Assembly: GCA_023898345.1 (NCBI GenBank) | Contig: CP060218.1 | Span: forward strand, 767,777-831,776 | Origin: Candidatus Woesearchaeota archaeon | GTDB taxonomy: Archaea > Nanobdellota > Nanobdellia > Woesearchaeales > UBA583 | Direction of reading: 5' to 3' | DNA length: 64,000 bases | Position numbers and translations under genes: made by a program | Shown: piece by piece, positions 1-64,000 of the stretch | How the letters are laid out: every line of letters starts with the position of its first letter | How positions within the stretch are numbered: position 1 is the stretch's first letter | Notes under the pieces: generated by a model | Databases searched by the model: none | Seen by the model: the letters and a program-made list of their open reading frames with translations, nothing else | Told to the model about the DNA's origin: nothing

Positions 1-905
1 CTAAAAATTTAATCGAATTATTAAAAATAGATTTAATTCGAAATTATGAAACTAGAGAGGAAAATAGTAATTTATTAAAAGGAAAACTATTAATGTCAAA
101 ACATTTAAGATATAATTTATTTAATAAAGCTAAATTCTATTCTCAGTTTGATGAGTTCACAGAAGATAATTCACTTAACAAAACATTTAAGTTAACTATT
201 GACAAATTACTCAAATTTACTCAAAATTCAAAAAATTTTAAATTACTAACAGAATGTAATTTAATCCTTCAAGATGTTACATTAAATAAGCTTTCAATTA
301 ATGATGTTGAAAAAGTTAAATTTACAAGATTAAATAAACAATATGAGAATATATTCAACTTAGCAAAATTATTATTATTTGAAAATTCCATAGATTTAAA
401 TTCTAAAGACACTAAAACATATTCATTAATGTTTGATATGAATAAATTATTTGAGGAATTTATTTTTGAATTTATAAGAAGAAATTTTCAATTTAGATTT
501 GAAAATATTCAATCAGAAAAACCTCAAAAATATTTATTTATAGATTCGCCTAAATTTATTTTAAAACCAGATATAACTATTAATTGTAATAAAGATAATT
601 GTGAATTAATAATTGATACTAAATACAAAAAAGTTAATGATATAAAATCTGACAAATATGGAGTTTCAAGAGAAGATGTCTATCAAATGTTTGTTTATTC
701 AAAAGTATATAACTGTAAAAATATAATCTTATTATATCCTAAATATGAAAAAGAGATAGAAAACGTAGTGTTTGAATCAGAATTTAATTTCAAACTTCAT
801 ATTAAAACTGTAGATTTACATATAGATTTAATAAAAGACAAAGAGAAATTAAAAAGAGAATTAAATACACTATTAAACATAATCCAAAATGACATTAAAC
901 AATAA
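1..905 (+). CDS. PD-(D/E)xK nuclease, McrC-like C-terminal region (5' partial; frame open to window start)
   Basis: ORF 93..905 has no in-frame stop upstream to position 3; motif PDITIN...ELIIDTKYK resembles the PD-(D/E)xK core of McrC-type subunits; 17-nt overlap with the downstream helicase gene. Confidence 0.4.
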   Translation, partial: KNLIELLKIDLIRNYETREENSNLLKGKLLMSKHLRYNLFNKAKFYSQFDEFTEDNSLNKTFKLTIDKLLKFTQNSKNFKLLTECNLILQDVTLNKLSINDVEKVKFTRLNKQYENIFNLAKLLLFENSIDLNSKDTKTYSLMFDMNKLFEEFIFEFIRRNFQFRFENIQSEKPQKYLFIDSPKFILKPDITINCNKDNCELIIDTKYKKVNDIKSDKYGVSREDVYQMFVYSKVYNCKNIILLYPKYEKEIENVVFESEFNFKLHIKTVDLHIDLIKDKEKLKRELNTLLNIIQNDIKQ

Positions 906-3900
906 CCAAAAAAAAGCAGTTGAAAAGATAAAAGGACCAACTATAGTTCTAGCTGGAGCAGGTACAGGTAAAACTTACACAATAGTAGAAAAAGTAAAGC
1001 ATCTTGTTGAATCAGGTGAATATAAACCTGAAGAAATTTTATGCCTAACCTTTTCAAATGAAGCTGCAAACTCTTTAAAAAATAAAATACAAGAAGGGTT
1101 GAAATCTTTTAAAGTGCCAACTGTTAGAACTTTTCATGGTTTTTGTTTAGATATTCTAAAAGAAGATTCAAACTTACTAAACATAGACAACGGTTTTGAT
1201 ATTCTTCTACCTGATGATGCTAAAGTATTAATGCACAGAGAATTAAACATCTCACCTTATTGGTCTAATAGATATGTATCAACTATATCAAATGCTAAAG
1301 ATTTTGGAATAGAAAAAGTAAAGATAGAAGAATACTTCTTAAAAATAAAGGAACACTTAGCACAAAACTATGATATAAACAATATCGACGAAATAGCAAA
1401 AGAGAAAGAGTTCGACCTAAATACAATTCATCTAGAACCAAATACTAAAGAGATAAGAGCATACAAAAAAGAGATCAAAGAGTTCTTAGAGTTATACAAA
1501 GAGTACGAATCATTTAAAGAGTTTCTTCAAGTCTGGGATGATTTTGAACAATTAAAAAAAGATAAAAACTTTTTAGACTATGGAGATCTAAATCATTTTG
1601 TTTTACATTTATTTAGAAAATTTGGAGCAGATAAGTATACAGATAGATATAAACATGTAATTATAGATGAATTTCAAGATACAAATAAAGTCCAATTTGA
1701 ATTAATAGAACATATTGCAATAGATCACAAAAACATAACAGTAGTAGGAGATCCAAATCAGAGTATTTATGGATTTAGAGGTTCATATAAAGAGAGCTTT
1801 AATCATTTCATGAAAACTTACAATGCAACTGAAAAAGATGAAGTTAAATTAGAAGAGTCCCACAGGTCTACAAATAGAATATTAAATATTGCTCATGATT
1901 TAATTAAAAATAATTATGAGAATCAAGAAGAATGTTTTAAGACATTTAATGCAGAAAAACACGAAGGAAAAAAAGTTAAAATAATTGAGTCTGTTAATAT
2001 GGCAGAAGAAGCAAGAGTAATTGCTGACATAGTTGAAGAAAAATTAAAACAAGGAACTATTGCAAAAGATATATGTATTTTATTTAGAACTCACCGGCAA
2101 GGAGATTACCTAAAAGAGTATTTAAGTTCAAGAAATATTCCTCTAGCTCAAGCAGGAAAGACTAATCTTCTAAACAAAAGAGAGATTAAAACTACTATTT
2201 GCTATCTCTCAATGTTAAACAATCTAGTAACAAGAACTGCAACAGGAGAGCAAGGTTTATGGTCTTTATTTCATTATAAAAACTTTCTTTCAATGGAAGA
2301 CTCATTAAAAATAGGAAGATATCTTAAGAAGAACAAAGACAAATCTATTGATGAAATATTAATGTTTGCAATTAAAGAGTTAGACTTAACTCAAAGTTCA
2401 ATTAAGATAATTAAAAATATTTTAAGTAAGATAAGAGAACTTCACAAGAGATCAAACTTGCCTCTTGAAGAGTTAGTTTTAGAGATATATGAAATTACAG
2501 GATTAAATAGAGCTTTCTCATATCAAAGAACTAATGAGAATGTTGAAGCTTTAATGAATCTTAAGAAATTTTATGATATTGCAAAATCTTTTAGAGAGTT
2601 TCATGGAGATAACTTAAACAACTTTATAGATTATTTAGAAGTATTAAGAGAACTAGGAGTATCAATTGATGCAAGTGAAATTAAAAATGATAATGCTGTA
2701 AGATTTATGACTATTCATGCATCAAAAGGTTTAGAGTTTGAGACTGTAATCGTCTCAAATTTAGCTGAGAAAAGATTTCCAGTATCAAGAACTCAAAATG
2801 AACCTCTAATTCCAAAAGAGTTACTTCCAGACTTAAAACTTTATTTAGAAAAAAAAGGAGAATTAACAGATAAAGAGAAAGAAGATGTAATTAAGAATTA
2901 CGAAAAAGAGATGCTTTTAATTGAGGAAAGAAGGCTCGCTTATGTTGCATTTACAAGAGCAAAAAATGAATTAATATTAACATTTGCAAGAAGTTATGAT
3001 AAAAATCCTGATTCAAATGAAGAGTCTATATTTTTACAAGAGATAGGTTATGATAATTGGAACTCATCTGAAGAGAAAATAGAAAATGAAAATTTAGAAT
3101 ATATTAAAGATGAACAAGAATTAAATACTTCAGTTGCACCAACTTCTCCAAAAGATAAATTATTAGATATTTTAAAGAAACAGATAGTTGAGAGTTTAGA
3201 TAGTGATGATATTAATACTATATTAGATAATATTTCGCAATATAGGACAGTTAAAGAAGAAAAAATAGTTAATCTAAACAAGATGTCAGAAAAAGATTTA
3301 AATAATCTAATTGAGAAGGCTAAGACTAATTTCTCTGGATTAAAATTTGACAAATCTATGATAACACTATCACCATCTGCTTTAATAGATTATAGCGAAT
3401 GTCCAAAAAAATTTGAATTATCAAGAATACTACAAATGCCTCAAAAAAATCAATTTTCTGATGATACTGATGCAGCATCTATTGGTTCATTTGTTCATCA
3501 AGTATTAGAAGATGGAGTAAATAATAAATTCAAATCTGAAAAAGAGTTCTTAGAACACTCTAAAGAGCTAATGAAAAAAGAAGAGTATGAAGGAATGCCT
3601 CAAGATGAAGTTGAGACAATGATTAAAGTATTCTGGCTCAGAAACAAAAATAAATACAATGATAAGTCGCAAACAGAGATTGGTCTATCTATGGAACTTG
3701 ATGGCTTTAAATACTTTGGACTAGCAGATAGAGTAGATGAATTAGAAGATGGAACACTTGAAATTGTAGATTACAAATCTAATAAATCAGCAGTTGATAC
3801 TAAAAAAAGAAATTATCAATTAGGTTACTATGCAATTGCATGTAGAGAATCTATGAAAAGAGAACCATCTAAATTAACTCTTGAAATGTTAAAGTTAGAT

Positions 3901-4113
3901 AAACCTTTAGAAATGTTTGTTGAAGGAAATATTGTAAAAGGTCCAGATGGTAGAACAAAGCCATTTAATCTTGATGAACTAAAAGAAGAATTTAAAATGT
4001 TAGCAAATAAAATTGCAAAAGATTTTGAAAGCGAGTTTAAAGTGAGTGATAATGAGAATGCCTGTAGGTTTTGCGGACTTAAATTTTATTGTCCAAAATA
4101 TAGTGAGGATTGA
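889..4113 (+). CDS. SF1 UvrD/Rep-type helicase fused to C-terminal RecB/Cas4-like PD-(D/E)xK nuclease with Cys cluster
   Basis: Walker A LAGAGTGKT, Walker B VIIDEFQD, C-terminal EIVDYKSNK, QLGYYAIAC and CRFCGLKFYCPKY motifs in the 1074-aa translation. Confidence 0.75.
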   Translation: MTLNNNQKKAVEKIKGPTIVLAGAGTGKTYTIVEKVKHLVESGEYKPEEILCLTFSNEAANSLKNKIQEGLKSFKVPTVRTFHGFCLDILKEDSNLLNIDNGFDILLPDDAKVLMHRELNISPYWSNRYVSTISNAKDFGIEKVKIEEYFLKIKEHLAQNYDINNIDEIAKEKEFDLNTIHLEPNTKEIRAYKKEIKEFLELYKEYESFKEFLQVWDDFEQLKKDKNFLDYGDLNHFVLHLFRKFGADKYTDRYKHVIIDEFQDTNKVQFELIEHIAIDHKNITVVGDPNQSIYGFRGSYKESFNHFMKTYNATEKDEVKLEESHRSTNRILNIAHDLIKNNYENQEECFKTFNAEKHEGKKVKIIESVNMAEEARVIADIVEEKLKQGTIAKDICILFRTHRQGDYLKEYLSSRNIPLAQAGKTNLLNKREIKTTICYLSMLNNLVTRTATGEQGLWSLFHYKNFLSMEDSLKIGRYLKKNKDKSIDEILMFAIKELDLTQSSIKIIKNILSKIRELHKRSNLPLEELVLEIYEITGLNRAFSYQRTNENVEALMNLKKFYDIAKSFREFHGDNLNNFIDYLEVLRELGVSIDASEIKNDNAVRFMTIHASKGLEFETVIVSNLAEKRFPVSRTQNEPLIPKELLPDLKLYLEKKGELTDKEKEDVIKNYEKEMLLIEERRLAYVAFTRAKNELILTFARSYDKNPDSNEESIFLQEIGYDNWNSSEEKIENENLEYIKDEQELNTSVAPTSPKDKLLDILKKQIVESLDSDDINTILDNISQYRTVKEEKIVNLNKMSEKDLNNLIEKAKTNFSGLKFDKSMITLSPSALIDYSECPKKFELSRILQMPQKNQFSDDTDAASIGSFVHQVLEDGVNNKFKSEKEFLEHSKELMKKEEYEGMPQDEVETMIKVFWLRNKNKYNDKSQTEIGLSMELDGFKYFGLADRVDELEDGTLEIVDYKSNKSAVDTKKRNYQLGYYAIACRESMKREPSKLTLEMLKLDKPLEMFVEGNIVKGPDGRTKPFNLDELKEEFKMLANKIAKDFESEFKVSDNENACRFCGLKFYCPKYSED

Positions 4114-4114
4114 A

Positions 4115-4519
4115 ATGGCATTTAAAGAAGAATTACATTTTATTTTTTTGGGAATCTCAACAATATTAACATCATTTTTATTAGATTATTTATTTAATTA
4201 TGCTGAGATTTATTCGAAAATAAATTCAATTATTGCATTAGTATTATTTGGTTTGTTCTTAATTTTTATGACTAAACTAGTTTTGTTTCCAATAACAGCT
4301 TATTTTAATAAATTATTTTTACCTAAAGGATATAAATCAAGAAAATATCTTGATATTAATAATGATTTTAATCTACCAAGCACATCTATTATTACAATAT
4401 TTATTATAGATAATGTTTCAAGTTTATATTCATTAGATTATATTTATTTAGTTATTTTAGTTATTCCTATATTTTTAATAATTCATTATCTAAATGAAAA
4501 TTTCGAGATATATAGTTAA
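4115..4519 (+). CDS. Small integral membrane protein, hypothetical
   Basis: ATG at 4115 directly after helicase stop; multiple hydrophobic helices in translation. Confidence 0.4.
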   Translation: MAFKEELHFIFLGISTILTSFLLDYLFNYAEIYSKINSIIALVLFGLFLIFMTKLVLFPITAYFNKLFLPKGYKSRKYLDINNDFNLPSTSIITIFIIDNVSSLYSLDYIYLVILVIPIFLIIHYLNENFEIYS

Positions 4520-4578
4520 TCATGTTCATATTGATAAATGAACTCTAAAAAAATTATAGATGGTATGTAAAATAAAAT

Positions 4579-4761
4579 TCAAAACTCCAACAAATAAAAA
4601 CCTAAAGCACTTTTACCAATAATTGTGCATTCTAAAAATTTCTTTTTTAGTAAGTTTGGATTTATTCCCTTAGCAGAAACTCTAAAAGTCTCATATTTGT
4701 CATTTAAGAGGAATTTTCCTCTCTTCTCAGATTCAAATTCCATATATTTTGTCGTTTTCAT
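4579..4761 (-). CDS. Hypothetical small protein (60 aa)
   Basis: ORF only; position between membrane protein and integrase. Confidence 0.2.
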   Translation of the reverse strand: MKTTKYMEFESEKRGKFLLNDKYETFRVSAKGINPNLLKKKFLECTIIGKSALGFYLLEF

Positions 4762-4897
4762 AATATTCTAAAATTTGGTTATTTTTAACACTTTGCAAAG
4801 ACTATTAACTTCAATTTAAGCGATTTACACTCAAAATAATGAGAGAAATATTTCAAAACAAGTCTTAGTCTTAAAATGTCAAAAAAGTCTTCAAATA

Positions 4898-5809
4898 TCA
4901 ATGTCTAATCACCTCCAACACTTTTTCATATTCTTTTACTGCAATCTCTTTTTTATTTAAATAATGAGTCATCCCAACATTTTTTGAAGTTGACCTTCCA
5001 GATATGAAGTTTGCTATTTCAATTGCAACTCCTGCTTTAACCATTAAAGTAAATGAATACTTTCTTAGATACTTTAAATGAACTATTTTCTTATTATCTT
5101 GGGTATGATCTACAAATCTATTGAAGTATGTTTTATCAAATTTACCAATATGTTCTTTTAATTCATTATATAATTCTAATGTAAAGAATAGATAATAAGA
5201 TGATTTCTGACCTCTTAAATAGAAATTATTGTAAGTAACTATGCCGTTTTCATGTATTTCTATGTTCTTTTCATCAAAATTTTCAAAGAAATGTTTAACT
5301 TCTGTTGTCCTAGCTGTTGTTTCAATATAGAATCTATATAATAAATAATGTAATCTATCATATTTAGATACTTCTTTTACAGAGTTTTTAATCTCCAAAC
5401 ATGTAGGAATATAAGTATCAATATGAACTTCATTGTGAATTTTAATTCTTCTTCGGATGTTTTCAATTATATCTAAGTCTAATATATCAAACTCTTCTAA
5501 GTAATTCAGCCATACTCTAATTGCAACTCCTCCTTGTCTTTTGTTAATTTTTTCAAGAGCAATAGCATTTTTAATCTCTTCAATGGTATTAACACTAATC
5601 TCTTCAAACAATTTAGTTAGACAATTAAAAACAGATACTGCGTAAGTTCTTGTGAACTTTTTTAAAGTATATACTTTATATTCATTTTTTGTCTTAAAGT
5701 ATATACTTTTTAATTCTATAAAATTTTGATTTTTTGGCGTAAAATTTTCTAAATTTTGAGAAATTTGCTGTTGATTAGAAATTTGTGAGGAGGCGTATTT
5801 GCCCCCTAG
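4898..5809 (-). CDS. Tyrosine recombinase / integrase (N-terminus uncertain)
   Basis: C-terminal HLKYLRKYSFT...GRS...GMTHY resembles the H-x-x-R ... Y catalytic region of tyrosine recombinases; track ORF runs on to 5980 through the tRNA, which is unlikely to be coding; no in-frame ATG after the tRNA, first TTG is much further in. Confidence 0.55.
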   Translation of the reverse strand, partial: LGGKYASSQISNQQQISQNLENFTPKNQNFIELKSIYFKTKNEYKVYTLKKFTRTYAVSVFNCLTKLFEEISVNTIEEIKNAIALEKINKRQGGVAIRVWLNYLEEFDILDLDIIENIRRRIKIHNEVHIDTYIPTCLEIKNSVKEVSKYDRLHYLLYRFYIETTARTTEVKHFFENFDEKNIEIHENGIVTYNNFYLRGQKSSYYLFFTLELYNELKEHIGKFDKTYFNRFVDHTQDNKKIVHLKYLRKYSFTLMVKAGVAIEIANFISGRSTSKNVGMTHYLNKKEIAVKEYEKVLEVIRH

Positions 5810-5812
5810 AGA

Positions 5813-5894
5813 CGCCAAGACTGGGATTTGAACCCAGAATTCCGAAGGAACTACATTAGCAGTGTAGCGCAATACCGAGTTATGCGATCTTGGC
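5813..5894 (-). tRNA. tRNA-Ser (anticodon GCU)
   Basis: Manual fold of minus strand: acceptor GCCAAGA/TCTTGGC, anticodon stem CTACA/TGTAG, loop CTGCTAA, long variable arm TTCC..GGAA, T-arm CTGGG-TTCAAAT-CCCAG, discriminator G. Confidence 0.8.
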
Positions 5895-5923
5895 ATTAGG
5901 TCTCTTTTTTTAGTCGCCGCCGG

Positions 5924-5958
5924 ATTAGCAGTGCTGCGCAATACCGAGTTATGCGACC
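5924..5958 (-). repeat. Partial duplicate of tRNA-Ser 5' half (32/35 identical to 5855-5889)
   Basis: Direct repeat attagcagtg(ct/ta)gcgcaataccgagttatgcga(c/t)c about 30 bp 5' of the tRNA on the same strand. Confidence 0.6.
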
Positions 5959-6041
5959 TCAGCTCGATGAAGATAAACAAGTAAACTTGCTATCAAAAAG
6001 TGATAAGCCAAATCTCTTTTAAAAGATTTTGCTTCTTCCCT

Positions 6042-7946
6042 TTAAGGGAAGGACCCTCCTGCTTTGTACTTTGGAGTTCTTTGAGGGGACGTGAGACGCA
6101 GATCTTCACTCATAGCAGCCCCTTCACGCACTGTCCCTTCCATTTTTTTTGTTTCTATTAGCTCTTTTACACTTTTTTGATCTCCCGTGAAATGGGGATT
6201 ATTAAGCATTTCTAGAAAAAGAAACTCCCAACAAAGCATATTATGAAGTGTGAAATACTCTTTATTGAGCAGTTGTTTTGCGTTTGTTGAAATTTTTTTA
6301 TACAATTTCTCGTCCTTAAGGAGCTCGTACATTCGTTGTGCAACCAGCTCACAGTTGCCTGTTCCTACAATAAAACCTGTTTCCCCATCTTTTACTTGTA
6401 AAGGAAGTCCGCCACTTGCAGACACTACAACTGGTACTCCCTTTGCCAAACTTTCTGTAACTTTAACTTCAAATCCTTCCTTATGAGATAATTGCAATGC
6501 TAGTTTTGCTCCTCGAAGAAGAGTATTAAGAATTCTGTCTGATGGCGGAAGAAGAGAGACTTTGACGTCTTTTTGGAAGGCTTTGTATTTTGTGGAAAGG
6601 AGTGTTTTTGTTTCTGTATAAATTCTCTCTCTGTCGGGATCGTCAATTGAACTGTGCCCTGCAATAACAAGTTGAGGAATAGAACATTTCTCTTTCTTTA
6701 ATTTTTTCCTTAGAAGGGCATAACTTTTAAGAAGATCTGGAATTCCTTTTGAAGGATCAAATCGAGCAACCTGAATAAGATACTCTCTTGTCGTATCTAG
6801 TTCTTCTTCTGCATGTTCTCGCTGTAATTTGTTAAATACACTATAATAATAAGCCATTTGTTCAGAACTAAGGTCTTTGTTCAGCCCATCGTAAGGATCT
6901 GTTGTTGCTGGCATCAGAACTGTTTTGCTTTTTGCAACGTTTGAAGGAATAAATTCAAGCATAGGATGACTAATATAAAGATCGGCTAGTTCAAGGTTTG
7001 AGGAGATAAAATGCCAAGTTTTGTACTGTGGTGAGTTCTCTTTTGTTGCAAGAGTGCTTTCGATTTGAATGTGGGAGCGATAAATCACTTTGCATGTGGG
7101 ATTGATCCCCTTTATCCATGGAATGAGTCCACTTGGTTGTGGATCATCAATAACTACAATGTCTGCCTGATGAATGAGTGGCCCGAACATTTGAGCATTG
7201 TCTTCACTCCACTTCCTGAATTTGCTTATCTCTTCTAAAGTTAATTCGACATTTTTTGGCGCCACATTTTGAAGAATATTGTGAAACTTCTTCTTTGTAA
7301 TTTCAAAAATTTCTTGGTCTGCTTTCTTTGTATGCCAACTAGCATTGATCCCGAACATACGCATTGTTCTGATGAGAGCATGACGCATTAAAGCTACTCC
7401 GCCACCCCGAGGGGTTGAATTAATGAAGACAATCTTCTTTCCTTTGAGAGCCTGAGCATAGCGTTTAACATCTTCAAGTGTTCCTTTATTCTCGTGTTCT
7501 TCCACATATCTTTTATCGACAAGATCTGTTACTTCAACTTCATTATATTTGCCAAGGCGGACAATAATATGGTCGAATTCATCAAATCGCTGCATAAGCT
7601 GCTTTGCTAATTCTTGCGACAGAAGGGAACACTGAGAGATTACCTCTTTTCTTTTTGTTATAAAGGGAATAATATCAAGTTCAAGCCAAATTTTTGTCGC
7701 TAGTTTTTCAAATTTCTTTTTATTCCCTTCAATTTCTAGAGCAACACAGCGAAATTTATTTTTTTTCAAATAACTCTCAATCCAGTCAAAAATGACCTCC
7801 TCAACATTCTTCTTCCCAAAACTTACTTCTTCATTTGCTGCAGGGATTTGTCGTGAAAGAATAGAACAGTATATTTTCGTTTTGTTCACTGCAACTCCGA
7901 TATAGACAGAGGGTTTTGGCTCAGTATGTTCTTTTTGTCCTGCCAT
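6042..7946 (-). CDS. Glycosyltransferase, GT4-like (trehalose synthase/phosphorylase-like)
   Basis: NSTPRGGGVA motif and C-terminal EGFEVKVTESLAKGVPVV region typical of retaining GT-B glycosyltransferases. Confidence 0.5.
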   Translation of the reverse strand: MAGQKEHTEPKPSVYIGVAVNKTKIYCSILSRQIPAANEEVSFGKKNVEEVIFDWIESYLKKNKFRCVALEIEGNKKKFEKLATKIWLELDIIPFITKRKEVISQCSLLSQELAKQLMQRFDEFDHIIVRLGKYNEVEVTDLVDKRYVEEHENKGTLEDVKRYAQALKGKKIVFINSTPRGGGVALMRHALIRTMRMFGINASWHTKKADQEIFEITKKKFHNILQNVAPKNVELTLEEISKFRKWSEDNAQMFGPLIHQADIVVIDDPQPSGLIPWIKGINPTCKVIYRSHIQIESTLATKENSPQYKTWHFISSNLELADLYISHPMLEFIPSNVAKSKTVLMPATTDPYDGLNKDLSSEQMAYYYSVFNKLQREHAEEELDTTREYLIQVARFDPSKGIPDLLKSYALLRKKLKKEKCSIPQLVIAGHSSIDDPDRERIYTETKTLLSTKYKAFQKDVKVSLLPPSDRILNTLLRGAKLALQLSHKEGFEVKVTESLAKGVPVVVSASGGLPLQVKDGETGFIVGTGNCELVAQRMYELLKDEKLYKKISTNAKQLLNKEYFTLHNMLCWEFLFLEMLNNPHFTGDQKSVKELIETKKMEGTVREGAAMSEDLRLTSPQRTPKYKAGGSFP

Positions 7947-8111
7947 TTTTTATCTTAAAGTTACTTGAGTTAATTTTTTTTTTAAATGTTCTTTTTAACC
8001 AAGGGAAAGAAAAATCTCTCCGAATTTTGAAAAACCTCTATAATTCTCAAAGAGTTTTTAGAAACCACACTATCAAAAAAATACTTAAAAGCAATAAAAA
8101 ACACTTTTGAC

Positions 8112-8765
8112 ATGAAGCACGAAGACATCATTGAGAAAACAGTAGAGTTTGTAAAAAGAGAACTCGACGGAGCAGAAGCAGCACACGACTGGTGGCATAT
8201 TTACAGAGTCTGGAACTTGGCAAAACACATAAACAAGACAGAGAGTGCTGATGTCCTAACAGTTGAACTGGGTGCATTACTTCACGACATTGCTGATGCG
8301 AAGTTTCATGAGGGAAATGAAGATATTGGGCCACTCAAAGCAAGAGAATTTCTCAGTTCATTAGAGATTGATGGAAAAATTATTGAGCATATTGAAAACA
8401 TTATTAAGAACATATCTTATCGAAAAAGCCTCGAGGGACAAGACTTCAAATCTTTAGAGCTTGATATTGTACAAGATGCCGACAGACTTGATGCCATAGG
8501 AGCAATGGGTATTGCACGAACATTTACTTACGGAGGAAGCAAAGGCCGCGAATTGTACAACCCAAACATAAAACCGAATCTTTCTATGACAAAAGACGAG
8601 TACAAAAAAAGTACGGCGCCATCACTCAATCATTTCTACGAAAAGCTTCTTTTACTCAAAGACAAGATGAACACAAAAACAGGAAAAAAGATGGCAGAGC
8701 ACAGACACAAAATAATGGAAGAATTTCTTACAGAATTTTACAAAGAATGGGAGGGGGAAGTTTGA
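8112..8765 (+). CDS. HD-domain phosphohydrolase
   Basis: H..WWHIYRV, LLHDIAD and DADRLDAIG motifs. Confidence 0.7.
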   Translation: MKHEDIIEKTVEFVKRELDGAEAAHDWWHIYRVWNLAKHINKTESADVLTVELGALLHDIADAKFHEGNEDIGPLKAREFLSSLEIDGKIIEHIENIIKNISYRKSLEGQDFKSLELDIVQDADRLDAIGAMGIARTFTYGGSKGRELYNPNIKPNLSMTKDEYKKSTAPSLNHFYEKLLLLKDKMNTKTGKKMAEHRHKIMEEFLTEFYKEWEGEV

Positions 8766-8773
8766 GGTGTTCT

Positions 8774-9829
8774 TTATTTCACTTCAATAATCTCACTGCA
8801 CAGCGCCGCCAAATCTTTGTCCACGTGTTGCCCCGTCATAATACATTCATCCTTTACTTTGGCTAAAACAGAGTTCACATTCTTTTTATCTAAAAGTTTT
8901 CGTTCGAGAGCATCTAGTAGTTCATCTGCAACAACGGGAGTACGTTTTCGAAGAGCTGTCTCCAAAAGTTGCATTGCTGCTTTTGCCTCTCGGATGTCCT
9001 GCTCACTCGTCCCTTCTCTGTACGCACCCCGCATTCTGTCGTAACGCGAAGATCCTGTAACTGCAAAATCGAAATTTCCATAAAGAGCATTTTCACTGGA
9101 CCAACGTTTTAAGGCTATGAAAAAGTCACGTTCTGGATACAAGGGGTCTGCTTTGTCGAAGTAGATTAACTTTGGACTTTTCTTTTCAATAAATGATAAG
9201 ATTAGTCGACCAAAGGCATATGATGATTTTCCTCTCCCATTTCCTATAATCGCACTTAAAGACTGTTGTTTGAAAGGGTTCCCTTGCTTTTTGTACACAA
9301 TCTCACTTGTAAGTTGAAACTCTGAACTTAAGATATCCTGCTCCTTTTCATTAGAAGAAAGAAATACGAATTCTGTTCTTGGACTACGTCTACGAAGAAA
9401 AGCTAGGAGCGGAATCTTCTTTATAGTCTGAAGGGAGCAATGGTCAAAAATTACTAATTCGTATGTATCAAGCTGCCGCCAGAAAAAAGAAACATCTAAG
9501 TTTGAAAACTCAACCTGTGGAATAATACTTTGTGAAAGTTTAGTTTCATCAAGAAAGGTGTACAAATCAATACGCATTCTCGGTAAAGAATGAACAAATT
9601 TTTGGTTCAAAGAAATATTTTCTAGAAACTGGTGTAATTTTCTTGCATTTTTCTTTTCAGAAACAAAGGCCGTCCTCAAACCTAAACTCGCTCCCTCAAG
9701 AAGAAGACCAACGCTTAAGGGAGAAAGCTCAGAACTTGTCCTGTCCTGAAAATACCTTGATTTTGCTAGACTTCTTTCAATCATACAAGGCCTTTTTTGT
9801 AGGGCTATATAAAAATATGCGTGTGTCAA
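8774..9829 (-). CDS. Hypothetical protein with CobA/CobO-like P-loop segment
   Basis: IIGNGRGKSSYAFG resembles the GNGKGKTTAAFG loop of corrinoid adenosyltransferase-like proteins; weak. Confidence 0.3.
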   Translation of the reverse strand: MTHAYFYIALQKRPCMIERSLAKSRYFQDRTSSELSPLSVGLLLEGASLGLRTAFVSEKKNARKLHQFLENISLNQKFVHSLPRMRIDLYTFLDETKLSQSIIPQVEFSNLDVSFFWRQLDTYELVIFDHCSLQTIKKIPLLAFLRRRSPRTEFVFLSSNEKEQDILSSEFQLTSEIVYKKQGNPFKQQSLSAIIGNGRGKSSYAFGRLILSFIEKKSPKLIYFDKADPLYPERDFFIALKRWSSENALYGNFDFAVTGSSRYDRMRGAYREGTSEQDIREAKAAMQLLETALRKRTPVVADELLDALERKLLDKKNVNSVLAKVKDECIMTGQHVDKDLAALCSEIIEVK

Positions 9830-10726
9830 TCCCGAAAAACTCCCTTAAACAAATGTTTAAATTCAGAAGAGATAAATCTTATTTTTATGGAACATTCTGA
9901 AGCCCTAGAAATTATAGAAACTTATGATTTAACTCCTGGACAAAGAGAATTTCTTTTTGAAAGGGCTCCTTCTTATGCTGATTCTACTTCGAATTTTCCT
10001 GCTCTTTATTCGCTGATTGCAGAAGCAGTCTCTTTCTTGAAACAACCTCTCCCTGAAAAAATGGGATTAAGTTTGGAAATGCGTCTATCTCCTACGGATG
10101 AGAGAACTTTAAAAGATGTTCTTGGTTACGAAGCACCCAGAATATTTGAACATGACATTCAGTACAGAACAGAGCAAATACGTAACATTTCACGTTTTTC
10201 TTTAGAAAAAAGAATGTCTTTTGATTTGTTAGAATTTTTTACATCTCTTGTCCTTCACAGTAGCCTAGAACCTGAAGACTATCAAAGGCTCCTCGAAACT
10301 GTAAATCCTGAAAAACTCTTAGAAATTTCATCTCGTTTAAAACAGGTAAAAGAACGGATTTTTGATAAAGAAGAATACTTTCTTAACATAATAGGAATAA
10401 AATCTTTTGATCCATTACAGATAAAATTTCTAAAACAAAGAAACTATAATGGAAATCCTTTAGCTTTTTTTAGAGAATATTTTCCTCTTTATCAAGGAAT
10501 GTCTAGATCAGAATTAAAGTCTTTTGACGTTGGTCTATACCAAGCACTGCGTTTACATGGACAAATACACTTGGCCATCCCAAGGAATAAAAAGAAACCT
10601 TCAGAATCAGATATTGCGCGAATTCAACGAATTTTTGAGTCTTATAATAGAAACAAAAGAGAAACTGCCCGTTTTCTTGGTATTACTAGCCAAACAGTTG
10701 CAAAATATATTCGTCCACAAAAATAA
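9821..10726 (+). CDS. Hypothetical protein with C-terminal helix-turn-helix
   Basis: C-terminal RETARFLGITSQTVAKYI resembles a Fis-type HTH; start codon uncertain. Confidence 0.35.
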   Translation: MCQSRKTPLNKCLNSEEINLIFMEHSEALEIIETYDLTPGQREFLFERAPSYADSTSNFPALYSLIAEAVSFLKQPLPEKMGLSLEMRLSPTDERTLKDVLGYEAPRIFEHDIQYRTEQIRNISRFSLEKRMSFDLLEFFTSLVLHSSLEPEDYQRLLETVNPEKLLEISSRLKQVKERIFDKEEYFLNIIGIKSFDPLQIKFLKQRNYNGNPLAFFREYFPLYQGMSRSELKSFDVGLYQALRLHGQIHLAIPRNKKKPSESDIARIQRIFESYNRNKRETARFLGITSQTVAKYIRPQK

Positions 10727-10773
10727 CTCCTTTTTTCTCCTCTCCTTCCACTTTGTTCGTTTGCTAGATAACG

Positions 10774-10805
10774 TTCTCGAAGTTAAAAACTTCTGCGGAA
10801 TACTA
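10774..10805. repeat. Conserved imperfect-palindrome repeat, copy 1 of 4 (GTTCTCGAAGTTAAAAACTTCTG.GGAGCA)
   Basis: Near-identical cores at 10774-10805, 33735-33790 (interrupted), 40544-40576 and 57352-57384. Confidence 0.6.
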
Positions 10806-10874
10806 TATACTAAGAAAGAAGTATAACTCTTTAAAACACTTACTATCTTAAAACTTCCTTCTGAGCTATTTTTC

Positions 10875-11234
10875 TTATTTGTCCTGAAATACTCCCTTAA
10901 CTTCAAGCTGAAAACTTTCAATCTCGCCAGGAACCTTGTCTTTTAGAAAATCCAAATTCTCCAACTCAAAGTGAACGATCTTTCCCGTCTCTGTGCACTC
11001 GAAATGACAATGACTTCTTTTTGTAGAAGAATAAATAGTCTTTCCTTGACAGGTGTACGAATAAATCTGATTCCTTTCTCTCGCATCCTTGAGGAAACGA
11101 TAAATTGTTGCAATACCTATTTTTTTATCGACTTTTGCGACTTTCTCTAACAAGGCTTCAGCATTGAAAAAAGTTTTTGTCTTTCTAATCTCCTCCTCAA
11201 TAACTTCCTTTTGTCTTGTTTGTCTGCTTTTCAT
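10875..11234 (-). CDS. Fur-family metal-responsive regulator (likely Zur)
   Basis: Fur-like DNA-binding N-terminus and HCHFEC/CQGK metal sites; adjacent to zinc uptake genes; ATG at 11234 preferred over track TTG at 11255. Confidence 0.7.
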   Translation of the reverse strand: MKSRQTRQKEVIEEEIRKTKTFFNAEALLEKVAKVDKKIGIATIYRFLKDARERNQIYSYTCQGKTIYSSTKRSHCHFECTETGKIVHFELENLDFLKDKVPGEIESFQLEVKGVFQDK

Positions 11235-11235
11235 C

Positions 11236-11258
11236 TTATTGAGAATCAAAGTCAATTA
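11236..11258. promoter_or_regulatory. Candidate Zur operator TTATTGA-N9-TCAATTA between TATA-like box and regulator start
   Basis: 7-bp inverted repeat spaced by 9 bp; same motif upstream of both zinc operons. Confidence 0.45.
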
Positions 11259-11573
11259 TTTTATAAGACTTGCGAGAAACAGAAACAGAAAAAGCACAGA
11301 AAATACAAATTTTTAAATCGAGTTCCATTTTTCCCAAAAATGAAAACACATTCTGATTTTTTTCCTCAAAAACAAACGTATAGAATACTTACAAAAACCT
11401 TATCTCTTTACGAACTCTCAACCCTAAATCCAGCAAAATACAATTCTCTAACACTCAGACTTCTAGGAACACTAAACCCTGACTGGAAACAAGTTGAAAA
11501 CAAACTATTAGAAAAATTTTTAGAAAGCTATTTGGAAATTCCTGTCTCCTCATGCACAAATAAGAGAAAAAAT

Positions 11574-11714
11574 AAGTAAAGAAATCGCTAAAATATGCCT
11601 ATCCCAATCGGAGCAGAGCTCCGGGGCATTACGGCAATTTTCAAGACGCGATTTCTAACTCCCAGCTGGGTGGTCGCAGCAGAGCTGCGGGGTATAAATA
11701 CCCAGCTAAGGAAT
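11574..11714 (+). repeat. 141-bp intergenic repeat, copy 1 (about 98% identical to 31333-31472)
   Basis: Manual alignment: two substitutions and one 1-bp indel; contains palindrome CCCAGCTGGG and internal direct repeat GCAGAGCT(C/G)CGGGG. Confidence 0.7.
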
Positions 11715-11836
11715 CATTGGAACAAGAGCCCAGAGTACAGCCTTACTATCTCCTCTCCCTCAAAACAAATCCTTGAACTCTCACAAAGAAGAAGATATAG
11801 ATTTTGAAAGAATTTTTCTAATAATTGTCCTGAGAG

Positions 11837-11870
11837 TTATTGATAATAAGACTCAATAATATTTATAAAA
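11837..11870 (+). promoter_or_regulatory. Candidate Zur operator (TTATTGA-N9-TCAATAA) plus TATA box TTTATAAAA for the first CobW-type gene
   Basis: 34-bp block identical to 14208-14241; TATA about 25 bp upstream of ATG 11892, implying a leaderless transcript. Confidence 0.5.
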
Positions 11871-11891
11871 TTCCTTCAGTTGCACTTGAAC

Positions 11892-13175
11892 ATGGAAAAC
11901 AAACTCCCCGTTACACTCTTAAGTGGCTTTTTAGGCTCAGGAAAAACAACACTCCTCAATCACATTCTCCACAACAGAGGAAATCTAAAAGTTGCCGTCA
12001 TTGTAAACGACATGTCAGAAGTAAACATCGATGCAAACTTGATTAAAAATGGCGACGCCAAACTTTCGCGGACAGAGGAAAAACTCGTCCAAATGGAAAA
12101 TGGTTGTATCTGTTGTACACTGCGAGAAGACCTTCTAGTAGAAATAAAAAAACTTGCTGAAGAAAAAAAATTTGATTATCTTGTTATCGAAAGTACTGGC
12201 ATAGCAGAACCCCTTCCCGTAGCAGAGACCTTCACCTTTGCCAACGAAAAAGGAAACTCCCTCTCCGACTTTGCGCGCCTCGACACCATTGTAACCGTCG
12301 TTGATGCCTTTAATTTCTTCAATGATTTTTATTCAAAAGAATCTCTCAATGAAAGAGGAGAAAGTTTAGGAGAAGAAGACGAAAGAACCATTGTGAATCT
12401 GCTTGTCGATCAAATTGAATTTTCAAACGTAATCATTCTCAATAAGATTGAAAAGTTACAAGAAGAAGAAAAAAAGAAAATTAAAGCAATTATCAGAAAT
12501 CTCAACAGAGACGCCAAAATACTCGAGACCTCCTACTCAAAAGTAGATTTGAAAGAAATCATACATACAAAGCTCTTTGATTTTGAAAAAGCAGCTCAGG
12601 CTCCTGGATGGCTAAAAGAATTACGAGGAGAACACACTCCAGAAACAGAAGAATACGGAATTTCTTCCTTTGTGTACAGAGCGCGAAAACCTTTTCACCC
12701 AGAAAGATTAAAGGCCCTTTTTTCTGCTAAACTTTTTTCAGGAATTATCAGAGCGAAAGGATATTTCTGGATTGCTACAAGAAACAACATTGCTTTAACT
12801 TTGGCGGTTGCCGGAAAAATTCTAGAGTACAGCGTTGCAGGTTTCTGGTATGGGACAATGCCAAAAAAAGAAATTCAAAAAGACAAGGAACTTTGGGACT
12901 ATCTAAAAACAGTCTGGGAAGAACCATTTGGCGACAGACGACAAGAACTTGTGTTCATTGGAACTGACTATAATAAAGAAGAAATTATGAAAGAACTCGA
13001 CAAAGCACTTTTAACAGACGAAGAAATGAAAGTATCTCCTCAAGAATGGAACACCACCTTTACAGACCCCTTTCCAAAATGGGACATCCCAGAAGAAAGT
13101 GAAGAAGAAGCAGAGAAAAGATTTCAAGAAGAATTGGAAGCTATTCAAGAAGAAAAAGAAAAAATCTTAGGATAA
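11892..13175 (+). CDS. CobW/COG0523-family GTPase, putative zinc metallochaperone
   Basis: [10 protein letters not shown]-loop, CICCTL motif, CobW-like C-terminal domain; ATG 11892 preferred over track TTG 11880. Confidence 0.8.
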
Positions 13176-13177
13176 AA

Positions 13178-14191
13178 ATGTCTTCTTCACCTTTTCCAGA
13201 TACAAGAATCCCTCTTATAATTGTAACAGGATTCCTAGGTTCAGGAAAAACAAGCTTTGTCAACCACATTCTAGCATCACTTACAAACAAAAAAGTTGTC
13301 GTTATAGAAAATGAATTTGCAGAATTAGGTATTGATTCTCGTATTATCAAAAAAAGTAAAGACTCAAAAATTTTTGAACTAAACAATGGCTGTATTTGCT
13401 GTTCTATGAATGGAGAATTGGAAGGCGTTTTTGCCGAGATAGTAAAAAACAAAGAACACTGGGATTATGTCATCATAGAGACGACAGGCGTTGCAGACCC
13501 TTCTCCCATAATCAGCAATTTCTTTTCAAATCCTTTGCTCTGTGAAGAATTTAGACTAGACTGCATGTACACACTTGTCGACTGCAAAAACTTTTTCAAA
13601 CAAATCCAACGAGAATACGAAACAAAAAAACAAATTGCCTTTGCGAACAAAATACTCCTTAACAAAATAGACCTTGTTGAAGAAGAGGAAAAAGAAAAAA
13701 TAAAAAAAGAAATCTCAAAACTCAATCCAGATTCACAGATAAGCGAAACAACACACGCCAAAATTCCACTTCAACACATTTTTGAAGAATCTGCCTTCGA
13801 TATTTCAGATCTTAAAAAGATAAAGAATTCTTTCCAATCCTTTAGTTTTTCTCCCTCTCTTGCACCCTCAGTTCTGACAAAGCCAGTACAAAGTCACGAC
13901 ATACAGTCATTTGGCATTTCCAGTGAAGGCGAAATACTTCTCCCAGAATTTGACTTTTTCATAAGAACACTCATAGAGCTCAAAAGAAATGACTTGTACA
14001 GAACAAAAGGCATCGTCAATCTCAAAGGAGCAAATCAGCCCCTTATTTTTCAAGGAATTCATGATGCCATAGAATGGTTTCCCGGTCCACCATGGGGAGA
14101 AGATGAAAAGAGAGAAACAAAAATGATTTTTATTGGAAAAAATTTGGATAAGCAGGACATTGAAACTGCATTTAAGAAAATTCTTCACTAA
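13178..14191 (+). CDS. CobW/COG0523-family GTPase, second paralog
   Basis: [10 protein letters not shown]-loop and GCICCSM motif. Confidence 0.8.
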   Translation: MSSSPFPDTRIPLIIVTGFLGSGKTSFVNHILASLTNKKVVVIENEFAELGIDSRIIKKSKDSKIFELNNGCICCSMNGELEGVFAEIVKNKEHWDYVIIETTGVADPSPIISNFFSNPLLCEEFRLDCMYTLVDCKNFFKQIQREYETKKQIAFANKILLNKIDLVEEEEKEKIKKEISKLNPDSQISETTHAKIPLQHIFEESAFDISDLKKIKNSFQSFSFSPSLAPSVLTKPVQSHDIQSFGISSEGEILLPEFDFFIRTLIELKRNDLYRTKGIVNLKGANQPLIFQGIHDAIEWFPGPPWGEDEKRETKMIFIGKNLDKQDIETAFKKILH

Positions 14192-14206
14192 AAGTTTTAT
14201 CTCCTG

Positions 14207-14240
14207 CTATTGATAATAAGACTCAATAATATTTATAAAA
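14207..14240 (+). promoter_or_regulatory. Candidate Zur operator (cTATTGA-N9-TCAATAA) plus TATA box for the znuABC operon
   Basis: Identical to the motif at 11838-11871; ATG at 14261. Confidence 0.5.
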
Positions 14241-14260
14241 TAAAATACAAATCTTAGAAT

Positions 14261-15235
14261 ATGAAAAAAAGTCTCGTTTTCATTATGCTCCTTATCGGAG
14301 TTCTTCTTGCATCATGTAGCAGTACAAACACAAGCCAACAAAGTACAAAGCTAGCTGATGAAAACTCTCTCTCTGAAAAACCGACAATCGTAACAACCTT
14401 TTATCCCGTCGAAGAAATTTCCAAAGCTATTCTTGGCGACACAGCAAATGTCGAAGTTCTTGTCGGCTCTGGCGTCGAACCGCATTCGTACGAACCAACT
14501 CCGACACAAATCATAGAACTTTCCAAAGCAGATTCCTTTGTCACCATGGACGGAATGTTTGAACACATTGAAGAAGCAATTATAGAAGCAAACCCAAGTA
14601 TCAAAGTAATTCCGGCAACTCAAAATCTCCCTCTTTTGAAAAATGAAGAAGAGGATGAACACGATCACGAAGATGAAGAACATGACGAGCACGAAGAAGA
14701 AGAGCACGAGCATGATCACGGGGAATACGACCCGCATGTTTGGCTTTCTATTGAGAACATGAAAACGATGACACAAGACGTTCTCGACCAACTTATTGTT
14801 TTGTACCCCGAACACAAGGACATGTACGAAGCAAACGCCAAAGCCTACGAAGAACAACTCGACGAACTTGAAACCCAATACACACAAACACTCAGCAATT
14901 GTTCACAAAACATCATCATCGTCAATCACAAAGCCTTTGCCTACCTTGGACACGAATACGGATTTGAACAAATTTCCGTTGCAGGATTCACGCCAGAATC
15001 AGAACCAAGTCCAAAAGCAATACAAAATGTCGTAGACGAAGCAAAAGAACACTCCCTCAAATATGTATTTTCAGAAGGACAAATAGACCCAAAAACAGCA
15101 CAAACAATTGCCGATGATATAGGAGGAGAAGTACTTGAACTTTACCCTATCAAAATGAACGAAAACCAAAACTACTTTTCCATCATGAGAACAAACTTAG
15201 AAAAACTAGCAATAGGACTAGAATGTTCAAATTAG
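14261..15235 (+). CDS. znuA: Zinc ABC transporter substrate-binding lipoprotein (ZnuA-like) with His/Asp/Glu-rich loop
   Basis: Signal/lipobox-like LLASCSS, acidic His-rich loop EEEDEHDHEDEEHDEHEEEEHEHDH, cluster I substrate-binding fold. Confidence 0.8.
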   Translation: MKKSLVFIMLLIGVLLASCSSTNTSQQSTKLADENSLSEKPTIVTTFYPVEEISKAILGDTANVEVLVGSGVEPHSYEPTPTQIIELSKADSFVTMDGMFEHIEEAIIEANPSIKVIPATQNLPLLKNEEEDEHDHEDEEHDEHEEEEHEHDHGEYDPHVWLSIENMKTMTQDVLDQLIVLYPEHKDMYEANAKAYEEQLDELETQYTQTLSNCSQNIIIVNHKAFAYLGHEYGFEQISVAGFTPESEPSPKAIQNVVDEAKEHSLKYVFSEGQIDPKTAQTIADDIGGEVLELYPIKMNENQNYFSIMRTNLEKLAIGLECSN

Positions 15236-15268
15236 TTTTTTAAATAGAAAAGGAAAAGGAAATCTAAG

Positions 15269-15967
15269 ATGCAAGAACCAATAATTGAAATTAAAGATTT
15301 AACATATTCTTATCACCAAGAACAAAACATACTCGAAAACATCTCTCTTTCCATACACAAAGGTGACTTAGTTGCCATTATCGGTCACAACGGCTCCGGA
15401 AAATCAACACTCGTCAAACTTATAGCAGGCTTGCTCGAACAAAAAACAGAAAGCATAACACTACGAGGAAAACTCTCCTACATTCCACAAAAAGTCAGTT
15501 CAGACAACAACTTCCCCGCCAAAGTAAAGGAAATCCTTGACCTCGAATGCTGTGATTGCAAACTACGTGACGAAGTCCTCAAAAATTTAGGAATAGACGA
15601 GTTTGTCGAAAAACAATTCAAAGTTCTCTCTGGCGGCCAACAACAAAGAGTCCTTATTGCACTTGCACTCCTTTCAAATCCAGACATCCTCATTCTCGAC
15701 GAACCGACAGTTGGCGTGGATACAAAAACCCAAGAAGACTTTTACAAATTGCTCAAAAAACTCCACAAAGAAAGAGAACTCACTATCCTCTTTGTCACAC
15801 ACGACACAGGAATGATCTCTGATTACTTCACAAAAATAATTTGCCTAGACAATAAAAAAGCGCACATGGACGAAGCAAAAAACACAGACAAAGTTCTCCA
15901 CTCTGGTTACGGAGAGCACTTCCACGAAGTCCATCATCACCACCACAAAACAAAGGAGAGCAACTAA
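15269..15967 (+). CDS. znuC: Zinc ABC transporter ATPase (ZnuC-like) with His-rich C-terminal tail
   Basis: Walker A GHNGSGKST, signature LSGGQQQR, Walker B ILILDEP, tail HFHEVHHHHHK. Confidence 0.8.
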   Translation: MQEPIIEIKDLTYSYHQEQNILENISLSIHKGDLVAIIGHNGSGKSTLVKLIAGLLEQKTESITLRGKLSYIPQKVSSDNNFPAKVKEILDLECCDCKLRDEVLKNLGIDEFVEKQFKVLSGGQQQRVLIALALLSNPDILILDEPTVGVDTKTQEDFYKLLKKLHKERELTILFVTHDTGMISDYFTKIICLDNKKAHMDEAKNTDKVLHSGYGEHFHEVHHHHHKTKESN

Positions 15968-15968
15968 G

Positions 15969-16766
15969 ATGTTTGAAATACTAAGTTACGAGTTTATGCA
16001 AAGAGCACTTTTGGGAGGAATAATTATTAGTACAGCAAGTGCGCTCATAGGAGTTTTTCTTGTCCTCAAACGACTTTCACTTTTGGGAGATTCACTCGCA
16101 CACGCTTCCTTTGGCGGCATTGCACTCGGCTTTGTCACAGGCTGGAACCCCCTTCTCACAGCACTCGCCTTTGTCACGCTAGCATCACTTGGCATCGACA
16201 GACTTGTGAACAAACTTAAAGTGTACGGAGAAAGTGCAATTGCTCTCATGCTCTCCTTTGGAATGGCACTCGCACTCCTACTCATAGGAATTGCAAAGAA
16301 AATGGACTACAATATCTTCTCCTATCTTTTTGGTTCTATCCTCACGATAAACTCCTTTGACATTGCACTCGCAGCGACAGTCTTAGCTCTCATTCTCATC
16401 TTTTACTTTTTCAACTACAAAATTCTCCTTTATTCAGCCTTCAATCAAGACATAGCGCTCGTACGAAACAAAAGAACAAAACTCATTGACAAACTCTTCA
16501 TCATGCTCAGTGCAGTAACCATAGTCATTTCCATAAGAGCCGTCGGAATCCTTCTTATCTCAGCACTTCTTGTCATTCCAGCACTCATTGGACTGCGCCT
16601 TTCAAAGTCTTTCAAATCCACAATTTTCATCGCCATACTCAGCTCTATCTGTGGCGTTCTTTTGGGAATCTTTCTTGCCTACTACTTTGATCTGCCTGCT
16701 GGAGGAACCATTGTCATGAGTCTGCTCTTTCTCTTTGTCCTGAGCCTTTTCTTTGGGAGAAAGTAA
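15969..16766 (+). CDS. znuB: Zinc/manganese ABC transporter permease (ZnuB-like)
   Basis: Polytopic membrane protein immediately downstream of the ATPase; 1-nt gap. Confidence 0.75.
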   Translation: MFEILSYEFMQRALLGGIIISTASALIGVFLVLKRLSLLGDSLAHASFGGIALGFVTGWNPLLTALAFVTLASLGIDRLVNKLKVYGESAIALMLSFGMALALLLIGIAKKMDYNIFSYLFGSILTINSFDIALAATVLALILIFYFFNYKILLYSAFNQDIALVRNKRTKLIDKLFIMLSAVTIVISIRAVGILLISALLVIPALIGLRLSKSFKSTIFIAILSSICGVLLGIFLAYYFDLPAGGTIVMSLLFLFVLSLFFGRK

Positions 16767-16804
16767 GAACATAGACATTTAAATTCACAAACACGACAAA
16801 GCTT

Positions 16805-18001
16805 ATGGGAGTGTACGAAGCTGAAGACGACAGCAAACTTCTTCTGAACTGCGCAAAGGAATATCTTACTAAAACAAACAAAGAAGAGCAACTCGACATT
16901 CTTGAGATTGGCGTCGGCTCAGGATTTGTACTTTCAGAACTAGCAAAAGAATTTCCACTGCACAAGTATTTTGGATCAGATATTAACAAGGACGCGCTGC
17001 AAAGTACAAAGCAGCTTTTTCAAAAGAACAAACAGAAAGTCACACTTAAACAATCAAATCTCTTTGAGAAATGGAAAAAAAACAAGTTTGACCTTATTCT
17101 TTTCAACACGCCATATCTTCCCCTTGAAGATGAAGAGAACTTTGAAGAGTTAAGCATGGAAGACAAAGCACTGTACGGAGGCAAAGAAGGAAATGAAGTG
17201 ACTCTTGACTTTCTCAAAGCCTTACCTTCACACCTCAAAGAAAAAGGAAAAACACTCATCATTACTTCAAGTCTAGCAAAACCCGAGCGCATAGAACAAA
17301 GAGCAAAAGAACTTCTCCTTGAAACAAAAATAATCAAAACAAGCCCATCATTTTTTGAAGAAATACTCTGCATAGACATCAAAAAAACATACCTTCTAGA
17401 AAAGCTCAGTAAAGAAAAAATAACAGAAATAGACTATTTTTCAAAAGGAAAAAAATCACAAGTGTACAAAGGAAAATTCCACAAAAAAGACATCATCATA
17501 AAATTAGGAAAAGAAGACGATTTGCAAGTGGAAAAAATCTTTCTCAAAAAACTTGAACATACAAAGTTCACGCCAAAACTCATAGGAAAACAATATTCCG
17601 GTGCAATTCTCATGAGCTACGTCAAAGGAGAAAATATTGAGCAATTTCTAAAAAACAACACAAACAAAAAAGAAATCTCTCAGATTCTTAATTCCTGCCT
17701 TGCACACTGCTACACTTTGGACTCACTCAAGATAACAAAAAAAGAAATGACAAACCCATACAAACACATCATCATCGACGACAAAGCAAATGTAACATTC
17801 ATCGACTTTGAGCGCGCCTTGTACAACGACAATCCCAAAAACACGCGCCAGTTCTTGCAGTACCTTTGTCGGCAAAGTAAGAATTTACAAAAAAAAGGAA
17901 TCGTTCTCGACACAGACAAGATACGAGAACAAGCAAAAGCACACAAAGAAAAACCACAAAAAATCAGACTCCAAACATTTCTTGAAAATAAAATCACCTG
18001 A
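16805..18001 (+). CDS. Fusion protein: N-terminal HemK/Mtq2-like SAM methyltransferase and C-terminal Bud32/RIO-like small kinase domain
   Basis: GVYEAEDDS and FNTPYLP (NPPY-like) motifs N-terminally; kinase-like IIIKLG, HIIIDDKAN and IDFERA C-terminally. Confidence 0.5.
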   Translation: MGVYEAEDDSKLLLNCAKEYLTKTNKEEQLDILEIGVGSGFVLSELAKEFPLHKYFGSDINKDALQSTKQLFQKNKQKVTLKQSNLFEKWKKNKFDLILFNTPYLPLEDEENFEELSMEDKALYGGKEGNEVTLDFLKALPSHLKEKGKTLIITSSLAKPERIEQRAKELLLETKIIKTSPSFFEEILCIDIKKTYLLEKLSKEKITEIDYFSKGKKSQVYKGKFHKKDIIIKLGKEDDLQVEKIFLKKLEHTKFTPKLIGKQYSGAILMSYVKGENIEQFLKNNTNKKEISQILNSCLAHCYTLDSLKITKKEMTNPYKHIIIDDKANVTFIDFERALYNDNPKNTRQFLQYLCRQSKNLQKKGIVLDTDKIREQAKAHKEKPQKIRLQTFLENKIT

Positions 18002-18169
18002 AGAAAAACAAAGAAAGAATAGTCAGAGCAATTGCAATTCCCTTTTTCATATCAAAATGTTCCTTGTATATGAAAATCGACAAAATAATGGGAACCAATA
18101 AAGAAAAAGAATTAATGGTATATACAACTGCCAAATTTCCTTTAAGTGCAAGTGTAAAAAAATAAAACA

Positions 18170-18847
18170 TCAGAAAATAGAAAACACCATTAAGCATTCC
18201 AATGAGTTTAACATCTTTTTCGGAGTGAACTTTTTTTCTCCCATTTTTTTGAAAGTAAACAAAGAAAAACAAAGACCAAAAAGAGGAGTTAAGAAAATAT
18301 ACAAATAAAAATTCAGGTTGTCTTCCATAATAATCTTTCCTGTTGAAGAAGCAATAGTTGCTAAAAGCATCCCCAAAAATAAGAGAAAAAGGCCTTTCTT
18401 CAAATTACTCTGACGACTACTTTCTTTCTTGTTAATCAAAAGAAGAGGAACAAAAATTCCCAAAACAATTCCAAATATCTCACTAGAACTAAGGCTTTCC
18501 TTAAAGAAAAAAAGACTCACGACAGTAACTAAAAGAGGGCCAAAGGTTTTGTAGAGAGGAAAATAGAGCGTGGTGTGAATGCAACGCAAACTTTCAATTC
18601 TGGTCAGTGTTGCCAAAAAGTAGAGAAAAGCATTCAGAAAGGCTAAGAAAAAAATAAAGAGAAAAGAAGAGAACCCAAAATCTAAATGAAGGAAGAAAAA
18701 AATTCCTGCCAGAAAAGCACCTGAAAGATACGTGTAAAAGCTAACTTGTGAGGAGTCATGATTTTTCTCTGCCGAGACTTTGAGAAAAAAAGAATACAAG
18801 CCTGAAAACACAAAGGACAACAAAGCGAAGAAGAACCACGATTCCAT
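18170..18847 (-). CDS. Polytopic membrane protein, hypothetical (possibly continuous with ORF 17994..18272)
   Basis: Hydrophobic helices throughout; adjacent overlapping ORF suggests a frameshift or alternative frame. Confidence 0.35.
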   Translation of the reverse strand: MESWFFFALLSFVFSGLYSFFLKVSAEKNHDSSQVSFYTYLSGAFLAGIFFFLHLDFGFSSFLFIFFLAFLNAFLYFLATLTRIESLRCIHTTLYFPLYKTFGPLLVTVVSLFFFKESLSSSEIFGIVLGIFVPLLLINKKESSRQSNLKKGLFLLFLGMLLATIASSTGKIIMEDNLNFYLYIFLTPLFGLCFSLFTFKKMGEKKFTPKKMLNSLECLMVFSIF

Positions 18848-18951
18848 AAACTAAAGGAGTTGAGAAACTAGGTTTAAGAAACTTTGTGATGTGCGAAAAA
18901 ACAAAAGTCGTACACAACAATATTTATATAATCCAAAAGAAAACAAAAGCC

Positions 18952-20094
18952 ATGGACTACAAACAACAAAGCATAGCCCTTCACAAGCAGTACAAAGGAA
19001 AACTAAACATTTGCAGCAAAGTTCCCATCGACAATAAGTTCGACCTTTCAGTAGCATACAGCCCGGGAGTTGCAGGACCTTGCCTTGAAATACAAGCACA
19101 CCCTGAACAAGCAAAAGAACTTCTCTCTGCAAAAAGCACCGTCGCCGTCATAACAGATGGAACAGCTGTACTTGGACTTGGAGATATTGGACCCGAAGCT
19201 GGTCTTCCCGTAATGGAAGGAAAATGTGCACTCTTCAAACGCTTTGGAAATGTTGATGCCTTTCCCATTGCCATAAACAGTAAGGACACAGAAGAAATCA
19301 TTCAAACAATAAAGTTAATTGCTCCAAGTTTTGGCGGAATTAATTTAGAAGATATTGCAGCACCACGTTGTTTTGAAATTGAAGAACGACTCAAAAAAGA
19401 ATTAGACATCCCGATTTTTCATGACGACCAGCACGGAACAGCAATAGTAACTTTAGCAGGACTCATCAACGCAATCAAAGTCACAGAAAAAAGTACAGAC
19501 GCAAAAGTTGTTATCAACGGAGCAGGGGCCGCCGGAATAGCAATTGCAAAACTTCTTCATCTTTACGGATTTGACAACATGATTCTTTGTGACAGTAAAG
19601 GAATAATTAGCAAGCACAGAGAAGATCTCAACGAAGCAAAAAAGGAAGCACTCACTTTTTCAAACGAATATCACATGCAAGGATCTGTACACGACGCGCT
19701 CAAAGGAGCAGACATTTTCGTTGGCGTCTCAAAAGGTAATCTCCTCAAAGTAGAAGACATACAAAGCATGAACAGAAATCCAATTATTATGGCAATGGCA
19801 AACCCAGATCCAGAAATTACGCCAGATGAAGCAAAGAAAGGAGGAGCAGCAATTGTCGCAACTGGCCGCTCGGATTACCCAAACCAGATTAACAATGTCT
19901 TAGTTTTCCCCGGAATTTTCAAAGGAGCATTTGAAAGTAACGCAAAAGAAATTTCTGATGAAATGAAACTCGCAGCTGCCAAAGGACTCGCAAGCCTCGT
20001 ACAAAACCCAAGTGCTGACAAAATCATTCCCGATCCCTTTGACGCTGGCATTGCTGAAGCTATCGCAAAGGCTGTGAAAGATGCTGTGAAGTAG
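18952..20094 (+). CDS. NAD(P)-dependent malic enzyme (short form)
   Basis: VAVITDGTAVLGLGDIGPEAGLPVMEGKCALFK and GAGAAGIAIAKLL dinucleotide fold; ATG 18952 preferred. Confidence 0.8.
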   Translation: MDYKQQSIALHKQYKGKLNICSKVPIDNKFDLSVAYSPGVAGPCLEIQAHPEQAKELLSAKSTVAVITDGTAVLGLGDIGPEAGLPVMEGKCALFKRFGNVDAFPIAINSKDTEEIIQTIKLIAPSFGGINLEDIAAPRCFEIEERLKKELDIPIFHDDQHGTAIVTLAGLINAIKVTEKSTDAKVVINGAGAAGIAIAKLLHLYGFDNMILCDSKGIISKHREDLNEAKKEALTFSNEYHMQGSVHDALKGADIFVGVSKGNLLKVEDIQSMNRNPIIMAMANPDPEITPDEAKKGGAAIVATGRSDYPNQINNVLVFPGIFKGAFESNAKEISDEMKLAAAKGLASLVQNPSADKIIPDPFDAGIAEAIAKAVKDAVK

Positions 20095-20105
20095 ATCAAA
20101 AGAAA

Positions 20106-21284
20106 ATGTCTGCAAGTATTGATCCCATTCTTCCTCTTCTTATTACCATTTCACTTTCCATAGTTTTTATTAGTCTTCTCTTAAAAAAATTCAAACAACC
20201 TCTGGTTATTGCCTATATTATTGCAGGTCTTCTCATAGGTCCTTATGGACTTGGACTCCTAACAGATATTAGCACTATCACTCATCTTGGAAACATAGGG
20301 GTTGTTCTTCTTCTTTTTTTTATTGGAATGGAAGTAAACTTAAAGAAACTGCTTTCAAACTGGAAAGTTGCTCTTATTGGAACACTTTTTCAAATCTGTT
20401 TGAGTGTTTTCTTTGTTTATCTTTTTTCTCTTTGGACAAACTGGGAATTGAAAAGAATTCTTTTTCTCGGCTTTGCTATAAGTCTTAGCAGTACAGCTGT
20501 CGTTCTCAAAATTCTGGAGGAATACTCTGAACTCGGTTCAAAAACAGGACAAAATGTTTTGAGTATCTTACTTGTTCAAGATATTGCAATTGTGCCGATG
20601 CTTCTTATTCTTTCTTTTCTAGGTGGAGAAAAAATAAGTTATACTGATATCATAATCGAATGTATTGGTGCAGTCATCATTATTCTTTTTGTCATTTGGC
20701 TAATTAAAAAAGAAAATATTAAACTTCCCTTTTCTGCAACTATCAAAAAAGATCATGATTTGCAAATATTTTGGGCTTTACTTCTTTGCTTTGGGTTTGC
20801 CCTTATAACTGGCCTTTTTGGTCTTTCAACTGCATTGGGAGCATTTATTGCAGGAATTGTTTTAGGAAGTGCTAAGGAAACTAAATGGGTTATACAAAAT
20901 CTCCATCCTTTTTATATCTTGTTAGTTGCACTCTTTTTTCTCTCGGTTGGAATGCTTTTAGATCTGACGTTCATCCTAGAAAATTATGTAGTCATTTCAA
21001 CTCTCGTTGTTGGTGTTTTTTTGACAAACACTCTTATTAATGCAATAATTCTTAAAGTTCTTAAAAATTCCTGGAAAGAAAGTTTTTATGGTGGTGCTTT
21101 GCTCTCCGAGATTGGGGAATTCAGCTTTGTCCTTAGTGCAGTTGCTTCAAGTCTTGGTATTATTTCAACTTTTGGGTACAACTTAACAATCTCGGTTATT
21201 GCTCTTACTCTTTTATTCAGCCCTCTTTGGATTGCCATGTTTAGAAAGATTCTCTTAATTCACACGCGAAAAAATGAAAATTAA
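20106..21284 (+). CDS. Cation:proton antiporter (CPA/Kef-type)
   Basis: About 12 TM helices, typical CPA2 N-terminal region IAYIIAGLLIGPYGLG. Confidence 0.7.
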   Translation: MSASIDPILPLLITISLSIVFISLLLKKFKQPLVIAYIIAGLLIGPYGLGLLTDISTITHLGNIGVVLLLFFIGMEVNLKKLLSNWKVALIGTLFQICLSVFFVYLFSLWTNWELKRILFLGFAISLSSTAVVLKILEEYSELGSKTGQNVLSILLVQDIAIVPMLLILSFLGGEKISYTDIIIECIGAVIIILFVIWLIKKENIKLPFSATIKKDHDLQIFWALLLCFGFALITGLFGLSTALGAFIAGIVLGSAKETKWVIQNLHPFYILLVALFFLSVGMLLDLTFILENYVVISTLVVGVFLTNTLINAIILKVLKNSWKESFYGGALLSEIGEFSFVLSAVASSLGIISTFGYNLTISVIALTLLFSPLWIAMFRKILLIHTRKNEN

Positions 21285-21831
21285 AAAAAAACTCAGAGGA
21301 AAACGTATTCATTTACAAATAATGGATGCATCTATAGAAAACGCAGAAAAAAAATTTTTAGAAGTTGATAGGAATAGGGCACATCTTCAACCTTGGCTAG
21401 AATGGGTAGATGAAACAAAAAGAATTGAAGATTCACTGCGCCATCTGTTTGCTTGTGAAAGTGAAAGAAAAAAAGGGAAAAAAATAGAATATGGAATATA
21501 TTTAAAAAAAAAATATATTGGAAATATTGGAGTTTTTGACATTAGTAAAAAACATAAATCTGCTGAAATTGGATATTGGCTTTCAAAAGATTTTATAGGC
21601 AATGGATACATGAAAGAAGCTGTTGAACTTGTTGAGAACTATTTCTTTGAAAGCTCTTTTCTACATCGTTTACAGATAAAATGTGATGAAAAAAATCTGG
21701 CTTCTGCTGCCGTTGCCCGAGCTTGTGGGTATCAACTTGAAGGAATTTTACGAGGAGAGAGTTGGAACCCTTATAGCCAAAGCTTCAGGAATACTTGTGT
21801 TTTTTCAAAATTAGTATCTGACCACAAGTGA
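21274..21831 (+). CDS. GNAT-family N-acetyltransferase
   Basis: RimL-like architecture, IGYWLSKDFIGNGYMKEA motif region. Confidence 0.55.
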   Translation: MKIKKKLRGKRIHLQIMDASIENAEKKFLEVDRNRAHLQPWLEWVDETKRIEDSLRHLFACESERKKGKKIEYGIYLKKKYIGNIGVFDISKKHKSAEIGYWLSKDFIGNGYMKEAVELVENYFFESSFLHRLQIKCDEKNLASAAVARACGYQLEGILRGESWNPYSQSFRNTCVFSKLVSDHK

Positions 21832-21844
21832 AAAATCTCACTTT

Positions 21845-23779
21845 CTACTCTTTTTTCCCTTCAAGTTCAGCTTTCATCTCTTCCATTTCATCACGCAGAC
21901 GAATCGCTTCCTCAAACTTCAACTCTTCCGCAGCGCGTTTCATTCTCGCTTCAAGTTCAGCAACTCTTTTCTCCACATCCTCGCGCGCCAAATGTTTAGT
22001 TCCCTTAATCGAACGCTTTTGTTCAGAAACAGACTTCAAAACAGTTCGCGGTACAATGCCATGCTTTTCGTTAAAGACCATCTGCGCCCTGCGTCTGAAC
22101 TTTGTTTTTTCCATTGCCATTCTCATGGAATGCGTAACTTTGTCGGCGTACATAATAACATGCCCTTTTGCATTTCTTGCTGCTCTTCCGATTGTTTGGA
22201 TAAGAGAACGTTCGTTTCTGAGGTAGCCTTCTTTGTCGGCGTCCAAAATGCACACCAAAGAAACTTCTGGAATGTCTAGTCCTTCTCTCAAAAGATTAAT
22301 CCCCACAAGAATATCATATTCATGAGCACGAAGCTGACGGATAAGCTCAATTCTGTCGAGCGACTCTATGTCGGAGTGCATATATCGAACACGAAGACCT
22401 TCCTTTGCAAGAAATTGCGTAAGACTCTCTGCCATTTTTTTTGTAAGGACAGTGAGTAAAACTCTCTCTCCTTCTGCAATTCTCTTCTTACTTTCAGCAA
22501 TCAAATCCTTAATTTGTCCTTCAATTTTGCGAACTTCAACTTCTGGATCAAGCAAACCCGTCGGACGAATAATTTGTTCAACAAGCTGTCCAGAACTCCC
22601 AATCTCATAATCTCCCGGAGTTGCAGAAACAAAAATAGTGTGCTGAAAATACTTTTCAAATTCTTCAAATTTCAAAGGCCGATTGTCAAAAGCAGAAGGA
22701 AGCCGAAAACCATAGCGAATCAAATTATCTTTTCGGGAGAAGTCTCCTTTGTACATGGCATGCGCCTGCGGAATAGTCTGGTGTGACTCGTCAATAACGA
22801 GAAGAAAGTCTTTGGGAAAATAATCCAAAAGACAGTACGGAGGCTCGCCTTCCTTTCTCCTATCAAAATGACGAGAGTAATTTTCAATGCCAGTACAATA
22901 ACCAACTTCCTTAATCATTTCAAGATCGTACTTTACTCTTTTTCGCAAACGCTCAGATTCAAGAAGAGGAAGCTCTTGCAAACGCTCCTTAAGTTCAGCT
23001 TCTATATCCGCAAAAGCAGCGTCATGGCGACTTTCATCAAAAACAAATTGTTTAGCAGGATAAAAAATAAAAGAATCCAAACTTGCTATTTTCTCACCAG
23101 TTACAGAATCAATCTCCGACAAAGCTTCAACTTCGTCCCCAAAAAACTCCACACGAATTATTTGATTGTCGTATCCCGGAATCACATCAATAGTGTCTCC
23201 TCTTACCCGAAAACGTCCAGACTCCAAAAAAGAATCATTGCGTTCATAGAGCATTTTCACGAGCATCATCATAAAAGCAGTTCTCCCAATATTCTGCCCG
23301 ACAGACAAAGCAGCACTAAGCGCCTTAAAATCATGGGGATTACCAGCACCGTAAATACAAGAAATAGAAGCAACAACTATCACATCATTTCTTGAAAGTA
23401 AAGAAGAAACAGCTCGCAAACGCATCTTTTCAATTTCAGCATTTACCTGAGCTTCCTTCTCAATGTAGGTGTCTGTTGTCGGCAAGTAACTTTCAGGTTG
23501 GTAATAATCATAGTAAGAAATAAAATATTCTACGCGATTTTCAGGAAAAAATTCTTTGAGCTCTGCATACAACTGAGCCGCCAAAGTTTTATTGTGAGCC
23601 AGAACAAGTGTAGGCCTTTGAACTTTCTCAATAACATTAGCGACGACAAAGGTTTTTCCCGAACCCGTAATACCAAGCAAAGTCTGTCGAGGATGCAAGG
23701 AGAAGCCTTCAAAGAGTTTCTTAATCGCTTCTGGCTGTCCCCCTGCTGCTTTGTAGCGCGCATGAAGTTTGAAATCCAT
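21845..23779 (-). CDS. uvrB: Excinuclease ABC subunit B
   Basis: GITGSGKTF Walker A, helicase motifs, C-terminal UVR domain EELKFEEAIRLRDEM. Confidence 0.9.
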   Translation of the reverse strand: MDFKLHARYKAAGGQPEAIKKLFEGFSLHPRQTLLGITGSGKTFVVANVIEKVQRPTLVLAHNKTLAAQLYAELKEFFPENRVEYFISYYDYYQPESYLPTTDTYIEKEAQVNAEIEKMRLRAVSSLLSRNDVIVVASISCIYGAGNPHDFKALSAALSVGQNIGRTAFMMMLVKMLYERNDSFLESGRFRVRGDTIDVIPGYDNQIIRVEFFGDEVEALSEIDSVTGEKIASLDSFIFYPAKQFVFDESRHDAAFADIEAELKERLQELPLLESERLRKRVKYDLEMIKEVGYCTGIENYSRHFDRRKEGEPPYCLLDYFPKDFLLVIDESHQTIPQAHAMYKGDFSRKDNLIRYGFRLPSAFDNRPLKFEEFEKYFQHTIFVSATPGDYEIGSSGQLVEQIIRPTGLLDPEVEVRKIEGQIKDLIAESKKRIAEGERVLLTVLTKKMAESLTQFLAKEGLRVRYMHSDIESLDRIELIRQLRAHEYDILVGINLLREGLDIPEVSLVCILDADKEGYLRNERSLIQTIGRAARNAKGHVIMYADKVTHSMRMAMEKTKFRRRAQMVFNEKHGIVPRTVLKSVSEQKRSIKGTKHLAREDVEKRVAELEARMKRAAEELKFEEAIRLRDEMEEMKAELEGKKE

Positions 23780-23833
23780 AAAGAAACAAAGGAAGTAAGC
23801 TTTTTAAAGTCATCTCTATAACCAAAAAAGTAG

Positions 23834-23908
23834 GAGCTAGTAGCTCAGCTTGGTTAGAGCGACGGACTCTTAATCCGTAGGCCGCGAGTTCGAATCTCGT
23901 CTAGCTCA
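23834..23908 (+). tRNA. tRNA-Lys (anticodon CUU)
   Basis: Manual fold: acceptor GAGCTAG/CTAGCTC, D-arm GCTC..GAGC, anticodon stem ACGGA/TCCGT with loop CTCTTAA, T-arm GCGAG-TTCGAAT-CTCGT. Confidence 0.85.
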
Positions 23909-23928
23909 TTAAAAAATTCTCCTTATGC

Positions 23929-24561
23929 TTATTCAACCTTCTCAAAGATTTTCTGTAAAAAAGCTCCAAATTTTCCTTTAGGTTTTTCGGTCTCTTTTTT
24001 CTCTATTTTAGGAGCAACGGGAAGCTCTTCTTCTTTGTCCTCCTCATCTTCACTGTCATAATGTTCTTCAATAACAGGTTCAGAACGCAGATTCCCTGTT
24101 TTCGGATCAATGTTTGGAATGATGTCATTTCCTACACTTCTTGTTTTCCTCGGAGTAAATCTTTCAAGTTCTCCTTCGTCTTCGTCATAATACTCGTTTT
24201 TTGTAGTACTTTTTTGTGGTGTAGCAGAAATAGTCTCAAAGGTAATAGGAATTATTTTCTCTCTTTGTCCTTTTGGGCATACCTTATGAATTTCTAGCAT
24301 CTCTGGCGTTGGTGGACTCATACAAATAACTTGGATGGAACAAGAGGAAATATCAAAACCGCTGTGCATAATCTGAAAATTTTCTGAAATAATATAATCG
24401 ACATAGGTTTTCAATTTGTGTGTAAAAAGCTTATATCGTTCTGAAGGGTCAGTAATGCTCCCTGAATCAAGAATTTTAAAAATCAAAATTTGCCCATCCT
24501 CAGACTCGCTGATAACATCAATTTTGCTTGTATGTTCGAGTGTCATACTACCCTTAAGCAA
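23929..24561 (-). CDS. Hypothetical protein with acidic C-terminal tail
   Basis: ORF only; no recognisable motif. Confidence 0.35.
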   Translation of the reverse strand: MLKGSMTLEHTSKIDVISESEDGQILIFKILDSGSITDPSERYKLFTHKLKTYVDYIISENFQIMHSGFDISSCSIQVICMSPPTPEMLEIHKVCPKGQREKIIPITFETISATPQKSTTKNEYYDEDEGELERFTPRKTRSVGNDIIPNIDPKTGNLRSEPVIEEHYDSEDEEDKEEELPVAPKIEKKETEKPKGKFGAFLQKIFEKVE

Positions 24562-24594
24562 AGCTGATTTTATAAAGTTTCTGCCTCTTTTTTC

Positions 24595-25530
24595 TTACTT
24601 CTTTGCGGCTGCTTTGCGCAAGCGATTCATGACTGCTTCCCCAAAACCTTTTTCTTCTATCTCTTGAACAAAAATAATTTTGTGTCCTTTGGCATCAGCG
24701 CTTCTAAAATCTGCAAAAAGAGAATGGGCCATTTCTTCTGCATTGGAATATACTAAAACAAGGGGACTTTCTTTTTGTTTTTTTGCTAGAAGTTCTCTTA
24801 TGTCTTTCTCTTCTTTGAAAAGGATAACTTTGGCTTTTGGTGAGTAATGTTTATACTTCATTCCTGGCGATTTATATTCTTCGAGTTTAGTTGTCTTTGT
24901 CGTGATGCTGCCAATACTCTTTTCAATCTCCTCTTTTGTTATTTTCCCCGGACGTAAAAGGGTTGGTGGCTCTGTTGTCATGTCTATTACTGTTGACTCT
25001 ATTCCTATGGGCACTTGACCTCCGTCTAAAATACAGGAAATTTTTCCCCTTAAATCTTCTCTGACGTGCTCTGCCTTTGTCGGGCTGGGTCTGCCTGAAA
25101 GATTTGCTGATGGCGCCACAATTGGAACATTTGCTTCTCTTAGTAAGGCAAGTGCACAAGGATGAGATGGCATACGCAGGGCAACATAGGGCAGATTTGC
25201 ACTGACTATTGCGGGAACAACTTCTTTTTTTTCAAAAATAATGGTCAGAGGTCCTGGCCAAAATGTTTTCATTAATATTTTGCTTTTCTCAGAAATATAA
25301 GTTACCAATTCTTGGATTTGCTCTTCTTTAGCAATATGTACTATAAGGGGATTATCTTGGGGTCTTTTCTTTACTTGAAAAATTTTCATAACTGCTTCTG
25401 GATCCAAAGCATTGGCTCCTAGCCCGTACACGGTCTCTGTTGGAAAAGCAACTAGGTTTCCTTGTACGAGTAACTTTGCTGCCTGTTTCAGAGAGCCTCT
25501 TTCAGAACAAGAAAAGATTGATGTTTTCAT
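24595..25530 (-). CDS. L-threonylcarbamoyladenylate synthase (Sua5/YrdC family)
   Basis: YrdC-like N-domain FPTETVYGLGANA plus Sua5 C-terminal domain. Confidence 0.8.
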   Translation of the reverse strand: MKTSIFSCSERGSLKQAAKLLVQGNLVAFPTETVYGLGANALDPEAVMKIFQVKKRPQDNPLIVHIAKEEQIQELVTYISEKSKILMKTFWPGPLTIIFEKKEVVPAIVSANLPYVALRMPSHPCALALLREANVPIVAPSANLSGRPSPTKAEHVREDLRGKISCILDGGQVPIGIESTVIDMTTEPPTLLRPGKITKEEIEKSIGSITTKTTKLEEYKSPGMKYKHYSPKAKVILFKEEKDIRELLAKKQKESPLVLVYSNAEEMAHSLFADFRSADAKGHKIIFVQEIEEKGFGEAVMNRLRKAAAKK

Positions 25531-25536
25531 AAAAAA

Positions 25537-27621
25537 TTATTCATCAGGAACACAAAGCCAATGATATGTGTATGTATCTGTTGAAGGCGTTCCCGTTTCA
25601 CAATTTCCTCCTCCATGACCAACTGCTTCTGATTTAATCATTGCTTTAAAGTATCTTCCTTGACTATAATATCCTGTTCCAGGAGCTGGTTCTGCAGTAT
25701 ACCCAGCCTTACAATTATATGTCGTATCAAGAGAAGGAGAAACACAAGTTAGTGACTTTGGCTGTGCTTCTTTCTCCTCAGCAGTACAAGTATAGCCACA
25801 AGCACAGCAGCCCCAAAGTTGTTTATAATCTTTTGAATAAGTTACACCATAATTACACTTTGACCTTCCATCTTCACAACCCGCACTAGTGTCGCAATAT
25901 CCTGCAACCTCAGTTGTGGCTTCCCCACACGTATCTTTGTAGTAAAGATTATTGTTGGAGCAAATCTTATCAGAAGTTTTTGTACATTCCTCTGGATCGG
26001 GTTCTAGAATTGGTATGCCGCTATCATCACCGACACCAACACATCCCTCCGGTACAGGTTTACCAGCACAAGCGGTCCCCGTCATATCAAGTTCCCACTC
26101 ATTTTCTCCAACATCTTTTATACAAAGAGACTCATCCAACTCCCCATAAGGTTCCATACACTCTTCCCAATAAGAATCGTCTTCAGTACTCGCAGAACAT
26201 TCATCTGGGACATCCTCTATTGCTAAACAGTAAGAATTGTCTACAAATCTACCTGAAGTTGTAGTTGCACTTTTATTTATACAATAAGGAGTATAATCAG
26301 GAGCAGCACACATCCAGTAAAAGTCAGGGTCATCCTCAATTGCAGAACTGCCACAAACACTCTCGACGGAAGGCTTGGAGCTAGGATTACAAAATTTATC
26401 TTCTCCTAAACGCCCCGTTCCTTTTTCTAAGCAGGCAACTGACTTCCCATCCTCAGCGCAACCCCATTGAAAATCTTGGTGTTCAGTACAAAAACCTTTT
26501 GAAAGAGTTTCACAAAAAGTGTCAGAAACTATCTTGTTATTTTCATCAAGACAAAAATAAGAGGGTGTATTCCCAGAATTAGAATAAGCACACACCCATC
26601 TTACAGAAGTATGACACGCTCCAGCAGCATTAGAACTTTTACGATCCCCATAGACATCAATACATTTTTGTCTATCAATCTCAGATTGTGTCTTCTTATC
26701 AACACATTTGTATGTCGTTGAAAGAGTTCCTCCATTACAGAATTGATTTTTCTTCCATTCGAATGTGATTTCTTCTCCTGCAGAGAAGTCTGTAAAATGA
26801 AGAACATAAGCGCTTGCAATGTTATTTACTTTGTCAACAGTTGTTTCAAGAGAAACCCATTCCCCGTTTTCATAGTATTTTATAACGAGATTATCTTCAT
26901 CAACAACTTCAGCATCAGAATATTTGAAAGATAGCTTTGCTCCGGGAGCCGCAAATTGAGTTCCATCCGGACCAAAGTCATAAACTTCTCCTACAAACAA
27001 AAAATCTCCACCATTTGGAGCTGGTGAACGAGTCACACTTAAGGAAGCAGAAGTCTGACCATTCGGAAAGGTAATTTCTGTTCCTGCTGGAATTTCCAAA
27101 CTAGCATCTGCATGCTCTACAATTTGGACATTCTCAGAATTGGACACAACTGCTCGTGAGGTGTAATCTAAAACTTCAGGACTTAAATATGCCCCTTGCC
27201 CTGCAAATTGATTAAATGTGTCCGTACAACTAATGTTAACTGCGCCATCATCTAATTTGAGAATTTGACAATTATAGCCACCATCAGCCCCTTCACCATT
27301 TTGTAAAATAATTTCATTCGAACTGACTTCACAATCAAATCTTCGACACCCTAAAACTTCTTCTCCCTGTCGCAGACAAAGCTCTTCTTTGTCGTTATTG
27401 TAAATTTCATACTCTGCATTAATTTTTGAAATTTCTAGATTGTAGCTTTGCAAATTTGCAGAGATATCGCAAGTATAGGTAACAAGCTCTTCCATTGCTG
27501 CGAATGCGGCATTCAAATCTTTTTTCTCAAAATCAACTGAAGCATTCTGAAAAGTAAGAATGACGACAACGAGAATCAACAAGATTGCAACAAGACCTGT
27601 AACATTTGATGTTATATTCAT
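25537..27621 (-). CDS. Cysteine-rich secreted/surface protein with N-terminal signal anchor
   Basis: N-terminal hydrophobic segment then a long Cys-rich ectodomain with many paired Cys. Confidence 0.45.
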   Translation of the reverse strand: MNITSNVTGLVAILLILVVVILTFQNASVDFEKKDLNAAFAAMEELVTYTCDISANLQSYNLEISKINAEYEIYNNDKEELCLRQGEEVLGCRRFDCEVSSNEIILQNGEGADGGYNCQILKLDDGAVNISCTDTFNQFAGQGAYLSPEVLDYTSRAVVSNSENVQIVEHADASLEIPAGTEITFPNGQTSASLSVTRSPAPNGGDFLFVGEVYDFGPDGTQFAAPGAKLSFKYSDAEVVDEDNLVIKYYENGEWVSLETTVDKVNNIASAYVLHFTDFSAGEEITFEWKKNQFCNGGTLSTTYKCVDKKTQSEIDRQKCIDVYGDRKSSNAAGACHTSVRWVCAYSNSGNTPSYFCLDENNKIVSDTFCETLSKGFCTEHQDFQWGCAEDGKSVACLEKGTGRLGEDKFCNPSSKPSVESVCGSSAIEDDPDFYWMCAAPDYTPYCINKSATTTSGRFVDNSYCLAIEDVPDECSASTEDDSYWEECMEPYGELDESLCIKDVGENEWELDMTGTACAGKPVPEGCVGVGDDSGIPILEPDPEECTKTSDKICSNNNLYYKDTCGEATTEVAGYCDTSAGCEDGRSKCNYGVTYSKDYKQLWGCCACGYTCTAEEKEAQPKSLTCVSPSLDTTYNCKAGYTAEPAPGTGYYSQGRYFKAMIKSEAVGHGGGNCETGTPSTDTYTYHWLCVPDE

Positions 27622-27644
27622 GTTTTCGTTTGCAAAATAAGAAC

Positions 27645-29072
27645 TTAAAAACTTTTGTCACCACCCCTGTTGCTTTTTCGATTTCTTTTTCTTTGGAGCT
27701 CAAGCCTTATCTTGTAAAATTTCTCAGCCTTTTCCCAATTCTGAATTTTTGAATATAATCGAAAGAGTTCACTCAAGACTTCTTCTTGCTCTTCGTCTTT
27801 TTCAAATATTTTTTCATATTCTGAAATGGCCTTTTTCACTTCTTGTTTTTCTTTGTACATACGGGCAAGTTCCAAATGAGCGGGAATGAACTCAGGATTT
27901 TCTTCAAGGGCTTTTTCTAAATTTTCAAAAGAGGCTGTTATTCTATCTAACTGTTTTAAAATAGTAGCTTTGAGAACGAAGTATTTTGCTTCGTGAGGTG
28001 AAATCTCAAGTGCTGAATTCGTACAGGTAAGAGCTGATTCTAGATCCCCTATTTTCTTTAGAAGAATGGCTTTTTGGTAAAAAACATATGAATTCTTTGG
28101 ATCTAATTCTTGGGCTTTTGAAAAATATTCTAAACTCTCGAAAGTCTTTCCTAACTCTTGAGCAAGCATTCCTGCATAACAAAATGTCATAGCGTCATTT
28201 TTTCCAAGTTCAATTGCCTTTTTTATATCCCAAAGGGCAACTTCAAAAAGTTCTAATTTTCTTCTTTCTCTTGCTCTGTCATAATAGGCATCGGAAAATT
28301 CTGGGTCTAGAAGAATGGCTTTGCTAAAACTACGGACAGCTTCGGTGTGTTTTCCAACTTTCTTATATATTTTTCCAATATAATAATGTTTGCGACTGAG
28401 AACCTTTTTGTCTTGACTGTCTCCTTCTGCTTCTAATTTTTCTTTGTACTGCTGAATTTTATGAAGTGCATTTTTTTCTTCTTTTTCTATTAGTCTTTCT
28501 TCAAATGCTCTTCTTTTTTTTTGTCTTCTTTCTAGTTCTTCTGAATTCACTATTGGTTCTTTCTTTGTAAATAAGGTTCTTGTTGAAATTTTCTCGATGT
28601 TTTCTTTTTCAGCAAGAGAATTAAACTCATGCAGAGTTTTCAGTACGGGAGAATTTTCAGTCTCTTCCTTTACTTCTTCCTTTTTTCTTTCAAATAAAAC
28701 GCGTTTTTTTTCTCCGTCTTTTTCTTCAGATTTACTTAAACTTTCAAGAAGGGTTTTTATTCTTTCAACTTCTTTTTCATATTGTTTTCTTTTGCTTTTA
28801 TTTTGTAAATCTTCCTTGTAAATATGAAGTGCGTCTTCAAGATCTTTCTTTGCTTCTTCTTTCTCTCCTAGTCCTTTGTACGCTAGAGCACGTTTGTAAT
28901 AGATTTCTAAATTATTCTTATCACTTTCAAGGGCTTTATTATATTGTTCAATGGCTCTTGTGTAGTCTCCAATGTAAAGATAGGCATTTGCCTTTGAAAG
29001 ATAAAGGGAACTTAGATTTTCTTTTTTTGTAAGGTTCTTTTCTCGCAACCAAGTAAAAAGAGAAAATGCCAT
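27645..29072 (-). CDS. TPR-repeat protein
   Basis: Repeated TPR-like helical hairpin patterns (AxxYYxxAxxY...G). Confidence 0.6.
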   Translation of the reverse strand: MAFSLFTWLREKNLTKKENLSSLYLSKANAYLYIGDYTRAIEQYNKALESDKNNLEIYYKRALAYKGLGEKEEAKKDLEDALHIYKEDLQNKSKRKQYEKEVERIKTLLESLSKSEEKDGEKKRVLFERKKEEVKEETENSPVLKTLHEFNSLAEKENIEKISTRTLFTKKEPIVNSEELERRQKKRRAFEERLIEKEEKNALHKIQQYKEKLEAEGDSQDKKVLSRKHYYIGKIYKKVGKHTEAVRSFSKAILLDPEFSDAYYDRARERRKLELFEVALWDIKKAIELGKNDAMTFCYAGMLAQELGKTFESLEYFSKAQELDPKNSYVFYQKAILLKKIGDLESALTCTNSALEISPHEAKYFVLKATILKQLDRITASFENLEKALEENPEFIPAHLELARMYKEKQEVKKAISEYEKIFEKDEEQEEVLSELFRLYSKIQNWEKAEKFYKIRLELQRKRNRKSNRGGDKSF

Positions 29073-29073
29073 T

Positions 29074-29889
29074 TTAGGAAAGTGGACTTTTTATTTTTTT
29101 GAGCTGTTCACTACTCACTTTTGTGTAGATTTGTGTTGTCGAAAGATCTGCATGCCCTAATAATTCTTGAATTTTACGTATATCAACTCCTGCTTCCAGA
29201 AGATGCGTTGCAAAAGAGTGTCGCAGTGTGTGAACATGAGCTTCTTTTTGTAGTCCTGCCTTTGTCTTTGCTTTTTGCATGGCGTATTGTACAGACCTTG
29301 GGGTCAGTGGTTCTCCCTTTTTGTTCGTAAATATGAAAGCTGCTGGATCTTTGCCTGCTGCACATTTACTTAAATCGTCTTTGAGAGTATCGGAAAGAAT
29401 TGTTAATCTATCTTTTCCTCCTTTTCCATTACGTACCCAAACAATACCTTCGTTTACATCAAGATCTCTTACTCGAAGATGGATGGCTTCACTGAGTCGT
29501 AACCCGGAGGAATAATAAAGTTTGAGGATGGTTCTTTGTCGAATGTTTGATATGGCTGAGAAAAGTTTGTCGAGCTCTTCTTTGTTCAGAACAACTGGAG
29601 TTGAACGCTTCACCTTGGGGGTTTTAATCTCAAAAGAATTTCCTAGCAGTTCATTATATGTAAAAAGAAGGGCTGCCTTAATCAAACCTAATGTTCGTGG
29701 CGAAAGCTGTTCTTCGGAAATTTTTTCAGCTAGAAATGCTTTGATGTCGTCTTGGGTAATCTGTTTTGGATCTTTTTGTATGAAATCTAAGAAGTGTTTA
29801 TTGTACAAAGAATACATTTTGAGTGTTTGTTTTGAAAATCCTCGGAGCTTGAGTTCCGTTTCTATTGTCTTGAGGATATTTCCTTCCAT
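29074..29889 (-). CDS. Tyrosine recombinase XerA/XerC/XerD-like
   Basis: R..HTLRHSFATHLLEAGVDIRKIQELLGHADLSTTQIYTKV catalytic region. Confidence 0.8.
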   Translation of the reverse strand: MEGNILKTIETELKLRGFSKQTLKMYSLYNKHFLDFIQKDPKQITQDDIKAFLAEKISEEQLSPRTLGLIKAALLFTYNELLGNSFEIKTPKVKRSTPVVLNKEELDKLFSAISNIRQRTILKLYYSSGLRLSEAIHLRVRDLDVNEGIVWVRNGKGGKDRLTILSDTLKDDLSKCAAGKDPAAFIFTNKKGEPLTPRSVQYAMQKAKTKAGLQKEAHVHTLRHSFATHLLEAGVDIRKIQELLGHADLSTTQIYTKVSSEQLKKIKSPLS

Positions 29890-29974
29890 GAAATTCCTGT
29901 TTTCTTTTTCATACTTAAAATATAGGAGTACCTGAACAGTTGTTATTCAGTTTTCAACTTTTTTTCTTTTTTTT

Positions 29975-31174
29975 CTATTTTCCGCTGACAATTTCAACAA
30001 TGTCGCCAAAACTTAGTATGTGATCTTTTCCAACCATCATTTTTGTTCTCACGTTAATTGCTTTGATGAAATTCTTTCCAAAATCTGTATGTAAACGATA
30101 AGCAAAATCGAGAGCTGTTGCTTTTTCTTCCATTAAAAAACAATCTGGCAAAACATTTCCTTTACTGTCTTCAAGTTTTGAAACACCGCCCGGAAAAATA
30201 GGTTTCATTTTGAGCAAGTCAAAAACAGCCGCATTCAAAGTTTCCTGTACGCCTGTCGTTCTCATTTCTTGCAGTGCTTTGGAAATGATTTCCAATCCTT
30301 TTTTTTGATTCTCATTGAGATTTTCATTAAGAATTTCAAAGTTTCCTTCACCGGGTATGTAGCGAAGTATTTGCTTTTCTTGTGCTTTTCTCAAGTTGAA
30401 CTCGTATTCTGCCATAACGGGAATAATTTTGTGCTGAGGAAATTCTTCTTTAAGTATGTTAAGCTTTTTTTCCCAGAGTTTGTTTTCTTGGAGAACATCA
30501 CATTTGTTTGCGGCTATTATCATGGGTTTGGAAAGTTCGCGAAGCTTTCTTGCTAAAGAAAAGAGTTCTTTGGAGATGGTGGTTTTGTCAATGCCTAGCT
30601 CCGACAAAGCTTGAAGTATGTGTCGTTCTTTGATGTTCAGTCCTGAGAGAACATTTACGAGAGCATGTTCTATCTTCATATCTTGCATTCGTATTTTTTT
30701 GTCGATGTTTGGCCAGTTTCTTTCTATAATATTGTAAAACCAGTGGTCAAGTTCTGCTTCCAGAAAGAGAATGTCTTCCGCGGGATTGTAACTATTTATT
30801 TCTACGGGTTCTCCTTTTTCATTTGTTCCTCCGCTGAGATCAATAATATGAATTAGAGCATCTGCTTGTCTTAAATCGTCTAGAAATTTGTTTCCTAACC
30901 CTTTGCCTTCATGAGCTCCTGGAACAAGCCCTGCAACGTCAATAATTTGAACGGGAACAAAACGAAACTCTCCTGCTACATATCCTTCTCGGGGATTTGA
31001 GTGTTTCTCAAAGTCTGTTGCTGGATCTTTTATTTTCACGTATCCTATTGCTTCGTTGGCGTCAATTGTTGTGAAGGGAAAATTTCCTGATTCGGCGTCT
31101 GCTAGTGTTAGAGAACGAAAAAAAGCAGATTTTCCCACATTTGGTTTTCCTACAATTCCTATGATCATGAACAA
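29975..31174 (-). CDS. YchF/Obg-family GTPase with C-terminal TGS domain
   Basis: GIVGKPNVGKS P-loop, GLGNKFL, NKCD, C-terminal TGS-like segment. Confidence 0.7.
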   Translation of the reverse strand: MFMIIGIVGKPNVGKSAFFRSLTLADAESGNFPFTTIDANEAIGYVKIKDPATDFEKHSNPREGYVAGEFRFVPVQIIDVAGLVPGAHEGKGLGNKFLDDLRQADALIHIIDLSGGTNEKGEPVEINSYNPAEDILFLEAELDHWFYNIIERNWPNIDKKIRMQDMKIEHALVNVLSGLNIKERHILQALSELGIDKTTISKELFSLARKLRELSKPMIIAANKCDVLQENKLWEKKLNILKEEFPQHKIIPVMAEYEFNLRKAQEKQILRYIPGEGNFEILNENLNENQKKGLEIISKALQEMRTTGVQETLNAAVFDLLKMKPIFPGGVSKLEDSKGNVLPDCFLMEEKATALDFAYRLHTDFGKNFIKAINVRTKMMVGKDHILSFGDIVEIVSGK

Positions 31175-31332
31175 GAAGATACATGAGAACTTTTAATATT
31201 TTTGTGCAGGAATGGTCTTAGAAAGTTATTGAGAATGGTCGAAAAACCTCAATTTTTGATTTGGTTTTTGATCTTCTCAAAAGATAAGCTCGTAAAACCT
31301 GCAAATTTGAGGACTCGTTGCTCTTGTCTCAC

Positions 31333-31472
31333 AAGTAAAGAAATCGCTAAAATATGCCTATCCCAATCGGAGCAGAGCTCCGGGGCATTACGGCAATTTT
31401 CAAGACGCGATTTCTAACTCCCAGCTGGGTAGTCGCAGCAGAGCTGCTGGGTATAATACCCAGCTAAGGAAT
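31333..31472 (+). repeat. 140-bp intergenic repeat, copy 2 (matches 11574-11714)
   Basis: See copy 1; same orientation, about 20 kb apart. Confidence 0.7.
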
Positions 31473-31497
31473 TATGTAGGTTTTTTGTAGCTCTCCA

Positions 31498-33483
31498 TCA
31501 TTCTCGGACTTGCCGAAGAACAACGACGCCGTAGGGAGCTATGCTTGAAAGTTCTACTTCTCTGTCTAAAAGCTCAAAACTTGTACTTGCGTTATTCTCA
31601 AAAACAGCAGGGTAACTTACCAATCCAAAACCCGCATAGCCAAATTCATCAGAATTAAGCACTAGTTCGTACTTATTCTTGTCTGTAAGTCCGACTTTGT
31701 AGTTGTAGTGCCGCCAGCTCGACAAATTAAGAACAATTACATACTTTGAATCATCAGAACTTCTCTCTATCACAAAAACCTTATTTTTCTCATCAACACT
31801 CAAAACCTTTCTCTTATCAACATGAAGCGGCCAAAATGCTTTGTCGTCCATTATCTCATTAACGCGCTTTTTGTACTGAAGAAGATTACGACTCGCCTCA
31901 TTGTATGTCAGATGCCAGTGTACAGAGCTGTCATGTTCAAAGGTTCCGCTTTGCATAAGAAAAGTTTGAAGAAGATCCAAAATTCTCCCTTCTTGGGTAA
32001 AAGCAATAAGCGCTTCCATGACTTTTATTTTTCCTAAAGCATGAATATGATTGTGTGGCTGTTTGCATGTCATAGCGTCATACGCATACGAACCCGTCGC
32101 TCGCATTTCCATAAGTCCGGCCGCCGCATCATGATTGTGAAAATCGCTGACTGTCGAATTAGATTGTCCCCACTCTTTTTCAGAAATAATGTCTCTAATT
32201 TTCCAAGGGCTAATTTCGTTTGCTGCCTTTGGCATGTAATCCGCATGAAAAAAGTAGGTGAGACGAGACTCATTGTATGCCGTTGCGCCCAAAGAACGAT
32301 CACTGCTCTCAAGAGGCGTCACCAAAAGTTTGGCATTGTCCTCATAAAAATAATGAGCTTCAAAATGAAGAAGTGCTGCTGGATTGTACGCATAAAGCGA
32401 CGACGTTAACTCCCGAAGAAAAACTCTCCCATTTTGCCTTTCTTCTCCCTCTCCTGTATCACCATAACGCAAAATGCCATCGACATTGTCAATACGAAAG
32501 CCGTCAATTCTGTACTGCTTGAGAAAATGCAGACAACTGGAAATAAAAAACTCGCGCACAAAGGTATTGTCAAAATCAAGTCGTTTCGTTCCCCAAGAAG
32601 TCTCATCTTTTAGATAAAGATCTGTCCCGTTATCCTTCTTCCAAACTTGAAGGCCATTCTCTTTGCAATCTTGTCCAAAAATAGAATAATCTTTGAAGGG
32701 CAAATGTCCGAGCACAAAGTCCCCAATAACAGCAATTCCTCTTTCATGAAATGCATCTACCATGCGAGCGAACTCGTCTGGCGTTCCCCAATTCTTCTGA
32801 ATGGCAAATTGAAAGGGAACAAGATAACGGAATTTCCAATTTTCCCCATCGATACTTTGAGCAAAAGGAAGAAATTGAACTGTGTTAAAACCAAGCTCTT
32901 TTATACTATCAATAACGCCGGACTCACTAATAAATTTATAATAATTTTTTGGATGAACATCCTTGCCGCAACGACTTTGTTTGTCGCTGTAATGGGTAAT
33001 TAGTCCGGGAAGGTCTGTTTGGAGAATTTTTGTCGAGCGAGTAAAGGTGTTGATTGTGTTTTGCTGCTGCCTGTACGAGGAAGGATCTTGAAAATCCCAG
33101 AAGACACTGTTGCCCATGTCGTCAAAATATGACGCTGCCGGATCTTGAAGAATGCGTTTTCCTTCTAAATCGACAACAAGAAGTTTGTACGCCGCCTTGT
33201 GTTTGACGATGTTTGTCAAAGTAAGAGTTGCAAAAATGTTATGTTCGTCGGAGCTGAATTTGTACTCTCCTAGTTTGTTCAAATCCTGTTCCCAATTGTT
33301 AAAATCCCCGATAAGATAAACATAAGCTTTACTATCTTTCAAAAGAGAGAACTGGACACTCTTTGCACTCCCATCTTCATTTCTTTCAAGCACTTGTGGT
33401 CCAAAACGACTTTTCCAGCTCCCCATGTCCTTTGTCGGCGTCTGCTCATGATAGCATTTCTCCCACTGGTACTTTTCGTCCAT
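31498..33483 (-). CDS. Alpha-amylase family glycoside hydrolase (GH13-like)
   Basis: DGFRIDNVDG and VIGDFVLGH motifs resembling GH13 catalytic regions. Confidence 0.5.
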   Translation of the reverse strand: MDEKYQWEKCYHEQTPTKDMGSWKSRFGPQVLERNEDGSAKSVQFSLLKDSKAYVYLIGDFNNWEQDLNKLGEYKFSSDEHNIFATLTLTNIVKHKAAYKLLVVDLEGKRILQDPAASYFDDMGNSVFWDFQDPSSYRQQQNTINTFTRSTKILQTDLPGLITHYSDKQSRCGKDVHPKNYYKFISESGVIDSIKELGFNTVQFLPFAQSIDGENWKFRYLVPFQFAIQKNWGTPDEFARMVDAFHERGIAVIGDFVLGHLPFKDYSIFGQDCKENGLQVWKKDNGTDLYLKDETSWGTKRLDFDNTFVREFFISSCLHFLKQYRIDGFRIDNVDGILRYGDTGEGEERQNGRVFLRELTSSLYAYNPAALLHFEAHYFYEDNAKLLVTPLESSDRSLGATAYNESRLTYFFHADYMPKAANEISPWKIRDIISEKEWGQSNSTVSDFHNHDAAAGLMEMRATGSYAYDAMTCKQPHNHIHALGKIKVMEALIAFTQEGRILDLLQTFLMQSGTFEHDSSVHWHLTYNEASRNLLQYKKRVNEIMDDKAFWPLHVDKRKVLSVDEKNKVFVIERSSDDSKYVIVLNLSSWRHYNYKVGLTDKNKYELVLNSDEFGYAGFGLVSYPAVFENNASTSFELLDREVELSSIAPYGVVVLRQVRE

Positions 33484-33691
33484 TACTTCTTGTAAGAGTT
33501 TCGCTTTATAGTTTTTATTTTTTCGACACAGTGAAAAAATTCTGTTTTGAGGTTGAAGGAAAATTTTGTTCGGCGCCGCTTTCAGTGATAGAAGACTTCA
33601 AAAAAAACAGATACTTGCCCTAAACATTTTTTAGCTCCTCTTTTGAAAAAGTAAAAGATACTAGAATGAATATAGTTTTCCACAAAAATAA

Positions 33692-34912
33692 TTATTTTTG
33701 TCTCTCTTCCAGTTTCTTTGTTCGTTTGCTATAGGGTGTTCTCGGAGTATAATACCCAGCTAAGGAATTAAAAACTTCTGCGGAGCACCATAGAATAAAA
33801 AACAAAACCCCTCCCATGATATAAAACCCGAGTTTGTATGAAGTGTTCATAAAAAAACCGATACTAAAAACAAGAGAAAAATTAAATACCATCGAAATTT
33901 GTCCTTTAATAGAAAGAATAGTCGCTTTGTACCTCTTATCAGCAATATAATGCTTTAGTAAATATCCATCGACAAATGTTCTTCTTCCCATTTCATATGC
34001 TCCAACAAGAATAAGAACAAAAGCTACTACATAAAAGGAATTTGAAAAAGCAATAATAAAAAATGATAACGGAAAAAAAACTGTGTCGAAAAGAAGAATT
34101 TTTTTGATAGGTAAACTTTTTTCAAATCTTCCCAGATTTTTCCCCATAAAAAACTGAAGAAAAGCGGACAAACCCAAAACCACACCAAGTGCTACAATTG
34201 GAAAGCCAAGTGTTTCTAAATATGGAAATATAAAATTTGTTTTTGCAATAGAAAAACCTGTAATTGCTCCTGTAAACGTTGCTAAAGGCAAAAATAACGT
34301 TCCTTTAACTTCCTTGAATACTTGTAACAAAGAGATATGCTTTACTGATTTTTCAGGAAGTGTTGGATTCACAAGAGACAAAGCAAAAAGAAAACCAATA
34401 CTATCAAAACCTAACCCAATTAGGAGGGGAGTTTCTAAGCTAAGCTTTGTCGTATACGGAATAAGAGTAATAAGAACTGCACTAACAAGTGAAGCATAAG
34501 CAGTTATTTTGGTACTGATACTCATAAACTCATCTTCTTTTTTCAAACTTACAAGTGTTTCATGAAGAAATGCAGCTCTTGTGCCAGACTGGGCGGCAAA
34601 GGATAAGGAGGTAAAAATTGCTCCTAAAACAAAAAAAAGTAAAGAAGCACCATAGAGAAAACTCACTACTGCTAAAATCATAAATAGTTTAGCTAAAACT
34701 AGCATTTTTTTATGTCCAATTTTATCTGAGATGTATCCACTTGGAATTTCAAAAAGAAACTCTGCCAAATATCCCATTCCAGACCAAAAGCCGATTTGAA
34801 CAGCATTTGCGTTTGGTAAAGTTAAAAAATATAGAGAAAGAATTGGAAGATAATACCTTCTCTGTGTAAGCTGAAGAATAAATAATTTCCAGATATTATG
34901 CTGTAATTCCAT
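33692..34912 (-). CDS. MFS-type transporter (C-terminal about 30 aa likely read-through of an intergenic repeat)
   Basis: About 12 TM helices; 3' end overlaps the repeat block at 33735-33790. Confidence 0.6.
   Translation of the reverse strand: MELQHNIWKLFILQLTQRRYYLPILSLYFLTLPNANAVQIGFWSGMGYLAEFLFEIPSGYISDKIGHKKMLVLAKLFMILAVVSFLYGASLLFFVLGAIFTSLSFAAQSGTRAAFLHETLVSLKKEDEFMSISTKITAYASLVSAVLITLIPYTTKLSLETPLLIGLGFDSIGFLFALSLVNPTLPEKSVKHISLLQVFKEVKGTLFLPLATFTGAITGFSIAKTNFIFPYLETLGFPIVALGVVLGLSAFLQFFMGKNLGRFEKSLPIKKILLFDTVFFPLSFFIIAFSNSFYVVAFVLILVGAYEMGRRTFVDGYLLKHYIADKRYKATILSIKGQISMVFNFSLVFSIGFFMNTSYKLGFYIMGGVLFFILWCSAEVFNSLAGYYTPRTPYSKRTKKLEERQK
33735..33790. repeat. Composite repeat: hairpin-family element interrupted by a 22-bp fragment (33747-33768) of the 140-bp repeat
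   Basis: gttctcggag + gtataatacccagctaaggaat + taaaaacttctgcggagcac. Confidence 0.55.
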
Positions 34913-34985
34913 TTTTCTTTTTTCTATAGTTCTAAAACAAGTTTTGGTTTTGAAGAGCTAGCCTTGCATACAGCTGACCCTTAAA

Positions 34986-35453
34986 CTAAAGTAATACATA
35001 CTTTTGGCTTTCTTCGAGAACTTCGCTTATTTGAAGAAATCTCTTAACAACTCCATCAATTGTCTGAATTTTTGGTTCAAACTCCTCCAATTCAGAAAGT
35101 TTAACCCATTTGTATTCAGAATATTCTTCATTTATTTCAATTTCACCTTCTTCAAAAATTCCATAATAATGTGGTAAAACCATGGAGGTCCCATTTTTTT
35201 TAACATAAAATTCATTCGTAACAAAATCAAAGAATACTTTAATTCTACACTTAGTTCCTAATTCTTCTCTTTTTTCTCTTCTTACTCCATTTTCTAAAGA
35301 AGCATCAGAGGTTTCCATCTTCCCTCCCGGAAATGAGAATATCCCATCAAAATCGGCTTCGCCTTTTCTTTTACATAAAAGAATTTTGGTTTTATCTTTT
35401 GAAAAAATAACTAGTTTTTGGCAATATTGAAATAATGTCTCGTCTTCTCCCAT
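34986..35453 (-). CDS. NUDIX hydrolase
   Basis: Nudix box GGKMETSDASLENGVRREKREELG. Confidence 0.75.
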   Translation of the reverse strand: MGEDETLFQYCQKLVIFSKDKTKILLCKRKGEADFDGIFSFPGGKMETSDASLENGVRREKREELGTKCRIKVFFDFVTNEFYVKKNGTSMVLPHYYGIFEEGEIEINEEYSEYKWVKLSELEEFEPKIQTIDGVVKRFLQISEVLEESQKYVLL

Positions 35454-35587
35454 AAGAAACCTTTTTCAAAGAATATTATAAAAATTTCGAAAGACTTCTT
35501 CGTGAAAAAAATCTGGAAATCCAAAAATTACTTTTGCAGTGCACAATATCTTTGTTTCCCAAAGAGTGTTCTTTTTTTCGTAGCTCC

Positions 35588-36217
35588 TCATTGTTCTTTC
35601 TTTTCTTTTTCCTTTTTTTCGTCTTTGAAAAAGAAATCGTGCTTTCTTGCTTCTTCCATAACATCTTCATATAATTCTTTTATTATTGGATTAAGTATTC
35701 TTGGTCTTTTATTGGCATCTATTTTTGTATATGTAATTTTATGTTCTTTCCAATCTCTTCCTTGAGAGAGAAGATTTTGCACCATAGGCTGGAGTTTGTC
35801 GATGGAATAGACTATTTTACTTTCCTCACTTTTTCTTTCTTCGTATTCTTTTGTTAGTTTTTCTACTCGTTCTCGAATCGTTGGCGGAAGTTTTTCTAAA
35901 AGTTTTATGAGTGCTTTTTTCTCTCTCTCCTCTTTTGTCTTAAGTGCTTCTTTGTCAAAGATAAAAGTATCTCCGGCATAGAGTTCTGCAAGGTCATGAA
36001 TAATTGCAAACTCCAACATTTTTGCATAATCAAGTTCTTCTGAAAATTCTTCTTTGAGGAGAATGAGGTACATTGCAAGGTGCCAGCTGTGTTCGGCGTC
36101 GTTTTCGTAGCGATTAGAATGAGGAAGATAAATTTTACGTTCAATAGACTTAAAGGCATCAATTTCTTTGAGAAAATCAAGTATTTCTTTTCTTCTTTCT
36201 TTCTTCATCTTCTTCAT
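35588..36217 (-). CDS. HD-domain phosphohydrolase (YfbR-like)
   Basis: HSWHLAMY and IIHDLAELYAGD motifs. Confidence 0.7.
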   Translation of the reverse strand: MKKMKKERRKEILDFLKEIDAFKSIERKIYLPHSNRYENDAEHSWHLAMYLILLKEEFSEELDYAKMLEFAIIHDLAELYAGDTFIFDKEALKTKEEREKKALIKLLEKLPPTIRERVEKLTKEYEERKSEESKIVYSIDKLQPMVQNLLSQGRDWKEHKITYTKIDANKRPRILNPIIKELYEDVMEEARKHDFFFKDEKKEKEKKEQ

Positions 36218-36291
36218 TTAAAACTTGTAAAAACATTTAAACTTTTACAAAAAGCAGAATTAGTTTCTTGGGTAAATCGGACAAAACTTCT

Positions 36292-36843
36292 TTATCCTGC
36301 GGGATGATATGGCCCTGCCACAGTCTCAAAATTTCTTTTTTCCCATTCTTCTCTTAAACAGGATCTAAATTCTTTTGAAATAGTAATCCCATCTTTATGG
36401 AAGGCCATTCTGATTTGAGGTGATTCTGGAAGCACATTAAAAGAAGATTTTCCCCAGTAACGGTAGGTTTCTCCCTCAGGACTTCTGTCAAAATTCCCTA
36501 GCTCTTTCAGTGCAGGAGAAGAGGGCCCACCAAAGATGAATGTGTCAGTTAGTCTCACCGTTTTCTCTGGAGTTTCCTGCGTTAAGGTAAGAACTGATTC
36601 CCCTGCATCCCAAGGAAATGTTACTCTTACACTGTAATTCCCACATTTTGAAGAACAGAGAATATAAGGAGCCCCATTCTTTGTTCTTTCTTCAAAACAA
36701 GTGTTCTTTGTTGATACAAGCTCTCCCAAGAGAGAAGCTACTTCTGCAACATATTGAGATTGAATTTCTGTTTGCTCTGCTGCTAGAGATATACCCGAAC
36801 TTAAACTTAGAACTCCAATTAGGGATACAAGTTGTTTTTTCAT
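36292..36843 (-). CDS. Secreted hypothetical protein
   Basis: N-terminal signal peptide-like segment MKKQLVSLIGVLSLSSGISLA. Confidence 0.4.
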   Translation of the reverse strand: MKKQLVSLIGVLSLSSGISLAAEQTEIQSQYVAEVASLLGELVSTKNTCFEERTKNGAPYILCSSKCGNYSVRVTFPWDAGESVLTLTQETPEKTVRLTDTFIFGGPSSPALKELGNFDRSPEGETYRYWGKSSFNVLPESPQIRMAFHKDGITISKEFRSCLREEWEKRNFETVAGPYHPAG

Positions 36844-36946
36844 TTCTCATTAGTAACAAGTCTACAAATATAAACCTTTATCTTGTGCTCTGGCAACGAA
36901 AACAGAGAAAGTTTAAAAAAATTCCTCAAGCACTACTTATCTGAAC

Positions 36947-38191
36947 ATGGTATTTGAGGTACTCAAAGGAACAAAAGACTATGAACCTGCACTGCAAATT
37001 GTAGTGAATGAAGTTGTTAGCACTCTTGCAAAAAACTTTGAGCGACATGGTTTTCGTCCCTTTGAAACACCAACTATTGAATATTTTGAAACACTGACAA
37101 ACAAGTACGACGAAGACAGCGAGATTGTACAGGAAATCTTCAAAGTCATGGATAGAGGTGGAAGAACTTTGGGCCTACGCTACGATTTGACGGTCCCGCT
37201 GTGTAGATACATTGCTCAAAAAAAGCAACTCAAACTTCCTTTCCGTCGCTACCATGTAGCTAAAGTTTTTCGGGATGGACCTACAAAACCGGGTCGTTCA
37301 CGAGAATTTATGCAGTGTGATGCTGACGTTGTTGGCATAGAAGGTGTTGAAGTTGAAGCAGAACTTCTTTCTATGTTTTATGAAGGATACAAGAAACTTG
37401 GGATCAATGCAATTCTTGAGTTGAACTCAAATAAAATTCTTAGGGGGGTCTTTCTTCAATTTGGTTTTGAGGAAAACGATTTGCAGTCACTCATCCTCAG
37501 CACTGACAAACTGAAAAAAATTGGTATGGACAAGGTTCTTGCTGAGATGAAATCTCAACATTATGATGAAGAAAGGGCAAAAAAAGCTCTCCAACTCCTC
37601 TGTGAAAATGACATAAAAGAACTGAGAGAAAAAGCTCAAAATCCTCTTCTTGTACAAGGAGTGGAAGAACTTTCTTCTCTTCTCGCTTTGCTGGATGTTT
37701 TGCAAGTTCAGTACAGAGTCAATCTTAGTATGTCAAGAGGACTAAACATTTATACCGGAAATATCTGGGAAGCCTATGATAAGGATGAGCACATTAGTTC
37801 TTCCATTGGCTCTGGTGGTCGCTATGACAACGCTATTGGAAACTTCATTGGCGACGGACGTAGCTTTCCTGCCGTCGGTGTAAGTTATGGTATTGTCCCC
37901 GTTCTTGAATGTCTCAAAGAGAAAGAGCACAGAGAGGGAGTAACGGACATTCTTGTCATTCCTCTTGACGAAAGTTTAGTTCTTCAAGCACTTTCTCTTG
38001 CAAAACTGTTGAGAGAAGAAGAGCAGAATACCGAAGTTTTTTATGGATTTAAACTTAAAAAAGCATTTGATTATGCAGACTATTTGGGTATAAAACAGCT
38101 AGCAATTTTAGGAAAAAAAGATATCGAGGGTGGAGTTTACACTCTAAGAAATCTTCAAAGCAAAGAAGAAAGAAAAATAAGTTTTAGTTAA
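36947..38191 (+). CDS. hisS: Histidyl-tRNA synthetase
   Basis: Class II motifs FRRYHVAKVFRDGP..GRSREFMQCD and GSGGRYDN. Confidence 0.75.
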   Translation: MVFEVLKGTKDYEPALQIVVNEVVSTLAKNFERHGFRPFETPTIEYFETLTNKYDEDSEIVQEIFKVMDRGGRTLGLRYDLTVPLCRYIAQKKQLKLPFRRYHVAKVFRDGPTKPGRSREFMQCDADVVGIEGVEVEAELLSMFYEGYKKLGINAILELNSNKILRGVFLQFGFEENDLQSLILSTDKLKKIGMDKVLAEMKSQHYDEERAKKALQLLCENDIKELREKAQNPLLVQGVEELSSLLALLDVLQVQYRVNLSMSRGLNIYTGNIWEAYDKDEHISSSIGSGGRYDNAIGNFIGDGRSFPAVGVSYGIVPVLECLKEKEHREGVTDILVIPLDESLVLQALSLAKLLREEEQNTEVFYGFKLKKAFDYADYLGIKQLAILGKKDIEGGVYTLRNLQSKEERKISFS

Positions 38192-38886
38192 CTTTTTCTT
38201 GGCTAAGAAAAATGATGAGTTTTTGTAAAGTACACGATGCTCTCGAAAATTGATGTCCCTAGAGCAGTAAAAAGAGTCAAGTAAGCAAAGAAGATAAAGA
38301 AAAGCATTACTTGCTCCATCCCGGAAGCAGAACTATTATGGATAAACTGCAAATAAAAAACAGAGGCTGCCACAAAGGACCCCGAGGAAAGAAATGTGTA
38401 ATATCTCGCATTTGAATGTTTTTTCATATGTCAGGATCTAGAATGATAATATATTAACTTTTGTAATTCCTCAAAAGAAGTATTGAGCAAATTTTTTCTA
38501 AAAACTCTTAATAAATGGAAAAAAATTCAAAAAAATTCAAAAAAGATTAAATTTTTTCCACAAAAATCAGCCTCAAAAGTCCTAACACACCAGAGCCAAA
38601 CTTTTTTTCTAGCTTGTGCTCTTGCTTACTCTCTCCAAAAGTAAAAATTGTTTAACCTTCTTCTTTCTTAAAGACATCCTTCCAAAACTCTGTTTTGAAC
38701 GATAGATTTTTTAGACAAGGCATCTCTGTTCTCTTATGGTTGAAATACTATTCAATGAAAAACTTGGGAATTACACATTCAAAAAAGAGATTGATAATGT
38801 TCCTTCTGTCAAACGAGTGCCTATAAAATTCAAGGCCGAGGACAGTACAGCCCGCTTCAGAAAAGAAGACTTACGAAAAGAACTCC

Positions 38887-40509
38887 TTACTGCAAAGAAG
38901 CAACCTTTCGAAGATAAGCCTTAAATTCTTCCATTACTTTTGTTCGGCCATATTCAACAAATTTCACAGAACCTGCTCTTTCGTGTCCGCCACCTTCTGC
39001 TCTTGTATAAGGATGTTCTCTCATAATTTGTCCTGCAAATTCCGGAATAGAGATCCGAGAAATTCCGTCGCTCACGCGAACTGTCAGAAAGGTCGAACCA
39101 GAGGTTGCTGTAACAATTGGCTTGTCAAGTCCTTGTTCAAAAATCTTGTGAATATGATTTGTTGTTTTTCCAACAGCAGGATATTCCCCCCTATTTGTCC
39201 CTTTTTCTCCATCAAAGTGAATAAGATAAAAAGGACCAAAATCTTCTTTTTCAGCATAATATTGTGCAACTTCTTCAACTTGTTTGTAACGCTTTTCGAG
39301 CTCAGGAGCAAGGAGTTGGACAATTCTTTCTTGTGCAGCCTTATTTTTTCCAAAAAGATCGTCAATAAATTCTCTCGATTCCTGAAATCGCAAGTAATGA
39401 GATTGCATATCGACAATTTCCCCTAACTTTGCCATGTAGTCCTGTGTATAACCTTCCGCCTCTGCTTGTACTATGTACTGATCTTTCTCTGTACCATCAC
39501 AGTGATCGAGAATAGCAGCCATCGCAGGAATAAGAACGGAGTTTGTGTGTTTGTCGTGAATGAAGTTTGCAAGTTCAAAGCCAAGCATTCCTGTACAAAC
39601 ATTCGAGTCAAACCCTTCAAGATAAGGATTGATGTGGGCTTCAATATATTTGTCAACTTCAACTTTTCCATCTTTAACCTCTCCTGGATAATGATGATCA
39701 ACAACAACAATTTTAGCGTCATACAAAAGCATCTGCTGCATTGCTAGAATATCTTCTTGTGTCGAACCATTGTCTGTAATGATAATGAGTGGGGGCTTAT
39801 ACCCGTTTTTTACTTTGTCGCGAAGCCAGTAGCATAAATCTTTGACTGCATCTTCGTATTCATAGAATGGAGCTTTTGAGGGCGCACGTCTGTATAATTG
39901 ATACTGAGACAAAAGATCGTTTCCGGTTATTTCATCCATAAAGGACAGTATTGCTCTCTCTATCGTAATTGCTGAAGAATACCCATCACAGTCGGCATTG
40001 TGTCTCAAAAGAATGGGGCGCCCTTCAAGAACTGCCTCTCTAATGATACTTGCAACCTGTACAAATCTCGGCTTAAGTTTTTCTAAAACTTCAGATTGGA
40101 TGGAAAAAGATGTTGAGACTGGCTTTACTTTGTCGAGCTGCTGTTTATCTATTGCTTTTTGGAACTTTGCACTGTCTTTGCTACTTAATTTTTCCATAGA
40201 ATATGCTTCTCCTTCTATGCTGTCCTTTCGCTCTCGAACTTCAAAGCCAACTTTGACGTCGTCTTCCAACTCAATCTCTGGATATGCTCGTGCTCCTGGC
40301 CTTAGGAAAGCTTTTAGCGTAAAATTCGCCGTCCCGTCATTAAGGACCATGAGTGTTGGCCCTGATGTTTGCTTGATCGTTTTTACTCGTGCTTGAAGTT
40401 CGAATTTCTTTCCAACATCCTCAGAAGTAATTTCTCGAAATGTTTTTGTCATTATTCTTTTGAGTGAGGGCCCGTTTATAAGATTACTGTCTATTCTAGT
40501 TGTCCACAA
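38887..40509 (-). CDS. Archaeal RecJ/GAN-like DHH-family nuclease with N-terminal OB fold
   Basis: DHH motifs RHNADCDGYSS, ITDNG, VVDHH and DHHA1 GGGHERAG. Confidence 0.75.
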   Translation of the reverse strand: MWTTRIDSNLINGPSLKRIMTKTFREITSEDVGKKFELQARVKTIKQTSGPTLMVLNDGTANFTLKAFLRPGARAYPEIELEDDVKVGFEVRERKDSIEGEAYSMEKLSSKDSAKFQKAIDKQQLDKVKPVSTSFSIQSEVLEKLKPRFVQVASIIREAVLEGRPILLRHNADCDGYSSAITIERAILSFMDEITGNDLLSQYQLYRRAPSKAPFYEYEDAVKDLCYWLRDKVKNGYKPPLIIITDNGSTQEDILAMQQMLLYDAKIVVVDHHYPGEVKDGKVEVDKYIEAHINPYLEGFDSNVCTGMLGFELANFIHDKHTNSVLIPAMAAILDHCDGTEKDQYIVQAEAEGYTQDYMAKLGEIVDMQSHYLRFQESREFIDDLFGKNKAAQERIVQLLAPELEKRYKQVEEVAQYYAEKEDFGPFYLIHFDGEKGTNRGEYPAVGKTTNHIHKIFEQGLDKPIVTATSGSTFLTVRVSDGISRISIPEFAGQIMREHPYTRAEGGGHERAGSVKFVEYGRTKVMEEFKAYLRKVASLQ

Positions 40510-40543
40510 GACTCATTCTTTTTGTCTCTTCCCTCTCACTATA

Positions 40544-40576
40544 GTGTTCTCGAAGTTAAAAACTTCTGAGGAGCAT
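40544..40576. repeat. Hairpin-family repeat, copy 3
   Basis: gtgttctcgaagttaaaaacttctgaggagcat in the divergent intergenic region. Confidence 0.6.
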
Positions 40577-40644
40577 GATAAGAAATAACCTGACTATGCA
40601 ACCTAGAAGAATTCTTATAAAGAGACAAGAATTGCTTATGCTTT

Positions 40645-41127
40645 ATGACTGTTGAAAGAACGTTTGTCATGATTAAGCCCGATGGTGTACAGCGAGCCTT
40701 AGTTGGTGAGTTGATTTCTCGTTTTGAAAGAACTGGCCTTAAGCTAGTAGCAATGAAATTTGTCCACGTTGATGCGGATTTTTCTAAAAAGCATTATGCT
40801 GAACATGTTAGTAAGCCTTTTTACAAGGGTTTAGAAGACCTCTTAGTCTCAGGGCCTGTTGTCGCAATGGTTTTTGAAGGTGCAAAAGCAATCTCACTTG
40901 TGCGAAAACTCGTAGGTGCAACAGAACCTGCATCCTCGGCACCAGGAACAATTAGAGGGGACTATGCACATATGAGTTATGGAAGAGCAGACGCCAAAGG
41001 AGTGGGAGTCCCTAACCTTATTCACGCGTCAGACAGTACTGAAAATGCTCAGAAAGAAATCCACCTCTGGTTCTCTGAAAGTGAACTCTTTGATAACTAC
41101 GAAACAGTTCATCAAAAATTTATGTAG
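40645..41127 (+). CDS. ndk: Nucleoside diphosphate kinase
   Basis: [22 protein letters not shown] active-site region. Confidence 0.9.
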
Positions 41128-41184
41128 TTTTTTTCTTAAAAGCTTCTTCCCCTTCTTTTTGAAAGAGAGATGTTTCCATACATC

Positions 41185-41586
41185 TTAAGTTATAATAATT
41201 TCAAACTCACTACTGTAATAGTTGGCTGTCTTGATAATTACTGGGTATGCGGTTACATTGTGCAAGGAGGCAGTGCACCCATTAAGAGAAATATAATATG
41301 TTCCAAGTGTCGACAAATTTTCGGGACTGGAAAGACATTCAATATGATCAATTGTTATCGATTCAACAAGCACATTAACATTAAGAGAATTTTTCAAAGT
41401 AAGAACATTATTCTTTATACTTTCAACTTCAAGTTTTCCTCGGGCATTCTCGCGATTAGTTTCTTTCAGAACTGTCCCTTCAAAATCAGAATACTGCATT
41501 TTGAGAAGAAGGAAGGAAAAAGAAACTATCAGAAGAAGAAGGAGCATTCCTACGACAGGTAAAACTCCCTTACGTGTAACTTCCAT
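41185..41586 (-). CDS. Membrane-anchored protein, possibly archaeal type IV pilin-like
   Basis: N-terminal RKG followed by a hydrophobic stretch resembles a class III signal peptide; weak. Confidence 0.3.
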   Translation of the reverse strand: MEVTRKGVLPVVGMLLLLLIVSFSFLLLKMQYSDFEGTVLKETNRENARGKLEVESIKNNVLTLKNSLNVNVLVESITIDHIECLSSPENLSTLGTYYISLNGCTASLHNVTAYPVIIKTANYYSSEFEIIIT

Positions 41587-41678
41587 TTTGTTGTTTGGAT
41601 CTTTTTTGCTTTAAGTTGTTTTTTCTCTACCTCACAGTCCCAACAAAAACACATAAGAGTAAGTCTTTCAAAAAAACT

Positions 41679-44261
41679 ATGTTAAAAATAGAGAAGATAA
41701 GCCCCAGCGTCAAACTTATTTCGGCTCTCGACCCAAACCTCCAAGTCTTTGACATCATCATGCATACAAAGTGTGGAAGTACATACAATTCCTACATCAT
41801 CGACGGAGGAGACGAACTTGCCCTCATTGACAGCGCCAAAGAACAGTACATTGATGAATACTTCAAAGAACTCGAGGCAATGTGCGACATAAGAAAAATA
41901 AAATATCTTATCGCGAATCACACAGAGCCAGATCACAGCGGAGAAATGGAAAAACTGCTCTCCTACATGCCATGGCTCACCATTGTCGGCACAGCAACAG
42001 CAATCTCCTTCCTCAAAGACATCACAAACAAAGACTTTACAAGTATAGAAGTAAAAGAAAACACCAGTTTGAAAGTCGGCAACAAAACACTTTCTTTTTT
42101 CATTGTCCCCTACCTTCATTGGCCAGATTCCATGTTCACATATCTTGAAGAGGAAAATCTTCTTTTTACTTGCGACGTGTTCGGAGCTCACTACCACACA
42201 ACGCAAGTCTACGACGACAAAGTAGAAAGCCAAGCTGACTATGACGAAGCATTTCGTTACTACTACGATTGTATTTTTGCTCCTTTCAAATCCTATGTTC
42301 TCAAAGCATTAAAACAACTGCACAACAAGAGTTTTGCTCTTCTTTGTCCTTCGCACGGCCCCATCATTCGCAAAAACAAAGATCTTGTACGTTCCCTCTA
42401 TTACGAGTGGTCTGTTGAAGAAGAACTTGATTTGAACTCCTGCGCCATTGTGTACACCTCCGCTTACGGTTACACAAAAGAAATGGCAGTTCTGCTTTCT
42501 GAGGAAATGCAAAAAAAAGGTTTTCGTACAAGTCTCTTTGATTTAGTTAGTGATTCCATGGAAGAGGCCATTCAAAAAACCCATAGTTCTGGCGCGCTTC
42601 TTGTAGGAAGCCCAACCATAAATTGCGATCTTGTGGAACCCATTCAAGAATTTTTACAAAAACTAAGTCCTTACAAGTGCGCGACAAAGTTAACGGGAGC
42701 CTTTGGAAGTTATGGCTGGAGTGGAGAAGCTGTTTCCATCATGGAAGCAAGACTTGCACAACTGAAAAGCGAAGTGTATCGTCCGGGCATTAAAATAAAA
42801 TTCAATCCAAACTCTCCCGATAAAGAAGCACTTGTACGAACTTATGGCGAACGCTTTGCAGAAAAACTTCATTCTTTTAACAAGCTTGCAAAAAAAGCAC
42901 AATGGACACAGTTCACTGTTGGGAAATGGCGCTGCTTAGTTTGTTCAGAAATTTTTGAGGGAGACCAACCTCCCCAAGTTTGTCCTGCCTGTGGAGCTCC
43001 ACAAGATCAGTTCATAAAAATTGAAAGTACGCAACACCAGTTTATCTCGGAGAAAGAAGAACACTTAGTTATCATCGGGGCTGGAATTGCAGGAATAAGT
43101 GCAGCACAAGGTGCCAGAAAAACAAATCCAAAAGCTCACATCACCATTATTAGTGAAGAAGAGGAAGAACCATATTACAGAATTTTACTTTCCAAAAAAA
43201 TTGGGGAGGCACTTGACGCACCACTGCAAAAAAAAGAATGGTTTGAAAAAAATAATATCTCTCTAATCCTAGGAAGAAAAGCAGAAAAAATAGATATAAA
43301 CACAAAAATAATAACACTCAACGACAAAGAAGAGCTTCCTTACACAAAGCTAATTTTGGCGATGGGCGCAGGAGCAAATTGCATTTTGCCACAGGGAAAA
43401 AATATCGACAATGTTTTTACTCTGCGAAATAAAAAAGATTTTGACAGTATTAATAAAGCACTAACAGAGAACACAGACAAACATGCTGTTGTTATCGGAG
43501 GGGGAATCCTCGGAGTCGAAATGGCACTTGGTCTTAAAAAACAAAATTATTCTGTCTGTATTGTCGAACTAGCGCCAAGACTTATGACTAGACAACTTGA
43601 TGAAACTGCTTCTCAACTTTTAGAAAAAAATCTCCGTGAACAACAAATTGAAATATTCACATCAGAGAAAATAAAACTCTTTCATACAGATGCGCAAAAC
43701 AAGCTTTGTTCTGTAGAACTGGAAAGTGGAAAGGTTCTGACGTGTTCGCTTGCAATAGAATCTTTGGGAGTTTGTCCGAACACTTTGCTTGCGATCGATG
43801 CCGGCATCACAGTACAAAGAGGAATTGTCGTTGATGAAAGAATGCAGACAAGTAAAGAAGATATTTTTGCATGCGGTGACATTGCCCAAATAAACGGAGT
43901 TTGTGTTGGATTGTGGGGCGTAGCACTTGAACAAGGCAAAGTTGCAGGGGCTTGCGCAATGGGCGATGAGAACGCTTTTTACCACCAAAAAATACTTGCA
44001 ACAACGGTTAACATTAATGGCTACCATATTTTTTCTCTTGGCGATCTGGGACAAAAATATCCTTCCTTAGAATACCAAACTCTTTCTCTAAGCGATCCGC
44101 AAAAAAAAGTTTATCGAAAGTTTTACTTCAGGGAGGACCAGTTTGTCGGCGGCATTCTTATGGGCGAGACATCCAAAGCGACGCAGCTACACATTGCACT
44201 CGAACGTAGCTCCACTATGCAAAGCTTTCTGGACGCGCATTTTCTGAACGAGAGCGAGTGA
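41679..44261 (+). CDS. Flavodiiron protein fused to rubredoxin and NAD(P)H:rubredoxin oxidoreductase domains (class F-like)
   Basis: Metallo-beta-lactamase-like HxExDH region, flavodoxin-like middle, rubredoxin CxxC...CPACG, FAD/NAD folds IIGAGIAG and VVIGGGILG; ATG 41679 preferred. Confidence 0.75.
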   Translation: MLKIEKISPSVKLISALDPNLQVFDIIMHTKCGSTYNSYIIDGGDELALIDSAKEQYIDEYFKELEAMCDIRKIKYLIANHTEPDHSGEMEKLLSYMPWLTIVGTATAISFLKDITNKDFTSIEVKENTSLKVGNKTLSFFIVPYLHWPDSMFTYLEEENLLFTCDVFGAHYHTTQVYDDKVESQADYDEAFRYYYDCIFAPFKSYVLKALKQLHNKSFALLCPSHGPIIRKNKDLVRSLYYEWSVEEELDLNSCAIVYTSAYGYTKEMAVLLSEEMQKKGFRTSLFDLVSDSMEEAIQKTHSSGALLVGSPTINCDLVEPIQEFLQKLSPYKCATKLTGAFGSYGWSGEAVSIMEARLAQLKSEVYRPGIKIKFNPNSPDKEALVRTYGERFAEKLHSFNKLAKKAQWTQFTVGKWRCLVCSEIFEGDQPPQVCPACGAPQDQFIKIESTQHQFISEKEEHLVIIGAGIAGISAAQGARKTNPKAHITIISEEEEEPYYRILLSKKIGEALDAPLQKKEWFEKNNISLILGRKAEKIDINTKIITLNDKEELPYTKLILAMGAGANCILPQGKNIDNVFTLRNKKDFDSINKALTENTDKHAVVIGGGILGVEMALGLKKQNYSVCIVELAPRLMTRQLDETASQLLEKNLREQQIEIFTSEKIKLFHTDAQNKLCSVELESGKVLTCSLAIESLGVCPNTLLAIDAGITVQRGIVVDERMQTSKEDIFACGDIAQINGVCVGLWGVALEQGKVAGACAMGDENAFYHQKILATTVNINGYHIFSLGDLGQKYPSLEYQTLSLSDPQKKVYRKFYFREDQFVGGILMGETSKATQLHIALERSSTMQSFLDAHFLNESE

Positions 44262-44369
44262 GCTTTCTTCAATGAAATACCAGACCAAGAAAGCTTTGAA
44301 AAAATTATAGCTTAATCTTTATAGATTTAAACCTAAACTATATAAAATATTCGGGCCCACAAAAAGAAA

Positions 44370-47300
44370 GTGAAAAAAATCTTACTTTTCTTAATCACAA
44401 CCCTCTGTACATTAACAAGCATTTTTGGAATCAGCACCCTTACAAGTTGCCAAACAATAAATGAATCAGGAGAATACATTCTTGAAAATACAAGCACCTA
44501 TTTTTCAGGAGAAGACAAGCCTTGTTTTACTATTAACTCCAATAACATTTCTTTAGACTGTAATGGAGAAACAATCTTAGGAAGTAACCTTAACTCAGGA
44601 ATTCTCATTAATGCTGTACAAAATATTACGATTAACAGTTGTAAAATTTCAAACTTCACGAAAGGACTTACACTCCAAAATTCAAATTATTCCACCATTA
44701 ATCGTGTAGAGAGCTCTAACACAGATACAGGAATTTTCATCATAAATTCAAACGAAATACTCATTTCTCGTTCCACCATAAAAAAAACAAACACCTCTCT
44801 TCAGATAGACAACACCACATCACTACTCATTCTTGATTTTTTTACTCAAGAAATAAAGAAGGGATTAGCTATCTCAAACTCAATTTCTCCCTTGATAGAG
44901 AATTTTGTCGTTCTAGAAGCCGACAAAGGAGCAACAATAACAAATACTAAAAATCTTTCACTCAAGTTCTTTATTGCTGAGAAAACAGGAACTGGACTGT
45001 ATGTCGAAAATGTAACTCTCTCAAATTTCTCTTCTGTATTTTTCGAAAATATTTCAAACATTGCATTCATAGTAAATAAATCCTCTAAAAATCTTCTCAA
45101 TTACAGTATCAGTTATGCAGCAAATAATGGTTTTTTATTCCAGAATTCAAACAACAACACTATTACAAATATTTCATTTTTAGAAACTTCTAATCTTAGC
45201 TGGACAGTTTATTTTTCAAATTCGGCAGATAATATTTTTTTTGCAAACGATTTACAAACAAAAAATAAAATTATTCGTACTAATAATGAATCTCAAAATA
45301 TTTGGACTTATTCAGTAAACGGGACATCTTATGGAAACTATTGGGACGATTTTCTTTGTTTCTCTTATGAAAATGAGAGCAATGCAAAAGCATGTACAAA
45401 TCCCTCTGTTTATTTAATCTCAACTTCAGAACAAGACATTGCCCCACAAACTAAACAAAATAAAAAGAATGCGTTTTTACTTACTGAATACAGTCGGCAT
45501 CCTTTGAACTACAATAAAAGCCTCGAAAGTATTTTTGATTCTATAACTTACCAAAATTCAGCTTCTTTGGCTTATAATACATGGAATAGTTTAAGTGGAA
45601 ATTTAAGTGGAGAAATAAAGCAGAATCTTACTTTAGATAATGGCAAGTTTACCATTCTAAATACTTCTGAAAAAATCCAAAAGGGACTATACTACAATGC
45701 ATCAGAAGAATTTCTGTCATACAAAATAGAAATCTCAAATCTTAACTTTACTAAAAATTTTGAAAATGAAAATAAAGCAAAAATAAATATTATTGGAACT
45801 CCAATAATGCTGCTTGGTAAACAATATGCCATCTTACAATTTAAGAATCAAAGTTCTTTTTTCAATTCCCTTACAATTGGAGAAGCCAAAGGAAAAATTT
45901 TCATTACAGAAAACTCAATTCAAACTCTAAACCTTAAAAACTCCCAAGTAAATATAAGCCTGATTACGGTATCAGAAAAAAATAAAGTACTTGCAAAAAT
46001 TAATGAGCAGTATATTTTTTTCAACCTCTATGAAACTTTAGAAATCGACAATTATTATTTCACACTAGCATCACTCCGTTTAGCTGAAACCGAGAATGAA
46101 AAAACAGTGGCAGAGTTTATTATTTCAGACAAAATCATAGAATTAAACGATTCTCAATACGTTAAAGTAAATGGTTACGAACTTAATGAAACAAATTTTG
46201 AAACTAATTATATTGTTACTTCAAATTTTTCAGAGGAACTTTCCCAAATTGATATAAAATATTATGTAAAAAATGAAACCTTCCTCTCTGAAAATCAAAG
46301 CTTAGAAGACATTGTTTTTTCCTCCTTTGCAATTAGCTATGAAGGAATAAACCCTCTAACATACTCGACTTTAGACATAACAACAACAAATTCCACAATC
46401 AATTTTAATGGGACATTCAAAAATAATATACAAATCCCAAATGAAATCACCTTAATAACAAACAGTTCAGAAAACTCTCCTCTCTATTTAGGAACAAGTT
46501 CAAAACGAGTATATCATCAAGGATCAGATTTAATAAATATACCTCTCCTATTTCAAGAAAATTCATTAAGGGGTATAGAATATCTTGGAGGCACCACTAT
46601 TGGATTTAATATCACAACACTACCAACAGACATTCCAGAAAACCTCATCCTATTTAGACTCTACGATCAAGACGAATTTTATCTGTACAAAATAAATTCC
46701 ATTAACACTACAAACAAAACGATAAATTTTAGTGAAATTTTGACTTCCCGCTCAACAACATTAAACATAGGTGAACTTGAAAATCAACTCATCCCTAACC
46801 TCAGTCCTGGAACAATTTTCAATAACTCTGACACATTCTTTCTTAATCTTTCAAATTTAGGAAATCCAGATTTGCCACTCACTAATTTTTTCTATGTGAA
46901 TTTTCTTGAATCTGAAACTGAAAACTTTAATTCAACAACAAAAACAGCCTTTCTTAACTTTAGTTATGACTTAAATAAGATTAGCCTAGATGAAAACTCC
47001 CCGAAACCAGATGACTTTTTTCTCTCTTTTTTAAGAGCAGAAAATTCTTCTGAGAATATTACTTGTTATATTGAAAATCCAAATCTTTTCCTCTTTCAGA
47101 AAAAATTTAACAACGGAACAGAATATGAATCTTACATTGATAACTACGGCACAGAGATTTTTATTAACTCATTAAAAAAAGATACTGTAAGACTTAACAT
47201 CCCAGAAAAAGAAGTTCAAGCAGTAGTGACCCTGTATTTTGGGGAAGAAAACACAACACAAGTAAAAGAAATCTTTCCTACTCCTAATACTTCGCTACTC

Positions 47301-49607
47301 AGTTCAAACAAAGTAAATACTTCTTGGTATCTCCTGTGTAAAGAAAATTGTACTCTTGATTCCTTCGCCATCTTTGTAATAGAAGAAAATCTCACCAATA
47401 CTCCTCGAAACTTAAATATTTTTTATTCTGCAAATCAACTTTCACCAAAGCTCCTAGAAATTTCTTTTGATACCTCCTATCTTCAGGGTTATCATTACAT
47501 TATTGCCAACCTTAATTTAAGCAATGGAAGTCAAGAAGTATTTACAGAATATTATTTTAATACTTATGAATATAATCTCACAAGTCTAAAAAACAAGATT
47601 CTTTCAGACGAAAATTTACTTCTAAATGTCTCTTTTGTTTATGAGCCAGTTAAAGAGATTTTCAATCCAGATAATAGAACATATTTTCTTTTATCATACT
47701 ATAACCTAACAACTCAAAATTATGAACATGTTAAATTTGGAAGTTATGAAATTCCCATAAGCAAATCCGGGGTTTATAATTTCACCCTTTTAGGATATCC
47801 TGATTCCTATCCAAAGCTAGGAAACTATTCTCTTTCCCTATTTACAAAAGATGCAAACCAAAAAGAAAAGCTTCAGTTTTCTGTGTATGAAAGAGCACCA
47901 AAAATAACTTCCATATCATTAGCAAATAATTCAGTAATCTCCTCTTCAAATCGAGGAGTCAAACTCATCCTCGGTTTTGATTCAAAAGTTTACAATCTCA
48001 GTTATCAAAATCTTGTTACGGGAAAAAACTATACTTTCTATAGCGAGAACCCCACTGAAATATGGAATATTAGTTTACTGTCAAACATAGGGGTGAATGT
48101 TCTAAATTTAACATTTGCGAATAAATATGGCCTCAAAAATTCCACCGTCCTAAATTACACACTAGTTTTAAATTTAAATGGAAGCAGTAATGATTCAGAT
48201 GGAGATGGAATTAATAACTCCGACGACAAAGTTTTTGGGAATAACTCAAACATTTATACAAATATAGAAAACCTTTCCTTACGAATAAACAATAGTGAAA
48301 ATATCAGCAAGATATTTAATTCTTCTTTAAACATAAGCCTATTTCGAGAAAATAGAAAAATTATAGAATTTGAAAAGAATTTTGCTAATGCTACAATAAA
48401 TTTAACAGAACTTGTAATAAGAGACACCAGAGAAGATAATCACTCCAGACTACTCATTTCAGGAATTGAACTCGAAGATAAAACAAAAAATCTCTATTTC
48501 GATTTACTAGGCGATACTGGCAAATTTGCATCTCTTTGCATAAAAGATGAAGACATTGAAGACTTCTCCGAAATGTCAATAAACTGTACCGGTTCAAATG
48601 AACTATATATTGCAGAAATCCCTTCGATAGTTGGAAACTATACCATTTCATACATAAATGCTTCAAATTCAACTGTTGAAATAACTGGTTTGTCTCACAG
48701 TGCTGTCAGCCAAGTTTGTACTGAGAACTGGACATATTCGGTTTGGTCTCCTTGCACAAACACTGTTCAAACACGAACAGCCACAGATTCAAACGCATGT
48801 GGTACAACAAACTCGCGAGAAAACTTAACACAAAGCTGTTCAGAAAGCAGTTCTGGAGGAGGAGGTACAAGCAGTTCTTCAAGTTCTCAAAAAAAAGAAA
48901 CTCCAGAGGATTCTAGTCAAAATGTAGAAAAAAATATGTTAAATCTCCCACCTAAATTTCAAGAACACTTTCAACTTTTAGTAAATGAAAATTCAAATCT
49001 TAATAAGAACTTAACAGGAATCAAAAAAATAACAATAAAAGAGAAGTCCTCAAATAAAACTATTCTCGAATTTGAGTTTAATTTTTCTTCAAGATTTCTT
49101 AATCTAAGCACAATAGAAATCCAGAAAGGAAAGCAAAGAGACAAAAACTACATAATAATTAAGGGCATAGAGTTATTCGGAGAAACAAAGATTCTTCACT
49201 TAAAAAGAAACAAAAACTCCTCTTTTGTTTGCATAAAAGATGAAGAGATTTCCTCCATATCAGAAATTTCTGAACAATGTGATGAAAAAAGTGAGTATTT
49301 TCTTCCCTGTGATTCTAGAGAATATGGAGGATATATGTGTAGAATAGAGACAGAAGAGTTTGTCATCTCAGGTTTACGACATAGTGCTGTACTTGAGAAA
49401 GAAAACCCAATAATAACCACAGAAGAAAAGGCAATTCAAGAAAAACAAATAGAAGTAAACAAAACAGTAACAGATCTTACTCCTGAAGTTGATAAAGTAG
49501 AGGATAAATCTCGAAAAATGCAATTAATCTTGTATTTAATTGGGGGAAGTATTCTGACTATTGGATTACTTGTAGTAATAATTTTACTCATCGTTAGAAA
49601 AAAATAA
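44370..49607 (+). CDS. Giant surface protein (1745 aa): signal peptide, parallel beta-helix-like repeats, C-terminal TM anchor
   Basis: N-terminal signal, repeated N.T/S-rich beta-helix-like segments, internal duplicated domain, C-terminal hydrophobic helix then RKK. Confidence 0.6.
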   Translation: MKKILLFLITTLCTLTSIFGISTLTSCQTINESGEYILENTSTYFSGEDKPCFTINSNNISLDCNGETILGSNLNSGILINAVQNITINSCKISNFTKGLTLQNSNYSTINRVESSNTDTGIFIINSNEILISRSTIKKTNTSLQIDNTTSLLILDFFTQEIKKGLAISNSISPLIENFVVLEADKGATITNTKNLSLKFFIAEKTGTGLYVENVTLSNFSSVFFENISNIAFIVNKSSKNLLNYSISYAANNGFLFQNSNNNTITNISFLETSNLSWTVYFSNSADNIFFANDLQTKNKIIRTNNESQNIWTYSVNGTSYGNYWDDFLCFSYENESNAKACTNPSVYLISTSEQDIAPQTKQNKKNAFLLTEYSRHPLNYNKSLESIFDSITYQNSASLAYNTWNSLSGNLSGEIKQNLTLDNGKFTILNTSEKIQKGLYYNASEEFLSYKIEISNLNFTKNFENENKAKINIIGTPIMLLGKQYAILQFKNQSSFFNSLTIGEAKGKIFITENSIQTLNLKNSQVNISLITVSEKNKVLAKINEQYIFFNLYETLEIDNYYFTLASLRLAETENEKTVAEFIISDKIIELNDSQYVKVNGYELNETNFETNYIVTSNFSEELSQIDIKYYVKNETFLSENQSLEDIVFSSFAISYEGINPLTYSTLDITTTNSTINFNGTFKNNIQIPNEITLITNSSENSPLYLGTSSKRVYHQGSDLINIPLLFQENSLRGIEYLGGTTIGFNITTLPTDIPENLILFRLYDQDEFYLYKINSINTTNKTINFSEILTSRSTTLNIGELENQLIPNLSPGTIFNNSDTFFLNLSNLGNPDLPLTNFFYVNFLESETENFNSTTKTAFLNFSYDLNKISLDENSPKPDDFFLSFLRAENSSENITCYIENPNLFLFQKKFNNGTEYESYIDNYGTEIFINSLKKDTVRLNIPEKEVQAVVTLYFGEENTTQVKEIFPTPNTSLLSSNKVNTSWYLLCKENCTLDSFAIFVIEENLTNTPRNLNIFYSANQLSPKLLEISFDTSYLQGYHYIIANLNLSNGSQEVFTEYYFNTYEYNLTSLKNKILSDENLLLNVSFVYEPVKEIFNPDNRTYFLLSYYNLTTQNYEHVKFGSYEIPISKSGVYNFTLLGYPDSYPKLGNYSLSLFTKDANQKEKLQFSVYERAPKITSISLANNSVISSSNRGVKLILGFDSKVYNLSYQNLVTGKNYTFYSENPTEIWNISLLSNIGVNVLNLTFANKYGLKNSTVLNYTLVLNLNGSSNDSDGDGINNSDDKVFGNNSNIYTNIENLSLRINNSENISKIFNSSLNISLFRENRKIIEFEKNFANATINLTELVIRDTREDNHSRLLISGIELEDKTKNLYFDLLGDTGKFASLCIKDEDIEDFSEMSINCTGSNELYIAEIPSIVGNYTISYINASNSTVEITGLSHSAVSQVCTENWTYSVWSPCTNTVQTRTATDSNACGTTNSRENLTQSCSESSSGGGGTSSSSSSQKKETPEDSSQNVEKNMLNLPPKFQEHFQLLVNENSNLNKNLTGIKKITIKEKSSNKTILEFEFNFSSRFLNLSTIEIQKGKQRDKNYIIIKGIELFGETKILHLKRNKNSSFVCIKDEEISSISEISEQCDEKSEYFLPCDSREYGGYMCRIETEEFVISGLRHSAVLEKENPIITTEEKAIQEKQIEVNKTVTDLTPEVDKVEDKSRKMQLILYLIGGSILTIGLLVVIILLIVRKK

Positions 49608-49699
49608 CACTCCCCTCAGCTTCTTCTAAATATAAACAAAGGACAAAGGACGGGAGTGACAACATAATTTTAATAAACACTTTTTGTCTGAACTTTCCA

Positions 49700-51994
49700 A
49701 TGGCAACGAAATTCTCTATACTGGGCAATGAAAACTCTGTGTTGTACTACAACTTAAACAAACAGTTTTGCGACATAAGTAAAGTTATTGTGACAAAGGA
49801 AATTCTTCTTGCATCTTTTGAAACAGACACAGTTCGTAACTTGTTTGAGCAACTTAAGGAAACAAAGGATGAAGAATACCTCACGCTTGTACAAGAAGCA
49901 GAAAAAGAAGAACTCTTTGACCAAATGATAAAATCTGAACTCACAAATGCAATCAACGAGAAATTACAAGAGATCTCAGATGTGTACATTGATGTCAAAC
50001 TGAATAATTACAGTTTCATGAACTCTGTCTCGAACAACAAACTGCATCTGACGCTGCGCTGTGAATCTTTCTCTCTCACGCGCTATAATGTTGAAAAAAG
50101 TACTCTTGGTTCAAATATTCGAAAATTACTCCACCTTTATCTTCTGAATAGTGCAAATATTTTCCGCAAAAAATTCATCGACAATATTCAACTAGAAGTA
50201 TATACTGCAATCGACATCCACAAGTGTGTGCTTCTCAAAAAAGAACAAGAATCTCTTCTTCTTAAAGCAGCCTTTGGATATCCTTATCAAGAACCTTTTG
50301 AACATACTGTTGGTGATGAGTTTTATTTTTCAAAAGGTGAAAAATTTACATTTTTTAAAAATAATCAAACACATGCGAATGTTCGTGAGCACAGTTACAT
50401 TACGAATCGTGAAATCCACAGTGCTGAAAAGATTCTCTCTAATCCAGAACTTATTGCAATAAATGAAAAAACTAAAAATATTAGTGATGCTCTTATTGAA
50501 TTAATTATCACAGAAAAAGGAGGCATAAAGATAAATCATATCTCTCCCATGCTTGATCAGTTGTATACAAATTCTGAAAATGGGATTTTGTTTCACAAGG
50601 GAACAAACACGTATACAAAGGTTGCACTTCTGAGTATCAGAGATAAATTAACGGAAGAGACAACAAATCCAAAATATCTCTTTGTGCGAAATAATGAAGA
50701 AACTGAAGAATTGCTTGAGAATTTGCATCTTCTTCAGTATGTTGACGGACTTATTTTTACAAATAACTTTTATGTTCCTCTTTTAGATATTATCGGGCGT
50801 GCAAAAAACATGGACATTTTGTACTATAAGGATGCCTTGAAAAGAAGTTTAGAAGTTGAAATTGATTGGGATAAACTTATCATCCATCAAAAAAACGAAG
50901 AGGCTCAAGCAAATCCTTTTGGGGCAATTTTACAAAAAGAAAAGGAATCTAAAGATGAATTGCTCAATAAACTCAAATCTTTTGACTTGAGTACGCCACC
51001 TCAAGCACAAAGGGAAAGGGCAAATATCGAAAAACTTGCTGAAGGCCTCATTTCTTCTCCGCAATCTAGTACTGCCTCTGCAAACAAAGGAAATGAAGCG
51101 CTCTTCTCAATGGCCAGTCCGAAAAAAGGAGAAAAAGTTTCAGCTTTGGGCATGCTCGCAGCAGCCGCACTTCAAAGAAAACCAGCAGATGAAGAAACCC
51201 CTGCGCTTCAGCAAAAACAGGAAGAAAGTCAGCAAAAACTCCAGTTTTCTGATTTTTCTGAAACTGAAAAGAAAGAAGAATTTTTACAAACTGCACCCAA
51301 GGAAGAGCCTTTTGAAGAAGCAGACCCTTATGATTTTTTTGATGTACCAAAAGATAATCGAACTACCCTTCAAAGTCTCAGTCCACCTGAAGACGAAGAT
51401 GATGAAAGTGAACTTTATGACGAAGTGGAAACTTCTGAACCCGCTCAAAAAATTGATCGTTTTGAAGGAGGAGCTTTGGAGTTACAGCGATATGAACACG
51501 TGCTTGCAACGGAACTTCTAACTACTCTTGAATATGAAAATAAACACTATATTGTGAAGGAAAAAGAAAAACTTCTCGCAAAGAAAGGAAAGCTCTATAT
51601 TATTTGTGATGAGGAACCTGAAGAAAATAATCCTCTACACACGTATATTCTCCCCTTACATTTTGCAGGAAACATTCCCGCCAGAAAGAACCATATTTTT
51701 CTTCTCAAGGATAGCGAAGATTTTTTTCACCTTGATGAAACTGAAATAGATACAAATTATATGCTCAATCTTAATGGTATTCGTGAAGAAAGTAAGGAAC
51801 ACTTTTTACGAGCATGTATTGAAAAGATGGGAACTCTCTCCCTCATTGCCTCACGCTCTGACCTTGCACTCGTTGAAAAAAATATTAATGCCATCACGAG
51901 ACTTTATCTTAAAGACCTTGAAACACAAGAGGAAATAGAAGAAATAAAAGAAGACCTACTAGCCTTTGAAAAGCGCTTCCTTATGAGAGAGTAA
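49700..51994 (+). CDS. Hypothetical protein (764 aa) with acidic low-complexity region
   Basis: ORF only. Confidence 0.4.
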   Translation: MATKFSILGNENSVLYYNLNKQFCDISKVIVTKEILLASFETDTVRNLFEQLKETKDEEYLTLVQEAEKEELFDQMIKSELTNAINEKLQEISDVYIDVKLNNYSFMNSVSNNKLHLTLRCESFSLTRYNVEKSTLGSNIRKLLHLYLLNSANIFRKKFIDNIQLEVYTAIDIHKCVLLKKEQESLLLKAAFGYPYQEPFEHTVGDEFYFSKGEKFTFFKNNQTHANVREHSYITNREIHSAEKILSNPELIAINEKTKNISDALIELIITEKGGIKINHISPMLDQLYTNSENGILFHKGTNTYTKVALLSIRDKLTEETTNPKYLFVRNNEETEELLENLHLLQYVDGLIFTNNFYVPLLDIIGRAKNMDILYYKDALKRSLEVEIDWDKLIIHQKNEEAQANPFGAILQKEKESKDELLNKLKSFDLSTPPQAQRERANIEKLAEGLISSPQSSTASANKGNEALFSMASPKKGEKVSALGMLAAAALQRKPADEETPALQQKQEESQQKLQFSDFSETEKKEEFLQTAPKEEPFEEADPYDFFDVPKDNRTTLQSLSPPEDEDDESELYDEVETSEPAQKIDRFEGGALELQRYEHVLATELLTTLEYENKHYIVKEKEKLLAKKGKLYIICDEEPEENNPLHTYILPLHFAGNIPARKNHIFLLKDSEDFFHLDETEIDTNYMLNLNGIREESKEHFLRACIEKMGTLSLIASRSDLALVEKNINAITRLYLKDLETQEEIEEIKEDLLAFEKRFLMRE

Positions 51995-52000
51995 AGAAAA

Positions 52001-52843
52001 ATGCCCACTGAAATATCTTATACCGGAAGTACAGGGGAAGAAAACCAAGTTCTTTTTTGTAGAGGAAAGGACAGTCTTGCCTCTCTAAGACATATTGAAA
52101 AGACAGGAGAGAGAGTTGCAAACTCGGCCCAAGTTCTTGCTCTCCTCTACAAGGGCATTTCTGCTCTTGAAACGTATCAAGTGCAAACTCTTTCTCCGCC
52201 ACAAATTACTCTGACCACTTGTGATGCACTCGTAATCAAGAGAGAGGGCCAAGAAAGATACAAGCTTTATCTCCAACTAGAAAGTCAACTTTTACTGGAC
52301 AGATTAAAACGAGTTTCTCCCACATCATGGAAACAAGGTGCACCCCTCAGTCCCGGAGACTTTGAATCCTTTACAGCTTCCTCTTTCGAACTCAACAGTG
52401 ACGGGCCGTTTTTTCTCCCTCCTCTCTTGAACCTCCTTACTAGGAACTTGTCTCTGGAACCTCTGCCAAATCTTATCTCTGCCATTTGTAAATACAGGCA
52501 AAAACAAGGTTTTTCTGCGCAAATGCTTTCTCTTCTTCCACCTACAGATACTTGTATTGAAGAAGAGGCGCCACTTCTTTTCCCCATCTCTCTTCTTTTC
52601 ACAAGGAGATCTTTCACATTCTTTGGCGGCACTGGACAAAACTTTTCCAATTTAGTGTATGCCCCTACTCTTTACATGCCACATTCCTTAACGTTCGTAG
52701 GAGTGAACCCTCACGAAACTGCTCAAACTTTACTTCAAGCCCGATTCTCTGAACCAAAACAAGGAGTGAAAACATTGGAAGAATATCTCGGAGTGGAGCC
52801 TAGTGGAGAACGGGGAAAACCACCTGTACTTTATTCTTCTTGA
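52001..52843 (+). CDS. Hypothetical protein (280 aa)
   Basis: ORF only; 6-nt gap after upstream gene. Confidence 0.35.
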   Translation: MPTEISYTGSTGEENQVLFCRGKDSLASLRHIEKTGERVANSAQVLALLYKGISALETYQVQTLSPPQITLTTCDALVIKREGQERYKLYLQLESQLLLDRLKRVSPTSWKQGAPLSPGDFESFTASSFELNSDGPFFLPPLLNLLTRNLSLEPLPNLISAICKYRQKQGFSAQMLSLLPPTDTCIEEEAPLLFPISLLFTRRSFTFFGGTGQNFSNLVYAPTLYMPHSLTFVGVNPHETAQTLLQARFSEPKQGVKTLEEYLGVEPSGERGKPPVLYSS

Positions 52844-52898
52844 GCTCTTGAGAAAAGCGCAAAAATTTATAACTAAAATCACTTTTTCTCTAAAACAA

Positions 52899-52972
52899 GC
52901 GCCTATAGTTTAGCTTGGATAGAACGGTCGGTTGCGGTCCGGCTGGCAGGGGTTCAAATCCTCTTGGGCGCG
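52899..52972 (+). tRNA. tRNA-Arg (anticodon GCG)
   Basis: Manual fold: acceptor GCGCCTA/TGGGCGC, D-arm GTTT..GAAC, anticodon stem GTCGG/CCGGC with loop TTGCGGT, T-arm AGGGG-TTCAAAT-CCTCT. Confidence 0.8.
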
Positions 52973-53057
52973 TCGGAAAATCTTTCTTTTCTCTCCACAA
53001 TGTTTGTTACTTTTCTGTAATTAAATAGATTTATACTAAAAATAGGAAAAAAAAGTT

Positions 53058-56000
53058 ATGCAAGAAAAAAATGTAAAACCTCAAAAGCAAAAAATAAAGA
53101 ATACTGTTCTCTCACTCTTTCTCCTTCTCTTTACAAACTGCCTCTTTTTGAGTACGGATGTTTTTTCCACCCATCTCAAAAATGATCTTCCTTATACGAT
53201 TGAGATTTTGGATTTGGGCCAATCTTCAACTTCTCCAATAGAAAAAATCAAACTTACTCAAAATGCTTCTACACTCCTCACATCAGGAAATGCATATCTT
53301 GTACTGCAAACTAGTACAGATAAATCTTCCTTTTGGATGCAAATCCCAAGCGAACTTTCAAGTTCTGCCATAAAAACAACTTACCTCAGACCTTACGAAC
53401 AAGGAAGTCCAAAACTCCTCTCTTCGGTTTGTCAGGCAGAGGCAACACTACAAGAAACGATAAGTACTCTCTCTTCTGATAGTATTATTACGTATACAGC
53501 TTATGCTAATTTTGAAACAAATACAGAACTTGAACAAAGATTAGCTCAATTACAAACAAACTACAAAACTGCGATTGAGAACAATATGTACATGAAAGTC
53601 TTTGCGTATTTAGAGATTACAATAAAAGATGCTGAGAGTGGCCATGAACTGAATAAACGATATCTTCTTCCAACAAAAAGTACGACAGATGGAACTTACT
53701 TCTACAATGCTCAAGTTGAAAATAGCCCGACAAATCTCTATGGAACGTTTGCCCAATTTCAAGATCTTAGCACTTCCACTCACTTTGCTTTTTTCAAGAA
53801 TATTTCTTTAATGAACAATGCGAGAATTCCTTATCAATTACTTAAGGAAGAAAGTTCTCCAAAAACGTTTTCGTTTTCTCTTGCTGAACTCAATCCGTCT
53901 CTCCTTTGGAAAAATAATTCTGTCTACGACCTTACTTTACACCTTATCCCCATAGATGGAAAGTGTGACTTTAATGAAAATGGGATCCTTGAAGAGAATA
54001 GTGAATTCATGGTAACAAGTCTTACTACTGCCACAATTTATCCTTTAAGTAATTCCGATCCTTCCCCCTATAGAAAAATAAAAGTTCTAGGAGAAGGAAA
54101 CATAGCATCCTCCCTTATTGCAAAAAGTCATGAGTGTGGTGATACTCTTTGTACAACATTTCTCTCAACAACTGGAGCTGGTAAAGAGGGGGAATCGTAC
54201 ATTTTAACTGGCATTACTCCTTTTGAATGGACAGCACCGGCAAACAAGGCTCTTTCCTTTACGGCACCAAACAGAAGAGTTTTCTTTTCAGGTCCTTTTA
54301 ATATGAAACTTACATATAATGACGCCAGTGGACAAAGCTACTATCTCCAAAATCTCACTCCTCGTTATCTTACTCCCCAAACTGTACAAAGAATAATTGA
54401 TAGTAAAAAAGACGAACAAAAATATATGAATCTTTTTTTAGGAAAGCAGGCATCAGCGTTTTCTAATTTTGATCTTTTCTTAGACACTTGTTCAGCGCAC
54501 ATCATGGATGAAAGTTTTGATCCAACTACTCATATTCTTACCATAGACGTTCTTAGTAGTCTTGAAGCTTTGAAGAACCCTTGGAATTTCAAGGATATAG
54601 CAGGCTATGAAGATTTTTCAGAATATTACGACATGAAAATTCTTTCTTTCCTAAAGATCTCTAATCCTAGTACGGGTGAGCTAACGTATCTTGCGGCTCA
54701 GGACACCAGCAGCCAGGACTATGCGTATTCACAAGGCGGAGTTGCCGGTACAGACAAGCAATTGGAAACCCTGTTCGGATCGGAATTTCTTCTTCTTAAG
54801 AATAAAATTGCATCATCAGTAGGAACTTACAAGGTTACTAAGGTTAGTGATATGACAACAAGCATTCAGTTTGATCTTTCACCTCTTTATGAGGCTGCGT
54901 TTCTTCCTGAACTGGAGACCCCCCAAATTGAAATTTATGCAATTCCTGTAGATGGAAAATGTGACTTTGATGAGAACGGCCTCCTTGAAGGAACTGAATC
55001 AAAATTAAGTTCTTGGACCATAGAATCTTCTCTGCCTCTTGGCGGCGTACTTGGAACTGAACAAACGCCTATTGAAGTAAAGAAACTTCCTAGAGGGTAT
55101 TCACTGTGGACCACTACGGTAAATGAAGAGACTGCCCAAGAATTAGTCTTTAACAATAAAAAAAATGAAAAAAGACGTTTTGTTCTTCTGTCGAACGGGT
55201 CTCTCTATTTTAAGGATAGGAATGATGAACTCCACTTCATTGCGTTCTCTTCCTTTGTCCCTGTTGAAGCAAATATTTCCATTAACTATAAAGAACTAGT
55301 TGCTGACGGAAGTGAGGAGTTTCTCACGGATCCTAGTATAAATCCCGAAACAAAAGCACCTCTTTACCTAAAAGAAGATACCATATTGAAAATGAATCTT
55401 GTCACTCAGTTTAGAAATAAAGAAGACGCTTTGGAAAAAGTTAACAAGACTCTTACTCTTATGAACTTCTTGGATATTGAAAAAAATCTTACGTACATTG
55501 AAAGCACAAATAGAACACGAGTACTTATTTCAGTAAAAAATGTTCCTCTTTCTTATAGAGAAAATTTAACGATATATGTTGTTCTTCCAAAAGAGGATTT
55601 GCCAAGTTTAGAAAAACTTACTTTGCTTACTAACTCTAAACACTTTTTTGTAAAAGATAAAGACCCTATTATTGGATGGCAGTTTAATTTTAGTGATGAA
55701 AATGAATCGGTCGGATTTGAACTCGAAGGGAATGCCAGTACGGGCACAGTTATTGTGACACAAGACCCTGTTATTTACAATGAAGGAAACCTCCTCATTA
55801 ACTACAGACAAGAACAGTGTAATCCTGATGAAGCTTATCTTTTTGATATCAATGACCTCATTGACTCTCCTGTAAACAGACCGCAAAGTTCGGATCTCTA
55901 CCATATTTGTGTTGGACATACTTCGCACTATTTAACAAATCAAACGCTTAGTTCAGTTCTCAATCTCTTTAATATGACTACGGCTGCGACAGCAAATCTT

Positions 56001-56849
56001 TCTATAACTGGATTTTTTCCGAGTTTCACAATCAACCTTTCAGATCAAACTGACCCTTTTACAACATGGAGTTTTTCCATTGGCAGTCTTAATCCGGGTG
56101 GGTATTCTTGCCTTGGTTCGCTTGAAAACACTGCTAACTCTCTCTTTGGCGATTGTGAGTATACGGAAAATAGAGTGTGGATAAAGCTCAATACGGATGA
56201 TAAATCTCCTCAAACAACAATCAGCATTTCTTCACCGGGCGGCATTATTGAGGCAACACTTAATGCTAGCGATCTCCCAAATCCTGGTGCTTCTGGTGTT
56301 AAGGGAATTTATTATTGCGTGGACGAGCTTGGAGTCTGTAATCCTGATAACATTAGTTCTTTTTCAGCAGGAGAAAATATCACGTTTTCTCTGACGTGTT
56401 CAGGAATTAGCGGCTGCACAAAATATGTTCGTTTCTTTGCAGAAGATAATAAGGGAAATAAGGAAGCTCTTCAAACTGAGACTGTCACAATTTTGGACAA
56501 GGGCTCGAAATGTGAGGCAGATTGTACTGCAAAACCTACACCAAATCGATACCTCAAAGAATGTAATGGCGTTAGTGGATGCAGCTATTATCCTTTTGCT
56601 CCAAATGGTGTTCCGGACGCTGGAGTGTACGTTGCAAATGCCTGCCATTTCCTAACTAAAGGAAGTTATGCTTCATACAATGCTAGCCATGATATTTTGT
56701 GCCCGAATGGACCGGTTATTGCAAAACGTCTTACGAATGAAACTGTTGATACGAAAGAGAGCACTTGTGAACACATCGTTAAAGATAGTTATTTGGTTCT
56801 TGTCAATGGAGAAAAAGTTGAGATGAGTATTCTTGTCTGCCTTTCTTAA
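53058..56849 (+). CDS. Large secreted protein (1263 aa) with internal duplicated domain and Cys-rich C-terminus
   Basis: Signal peptide; repeat IP(I/V)DGKCDF(N/D)ENG(I/L)LE occurs twice. Confidence 0.55.
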   Translation: MQEKNVKPQKQKIKNTVLSLFLLLFTNCLFLSTDVFSTHLKNDLPYTIEILDLGQSSTSPIEKIKLTQNASTLLTSGNAYLVLQTSTDKSSFWMQIPSELSSSAIKTTYLRPYEQGSPKLLSSVCQAEATLQETISTLSSDSIITYTAYANFETNTELEQRLAQLQTNYKTAIENNMYMKVFAYLEITIKDAESGHELNKRYLLPTKSTTDGTYFYNAQVENSPTNLYGTFAQFQDLSTSTHFAFFKNISLMNNARIPYQLLKEESSPKTFSFSLAELNPSLLWKNNSVYDLTLHLIPIDGKCDFNENGILEENSEFMVTSLTTATIYPLSNSDPSPYRKIKVLGEGNIASSLIAKSHECGDTLCTTFLSTTGAGKEGESYILTGITPFEWTAPANKALSFTAPNRRVFFSGPFNMKLTYNDASGQSYYLQNLTPRYLTPQTVQRIIDSKKDEQKYMNLFLGKQASAFSNFDLFLDTCSAHIMDESFDPTTHILTIDVLSSLEALKNPWNFKDIAGYEDFSEYYDMKILSFLKISNPSTGELTYLAAQDTSSQDYAYSQGGVAGTDKQLETLFGSEFLLLKNKIASSVGTYKVTKVSDMTTSIQFDLSPLYEAAFLPELETPQIEIYAIPVDGKCDFDENGLLEGTESKLSSWTIESSLPLGGVLGTEQTPIEVKKLPRGYSLWTTTVNEETAQELVFNNKKNEKRRFVLLSNGSLYFKDRNDELHFIAFSSFVPVEANISINYKELVADGSEEFLTDPSINPETKAPLYLKEDTILKMNLVTQFRNKEDALEKVNKTLTLMNFLDIEKNLTYIESTNRTRVLISVKNVPLSYRENLTIYVVLPKEDLPSLEKLTLLTNSKHFFVKDKDPIIGWQFNFSDENESVGFELEGNASTGTVIVTQDPVIYNEGNLLINYRQEQCNPDEAYLFDINDLIDSPVNRPQSSDLYHICVGHTSHYLTNQTLSSVLNLFNMTTAATANLSITGFFPSFTINLSDQTDPFTTWSFSIGSLNPGGYSCLGSLENTANSLFGDCEYTENRVWIKLNTDDKSPQTTISISSPGGIIEATLNASDLPNPGASGVKGIYYCVDELGVCNPDNISSFSAGENITFSLTCSGISGCTKYVRFFAEDNKGNKEALQTETVTILDKGSKCEADCTAKPTPNRYLKECNGVSGCSYYPFAPNGVPDAGVYVANACHFLTKGSYASYNASHDILCPNGPVIAKRLTNETVDTKESTCEHIVKDSYLVLVNGEKVEMSILVCLS

Positions 56850-56851
56850 AA

Positions 56852-57343
56852 ATGGAAAAAAAAGCTGAAATTCATACTGTCTTCATCTTTATCCTTTCAA
56901 TTATCATGATTCTTTTCATTGGATATCTTGTAACAAAATTTACGCTTACGTTTGTTGAAGATAAAGAAATGAGAGAAAACTCATTAATCTATACACATTT
57001 ACGAGCGGACATAGAAAAAGTTGCTAGTAATTACGGCTCTGAAAAATTTGCTGAGTATAAGGTCTCAAGCAAAGCTCAATATCTGTGTGTTGCTAGTCAA
57101 TCATTCTGTTCACCAGAGGGGACATTGTTACCTGAAAGTACTCTTGAAAAAATTCAAGTTTTATATGAAACTGGATCTAATGTTGTGTTGCTTGATAACA
57201 GTGCAATTCTGACCCACAATAAAATAGAAAATATTAATGCGGATCCTGCTTGCTTTTGTGTAAAAATTAGTAAGGGGATAATCAAGTTGTTTATTGAGAA
57301 TAGGAATAATAAGGTCTTTGTCACGCCATTGGATGATGAATAA
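56852..57343 (+). CDS. Small membrane-anchored protein
   Basis: Single N-terminal TM helix; starts 3 nt after the upstream gene. Confidence 0.4.
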   Translation: MEKKAEIHTVFIFILSIIMILFIGYLVTKFTLTFVEDKEMRENSLIYTHLRADIEKVASNYGSEKFAEYKVSSKAQYLCVASQSFCSPEGTLLPESTLEKIQVLYETGSNVVLLDNSAILTHNKIENINADPACFCVKISKGIIKLFIENRNNKVFVTPLDDE

Positions 57344-57351
57344 GAAAACAA

Positions 57352-57384
57352 GTGTTCTCGAAGTTGAAAACTTCTGCTGAGCAC
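57352..57384. repeat. Hairpin-family repeat, copy 4
   Basis: gtgttctcgaagttgaaaacttctgctgagcac between convergent genes. Confidence 0.6.
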
Positions 57385-57424
57385 TTATAGTATACGAATA
57401 CTCCTAAAACAATAAAAACTTATT

Positions 57425-57441
57425 AAAAAAAAAAAAAAAAA
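57425..57441 (-). terminator. Oligo-T tract (T17 on minus strand) immediately after the S8e stop codon
   Basis: 17 consecutive A on plus strand abutting stop codon at 57442-57444; archaeal termination commonly uses oligo-dT. Confidence 0.5.
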
Positions 57442-57816
57442 TTACTGGACGAAAACTCCGGACAGGTCTCCGCTTTGACCTGGACGGGAAGTTATTCTAA
57501 CATCTCCTTGAGCAGTCTTAACAATACATCCTTTTGTGATAATGTTACGTCTTGTGTAGTTTACATTTGCAGGATTTTGTGCTACTCCTTGAATTTCAAG
57601 ACTAAGGGTTGCCCCGCCTTTATTCACAAGTACTTTCTCTTTACTCAGGAGAGAACGTTTGATGTTACCTCCTCTTACTCTTTTTACTCTCACACGACTT
57701 TTACCGATGTGAGTCAAAGCAGGGTCTGCGCCCAGATCTGAAAGCCTTTTCTTACGGAAGGTAAGGTACTTCCTACCAGATGTTTTTTTTACGGATCTAA
57801 ATTGTGATTTTGCCAT
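57442..57816 (-). CDS. rps8e: Ribosomal protein S8e
   Basis: Characteristic S8e sequence including RRNIITKG and TSRPGQ. Confidence 0.9.
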   Translation of the reverse strand: MAKSQFRSVKKTSGRKYLTFRKKRLSDLGADPALTHIGKSRVRVKRVRGGNIKRSLLSKEKVLVNKGGATLSLEIQGVAQNPANVNYTRRNIITKGCIVKTAQGDVRITSRPGQSGDLSGVFVQ

Positions 57817-57822
57817 TTTTTA

Positions 57823-58401
57823 CTACCTCATTCTTCCTCCATTTGCACGAATACTTGGTCTTGCTTTCTCAGCACCAAATCCTTTGTTCTGAAGTCCTCT
57901 AGATTTTCGACCTGCTGAAGTCAATCCTCGCATAACTCTCTTTGTGTGCTTGTTGCTGCAGTACCTATGCAATTCTTTGTCCGTCATAATTTGAGGATGG
58001 TACACATCAAGAAGAAGAACTTCGTACCAGTAAGAGTATTCATCTTGTCCAACCCAGTAGGAACCAAGAACTTCCATATTTGGATATCGTTTTTGGGCCC
58101 GCTCTTCACAAATCCATTGGTAGTTCTTTGACTGCGCAATTCTTGTTGAAAGATTTCCTCCTGAACGACCTTTCATAATACGAGGGTTGTTTTTTCCACC
58201 TCTTTTAACTCTCACTCGTGTAACAATAACCCCTTGCTTTGCTTTGTACCCTAAAGCATGCGCTCTGTCCGGCCTTGTTGGGTATTCAACACGCTCAATG
58301 GAAAGCCCACGTCTCCATTCGATAAGTCTTTGCCTGTACTCTTCCCCAAGTGTTTCTCTTGGTTTTTTCCAAGCTTCTTTGACATATTTAAGATATCCCA
58401 T
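57823..58401 (-). CDS. rpl15e: Ribosomal protein L15e
   Basis: Characteristic L15e sequence GYKAKQGVIVTRVRVKRGG. Confidence 0.9.
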   Translation of the reverse strand: MGYLKYVKEAWKKPRETLGEEYRQRLIEWRRGLSIERVEYPTRPDRAHALGYKAKQGVIVTRVRVKRGGKNNPRIMKGRSGGNLSTRIAQSKNYQWICEERAQKRYPNMEVLGSYWVGQDEYSYWYEVLLLDVYHPQIMTDKELHRYCSNKHTKRVMRGLTSAGRKSRGLQNKGFGAEKARPSIRANGGRMR

Positions 58402-58942
58402 TTTTTATTTTAACTTCATCCTTTCGGACAAACAATAAGAAGTACAAGATCTAAACTCGCATCAACACGGGTATCATCGCCAGTTTTGAATTGTATTCTT
58501 TGGAAAAGAAACAAATGGAAGTTTATAAATTTCACGCCTTACGACCAAAACAAAGCCCAGAAGAAAAAACTACAAAAATAGGGCACCTAGGTCTCTTTCA
58601 GAAATTTCGGCACTTTGACATGTCATTATTAAAATGTTTAAAGTATCGTTCGAAAGAAATCCGTGCTGTCTTTAGGCTGAGGATGAATTGAATGATAATT
58701 TGTACAACAATCTTGGTATACTCATTTGAAACTCCGTAGAATCCCCTTCTTTTAAGCTGAGAAGTTTGAAGTTTTCTAGCACTTCAATCAATTTTAAAAG
58801 TACAGAGGATTTACAAAAGACTTATCCTTCATAAATATTTTCTAGATTAACCCTGAGACTTGCCAAGGTAAGACCAAAACTGTAACTTTTGAAACTCTTA
58901 GGCAGTCCGTGGACATACCACAATCGAGCAATGTAACTGTTA

Positions 58943-59065
58943 CTTACGAGCAGCGAAAGCCATTGTTCGTGTTCGAGTTAGAAGGACCATTGTTCAAGTT
59001 CAGAGCAAAGGCACCCGCGTTTGCACCATTGTTCCAATTGCCCCCGGACAGGAAAACACCCTTTG
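58943..59065 (-). repeat. DGR template repeat (TR)
   Basis: 123-bp match to 59971-60093; 17 of 19 differences are at TR adenines on the minus strand; TR reads KGVFLSGGNWNNGANAGAFALNLNNGPSNSNTNNGFRCS-stop. Confidence 0.8.
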
Positions 59066-59106
59066 GCTTTTGTATTTGTTTTGATCAGGAATTCCACTTC
59101 CTTTTC

Positions 59107-59481
59107 TTAATATAAATTTGAGGTATACTTCTTTAGTAATCCTCCCAATAACTTACCGAGTAGTTCTGATTTCTCAAGCATTAATAGATATTGATTAAAT
59201 GGCAGAAAATGCAAATCCTTTGCTATCCTAAGAAGAAGTTTAAATTTGTCAAAAAGATAACTTATTTTCCGTAACTGAGAACTCTTATCTTTTTGGTTTA
59301 GTCTTGTAAATTTATCGAGTATGATTAACATTTCTAAAGCTGTTTCATCAATACTCTGCCTCAATGTAAATTTTTCACTCTTAGGGAACCTTGCAAGCGA
59401 AGGATACAAGTTTAGATAAAGATTGTACACTTCATGATAAAGTAAAAAACCATCATCTTTCTTACCACAATTATTTTCCAT
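59107..59481 (-). CDS. Avd-like accessory protein (four-helix-bundle type)
   Basis: 124 aa, size and position between VR and TR; LYP..FPK..LRQ pattern resembles Avd family; similarity judged by eye. Confidence 0.5.
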   Translation of the reverse strand: MENNCGKKDDGFLLYHEVYNLYLNLYPSLARFPKSEKFTLRQSIDETALEMLIILDKFTRLNQKDKSSQLRKISYLFDKFKLLLRIAKDLHFLPFNQYLLMLEKSELLGKLLGGLLKKYTSNLY

Positions 59482-59836
59482 TTTTGTTGTCAGGTTGTTC
59501 CAATTTTCTTATTAGGCCATTCATGTATTTTATACTGTCCTCAAGAGTATTTGAATAATTTTCTTTGAGTATGTTCAAGTCTTTCAAAGTCGATAATTCA
59601 ATTTGAAGTTGTGATAGCAAAATCCTCACCTTGTTGTATATTTGTAACTTTCCTTTCAGAGACCAGTAATTATATCCTGCATTTAAATCGGGGAAAATCT
59701 CTATAACATGAGAGTAAGCTTTTTCGATTAATACTTTATGCCCCGTACTATTTACTCTCAAAGCATCCAATTCTTGAATTATCTTCAAGAAGTTTGGAAA
59801 ATATTCTCGATATATTGGCAAATCAAAAGCATTCAT
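59471..59836 (-). CDS. Hypothetical DGR-associated accessory protein (121 aa)
   Basis: Overlaps the Avd-like ORF by 11 nt, lies between target gene and TR. Confidence 0.35.
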   Translation of the reverse strand: MNAFDLPIYREYFPNFLKIIQELDALRVNSTGHKVLIEKAYSHVIEIFPDLNAGYNYWSLKGKLQIYNKVRILLSQLQIELSTLKDLNILKENYSNTLEDSIKYMNGLIRKLEQPDNKNGK

Positions 59837-59856
59837 TTTTCAGTATAAATTTTTGC

Positions 59857-59903
59857 GAACATGCTTCGCATGTTCTCATCCCTGGGGCGGCATTTAGCCG
59901 CCC
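59857..59903 (-). promoter_or_regulatory. Two perfect hairpins just 3' of the VR (GAACATGC-TTC-GCATGTTC and GGGCGGC-ATTTA-GCCGCCC)
   Basis: Stems read directly from sequence at 59857-59875 and 59885-59903; a GC-only stem stands out in this AT-rich DNA. Confidence 0.4.
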
Positions 59904-59962
59904 GCCAGAACTCCAGAGTACTAGAGTGCCTGAACTCTAAGTTACCATCATTCGTACAATGC

Positions 59963-61303
59963 TCATCGTGCAAAGGAGCAGCGAAAGCCATAGTCCGTGC
60001 TCGAGTGAGAAGGACCATTGTCCAAGCGCAGAGCAAAGGCCCCCGCGCGCGCACCAGAGTCCCAAGCGCCCCCGGACAGGAAAACACCCTTTGACGCACA
60101 ATATCCAGTACAAAAATCGGGATACTCATTCACATTATTATACGCACCCAAAATGTCGTAACCATCGTAATATCTCCCCATTCCTTGATTCGCATTCCAT
60201 CCATTTGAAGGAAGCTTCAAAGTGGGAACAAGACTTGCAACCTTGCCTGTGCCGTCATTGCTATGGTAACTCATCCATTGCTGGTCTCCTCCATGATATC
60301 TGTATGGTGAACCAAGACTCTCATTTGCATAGACCCAAGCGTCAACCCATTCCCAGACATTGCCTGCAAAGTCCCAGAGTACTTCTCCGTTTGACAAGTT
60401 CAAAGTTCTTCTTTGTCCTGCACATGCCCTTCCACTTGTTGTGTCATCACCAGCTACAAAGTTGTTATACGAACCATCACAAGAACTCAGACTATCTCCT
60501 GTCCCAGAGTAGCCATTTCCGTCGTCAGTGTCAGCAGCAAGTCTGCTTGAGGGACTGTTGTCGTTGTGCCCAGAGTACAAGAAACCAGTGCCAACGACAG
60601 AGGAGTTCCAGTTGCTTGCGACAAACTCAACATTGTGTGCAATCGTCAGCCTCTCTTCTTCCGTCATCAAATGAAAGCCAGAACCCAAACTCTCACACTC
60701 TACCTTTGCTGCGTTCCACGTAATCGAAGCCCAAGGTAAACTAGCAGCTTGCGATGTCGCAACACCCCCAACATTCTTTGCTTCGTACTTCATCACACAA
60801 AAATTGTGTGTGCCGAGTTCAGCATTTCCGGGAACGACAACATAGCCGTCCGGACATGGGTTCTCGTACACGTAAGAATTCACATACTCCGTCTTTGAAT
60901 AAATCCTGCCATCCGTCACAACGACAATCTCATTCTTCCCTTCGTTGGCGCAGTCACTCATAGGCAAGACATTCAAAGAATTGTTTGTCAAACCAGAAAC
61001 AAAGCAATCATTTCCGTTAATAGAAACGCTTTGGATTTTAGCATTTCCCTTCACAAAAAGAGTTCCGCCAGACAGACCTTCAACAGAGAAAGAGCCAGAA
61101 GAACTTTGTGTGTCGACATGTGAAAGTGTAGAACTAGAAAAAGATTGGTACCAGGTTTGAAATCCGAGTGCCGCCAGAATAGCAACGACAATCAGCAAGA
61201 CACTAGCGACAACAGGAGAAATAGCTTTTTTCGAAGAGAGACACGAAGAAGACATCCTAAAATTAGACGAGACAAGTTTTGGGGAAAGCTTAGTTCTGTT
61301 CAT
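59963..61303 (-). CDS. DGR target protein: N-terminal TM anchor, C-terminal C-type-lectin/FGE-like variable domain
   Basis: ATG at 61303; TM segment VVASVLLIVVAILAALG; C-terminus ...NVWEWVDAW...GGAWDSGARAGAFALRLDNGPSHSSTDYGFRCSFAR; VR is the last 41 codons. Confidence 0.8.
   Translation of the reverse strand: MNRTKLSPKLVSSNFRMSSSCLSSKKAISPVVASVLLIVVAILAALGFQTWYQSFSSSTLSHVDTQSSSGSFSVEGLSGGTLFVKGNAKIQSVSINGNDCFVSGLTNNSLNVLPMSDCANEGKNEIVVVTDGRIYSKTEYVNSYVYENPCPDGYVVVPGNAELGTHNFCVMKYEAKNVGGVATSQAASLPWASITWNAAKVECESLGSGFHLMTEEERLTIAHNVEFVASNWNSSVVGTGFLYSGHNDNSPSSRLAADTDDGNGYSGTGDSLSSCDGSYNNFVAGDDTTSGRACAGQRRTLNLSNGEVLWDFAGNVWEWVDAWVYANESLGSPYRYHGGDQQWMSYHSNDGTGKVASLVPTLKLPSNGWNANQGMGRYYDGYDILGAYNNVNEYPDFCTGYCASKGVFLSGGAWDSGARAGAFALRLDNGPSHSSTDYGFRCSFAR
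59971..60093 (-). repeat. DGR variable repeat (VR) at the 3' end of the target gene
   Basis: Aligned to TR by hand; all 11 AAY codons of TR are substituted in VR. Confidence 0.8.
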
Positions 61304-61307
61304 TTTT

Positions 61308-64000: not shown

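Follow-up and report, generated by a model that had tools for sequence, protein, structure and literature searches.

A conserved module of phased 8-nt repeats and hairpins 3' of the VR, a candidate target-site marker in an archaeal DGR clade

Target finding and cDNA integration form, to our knowledge, the least understood step of the DGR mechanism, and besides the IMH we know of only one mapped DGR cis element, the hairpin of phage BPP-1. Efficient homing in that system depends on 24 bp located 3' of the VR, in which there are inverted repeats of 8 bp (Guo et al., 2011; PMC3240598); the structure of the stem matters and its sequence does not, while both the sequence and the size of the loop are critical (PMC3240598). 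The hairpins of phage DGRs have G/C stems of 7–10 bp, GRNA loops on the sense strand and a distance of 4–34 bp from the VR (PMC3240598), and the rule of a GRNA loop at 4–34 bp is used for annotation by myDGR (PMC6602519). A precedent for recognition of this kind by a retroelement is provided by group IIC introns, which target terminator stem-loops (discussed in PMC3240598). For the DGRs of Nanoarchaeota, the portions of the literature drawn on here describe hairpins with 'highly constrained GRA trinucleotide loops' (Paul et al., 2015; PMC4372165), located inside the target ORF within 46 codons after the VR (PMC4372165; Handa et al., 2016; PMC5006420). The original prediction for the present locus took its lead from the Bordetella phage DGR, in which a GC-rich stem-loop 3' of the VR is needed, in agreement with PMC3240598, and proposed that two perfect inverted repeats found past a VR are candidate cis elements, or else terminators or regulators of the accessory genes.

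The locus lies within a 64-kb stretch of DNA, which was analysed as a whole and is referred to below as the window. All relevant genes are on the minus strand, in the order RT - target/VR - module - X - avd - TR, and the parts of the locus are the following (positions in the window):

61510..62533, minus strand: DGR reverse transcriptase; RVT_1 match with E 2.3e-23, YVDD and IGNVTSQ in the translation
59963..61303, minus strand: target gene, 446 aa; archaeal pilin-like N-terminus, FGE-sulfatase/C-type-lectin-like C-terminus carrying the VR
59976..60090, minus strand: VR, at the 3' end of the target gene; 115 nt, gapless alignment to the TR with 16 mismatches
59965-59963, minus strand: stop codon of the target gene
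59935..59946, minus strand: conserved leader GGTAAC-TTAGAG, start of the module; consensus GGTAAC-TTTAGA (alignments A2 and A4)
59905..59936, minus strand: four tandem 8-nt units, AGTTCAGG CACTCTAG TACTCTGG AGTTCTGG, aligned across 13–17 loci
59884..59904, minus strand: hairpin A; 7-bp all-G/C stem (59903-59897 with 59891-59885), TAAAT loop (59896-59892), abutting repeat unit 4
59857..59875, minus strand: hairpin B; 8-bp stem, 3-nt GAA loop, apex GCGAAGC
59471..59836, minus strand: gene X, 121 aa; DGR-linked conserved accessory gene, predicted Avd-like four-helix bundle
59107..59481, minus strand: avd, 124 aa; PF22296 (bAvd) match with E 3e-14
58948..59062, minus strand: TR, downstream of avd; identical in strain L031

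The RVT_1 match and the sequence motifs, among which IGxxxSQ is DGR-typical, mark the RT as one of DGR type. It is contained in a mechanically called ORF of 856 aa (62533->59963, minus strand), which consists of the RT and the target gene joined via a stop-free tandem repeat. The target is taken to be a surface protein; its Pfam matches are sub-threshold in the window (Pilin_N, E 0.02; FGE-sulfatase, E 0.001), and the weak FGE-sulfatase-type match covers residues 181–331, upstream of the VR-encoded C-terminus; FGE-sulfatase is recorded for the homologous targets in three related loci (L020, L025 and L027). Identity between VR and TR stops at 59976 (..GGCTTTCGCTGCTC), the VR being followed by the C-terminal tail of the target, and a weak ungapped VR/TR similarity extends beyond this point as far as 59949. 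The product of avd matches PF22296 (bAvd) with 53.9 bits against a cut-off of 40; its match to the NCBIfam model NF033474 (DivGenRetAVD; E 2.9e-15) scores 56.4 bits, under the curated 80-bit cut-off. The 3' flank of the TR is conserved (GTAAGTAACA...CTAAGAGTTTCAAA.GTTACAG) and is presumptively the spacer part of the DGR RNA. No further VRs were found in the 64-kb window. Genes for the ribosomal proteins L15e and S8e are located downstream of the DGR, and because of these adjacent genes the host is taken to be an archaeon. Read 5'->3' on the minus strand past the long ORF, the region of interest is ...GGCTTTCGCTGCTC CTTTGCACGA TGA GCATTGTACGAATGATGGTAACTTAGAGTTCAGGCACTCTAGTACTCTGGAGTTCTGG C GGGCGGC TAAAT GCCGCCC CAGGGATGA GAACATGC GAA GCATGTTC GCAAAAATTTATACTGAAAA ATG.

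Mismatches between VR and TR fall at TR adenines in 15 of 16 cases in the window and in all 17 cases in strain L031 (GCA_002505525.1), and the adenine-specific pattern is repeated in ~15 related loci. The near-identical genome fragment of L031 differs from the window at 17 positions over 4,690 aligned nt: 16 of these lie within the 115-nt VR (15 of the 16 at TR adenines) and a single one in the 4,575 flanking nt. Because the differences cluster in the VR and the TR is identical, we conclude that the DGR has been active very recently and that diversification is ongoing.

The two perfect inverted repeats are exactly where the original prediction placed them, with stems of 8 bp around a 3-nt loop and of 7 bp, all G/C, around a 5-nt loop. 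On the minus strand hairpin A reads GGGCGGC-TAAAT-GCCGCCC from 59903 to 59885, and hairpin B reads GAACATGC-GAA-GCATGTTC from 59875 to 59857, with four of its eight pairs G/C; both stems are within the range of 7–10 bp described for G/C-rich stems downstream of a VR. Measured from the VR end at 59976, hairpin A starts at 73 nt and hairpin B at 101 nt, the latter ending at 119 nt. The predicted interval of 68–115 nt, with an implied VR end of ~59971, was near to this and needs only a trivial correction, to 73–119 nt. If the weak similarity as far as 59949 is counted, hairpin A is 45 nt and hairpin B 73 nt from the VR. Calculation of fold energies, the first check proposed with the prediction, showed that on both strands, for DNA and RNA alike, the 47-nt stretch reaches its minimum free energy by forming A and B, with z-scores between -5.5 and -7.2. 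The DNA folds of the two strands have energies of -17.0 and -17.5 kcal/mol (z -6.6 and -7.2; 0/200 shuffles as good) and the RNA folds -25.3 and -24.9 kcal/mol (z -5.8 and -5.5; 0/200 shuffles as good). A search of positions 58300-60200 against Rfam 15 returned no family, the region giving a chance-level snoRNA match elsewhere (E 0.79).

Inverted repeats of this length could also be chance occurrences without function. Perfect stems of at least 7 bp with loops of 3–6 nt are no commoner in the 64 kb than chance would give (23 observed against 31 +/- 6 in first-order Markov simulations, n=100, at the window GC of ~35%), and two hairpins of at least 7 bp within 30 nt of each other are found in 31% of the simulations. 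Against this, none of 100 Markov simulations contained an all-G/C 7-bp stem; given the ordinary frequency of stems and the rarity of the all-G/C class, within the window alone only hairpin A stands out. The window by itself thus gives moderate statistical support, and it is the related loci that carry the real weight: compensatory conservation over ~20 of them already refutes a chance origin; we regard this explanation as close to negligible.

Homologues of gene X form 37 clusters, all of them in contigs of Woesearchaeota/Nanoarchaeota type according to MAG annotations. Approximately 30 loci were retrieved via X, ~20 of which were used for the comparison of hairpins and repeats; since every locus was recruited in this way, the sample represents a single clade. 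The order VR - non-coding spacer - X - avd - TR is found wherever both flanks of X are available, the truncated or degenerate contigs L002 and L010 being uninformative for gene order. L010 was considered as a counterexample, with an X that lacks a preceding module, and was set aside as a decayed locus in which X is disrupted and both VR and TR are absent. The two targets of L020 were considered as a natural test of whether a module follows every VR; these are uninformative, because they derive from a 1.7-kb tandem duplication that is 99.9% identical. No locus with a remote second VR was found among those retrieved, and the module is therefore inseparable from its position between the target gene and X-avd-TR.

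Conservation next to the VRs of homologous DGRs, the second check proposed with the prediction, is clearest for hairpin A. It is present 3' of the VR in every main-clade locus, and each stem variant (GGGCGGC, GGGTGGC, GGGATGGC, GGACGGC, GGGACGGC, GTGGCGGC) is matched by its complement. The loop in the main clade is TAAAT, once TTAAT, and the closing segment GGC/GCC is invariant; the outer stem positions vary freely among close relatives (X 70–84% identical). Pair counts from a 17-locus MAFFT alignment gave 88% of cells paired for hairpin A, against 32–48% when the 3' partner was slid by 1–3 columns, with compensatory double changes at four of the eight stem pairs. The covariation score was 0.43 vs 0.13 in shuffles, with 0/500 shuffles as high, and RNAalifold recovered the helix unprompted. 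A covariance model built from the hairpin A element (R1) gave a single match in each DGR, without exception on the 3' side of the VR, and returned no copy after the TR and no other copy in the 64-kb window. The stem is thus kept as structure and the loop as sequence, in an element that accompanies the VR but not the TR. In the divergent sub-clade of L003, L004, L028 and L029 the corresponding sequence is GCGAGC-TTAAT-GCGAGC, which can be drawn as a helix only by allowing tandem G.A pairs; these replace two stem pairs in the context 5'-C-GA-G-3'. Since hairpin A is a poor helix in L028/L029, it may be the sequence rather than the structure that is kept there.

Spacing of hairpin A is constrained on the side of the VR. 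The distance from the VR end is 72–77 nt in 14 of 18 loci, with exceptions of 80, 95 and 128 nt, and the two longest spacings (L004 and L022) are due to insertions which form hairpins themselves. The stop codon lies 51–62 nt before hairpin A in most loci, and the distance from hairpin A to the start codon of X ranges from 11 to 106 nt. As the spacing to the VR is near-fixed and that to X variable, the module is tied to the VR and not to the next gene. This pattern is the opposite of what would be predicted for a promoter-proximal element, and it fits poorly with the proposed regulation of the accessory genes, for which the position of the module upstream of X in all loci would otherwise speak. 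In such a scheme the module would be a dsDNA operator or promoter for X-avd-TR, with a palindrome and repeats bound by a regulator of DGR RNA expression; X or Avd might play this part. Direct repeats next to a palindrome are an arrangement typical of operators, the neighbouring gene always encodes X, a small helical protein specific to the family, and symmetric changes in a palindrome can also come from co-evolution with a dimeric binder. The free variation of the outer stem among close relatives, however, fits pairing and not sequence read-out, and the 8-nt period of the repeats mismatches the DNA helical repeat. By inspection, the sole TATA-like box (TTTATA) is 8–13 nt before the ATG, downstream of both hairpins and too close. 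An operator function is on these grounds decidedly improbable.

Hairpin A is one element of a ~90-nt module (59946->59857), which consists of the leader, the four 8-nt units, hairpin A, a variable spacer and hairpin B. The family consensus of the repeat unit is nnnTCTGG; the units end in GG, and hairpin A follows directly after unit 4. Units of the type nnnTGTGG are found in the divergent sub-clade and of the type AGACGGnn in a distant group (L012 and L014–L016) in which X is ~30% identical; every group has four units with an 8-nt period, located shortly after the VR and with TTTAGA in front. Autocorrelation at lag 8 is the highest among lags 5–12 in 19 of 20 loci, and the third-highest in L030, and it is significant (p<0.05) in 18 of the 20. 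The hairpin beside the repeats in the distant group has 3–4 bp at best; because the repeats are kept there, the repeat architecture is conserved deeper than the hairpin. The original prediction contained neither the four repeats abutting hairpin A nor the archaeal nature of the system, nor did it include the support for termination that T-runs in relatives provide.

Hairpin B is less widely conserved. The unbiased check, in which the best hairpin between hairpin A and X is compared with shuffles, was positive (p<=0.05) in 11 of 16 lineages. The remaining five comprise L017, L020, L024 and L028/L029, which have no significant hairpin B, and L019, in which it is degenerate; since these five lineages without an intact hairpin B have active-looking VR/TR pairs, the element is dispensable. 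Its stems are diverse (GAACATGC, GCACATGC, GCGATGC, CTCACGC, AGGCATGC, GCGAACGT, GTAGC), and the apex GC-[G/A][A/T]A-GC is kept. A GAA loop is found in the window, L001, L006, L022 and L003, and an AAA or ATA loop in L007, L019, L004, L025 and L030; the full apex GCGAAGC is shared exactly by the window, L001, L006 and L022, with GCAAAGC or GCATAGC in relatives. A hand-centred alignment gave 87.5% of cells paired and double changes at all eight pairs, a count that is biased upward because the hairpins were chosen by hand.

The sequence GCGAAGC is a DNA mini-hairpin motif, and for the closely related octamer GCGAAAGC the melting temperature is 76.5 C in DNA form vs 39 C in RNA form (review, PMC13037366). 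The apex of hairpin B is identical to the d(GCGAAGC) mini-hairpin, but here it caps a longer stem of 8 bp, and the phage GRNA loops, when closed by G-C, fit the sister mini-hairpin d(GCGNNAGC). By analogy, this likeness offers a lead to a hairpin that may form at the DNA level on the sense strand.

The nature of the substitutions in hairpin A bears on the strand on which it would act. Compensatory changes in the main clade are from Watson-Crick to Watson-Crick pairs, with a single G.T cell (L005). On the other strand this G.T, and likewise the tandem G.A pairs of the divergent sub-clade, would become A.C and C.T mismatches. As G.T and G.A are tolerated in the sense strand only, a sense ssDNA or RNA hairpin fits better than a symmetric cruciform. 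The asymmetry does not separate DNA from RNA, and together with the G.A and G.T pairs it is also suited to a transcript element. Hairpin A, with its T-run, would then terminate or stabilise the 3' end of the target mRNA, and hairpin B would give structure to the 3' UTR or to the X-avd-TR RNA at its 5' end, with no direct role in retrohoming.

Several features of the module point in this direction. It lies right behind the stop codon, the hairpins fold equally well as RNA, and a T-run of at least 5 is found within 20 nt past hairpin A in six of 12 main-clade lineages, vs 8.8% of background 20-nt windows; the G/C hairpin after a stop codon, with T5–T6 next in half of the relatives, resembles an intrinsic terminator. 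The likeness fails in the window itself, where neither hairpin is followed by a T-run on either strand and a scan for bacterial-type terminators and promoters made no call at either hairpin; L017 and L030 likewise have no T-run after hairpin A. Neither the invariant 5-nt loop with its GGC/GCC closing segment nor the four phased repeats that flank it are terminator features, and the host is an archaeon. Archaeal termination relies on oligo-T and not on a hairpin, which also counts against a terminator. RNA helices usually show wobble intermediates, of which the main clade has one G-U cell only, and the DNA versions of GCGAAGC-type hairpins are much more stable than the RNA versions (PMC13037366). 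We therefore judge it unlikely that the module is solely a transcript element. As half of the relatives have a T-run behind hairpin A, the terminator function put forward in the original prediction is nevertheless plausible for many of them, although not borne out in the window, and could coexist with the marking of a target.

Three further possibilities were considered and rejected. A coding role for the hairpins is not tenable, as the mechanically called ORFs that cover them (59833-60129, minus strand; 59861-60094, plus strand) traverse the hypervariable VR, and in the alignment of the module relatives differ by indels of 1 nt. Guide-like pairing of the TR 3' spacer RNA with either strand of the VR flank gave duplex z-scores from -2.3 to +2.3, with no consistent gain over shuffles. 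A third hairpin at the stop codon, CATTG-NNN-CAATG (~59958-59946), recurs in several relatives but is by inspection mostly conserved sequence, is absent in others and shows little covariation.

An AlphaFold model of X, generated with a 32-sequence alignment, is a four-helix bundle with a pLDDT of 91.7. Its best PDB matches are 2gsc and 2rld, pentameric proteins of the 23S-rRNA-IVS/Avd-like type, with TM-scores of 0.56–0.70 across chains and weak E-values, as is usual for helical bundles; it aligned to Avd (4dwl) with a TM-score of 0.59, and the Avd chains of the 2024 DGR RNP structures were also matched. No sequence similarity between X and the neighbouring Avd was detected by hhalign, and no family match was found for X. 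Judged by its predicted fold only, X is Avd-like, and this DGR clade appears to carry two Avd-like genes. The presence of two such genes leads to the speculative proposal that the four phased repeats are recognised by X, by Avd or by both, in oligomeric form. The repeats and the pentaloop hairpin would form a landing pad for an oligomeric, Avd-like X, alone or with Avd, each subunit touching one repeat on the single-stranded sense DNA, in a manner that may be likened to TRAP, a ring protein that reads phased triplets. Recognition of the target for integration of the DGR cDNA would in this case be guided by protein, and the unit sequence (TCTGG, TGTGG, AGACGG) and the protein would co-vary between sub-clades. 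We consider this arrangement unlikely; if true, it would address a mechanistically unsolved DGR step, namely target recognition for cDNA integration.

Taken together, these data establish a stable module with covarying conservation, a fixed spacing to the VR and one copy per DGR, absent from the TR. We consider it on balance probable, if by a modest measure, that the module is this clade's DGR target-site marker, a variant of the target-site hairpin element; the proposal of a DGR cis element is to this extent supported by conservation. From anatomy and conservation we infer a role in retrohoming; action of the module as DNA in preference to RNA, and the choice of the protein that would read it, are likewise proposals. 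As a counterpart of the BPP-1 hairpin/cruciform, the module would serve the integration of adenine-mutagenised cDNA. Its hairpins would form on the sense strand while the DNA is transiently single-stranded, with the stems read as structure and the loops and direct repeats as sequence. Recognition might be by the RT-Avd(-X) machinery or by a host factor, and the module would tell the recipient VR from the donor TR, which does not carry it.

A target-site marker of this kind would share with BPP-1 and other phage DGRs a G/C-rich inverted repeat at the VR and not at the TR, with a free stem, a fixed sense-strand loop and constrained spacing. It differs in having loops of 5 nt (TAAAT) and 3 nt (GAA) where the phage hairpins have GRNA (4 nt), so that neither A nor B has the loop of the published operational definition of a DGR hairpin, and neither has its 4–34 bp distance, the spacings here being 73 and 101 nt. 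There are also two hairpins, the first of which is abutted by four 8-nt direct repeats, and the host is archaeal. Viral DGRs with 33% RT identity (L032 and L033) have, ~38 nt past the VR, a canonical G/C hairpin of 9 bp whose loop is GATA and whose G-rich 5' arm (GGGGTGGGC) resembles that of hairpin A; X and the 4 x 8 array are absent from these two independent viral loci, and the viral collections contained no X homologue and no match to the module pattern.

Hairpin B resembles the nanoarchaeal hairpins, as far as the portions of those papers drawn on here describe them, in being part of a DPANN DGR, with a GRA triloop (GAA) tens of nt past the VR. In position, the candidate cis elements of the original prediction exceed the 4–34 bp of phages but can be set beside nanoarchaeal hairpins within 46 codons past the VR (PMC4372165; PMC5006420, in those same portions), and are to that extent compatible with a DGR element. 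Compared with these in-ORF hairpins, A and B are non-coding (stop codon at 59965-59963), and the loop of hairpin B is also AAA or ATA in relatives. The same portions of the nanoarchaeal DGR papers describe no TAAAT-loop hairpin, 8-nt repeats or second Avd-like gene, and by this description the present system is set apart. In this archaeal clade, a richer, sharply delimited target-side module and a clade-specific second Avd-like protein provide testable candidates for both the recognised site and its reader. Annotation rules built on GRNA loops at 4–34 bp would miss these elements, which R1 finds cleanly with one match per DGR. What is new here is best described as the composite of repeats, pentaloop hairpin and optional GCGAAGC hairpin in an active archaeal DGR.

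The near-identical strain L031 (GCA_002505525.1, contig DAVJ01000008.1) was compared with the window across L031 positions 1-4690 and window positions 55401-60090. These stretches differ at 17 positions; the VR holds 16 of the 17, and 15 of those 16 correspond to TR adenines. The 5' edge of the VR is precisely where the L031 contig begins, and contigs from the related loci L001, L019, L024 and L029 also end in or near this element, which suggests that the hypervariable VR breaks assemblies. The features surrounding the variable repeat and its template are as follows:

61315-61483, minus strand: perfect 13-nt tandem repeat, 13 copies of the unit GGTTCAGAGACAG, separating the RT from the start codon of the target (ATG at 61303)
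59966-61303, minus strand: target protein gene, encoding the segment KKAISPVVASVLLIVVAILA, as is typical for signal peptides of the archaeal type IV pilin-like kind
59471-59836, minus strand: gene X, 121 aa
about 58402-58947, minus strand: region separating the TR from the L15e gene, in which approximately 520 nt are non-coding

Given the pilin-like signal segment of the target, whose match to Pilin_N has an E value of 0.02 and falls below threshold, a pilus-like or surface structure is probably where the diversified protein is displayed. The 13-nt repeat upstream of this gene has no stop codon in any frame, and in the window it joins the RT and target ORFs in frame to give a mechanical ORF of 856 aa. 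Arrays are present at the equivalent junction in the related loci L006 (unit GGTTCAGAGACAG, around 10 copies) and L004 (unit GAACAGAAATCAG, six copies), with the RT frame unfused in both, and short forms are found in L020, L022 and L027. As 13 is not a multiple of three, the copy number of the unit determines whether the frames fuse or terminate; the array may thus be a phase-variable junction or a switch of expression.

Within the module 3' of the VR, the sense strand carries a GG at 8-nt intervals (window 59905-59936, and equivalent positions in all related loci), and this series is followed by the G-runs in the 5' arm of hairpin A, the stem-loop with the TAAAT loop. Together these phased guanines could potentially form a two-tetrad G-quadruplex, which would compete with hairpin A. 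Loci L017 and L018 have identical X proteins and an identical hairpin A, but their arrays diverge in the first two 8-nt units, where L018 carries the version of L019; this comparison suggests recombination or rapid turnover inside the array. In L020, the entire target gene and the repeat-hairpin module lie in a 1.7-kb tandem duplication (487-2234 and 2222-3969), with copies that are 99.9% identical and differ at two positions; the duplication may be genuine or may have arisen during assembly.

Gene X lies between the VR module and avd in all loci with sequence available on both sides. Its product matched no family in Pfam, and its homologues form 37 clusters, found only in Woesearchaeota/Nanoarchaeota-type contigs. 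The fold predicted for X, with high confidence, is a four-helix bundle similar to Avd and the 23S-rRNA-IVS proteins; on the basis of this model, X is apparently a second Avd-like accessory gene of the DGR.

A search of Rfam with the TR-L15e non-coding region gave no match. The loci share a conserved stretch of approximately 110 nt directly 3' of the TR (GTAAGTAACA ... CTCGAWTRTGRTAWGTC ... CTAAGAGTTTCAAAGGTTACAGTTTTGGTCTT), presumably the spacer portion of the DGR RNA, which primes cDNA synthesis.

Two viral contigs from IMG/VR, L032 and L033, carry DGRs with 33% RT identity. In both (L032:4203-4290 and L033:2758-2845), the VR is followed by a 7-nt tandem (GGTAATCT GTAATCT), a CCCGG-CAAT-CCGGG hairpin 3' of it, and then a 9-bp hairpin, GGGGTGGGC-GATA-GCCCATCCCC. 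This last hairpin is of the canonical GRNA type, and the composition of its arms is similar to that of hairpin A.

Follow-up and report, generated by a model that had tools for sequence, protein, structure and literature searches.

Background

In the solved DGR variable proteins TaqVP (5VF4), TvpA (2Y3C), and Mtd (1YU0), the variable region (VR) is at the extreme C-terminus in a GGxW...G.F.L.L...GFR scaffold, the variable residues are templated by AAY codons, the terminal residues that follow the VR do not vary, and the genes for a reverse transcriptase (RT) and Avd adjoin the target. These features, and the fold itself, are shared by a DGR target found in a 64,000-nucleotide stretch of the genome of a Candidatus Woesearchaeota archaeon, referred to here as the window. 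A pilin module is absent from all three: TaqVP and the lipoprotein TvpA have a single domain, and Mtd is a trimer of a phage tail fibre. In the window protein, by contrast, an archaeal type IV pilin module carries the C-type-lectin (CLec) domain.

DGRs occur in unusually large numbers in DPANN archaea and CPR bacteria. The DPANN/Nanoarchaeota DGRs of Paul et al. 2015 (PMC4372165) and AvpA of Handa et al. 2016 (PMC5006420) resemble the present case in coming from uncultivated nano-sized archaea and in the CLec fold of the target, while neither pilin, signal peptide, nor TM segment is mentioned for those targets in the texts searched. According to Roux et al. 2021 (PMC8144416), archaeal clade-5 and CPR clade-2 targets are typically without a recognisable TM or other domain, and the nature of the DPANN/CPR targets was left open. 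Within the literature covered, there was no link of a DGR to archaeal or CPR pilin targets, bar one line that names 'GspG-type pilin' among the scarce VR-holding domains; the CPR/DPANN survey of Paul et al. 2017 (Nat Microbiol), which is outside that coverage, may mention pilin-type targets. The locus provides a concrete, testable answer for one widespread DGR target family, a diversified lectin domain on a type IV pilin module. That Pfam misses the pilin module would explain why earlier pipelines overlooked it.

Type IV pili serve in attachment and cell-cell contact in many prokaryotes, including small symbionts (PMC9938205, PMC6142677), and archaea commonly have stand-alone pilin genes (PMC4858521). 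The window protein is like the archaeal pilins and adhesion filaments (P. calidifontis 8FK7, S. solfataricus 8FJS, Ignicoccus Iho670 5KYH/3J1R) in its class III signal peptide, hydrophobic N-terminal helix, and beta-sandwich head. The pilin chains of 8FK7, 6W8U, 8FJS, and 8Q30 run to about 130-145 residues and have no further domain, and Iho670 (5KYH) is 303 aa; the window protein differs from archaeal pilins in its additional 300-aa lectin domain, and its assembly into a filament is putative. The modular type IV pilins of bacteria (S. sanguinis PilB and PilC; CofB, TcpB; PMC8179133) have the GFxxxE motif and vWA, ConA-lectin, or beta-repeat modules that are not hypermutated, whereas the present protein combines an archaeal pilin module with a DGR-diversified effector module, which adds archaeal examples to a 'modular pilin' concept that has so far been bacterial. 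A DGR also diversifies an adhesive pilus component in the type V pilus tip adhesins of Bacteroides (bioRxiv 10.1101/2024.11.15.621889), but these gut bacteria use the unrelated type V pilus with chaperone-free strand exchange, and the text does not mention type IV pili. Pili have been discussed as the organ by which episymbionts attach, and DGRs, separately, as the engine of their adaptation; the present locus joins the two topics, and it names specific proteins and residues for work on binding, localisation, and host range.

The DGR cassette and its variable region

The target gene is on the minus strand, with an ATG at 61303 and a TGA at 59965-59963 (59963..61303; 446 aa), as the first-pass annotation had placed it, and is supported by its ORF and translation, 504 homologues, and an AlphaFold2 model (pLDDT 89.5). 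It encodes, in order, a leader, the class III signal and pilin helix, a beta-sandwich, and an FGE-type CLec domain ending in the VR, giving a bimodular protein with a pilin module at residues 24-145 and an FGE/CLec module at residues 150-446. Its earlier designation as a DGR target is upheld, in that a complete DGR comprising RT, target, ORF121, Avd, and template repeat (TR), all on the minus strand, has the GGxW…GFRC C-terminal region as its VR.

The RT gene (61484..62533; about 350 aa before the array described next) matches RVT_1 at 3.6e-24 and has IGNVTSQ and YVDD motifs in its translation. Between it and the target start there is a perfect tandem array of 13.6 copies of a 13-nt repeat (61307..61483, minus strand; TRF score 354), present in 4.6, 4.6, and 1.6 copies in close strains, which is probably in the 5' UTR of the target or the 3' end of the RT gene. 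A GC-rich hairpin, GGGCGGC-TAAAT-GCCGCCC (59885..59903, minus strand; DNA fold z-score -3.97), is located 73 nt 3' of the end of the VR/TR homology, and in the orthologue in L007 it is GGGATGGC-TAAAT-GCCATCCC, with compensatory changes in the stem. By analogy, this is a candidate DGR target-recognition hairpin; the basis for assigning such a role is reportedly the work of Guo et al. in 2011, and the hairpin of the Bordetella phage is said to be nearer the VR end than the 73 nt seen here.

Further 3' is ORF121 (59471..59836, minus strand), a conserved gene with no matches in family database searches that is always 5' of Avd in this DGR lineage, its orthologues adjoining Avd in L007, L008/L010, and L075. 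It was considered as a second Avd and rejected, there being no similarity. The Avd accessory protein itself is encoded at 59107..59481 (minus strand; Pfam bAvd 3e-14, NCBIfam DivGenRetAVD 2.9e-15). A viral or mobile-element origin of the cassette was also rejected, as genes for the ribosomal proteins L15e and S8e adjoin it and the genome is a cellular one, of a Woesearchaeota archaeon.

The VR covers codons 404-443 (59976..60093, minus strand). The C-terminus of the target, KGVFLSGGAWDSGARAGAFALRLDNGPSHSSTDYGFRCSFAR followed by the stop codon, is a direct repeat of the TR (repeat family D2; 58948..59065, minus strand), which is 1028 nt 3' of the VR on the coding strand and translates as ...GGNWNNGANAGAFALNLNNGPSNSNTNNGFRCS, also with a stop. 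There are differences between VR and TR at 16 of 118 positions, with 15 of the 16 at TR adenines, of which the TR has 27 (hypergeometric P = 7e-11). Three near-identical public assemblies (L002, L089, and L090) hold other VR alleles, for a total of four with that of the window, and their differences from the TR are at adenines in 14/15, 13/14, and 15/15 cases, respectively. The TR is identical to that of the window in L089 and L090, where it is beside different VR alleles. The variable codons are also the highest-entropy columns of the family alignment. The cassette of RT, Avd, and TR rewrites 11 AAY-templated codons (413, 415, 416, 419, 426, 428, 429, 433, 435, 437, and 438), for about 15^11 = 9e12 protein variants. 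The sister genome L001 has two paralogues at a distance of 140 kb, which were considered as remote targets of the TR and rejected, since their VR-equivalent codons differ from the TR at many non-A positions.

A proposed diversified adhesin and its ligand

The gene is likely to encode a DGR-diversified modular type IV pilin-like adhesin of this Candidatus Woesearchaeota (DPANN) archaeon, for which we infer the following course of cleavage, pilus incorporation, and ligand binding. The basic leader would stay in the cytoplasm and a PibD/FlaK-type prepilin peptidase would cut after KKA, leaving a hydrophobic helix that may form a membrane-held pseudopilus- or bindosome-like stalk or be built into a type IV pilus. 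Because the 300-aa C-terminal module is bulky, a position at the pilus tip would be the most likely, as has been argued for the bacterial modular pilins. The variable lectin face would bind a changing ligand on the surface of a host or partner cell, and DGR mutagenesis may let the lineage track variation in this ligand or switch partners. A binding domain under constant re-mutation is probably displayed by the cell, either on a pilus or next to one, and its most likely use is to grip a host or partner cell.

In Saccharibacteria the same FGE/CLec module is attached to a prepilin N-terminus of the bacterial type, and a DGR targets some of these copies as well. DGR control is the exception in the family, however, since there is no RT or TR within 10 kb at six sampled family loci and RT and Avd are nearby at only about 6 of 79 genome loci. 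It is possible, if doubtful, that one FGE/CLec adhesin module has been exchanged between archaea and bacteria and mounted on each domain's own type IV pilin module (KKA/ISPVV in DPANN, the slash marking the predicted cut, and GFTIVE in Saccharibacteria and other CPR), with DGR control in both. DGR-hypermutated pilus-tip adhesins would then be a general host-recognition device of ultra-small episymbionts, with non-DGR relatives in predatory Oligoflexia and Bdellovibrionota using the same module. Such an exchange between domains, if true, would tell what the 'domain-less' DPANN/CPR DGR targets do.

The protein might also be displayed as proposed and have a ligand other than a host cell. Its variable face could bind viruses, whether as a decoy or in an arms race over receptors, or it could capture nutrients in the form of particles or polymers, as do the binding proteins of the Sulfolobus bindosome, which carry class III signals. 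Virus-host arms races and particle binding are among the options given for cellular targets by Roux et al. (PMC8144416), there is a weak NCBIfam match of the N-terminus to bindosome BasC, and the PHROG matches are phage proteins, one of them a tail protein, that have the domain of the target. Such a ligand is nonetheless rather unlikely, as the family is found mainly in episymbiotic and predatory lineages, which favours cell-cell recognition, and no transporter or bindosome genes adjoin the target.

The N-terminal module

The pilin-like adhesin proposed here differs from the earlier description of the protein as an N-terminal TM segment followed by an ectodomain. The only hydrophobic segment spans residues 28-46 (Kyte-Doolittle maximum 2.83), with six K/R and zero D/E before it and a net charge of -2 after it. 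This distribution of charges predicts an ectodomain facing outside, in keeping with the earlier topology, but the supposed TM anchor is better read as a class III signal peptide that leads into a pilin module. By sequence comparison and in the structure model, the N-terminal 150 residues consist of this signal peptide, a pilin-sized helix, and a beta-sandwich.

The leader peptide (61223..61303, minus strand) covers residues 1-27, or 17-27 with M17 as the start; it is basic with a net charge of +6 and ends in KKA, after which the sequence continues as ISPVVASVLLIVVAIL. The whole, ...SSKKA/ISPVVASVLLIVVAILAALGF, has the short basic leader, [KR]-[GAS] before the cut, and approximately 20 hydrophobic residues of a class III signal, with prepilin-peptidase cleavage predicted between A27 and I28. 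TIGR02537 matches residues 24-45 at 20.2 bits (cut-off 20), and the pilin 8FK7 is matched at 4e-4 by the single target sequence and at 9.6e-10 by the archaeal profile, with its residue 5 aligned with the ISPVV of the target. The mature N-terminus of Iho670 (VSPVIATLLL) aligns from I28. The hydrophobic N-terminal alpha-helix of the module, at residues 28-63 (61115..61222, minus strand), is supported by the model, where the helix is at 30-63, by the Kyte-Doolittle peak, and by the alignments to 8FK7 and Iho670. The globular beta-sandwich is at residues ~70-145 (60869..61096, minus strand), with Cys100, Cys118, and Cys150 conserved, and the long helix packs against it as in the pilin fold.

A plain signal-anchor (type II) membrane protein, with an uncleaved TM helix, the lectin domain directly on the membrane, and no relation to pili, would also have one hydrophobic segment with positive-inside charges, and most cellular DGR targets are TM- or signal-peptide-anchored according to Roux et al. 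(PMC8144416). There is no significant Pfam pilin domain, the target being below the gathering threshold for Pilin_N (PF07790; 13.9 vs 25.2 bits) and only 1 of 28 archaeal homologues reaching E < 0.01. No prepilin peptidase or type IV filament ATPase/platform gene was found among the 37 window ORFs scanned, nor a second pilin-like ORF in a strict class III motif scan of the window. Such an anchor is rather unlikely, however, since the KKA/ISPVV...LLIVVA motif is specific in its matches to TIGR02537, 8FK7, and Iho670 and the pilin-sized module that comes after it is conserved. In addition, although the GFxxxE prepilin methylation motif is absent from the target, with the archaeal motif in its place, an unmistakable prepilin motif, GFT(I/L)VE, is in the same position in 46-47 of 114 relatives, these being CPR bacteria.

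The start of the coding sequence

The pilin-like protein would begin at M1 (61303) or M17 (61255). In this assembly the RT gene lacks its own stop codon, and the frame is open 5' of the target ATG, through the 13-nt array into the RT gene, making one 856-aa ORF (62533→59963). The real product could accordingly be an RT-target fusion with no separate 446-aa protein, and the 99.9%-identical assembly L089 is in-frame as well, at 817 aa, despite having 9 fewer repeat units. The frame is set by the copy number of the repeat, though, and for two assemblies to agree is a 1-in-3 chance. In the related cassette of L007 the RT overlaps the first 13 nt of the target gene, ending in another frame, strains L090 and L002 lack an RT upstream of the target and share its ATG, and homologues begin 8-30 residues ahead of the cleavage motif. 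The class III signal would in a fusion be 430 residues deep in a cytoplasmic enzyme, where it would escape processing as such by prepilin peptidases. The fusion is thus very unlikely, and the homologues and RT-less strains support an independent start at or near M1 or M17.

The C-terminal domain

The C-type-lectin/FGE-like variable domain of the first-pass annotation is borne out by the AlphaFold model, which best matches the solved DGR variable proteins TaqVP, Mtd, and TvpA (Foldseek 1.4e-10 to 3e-3). The domain, at residues 150-446 (59966..60856, minus strand), is a CLec domain of the FGE subtype with inserts, the Foldseek matches being 5VF4, 1YU4, 2Y3C, and PvdO. In the PDB search there was no match for the C-terminal 299 residues as a single sequence, TaqVP and FGE being reached only with the family profile. 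The structure prediction that had been suggested as a check has the CLec fold, and its variable codons may well be at the surface, as the TaqVP residues opposite 413, 416, and 419, namely D348, N351, and V354, are exposed and variable (PMC6328139), with exposure in the target being taken from this alignment.

That the domain is a formylglycine-generating or SUMF1/EgtB/PvdO-type enzyme and not a binding module can practically be discounted, in spite of a weak match to Pfam FGE-sulfatase (PF03781; 19.2 bits vs a 23.3 cut-off, so below the gathering score, which some homologues pass), the annotation of homologues as 'formylglycine-generating enzyme' or 'SUMF1/EgtB/PvdO family nonheme iron enzyme', and the presence of PvdO and FGE among the fold and sequence matches, because the catalytic Cys pair of FGE is absent, with zero Cys at residues 403-441 where it would be (DSYC of FGE is opposite DSGA of the target in the 6MUJ alignment), this stretch is exactly what the DGR randomises, the nearest structures are non-enzymatic DGR variable proteins, and FGE activity is unlikely for such proteins according to the authors of TaqVP (PMC6328139). 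There are ten Cys in the C-terminal part of the target.

The DGR target and its proposed function

The cassette of reverse transcriptase (RT), Avd and template repeat (TR) rewrites 11 codons in the lectin domain of the 446 aa target, and differing alleles circulate among near-identical strains. The target itself combines a class III signal with a pilin-like module, and its topology is outward. A DGR-diversified modular pilin-like adhesin is the likely explanation as a whole, its DGR-target part being close to certain and its class III signal and pilin part highly probable. A prepilin peptidase would cut after A27, and the hydrophobic helix would keep the protein in the membrane until a type IV filament takes it up, probably at the tip. 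The helix might instead persist as a short stalk resembling a pseudopilus or bindosome. The variable face would bind a structure on the surface of a host or partner cell, with DGR mutagenesis providing variants once that structure changes. Display at the pilus tip and host binding are putative but plausible. The same display with a virus, particle or nutrient as the ligand, which overlaps the adhesin proposal on all but the ligand, is unlikely.

Organization of the cassette

The cassette lies on the reverse strand and runs, in the coding direction, RT, tandem array, target, ORF121, Avd, TR. The RT (62533 to ~61490; Pfam RVT_1, 3.6e-24), with IGNVTSQ and YVDD motifs, is followed by a perfect array of 13.6 copies of a 13 nt unit (61483 to 61307; TCTGAACCCTGTC on the forward strand) and then by the 446-codon target frame, from the ATG at 61303 to the TGA at 59965-59963. 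The variable region (VR, 60093 to 59976) occupies 118 nt at the end of the target coding region, and its counterpart, the 118 nt TR (59065 to 58948), repeats this 3' coding end. ORF121 (59836 to 59471), a conserved ORF of 121 aa, overlaps by 11 nt the start of Avd (59481 to 59107; bAvd, 3e-14; DivGenRetAVD, 2.9e-15). The genes flanking the cassette encode ribosomal proteins L15e and S8e, and the L15e and Avd proteins match database entries exactly, under the organism name Candidatus Woesearchaeota / Nanoarchaeota archaeon. This places the element on the chromosome of a DPANN archaeon.

The architecture RT, target, ORF121, Avd, TR is found again in the related archaeal locus L007 and partly in L008/L010, where the VR-to-TR spacing of 1028 nt equals that of the window. 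ORF121 is conserved beside Avd in L007 (70% identity), L008/L010 (80%) and a further archaeal locus, L075 (36%). Searches of Pfam, NCBIfam and PHROGs gave no match for it, and it does not resemble Avd; it is a candidate extra accessory factor of the archaeal DGR lineage carrying it. In L007 the target is present as two tandem copies (740-2092 and 2475-3827), with proteins 100% identical, VR included. Ahead of each stands a copy of the RT 3' end with the 13 nt units, and the doubling is due either to very recent duplication or to an assembly artefact.

After the target stop codon, 73 nt past the VR, is a hairpin, GGGCGGC-TAAAT-GCCGCCC (59885-59903, reverse strand), whose L007 counterpart, GGGATGGC-TAAAT-GCCATCCC, has compensatory stem changes (covariation). 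A second hairpin, GAACATGC-GAA-GCATGTTC, is at 59857-59875 on the same strand, and the region of the two folds with z = -3.97. By analogy with the Bordetella phage DGR (PMC3240598), the GC hairpin may be a candidate target-recognition hairpin.

Diversification of the target

TR and VR are mismatched at 16 of the 118 positions, 15 of them on the 27 TR adenines (P = 7e-11); the sole other mismatch is a silent T to G. The TR translation, ...GGNWNNGANAGAFALNLNNGPSNSNTNNGFRCS, has eleven AAC/AAT codons, and the VR is translated as ...GGAWDSGARAGAFALRLDNGPSHSSTDYGFRCSFAR. Eleven NNY codons give a variant space of about 15^11 = 9e12 proteins, with stop codons impossible.

Two near-identical strains, L089 (GCA_020637525.1) and L090 (GCA_020430405.1), have 99.8-99.9% identity to the window over 8 kb and an identical TR. 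Differences between VR and TR are at adenines in 13 of 14 cases in L089 and 15 of 15 in L090, and these two VRs and that of the window all differ among themselves. A fourth VR allele is present in another such strain, L002, with 14 of 15 differences from TR at adenines. Across the 1341 nt gene L002 has 27 differences from the window, 18 in the 118 nt VR and 9 in the first 171 nt, with none between nt 172 and 1225. Public assemblies with differing VRs are direct evidence of diversification, and the first-pass annotation of the protein at 59963-61303 as a DGR target is borne out by the adenine-specific mismatches, the RT and Avd, and the four alleles.

Two independent public contigs from the same strain (L091, L092) end at window positions 59968 and 60090, the 3' and 5' VR borders. 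Assemblies typically break off like this at hypervariable sequence, and the ends are consistent with VR heterogeneity within the sample. On the contig of L089, ~140 kb away, there are two tandem target paralogues (L001, 10001-12593; 79-80% identity) with no RT or TR nearby. These were rejected as current targets of the window DGR, as their VR-equivalent codons depart from TR at many non-adenine positions.

The N-terminal pilin module

The target has a single hydrophobic segment (residues 28-46), preceded by six K/R and zero acidic residues and followed by a flank of net charge -2 and by ten cysteines. From this distribution of charge and cysteines the predicted topology is N-in/C-out. The TM-anchored ectodomain described in the first-pass annotation stands as to its one N-terminal hydrophobic segment and, by the charge check, its outward C-terminus; the "anchor" is a pilin module (residues 24-145), not a generic TM.

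The N-terminus, SSKKA|ISPVVASVLLIVVAILAALGFQTWY (bar, predicted cleavage), scores 20.2 bits against NCBIfam TIGR02537, the archaellin/type IV pilin N-terminal domain (cut-off 20). It matches 8FK7 (E = 4e-4), a Pyrobaculum calidifontis type IV pilin (PMC10334743), and also the Ignicoccus adhesion filament Iho670. With 28 archaeal homologues in a profile, the 8FK7 match improves to 9.6e-10 and the mature Iho670 N-terminus (VSPVIATLLL...) aligns exactly at target I28; prepilin-peptidase cleavage is therefore predicted after KKA. Pfam Pilin_N gives 13.9 bits against a cut-off of 25.2, with 1 of the 28 homologues at E < 0.01, and because Pfam is blind to the pilin module, survey pipelines (Pfam, TMHMM) probably call such proteins at most 'TM'. 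Judged by its sequence, KKA| does not introduce a generic TM helix, and a plain signal-anchor protein, with the one hydrophobic segment as its anchor, is improbable beside the TIGR02537, 8FK7 and Iho670 matches.

A pilin-sized module, about 120 residues after cleavage, is joined to a lectin module of 300 residues, a 'modular pilin' design shared with bacterial PilB, PilC and CofB and argued to fit mainly at the tip of a pilus (PMC8179133). A long leader, M-[DN]-R-x-x-[IL]-x-[SP]-K-[FL]-V-S-S-x-F, precedes KKA|ISPVV (window 61223-61303) and is common to the window protein and its L007 homologue P0112, both DGR-linked. The homologues P0009 and P0024 also carry this leader, and leaders of 8-12 residues are found in several members without an RT within 10 kb, such as P0004 and P0011. 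What is conserved in the long leader could be its DNA or RNA sequence and not the peptide.

RT reading frame and tandem array

The window RT is without a stop codon of its own, and reading in frame through the array into the target gives an 856 aa ORF. L089 has 4.6 copies of the unit (817 aa fusion), L090 4.6 and L002 1.6, the copy numbers in the close strains all being 1 modulo 3. L090 and L002 match the window (98-99.9% identity) from a breakpoint at ~61580 downstream (polymorphic site at 3986-4178 in L090 and 796-946 in L002), and the RT is missing upstream; in its place L090 has a CobA/CobO-like gene and L002 an unrelated ORF. From the breakpoint, the target, ORF121, Avd and an identical TR are all present in L090, and the 2.3 kb L002 contig stops just past the target. 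The VRs of these RT-less strains are nonetheless adenine-diversified relative to the window TR. The ~100 nt kept upstream in them include a TTTATAA box, possibly the target promoter.

Although the open frame would permit it, a genuine 856 aa RT-target fusion is very unlikely to be the real product. In L007, with 2 copies of a variant unit, the RT terminates 13 nt inside the target in a different frame, and the RT-less strains keep the same target start region. The array might act as a switch in RT termination or expression, or represent a length polymorphism in the 5'-UTR of the target.

The variable domain

An AlphaFold2 model built with 114 homologues has a pLDDT of 89.5 overall and 95-98 across the C-terminal 300 residues, which include the formylglycine-generating-enzyme (FGE)-type C-type-lectin module (residues 150-446). 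Foldseek against the PDB ranks DGR variable proteins first (TaqVP 5VF4, E = 1.4e-10; Mtd 1YU0-4, 1e-4 to 6e-3; TvpA 2Y3C, 3e-3), with FGE-like PvdO after them, confirming the C-type-lectin/FGE-like fold proposed at first pass. TaqVP is also found by sequence with the family profile (6.6e-9), its VR in register: GGAWDSGARAG of the target aligns to GGDWGNGGVAG, so that residues 413, 416 and 419 correspond to D348, N351 and V354, and W414 to W349. In TaqVP the first three are variable and solvent-exposed and W349 is an invariant binding-site residue (PMC6328139), and by this alignment the variable residues of the target would be exposed as well.

The eleven diversifiable AAY positions (residues 413-438) are the most variable columns of the region among 112 homologues (mean entropy 3.34 against 1.61 bits, P = 2e-6), with G411, G412, G421, G439, F440 and R441 near-invariant. 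The domain is not an FGE enzyme, a reading with next to no probability, because Pfam FGE-sulfatase scores 19.2 bits, below the 23.3 threshold, and the segment matching that of the FGE catalytic cysteines has no cysteines and is the one randomised by the DGR.

Homologues in archaea and bacteria

A database search gave 504 homologues in several N-terminal classes: KKAISPVVATALLLVVAVVAVVGFQ in Woesearchaeota, Nanoarchaeota and other archaea; KKAQVSIEMILIL (Pfam class III signal) in a few archaea; the bacterial prepilin motif (R/K)GFTIVELLIVIVVIAILAA in Saccharibacteria, Dojkabacteria and other CPR; and Sec-type signals in the rest. Among 114 aligned members, 28 match TIGR02537 and 46-47 match IV_pilin_GFxxxE or GspG. 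Scanning one genome for each species gave 536 relatives. The best 79 loci belong mainly to Saccharibacteria and other CPR, to Oligoflexales and Bdellovibrionales, and to DPANN archaea, all episymbiotic or predatory lineages. A few copies of the lectin module occur in Cryobacterium, Glaciihabitans and Leucobacter; these genera belong to the Actinobacteria, a phylum with known Saccharibacteria hosts, and the copies could stem from transfer or contamination.

Only a minority of the family is DGR-linked: RT and Avd adjoin the homologue in about 6 of the best 79 loci, and a sample of six loci showed neither RT nor TR within 10 kb. TR/VR mismatches are at adenines in 20 of 20 cases in the archaeal L075 (N-terminus KA|LEPLIASILLIVVAV), in 19 of 21 and 20 of 21 in the Saccharibacteria loci L016 and L073 (RGFTIVELL), and in 16 of 16 and 17 of 17 in the loci L080 and L063. 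One lectin module, on an archaeal or a bacterial pilin module, is therefore DGR-controlled in both domains.

Relation to known DGR targets

DGRs in DPANN archaea (PMC4372165, PMC5006420), FGE-type lectin targets (PMC6328139), membrane-anchored cellular targets (PMC8144416) and diversification of type V pilus adhesins in Bacteroides (bioRxiv 10.1101/2024.11.15.621889) were already known. Roux et al. (PMC8144416) reported CPR clade-2 and archaeal clade-5 targets without recognisable domains and left the question open, and 'GspG-type pilin' is named in one line among scarce VR-holding domains (PMC11661182). The present target is a DGR variable protein whose architecture is that of an archaeal modular type IV pilin; neither such an archaeal target nor the parallel with CPR prepilin-type targets is described in the literature searched, with prior mention in Paul et al. 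2017 possible.

Other genes in the window

Directly upstream of the DGR locus (44370-57343, forward strand) is a run of large ORFs of 1745, 764, 280, 1263 and 163 aa, with no Pfam family in any. The 1745, 1263 and 163 aa ORFs have hydrophobic N-termini, and the large ORFs may be further surface proteins of this symbiont. At 93-5980, an McrBC component and a UvrD-helicase/PD-(D/E)XK nuclease adjoin an 'archaeal phage integrase' ORF (4898-5980, reverse strand), the 5' part of which overlaps a tRNA-Ser (5811-5895, reverse strand), which suggests an integrated element at a tRNA gene. A second integrase, of XerC/D type, is at 29074-29889.
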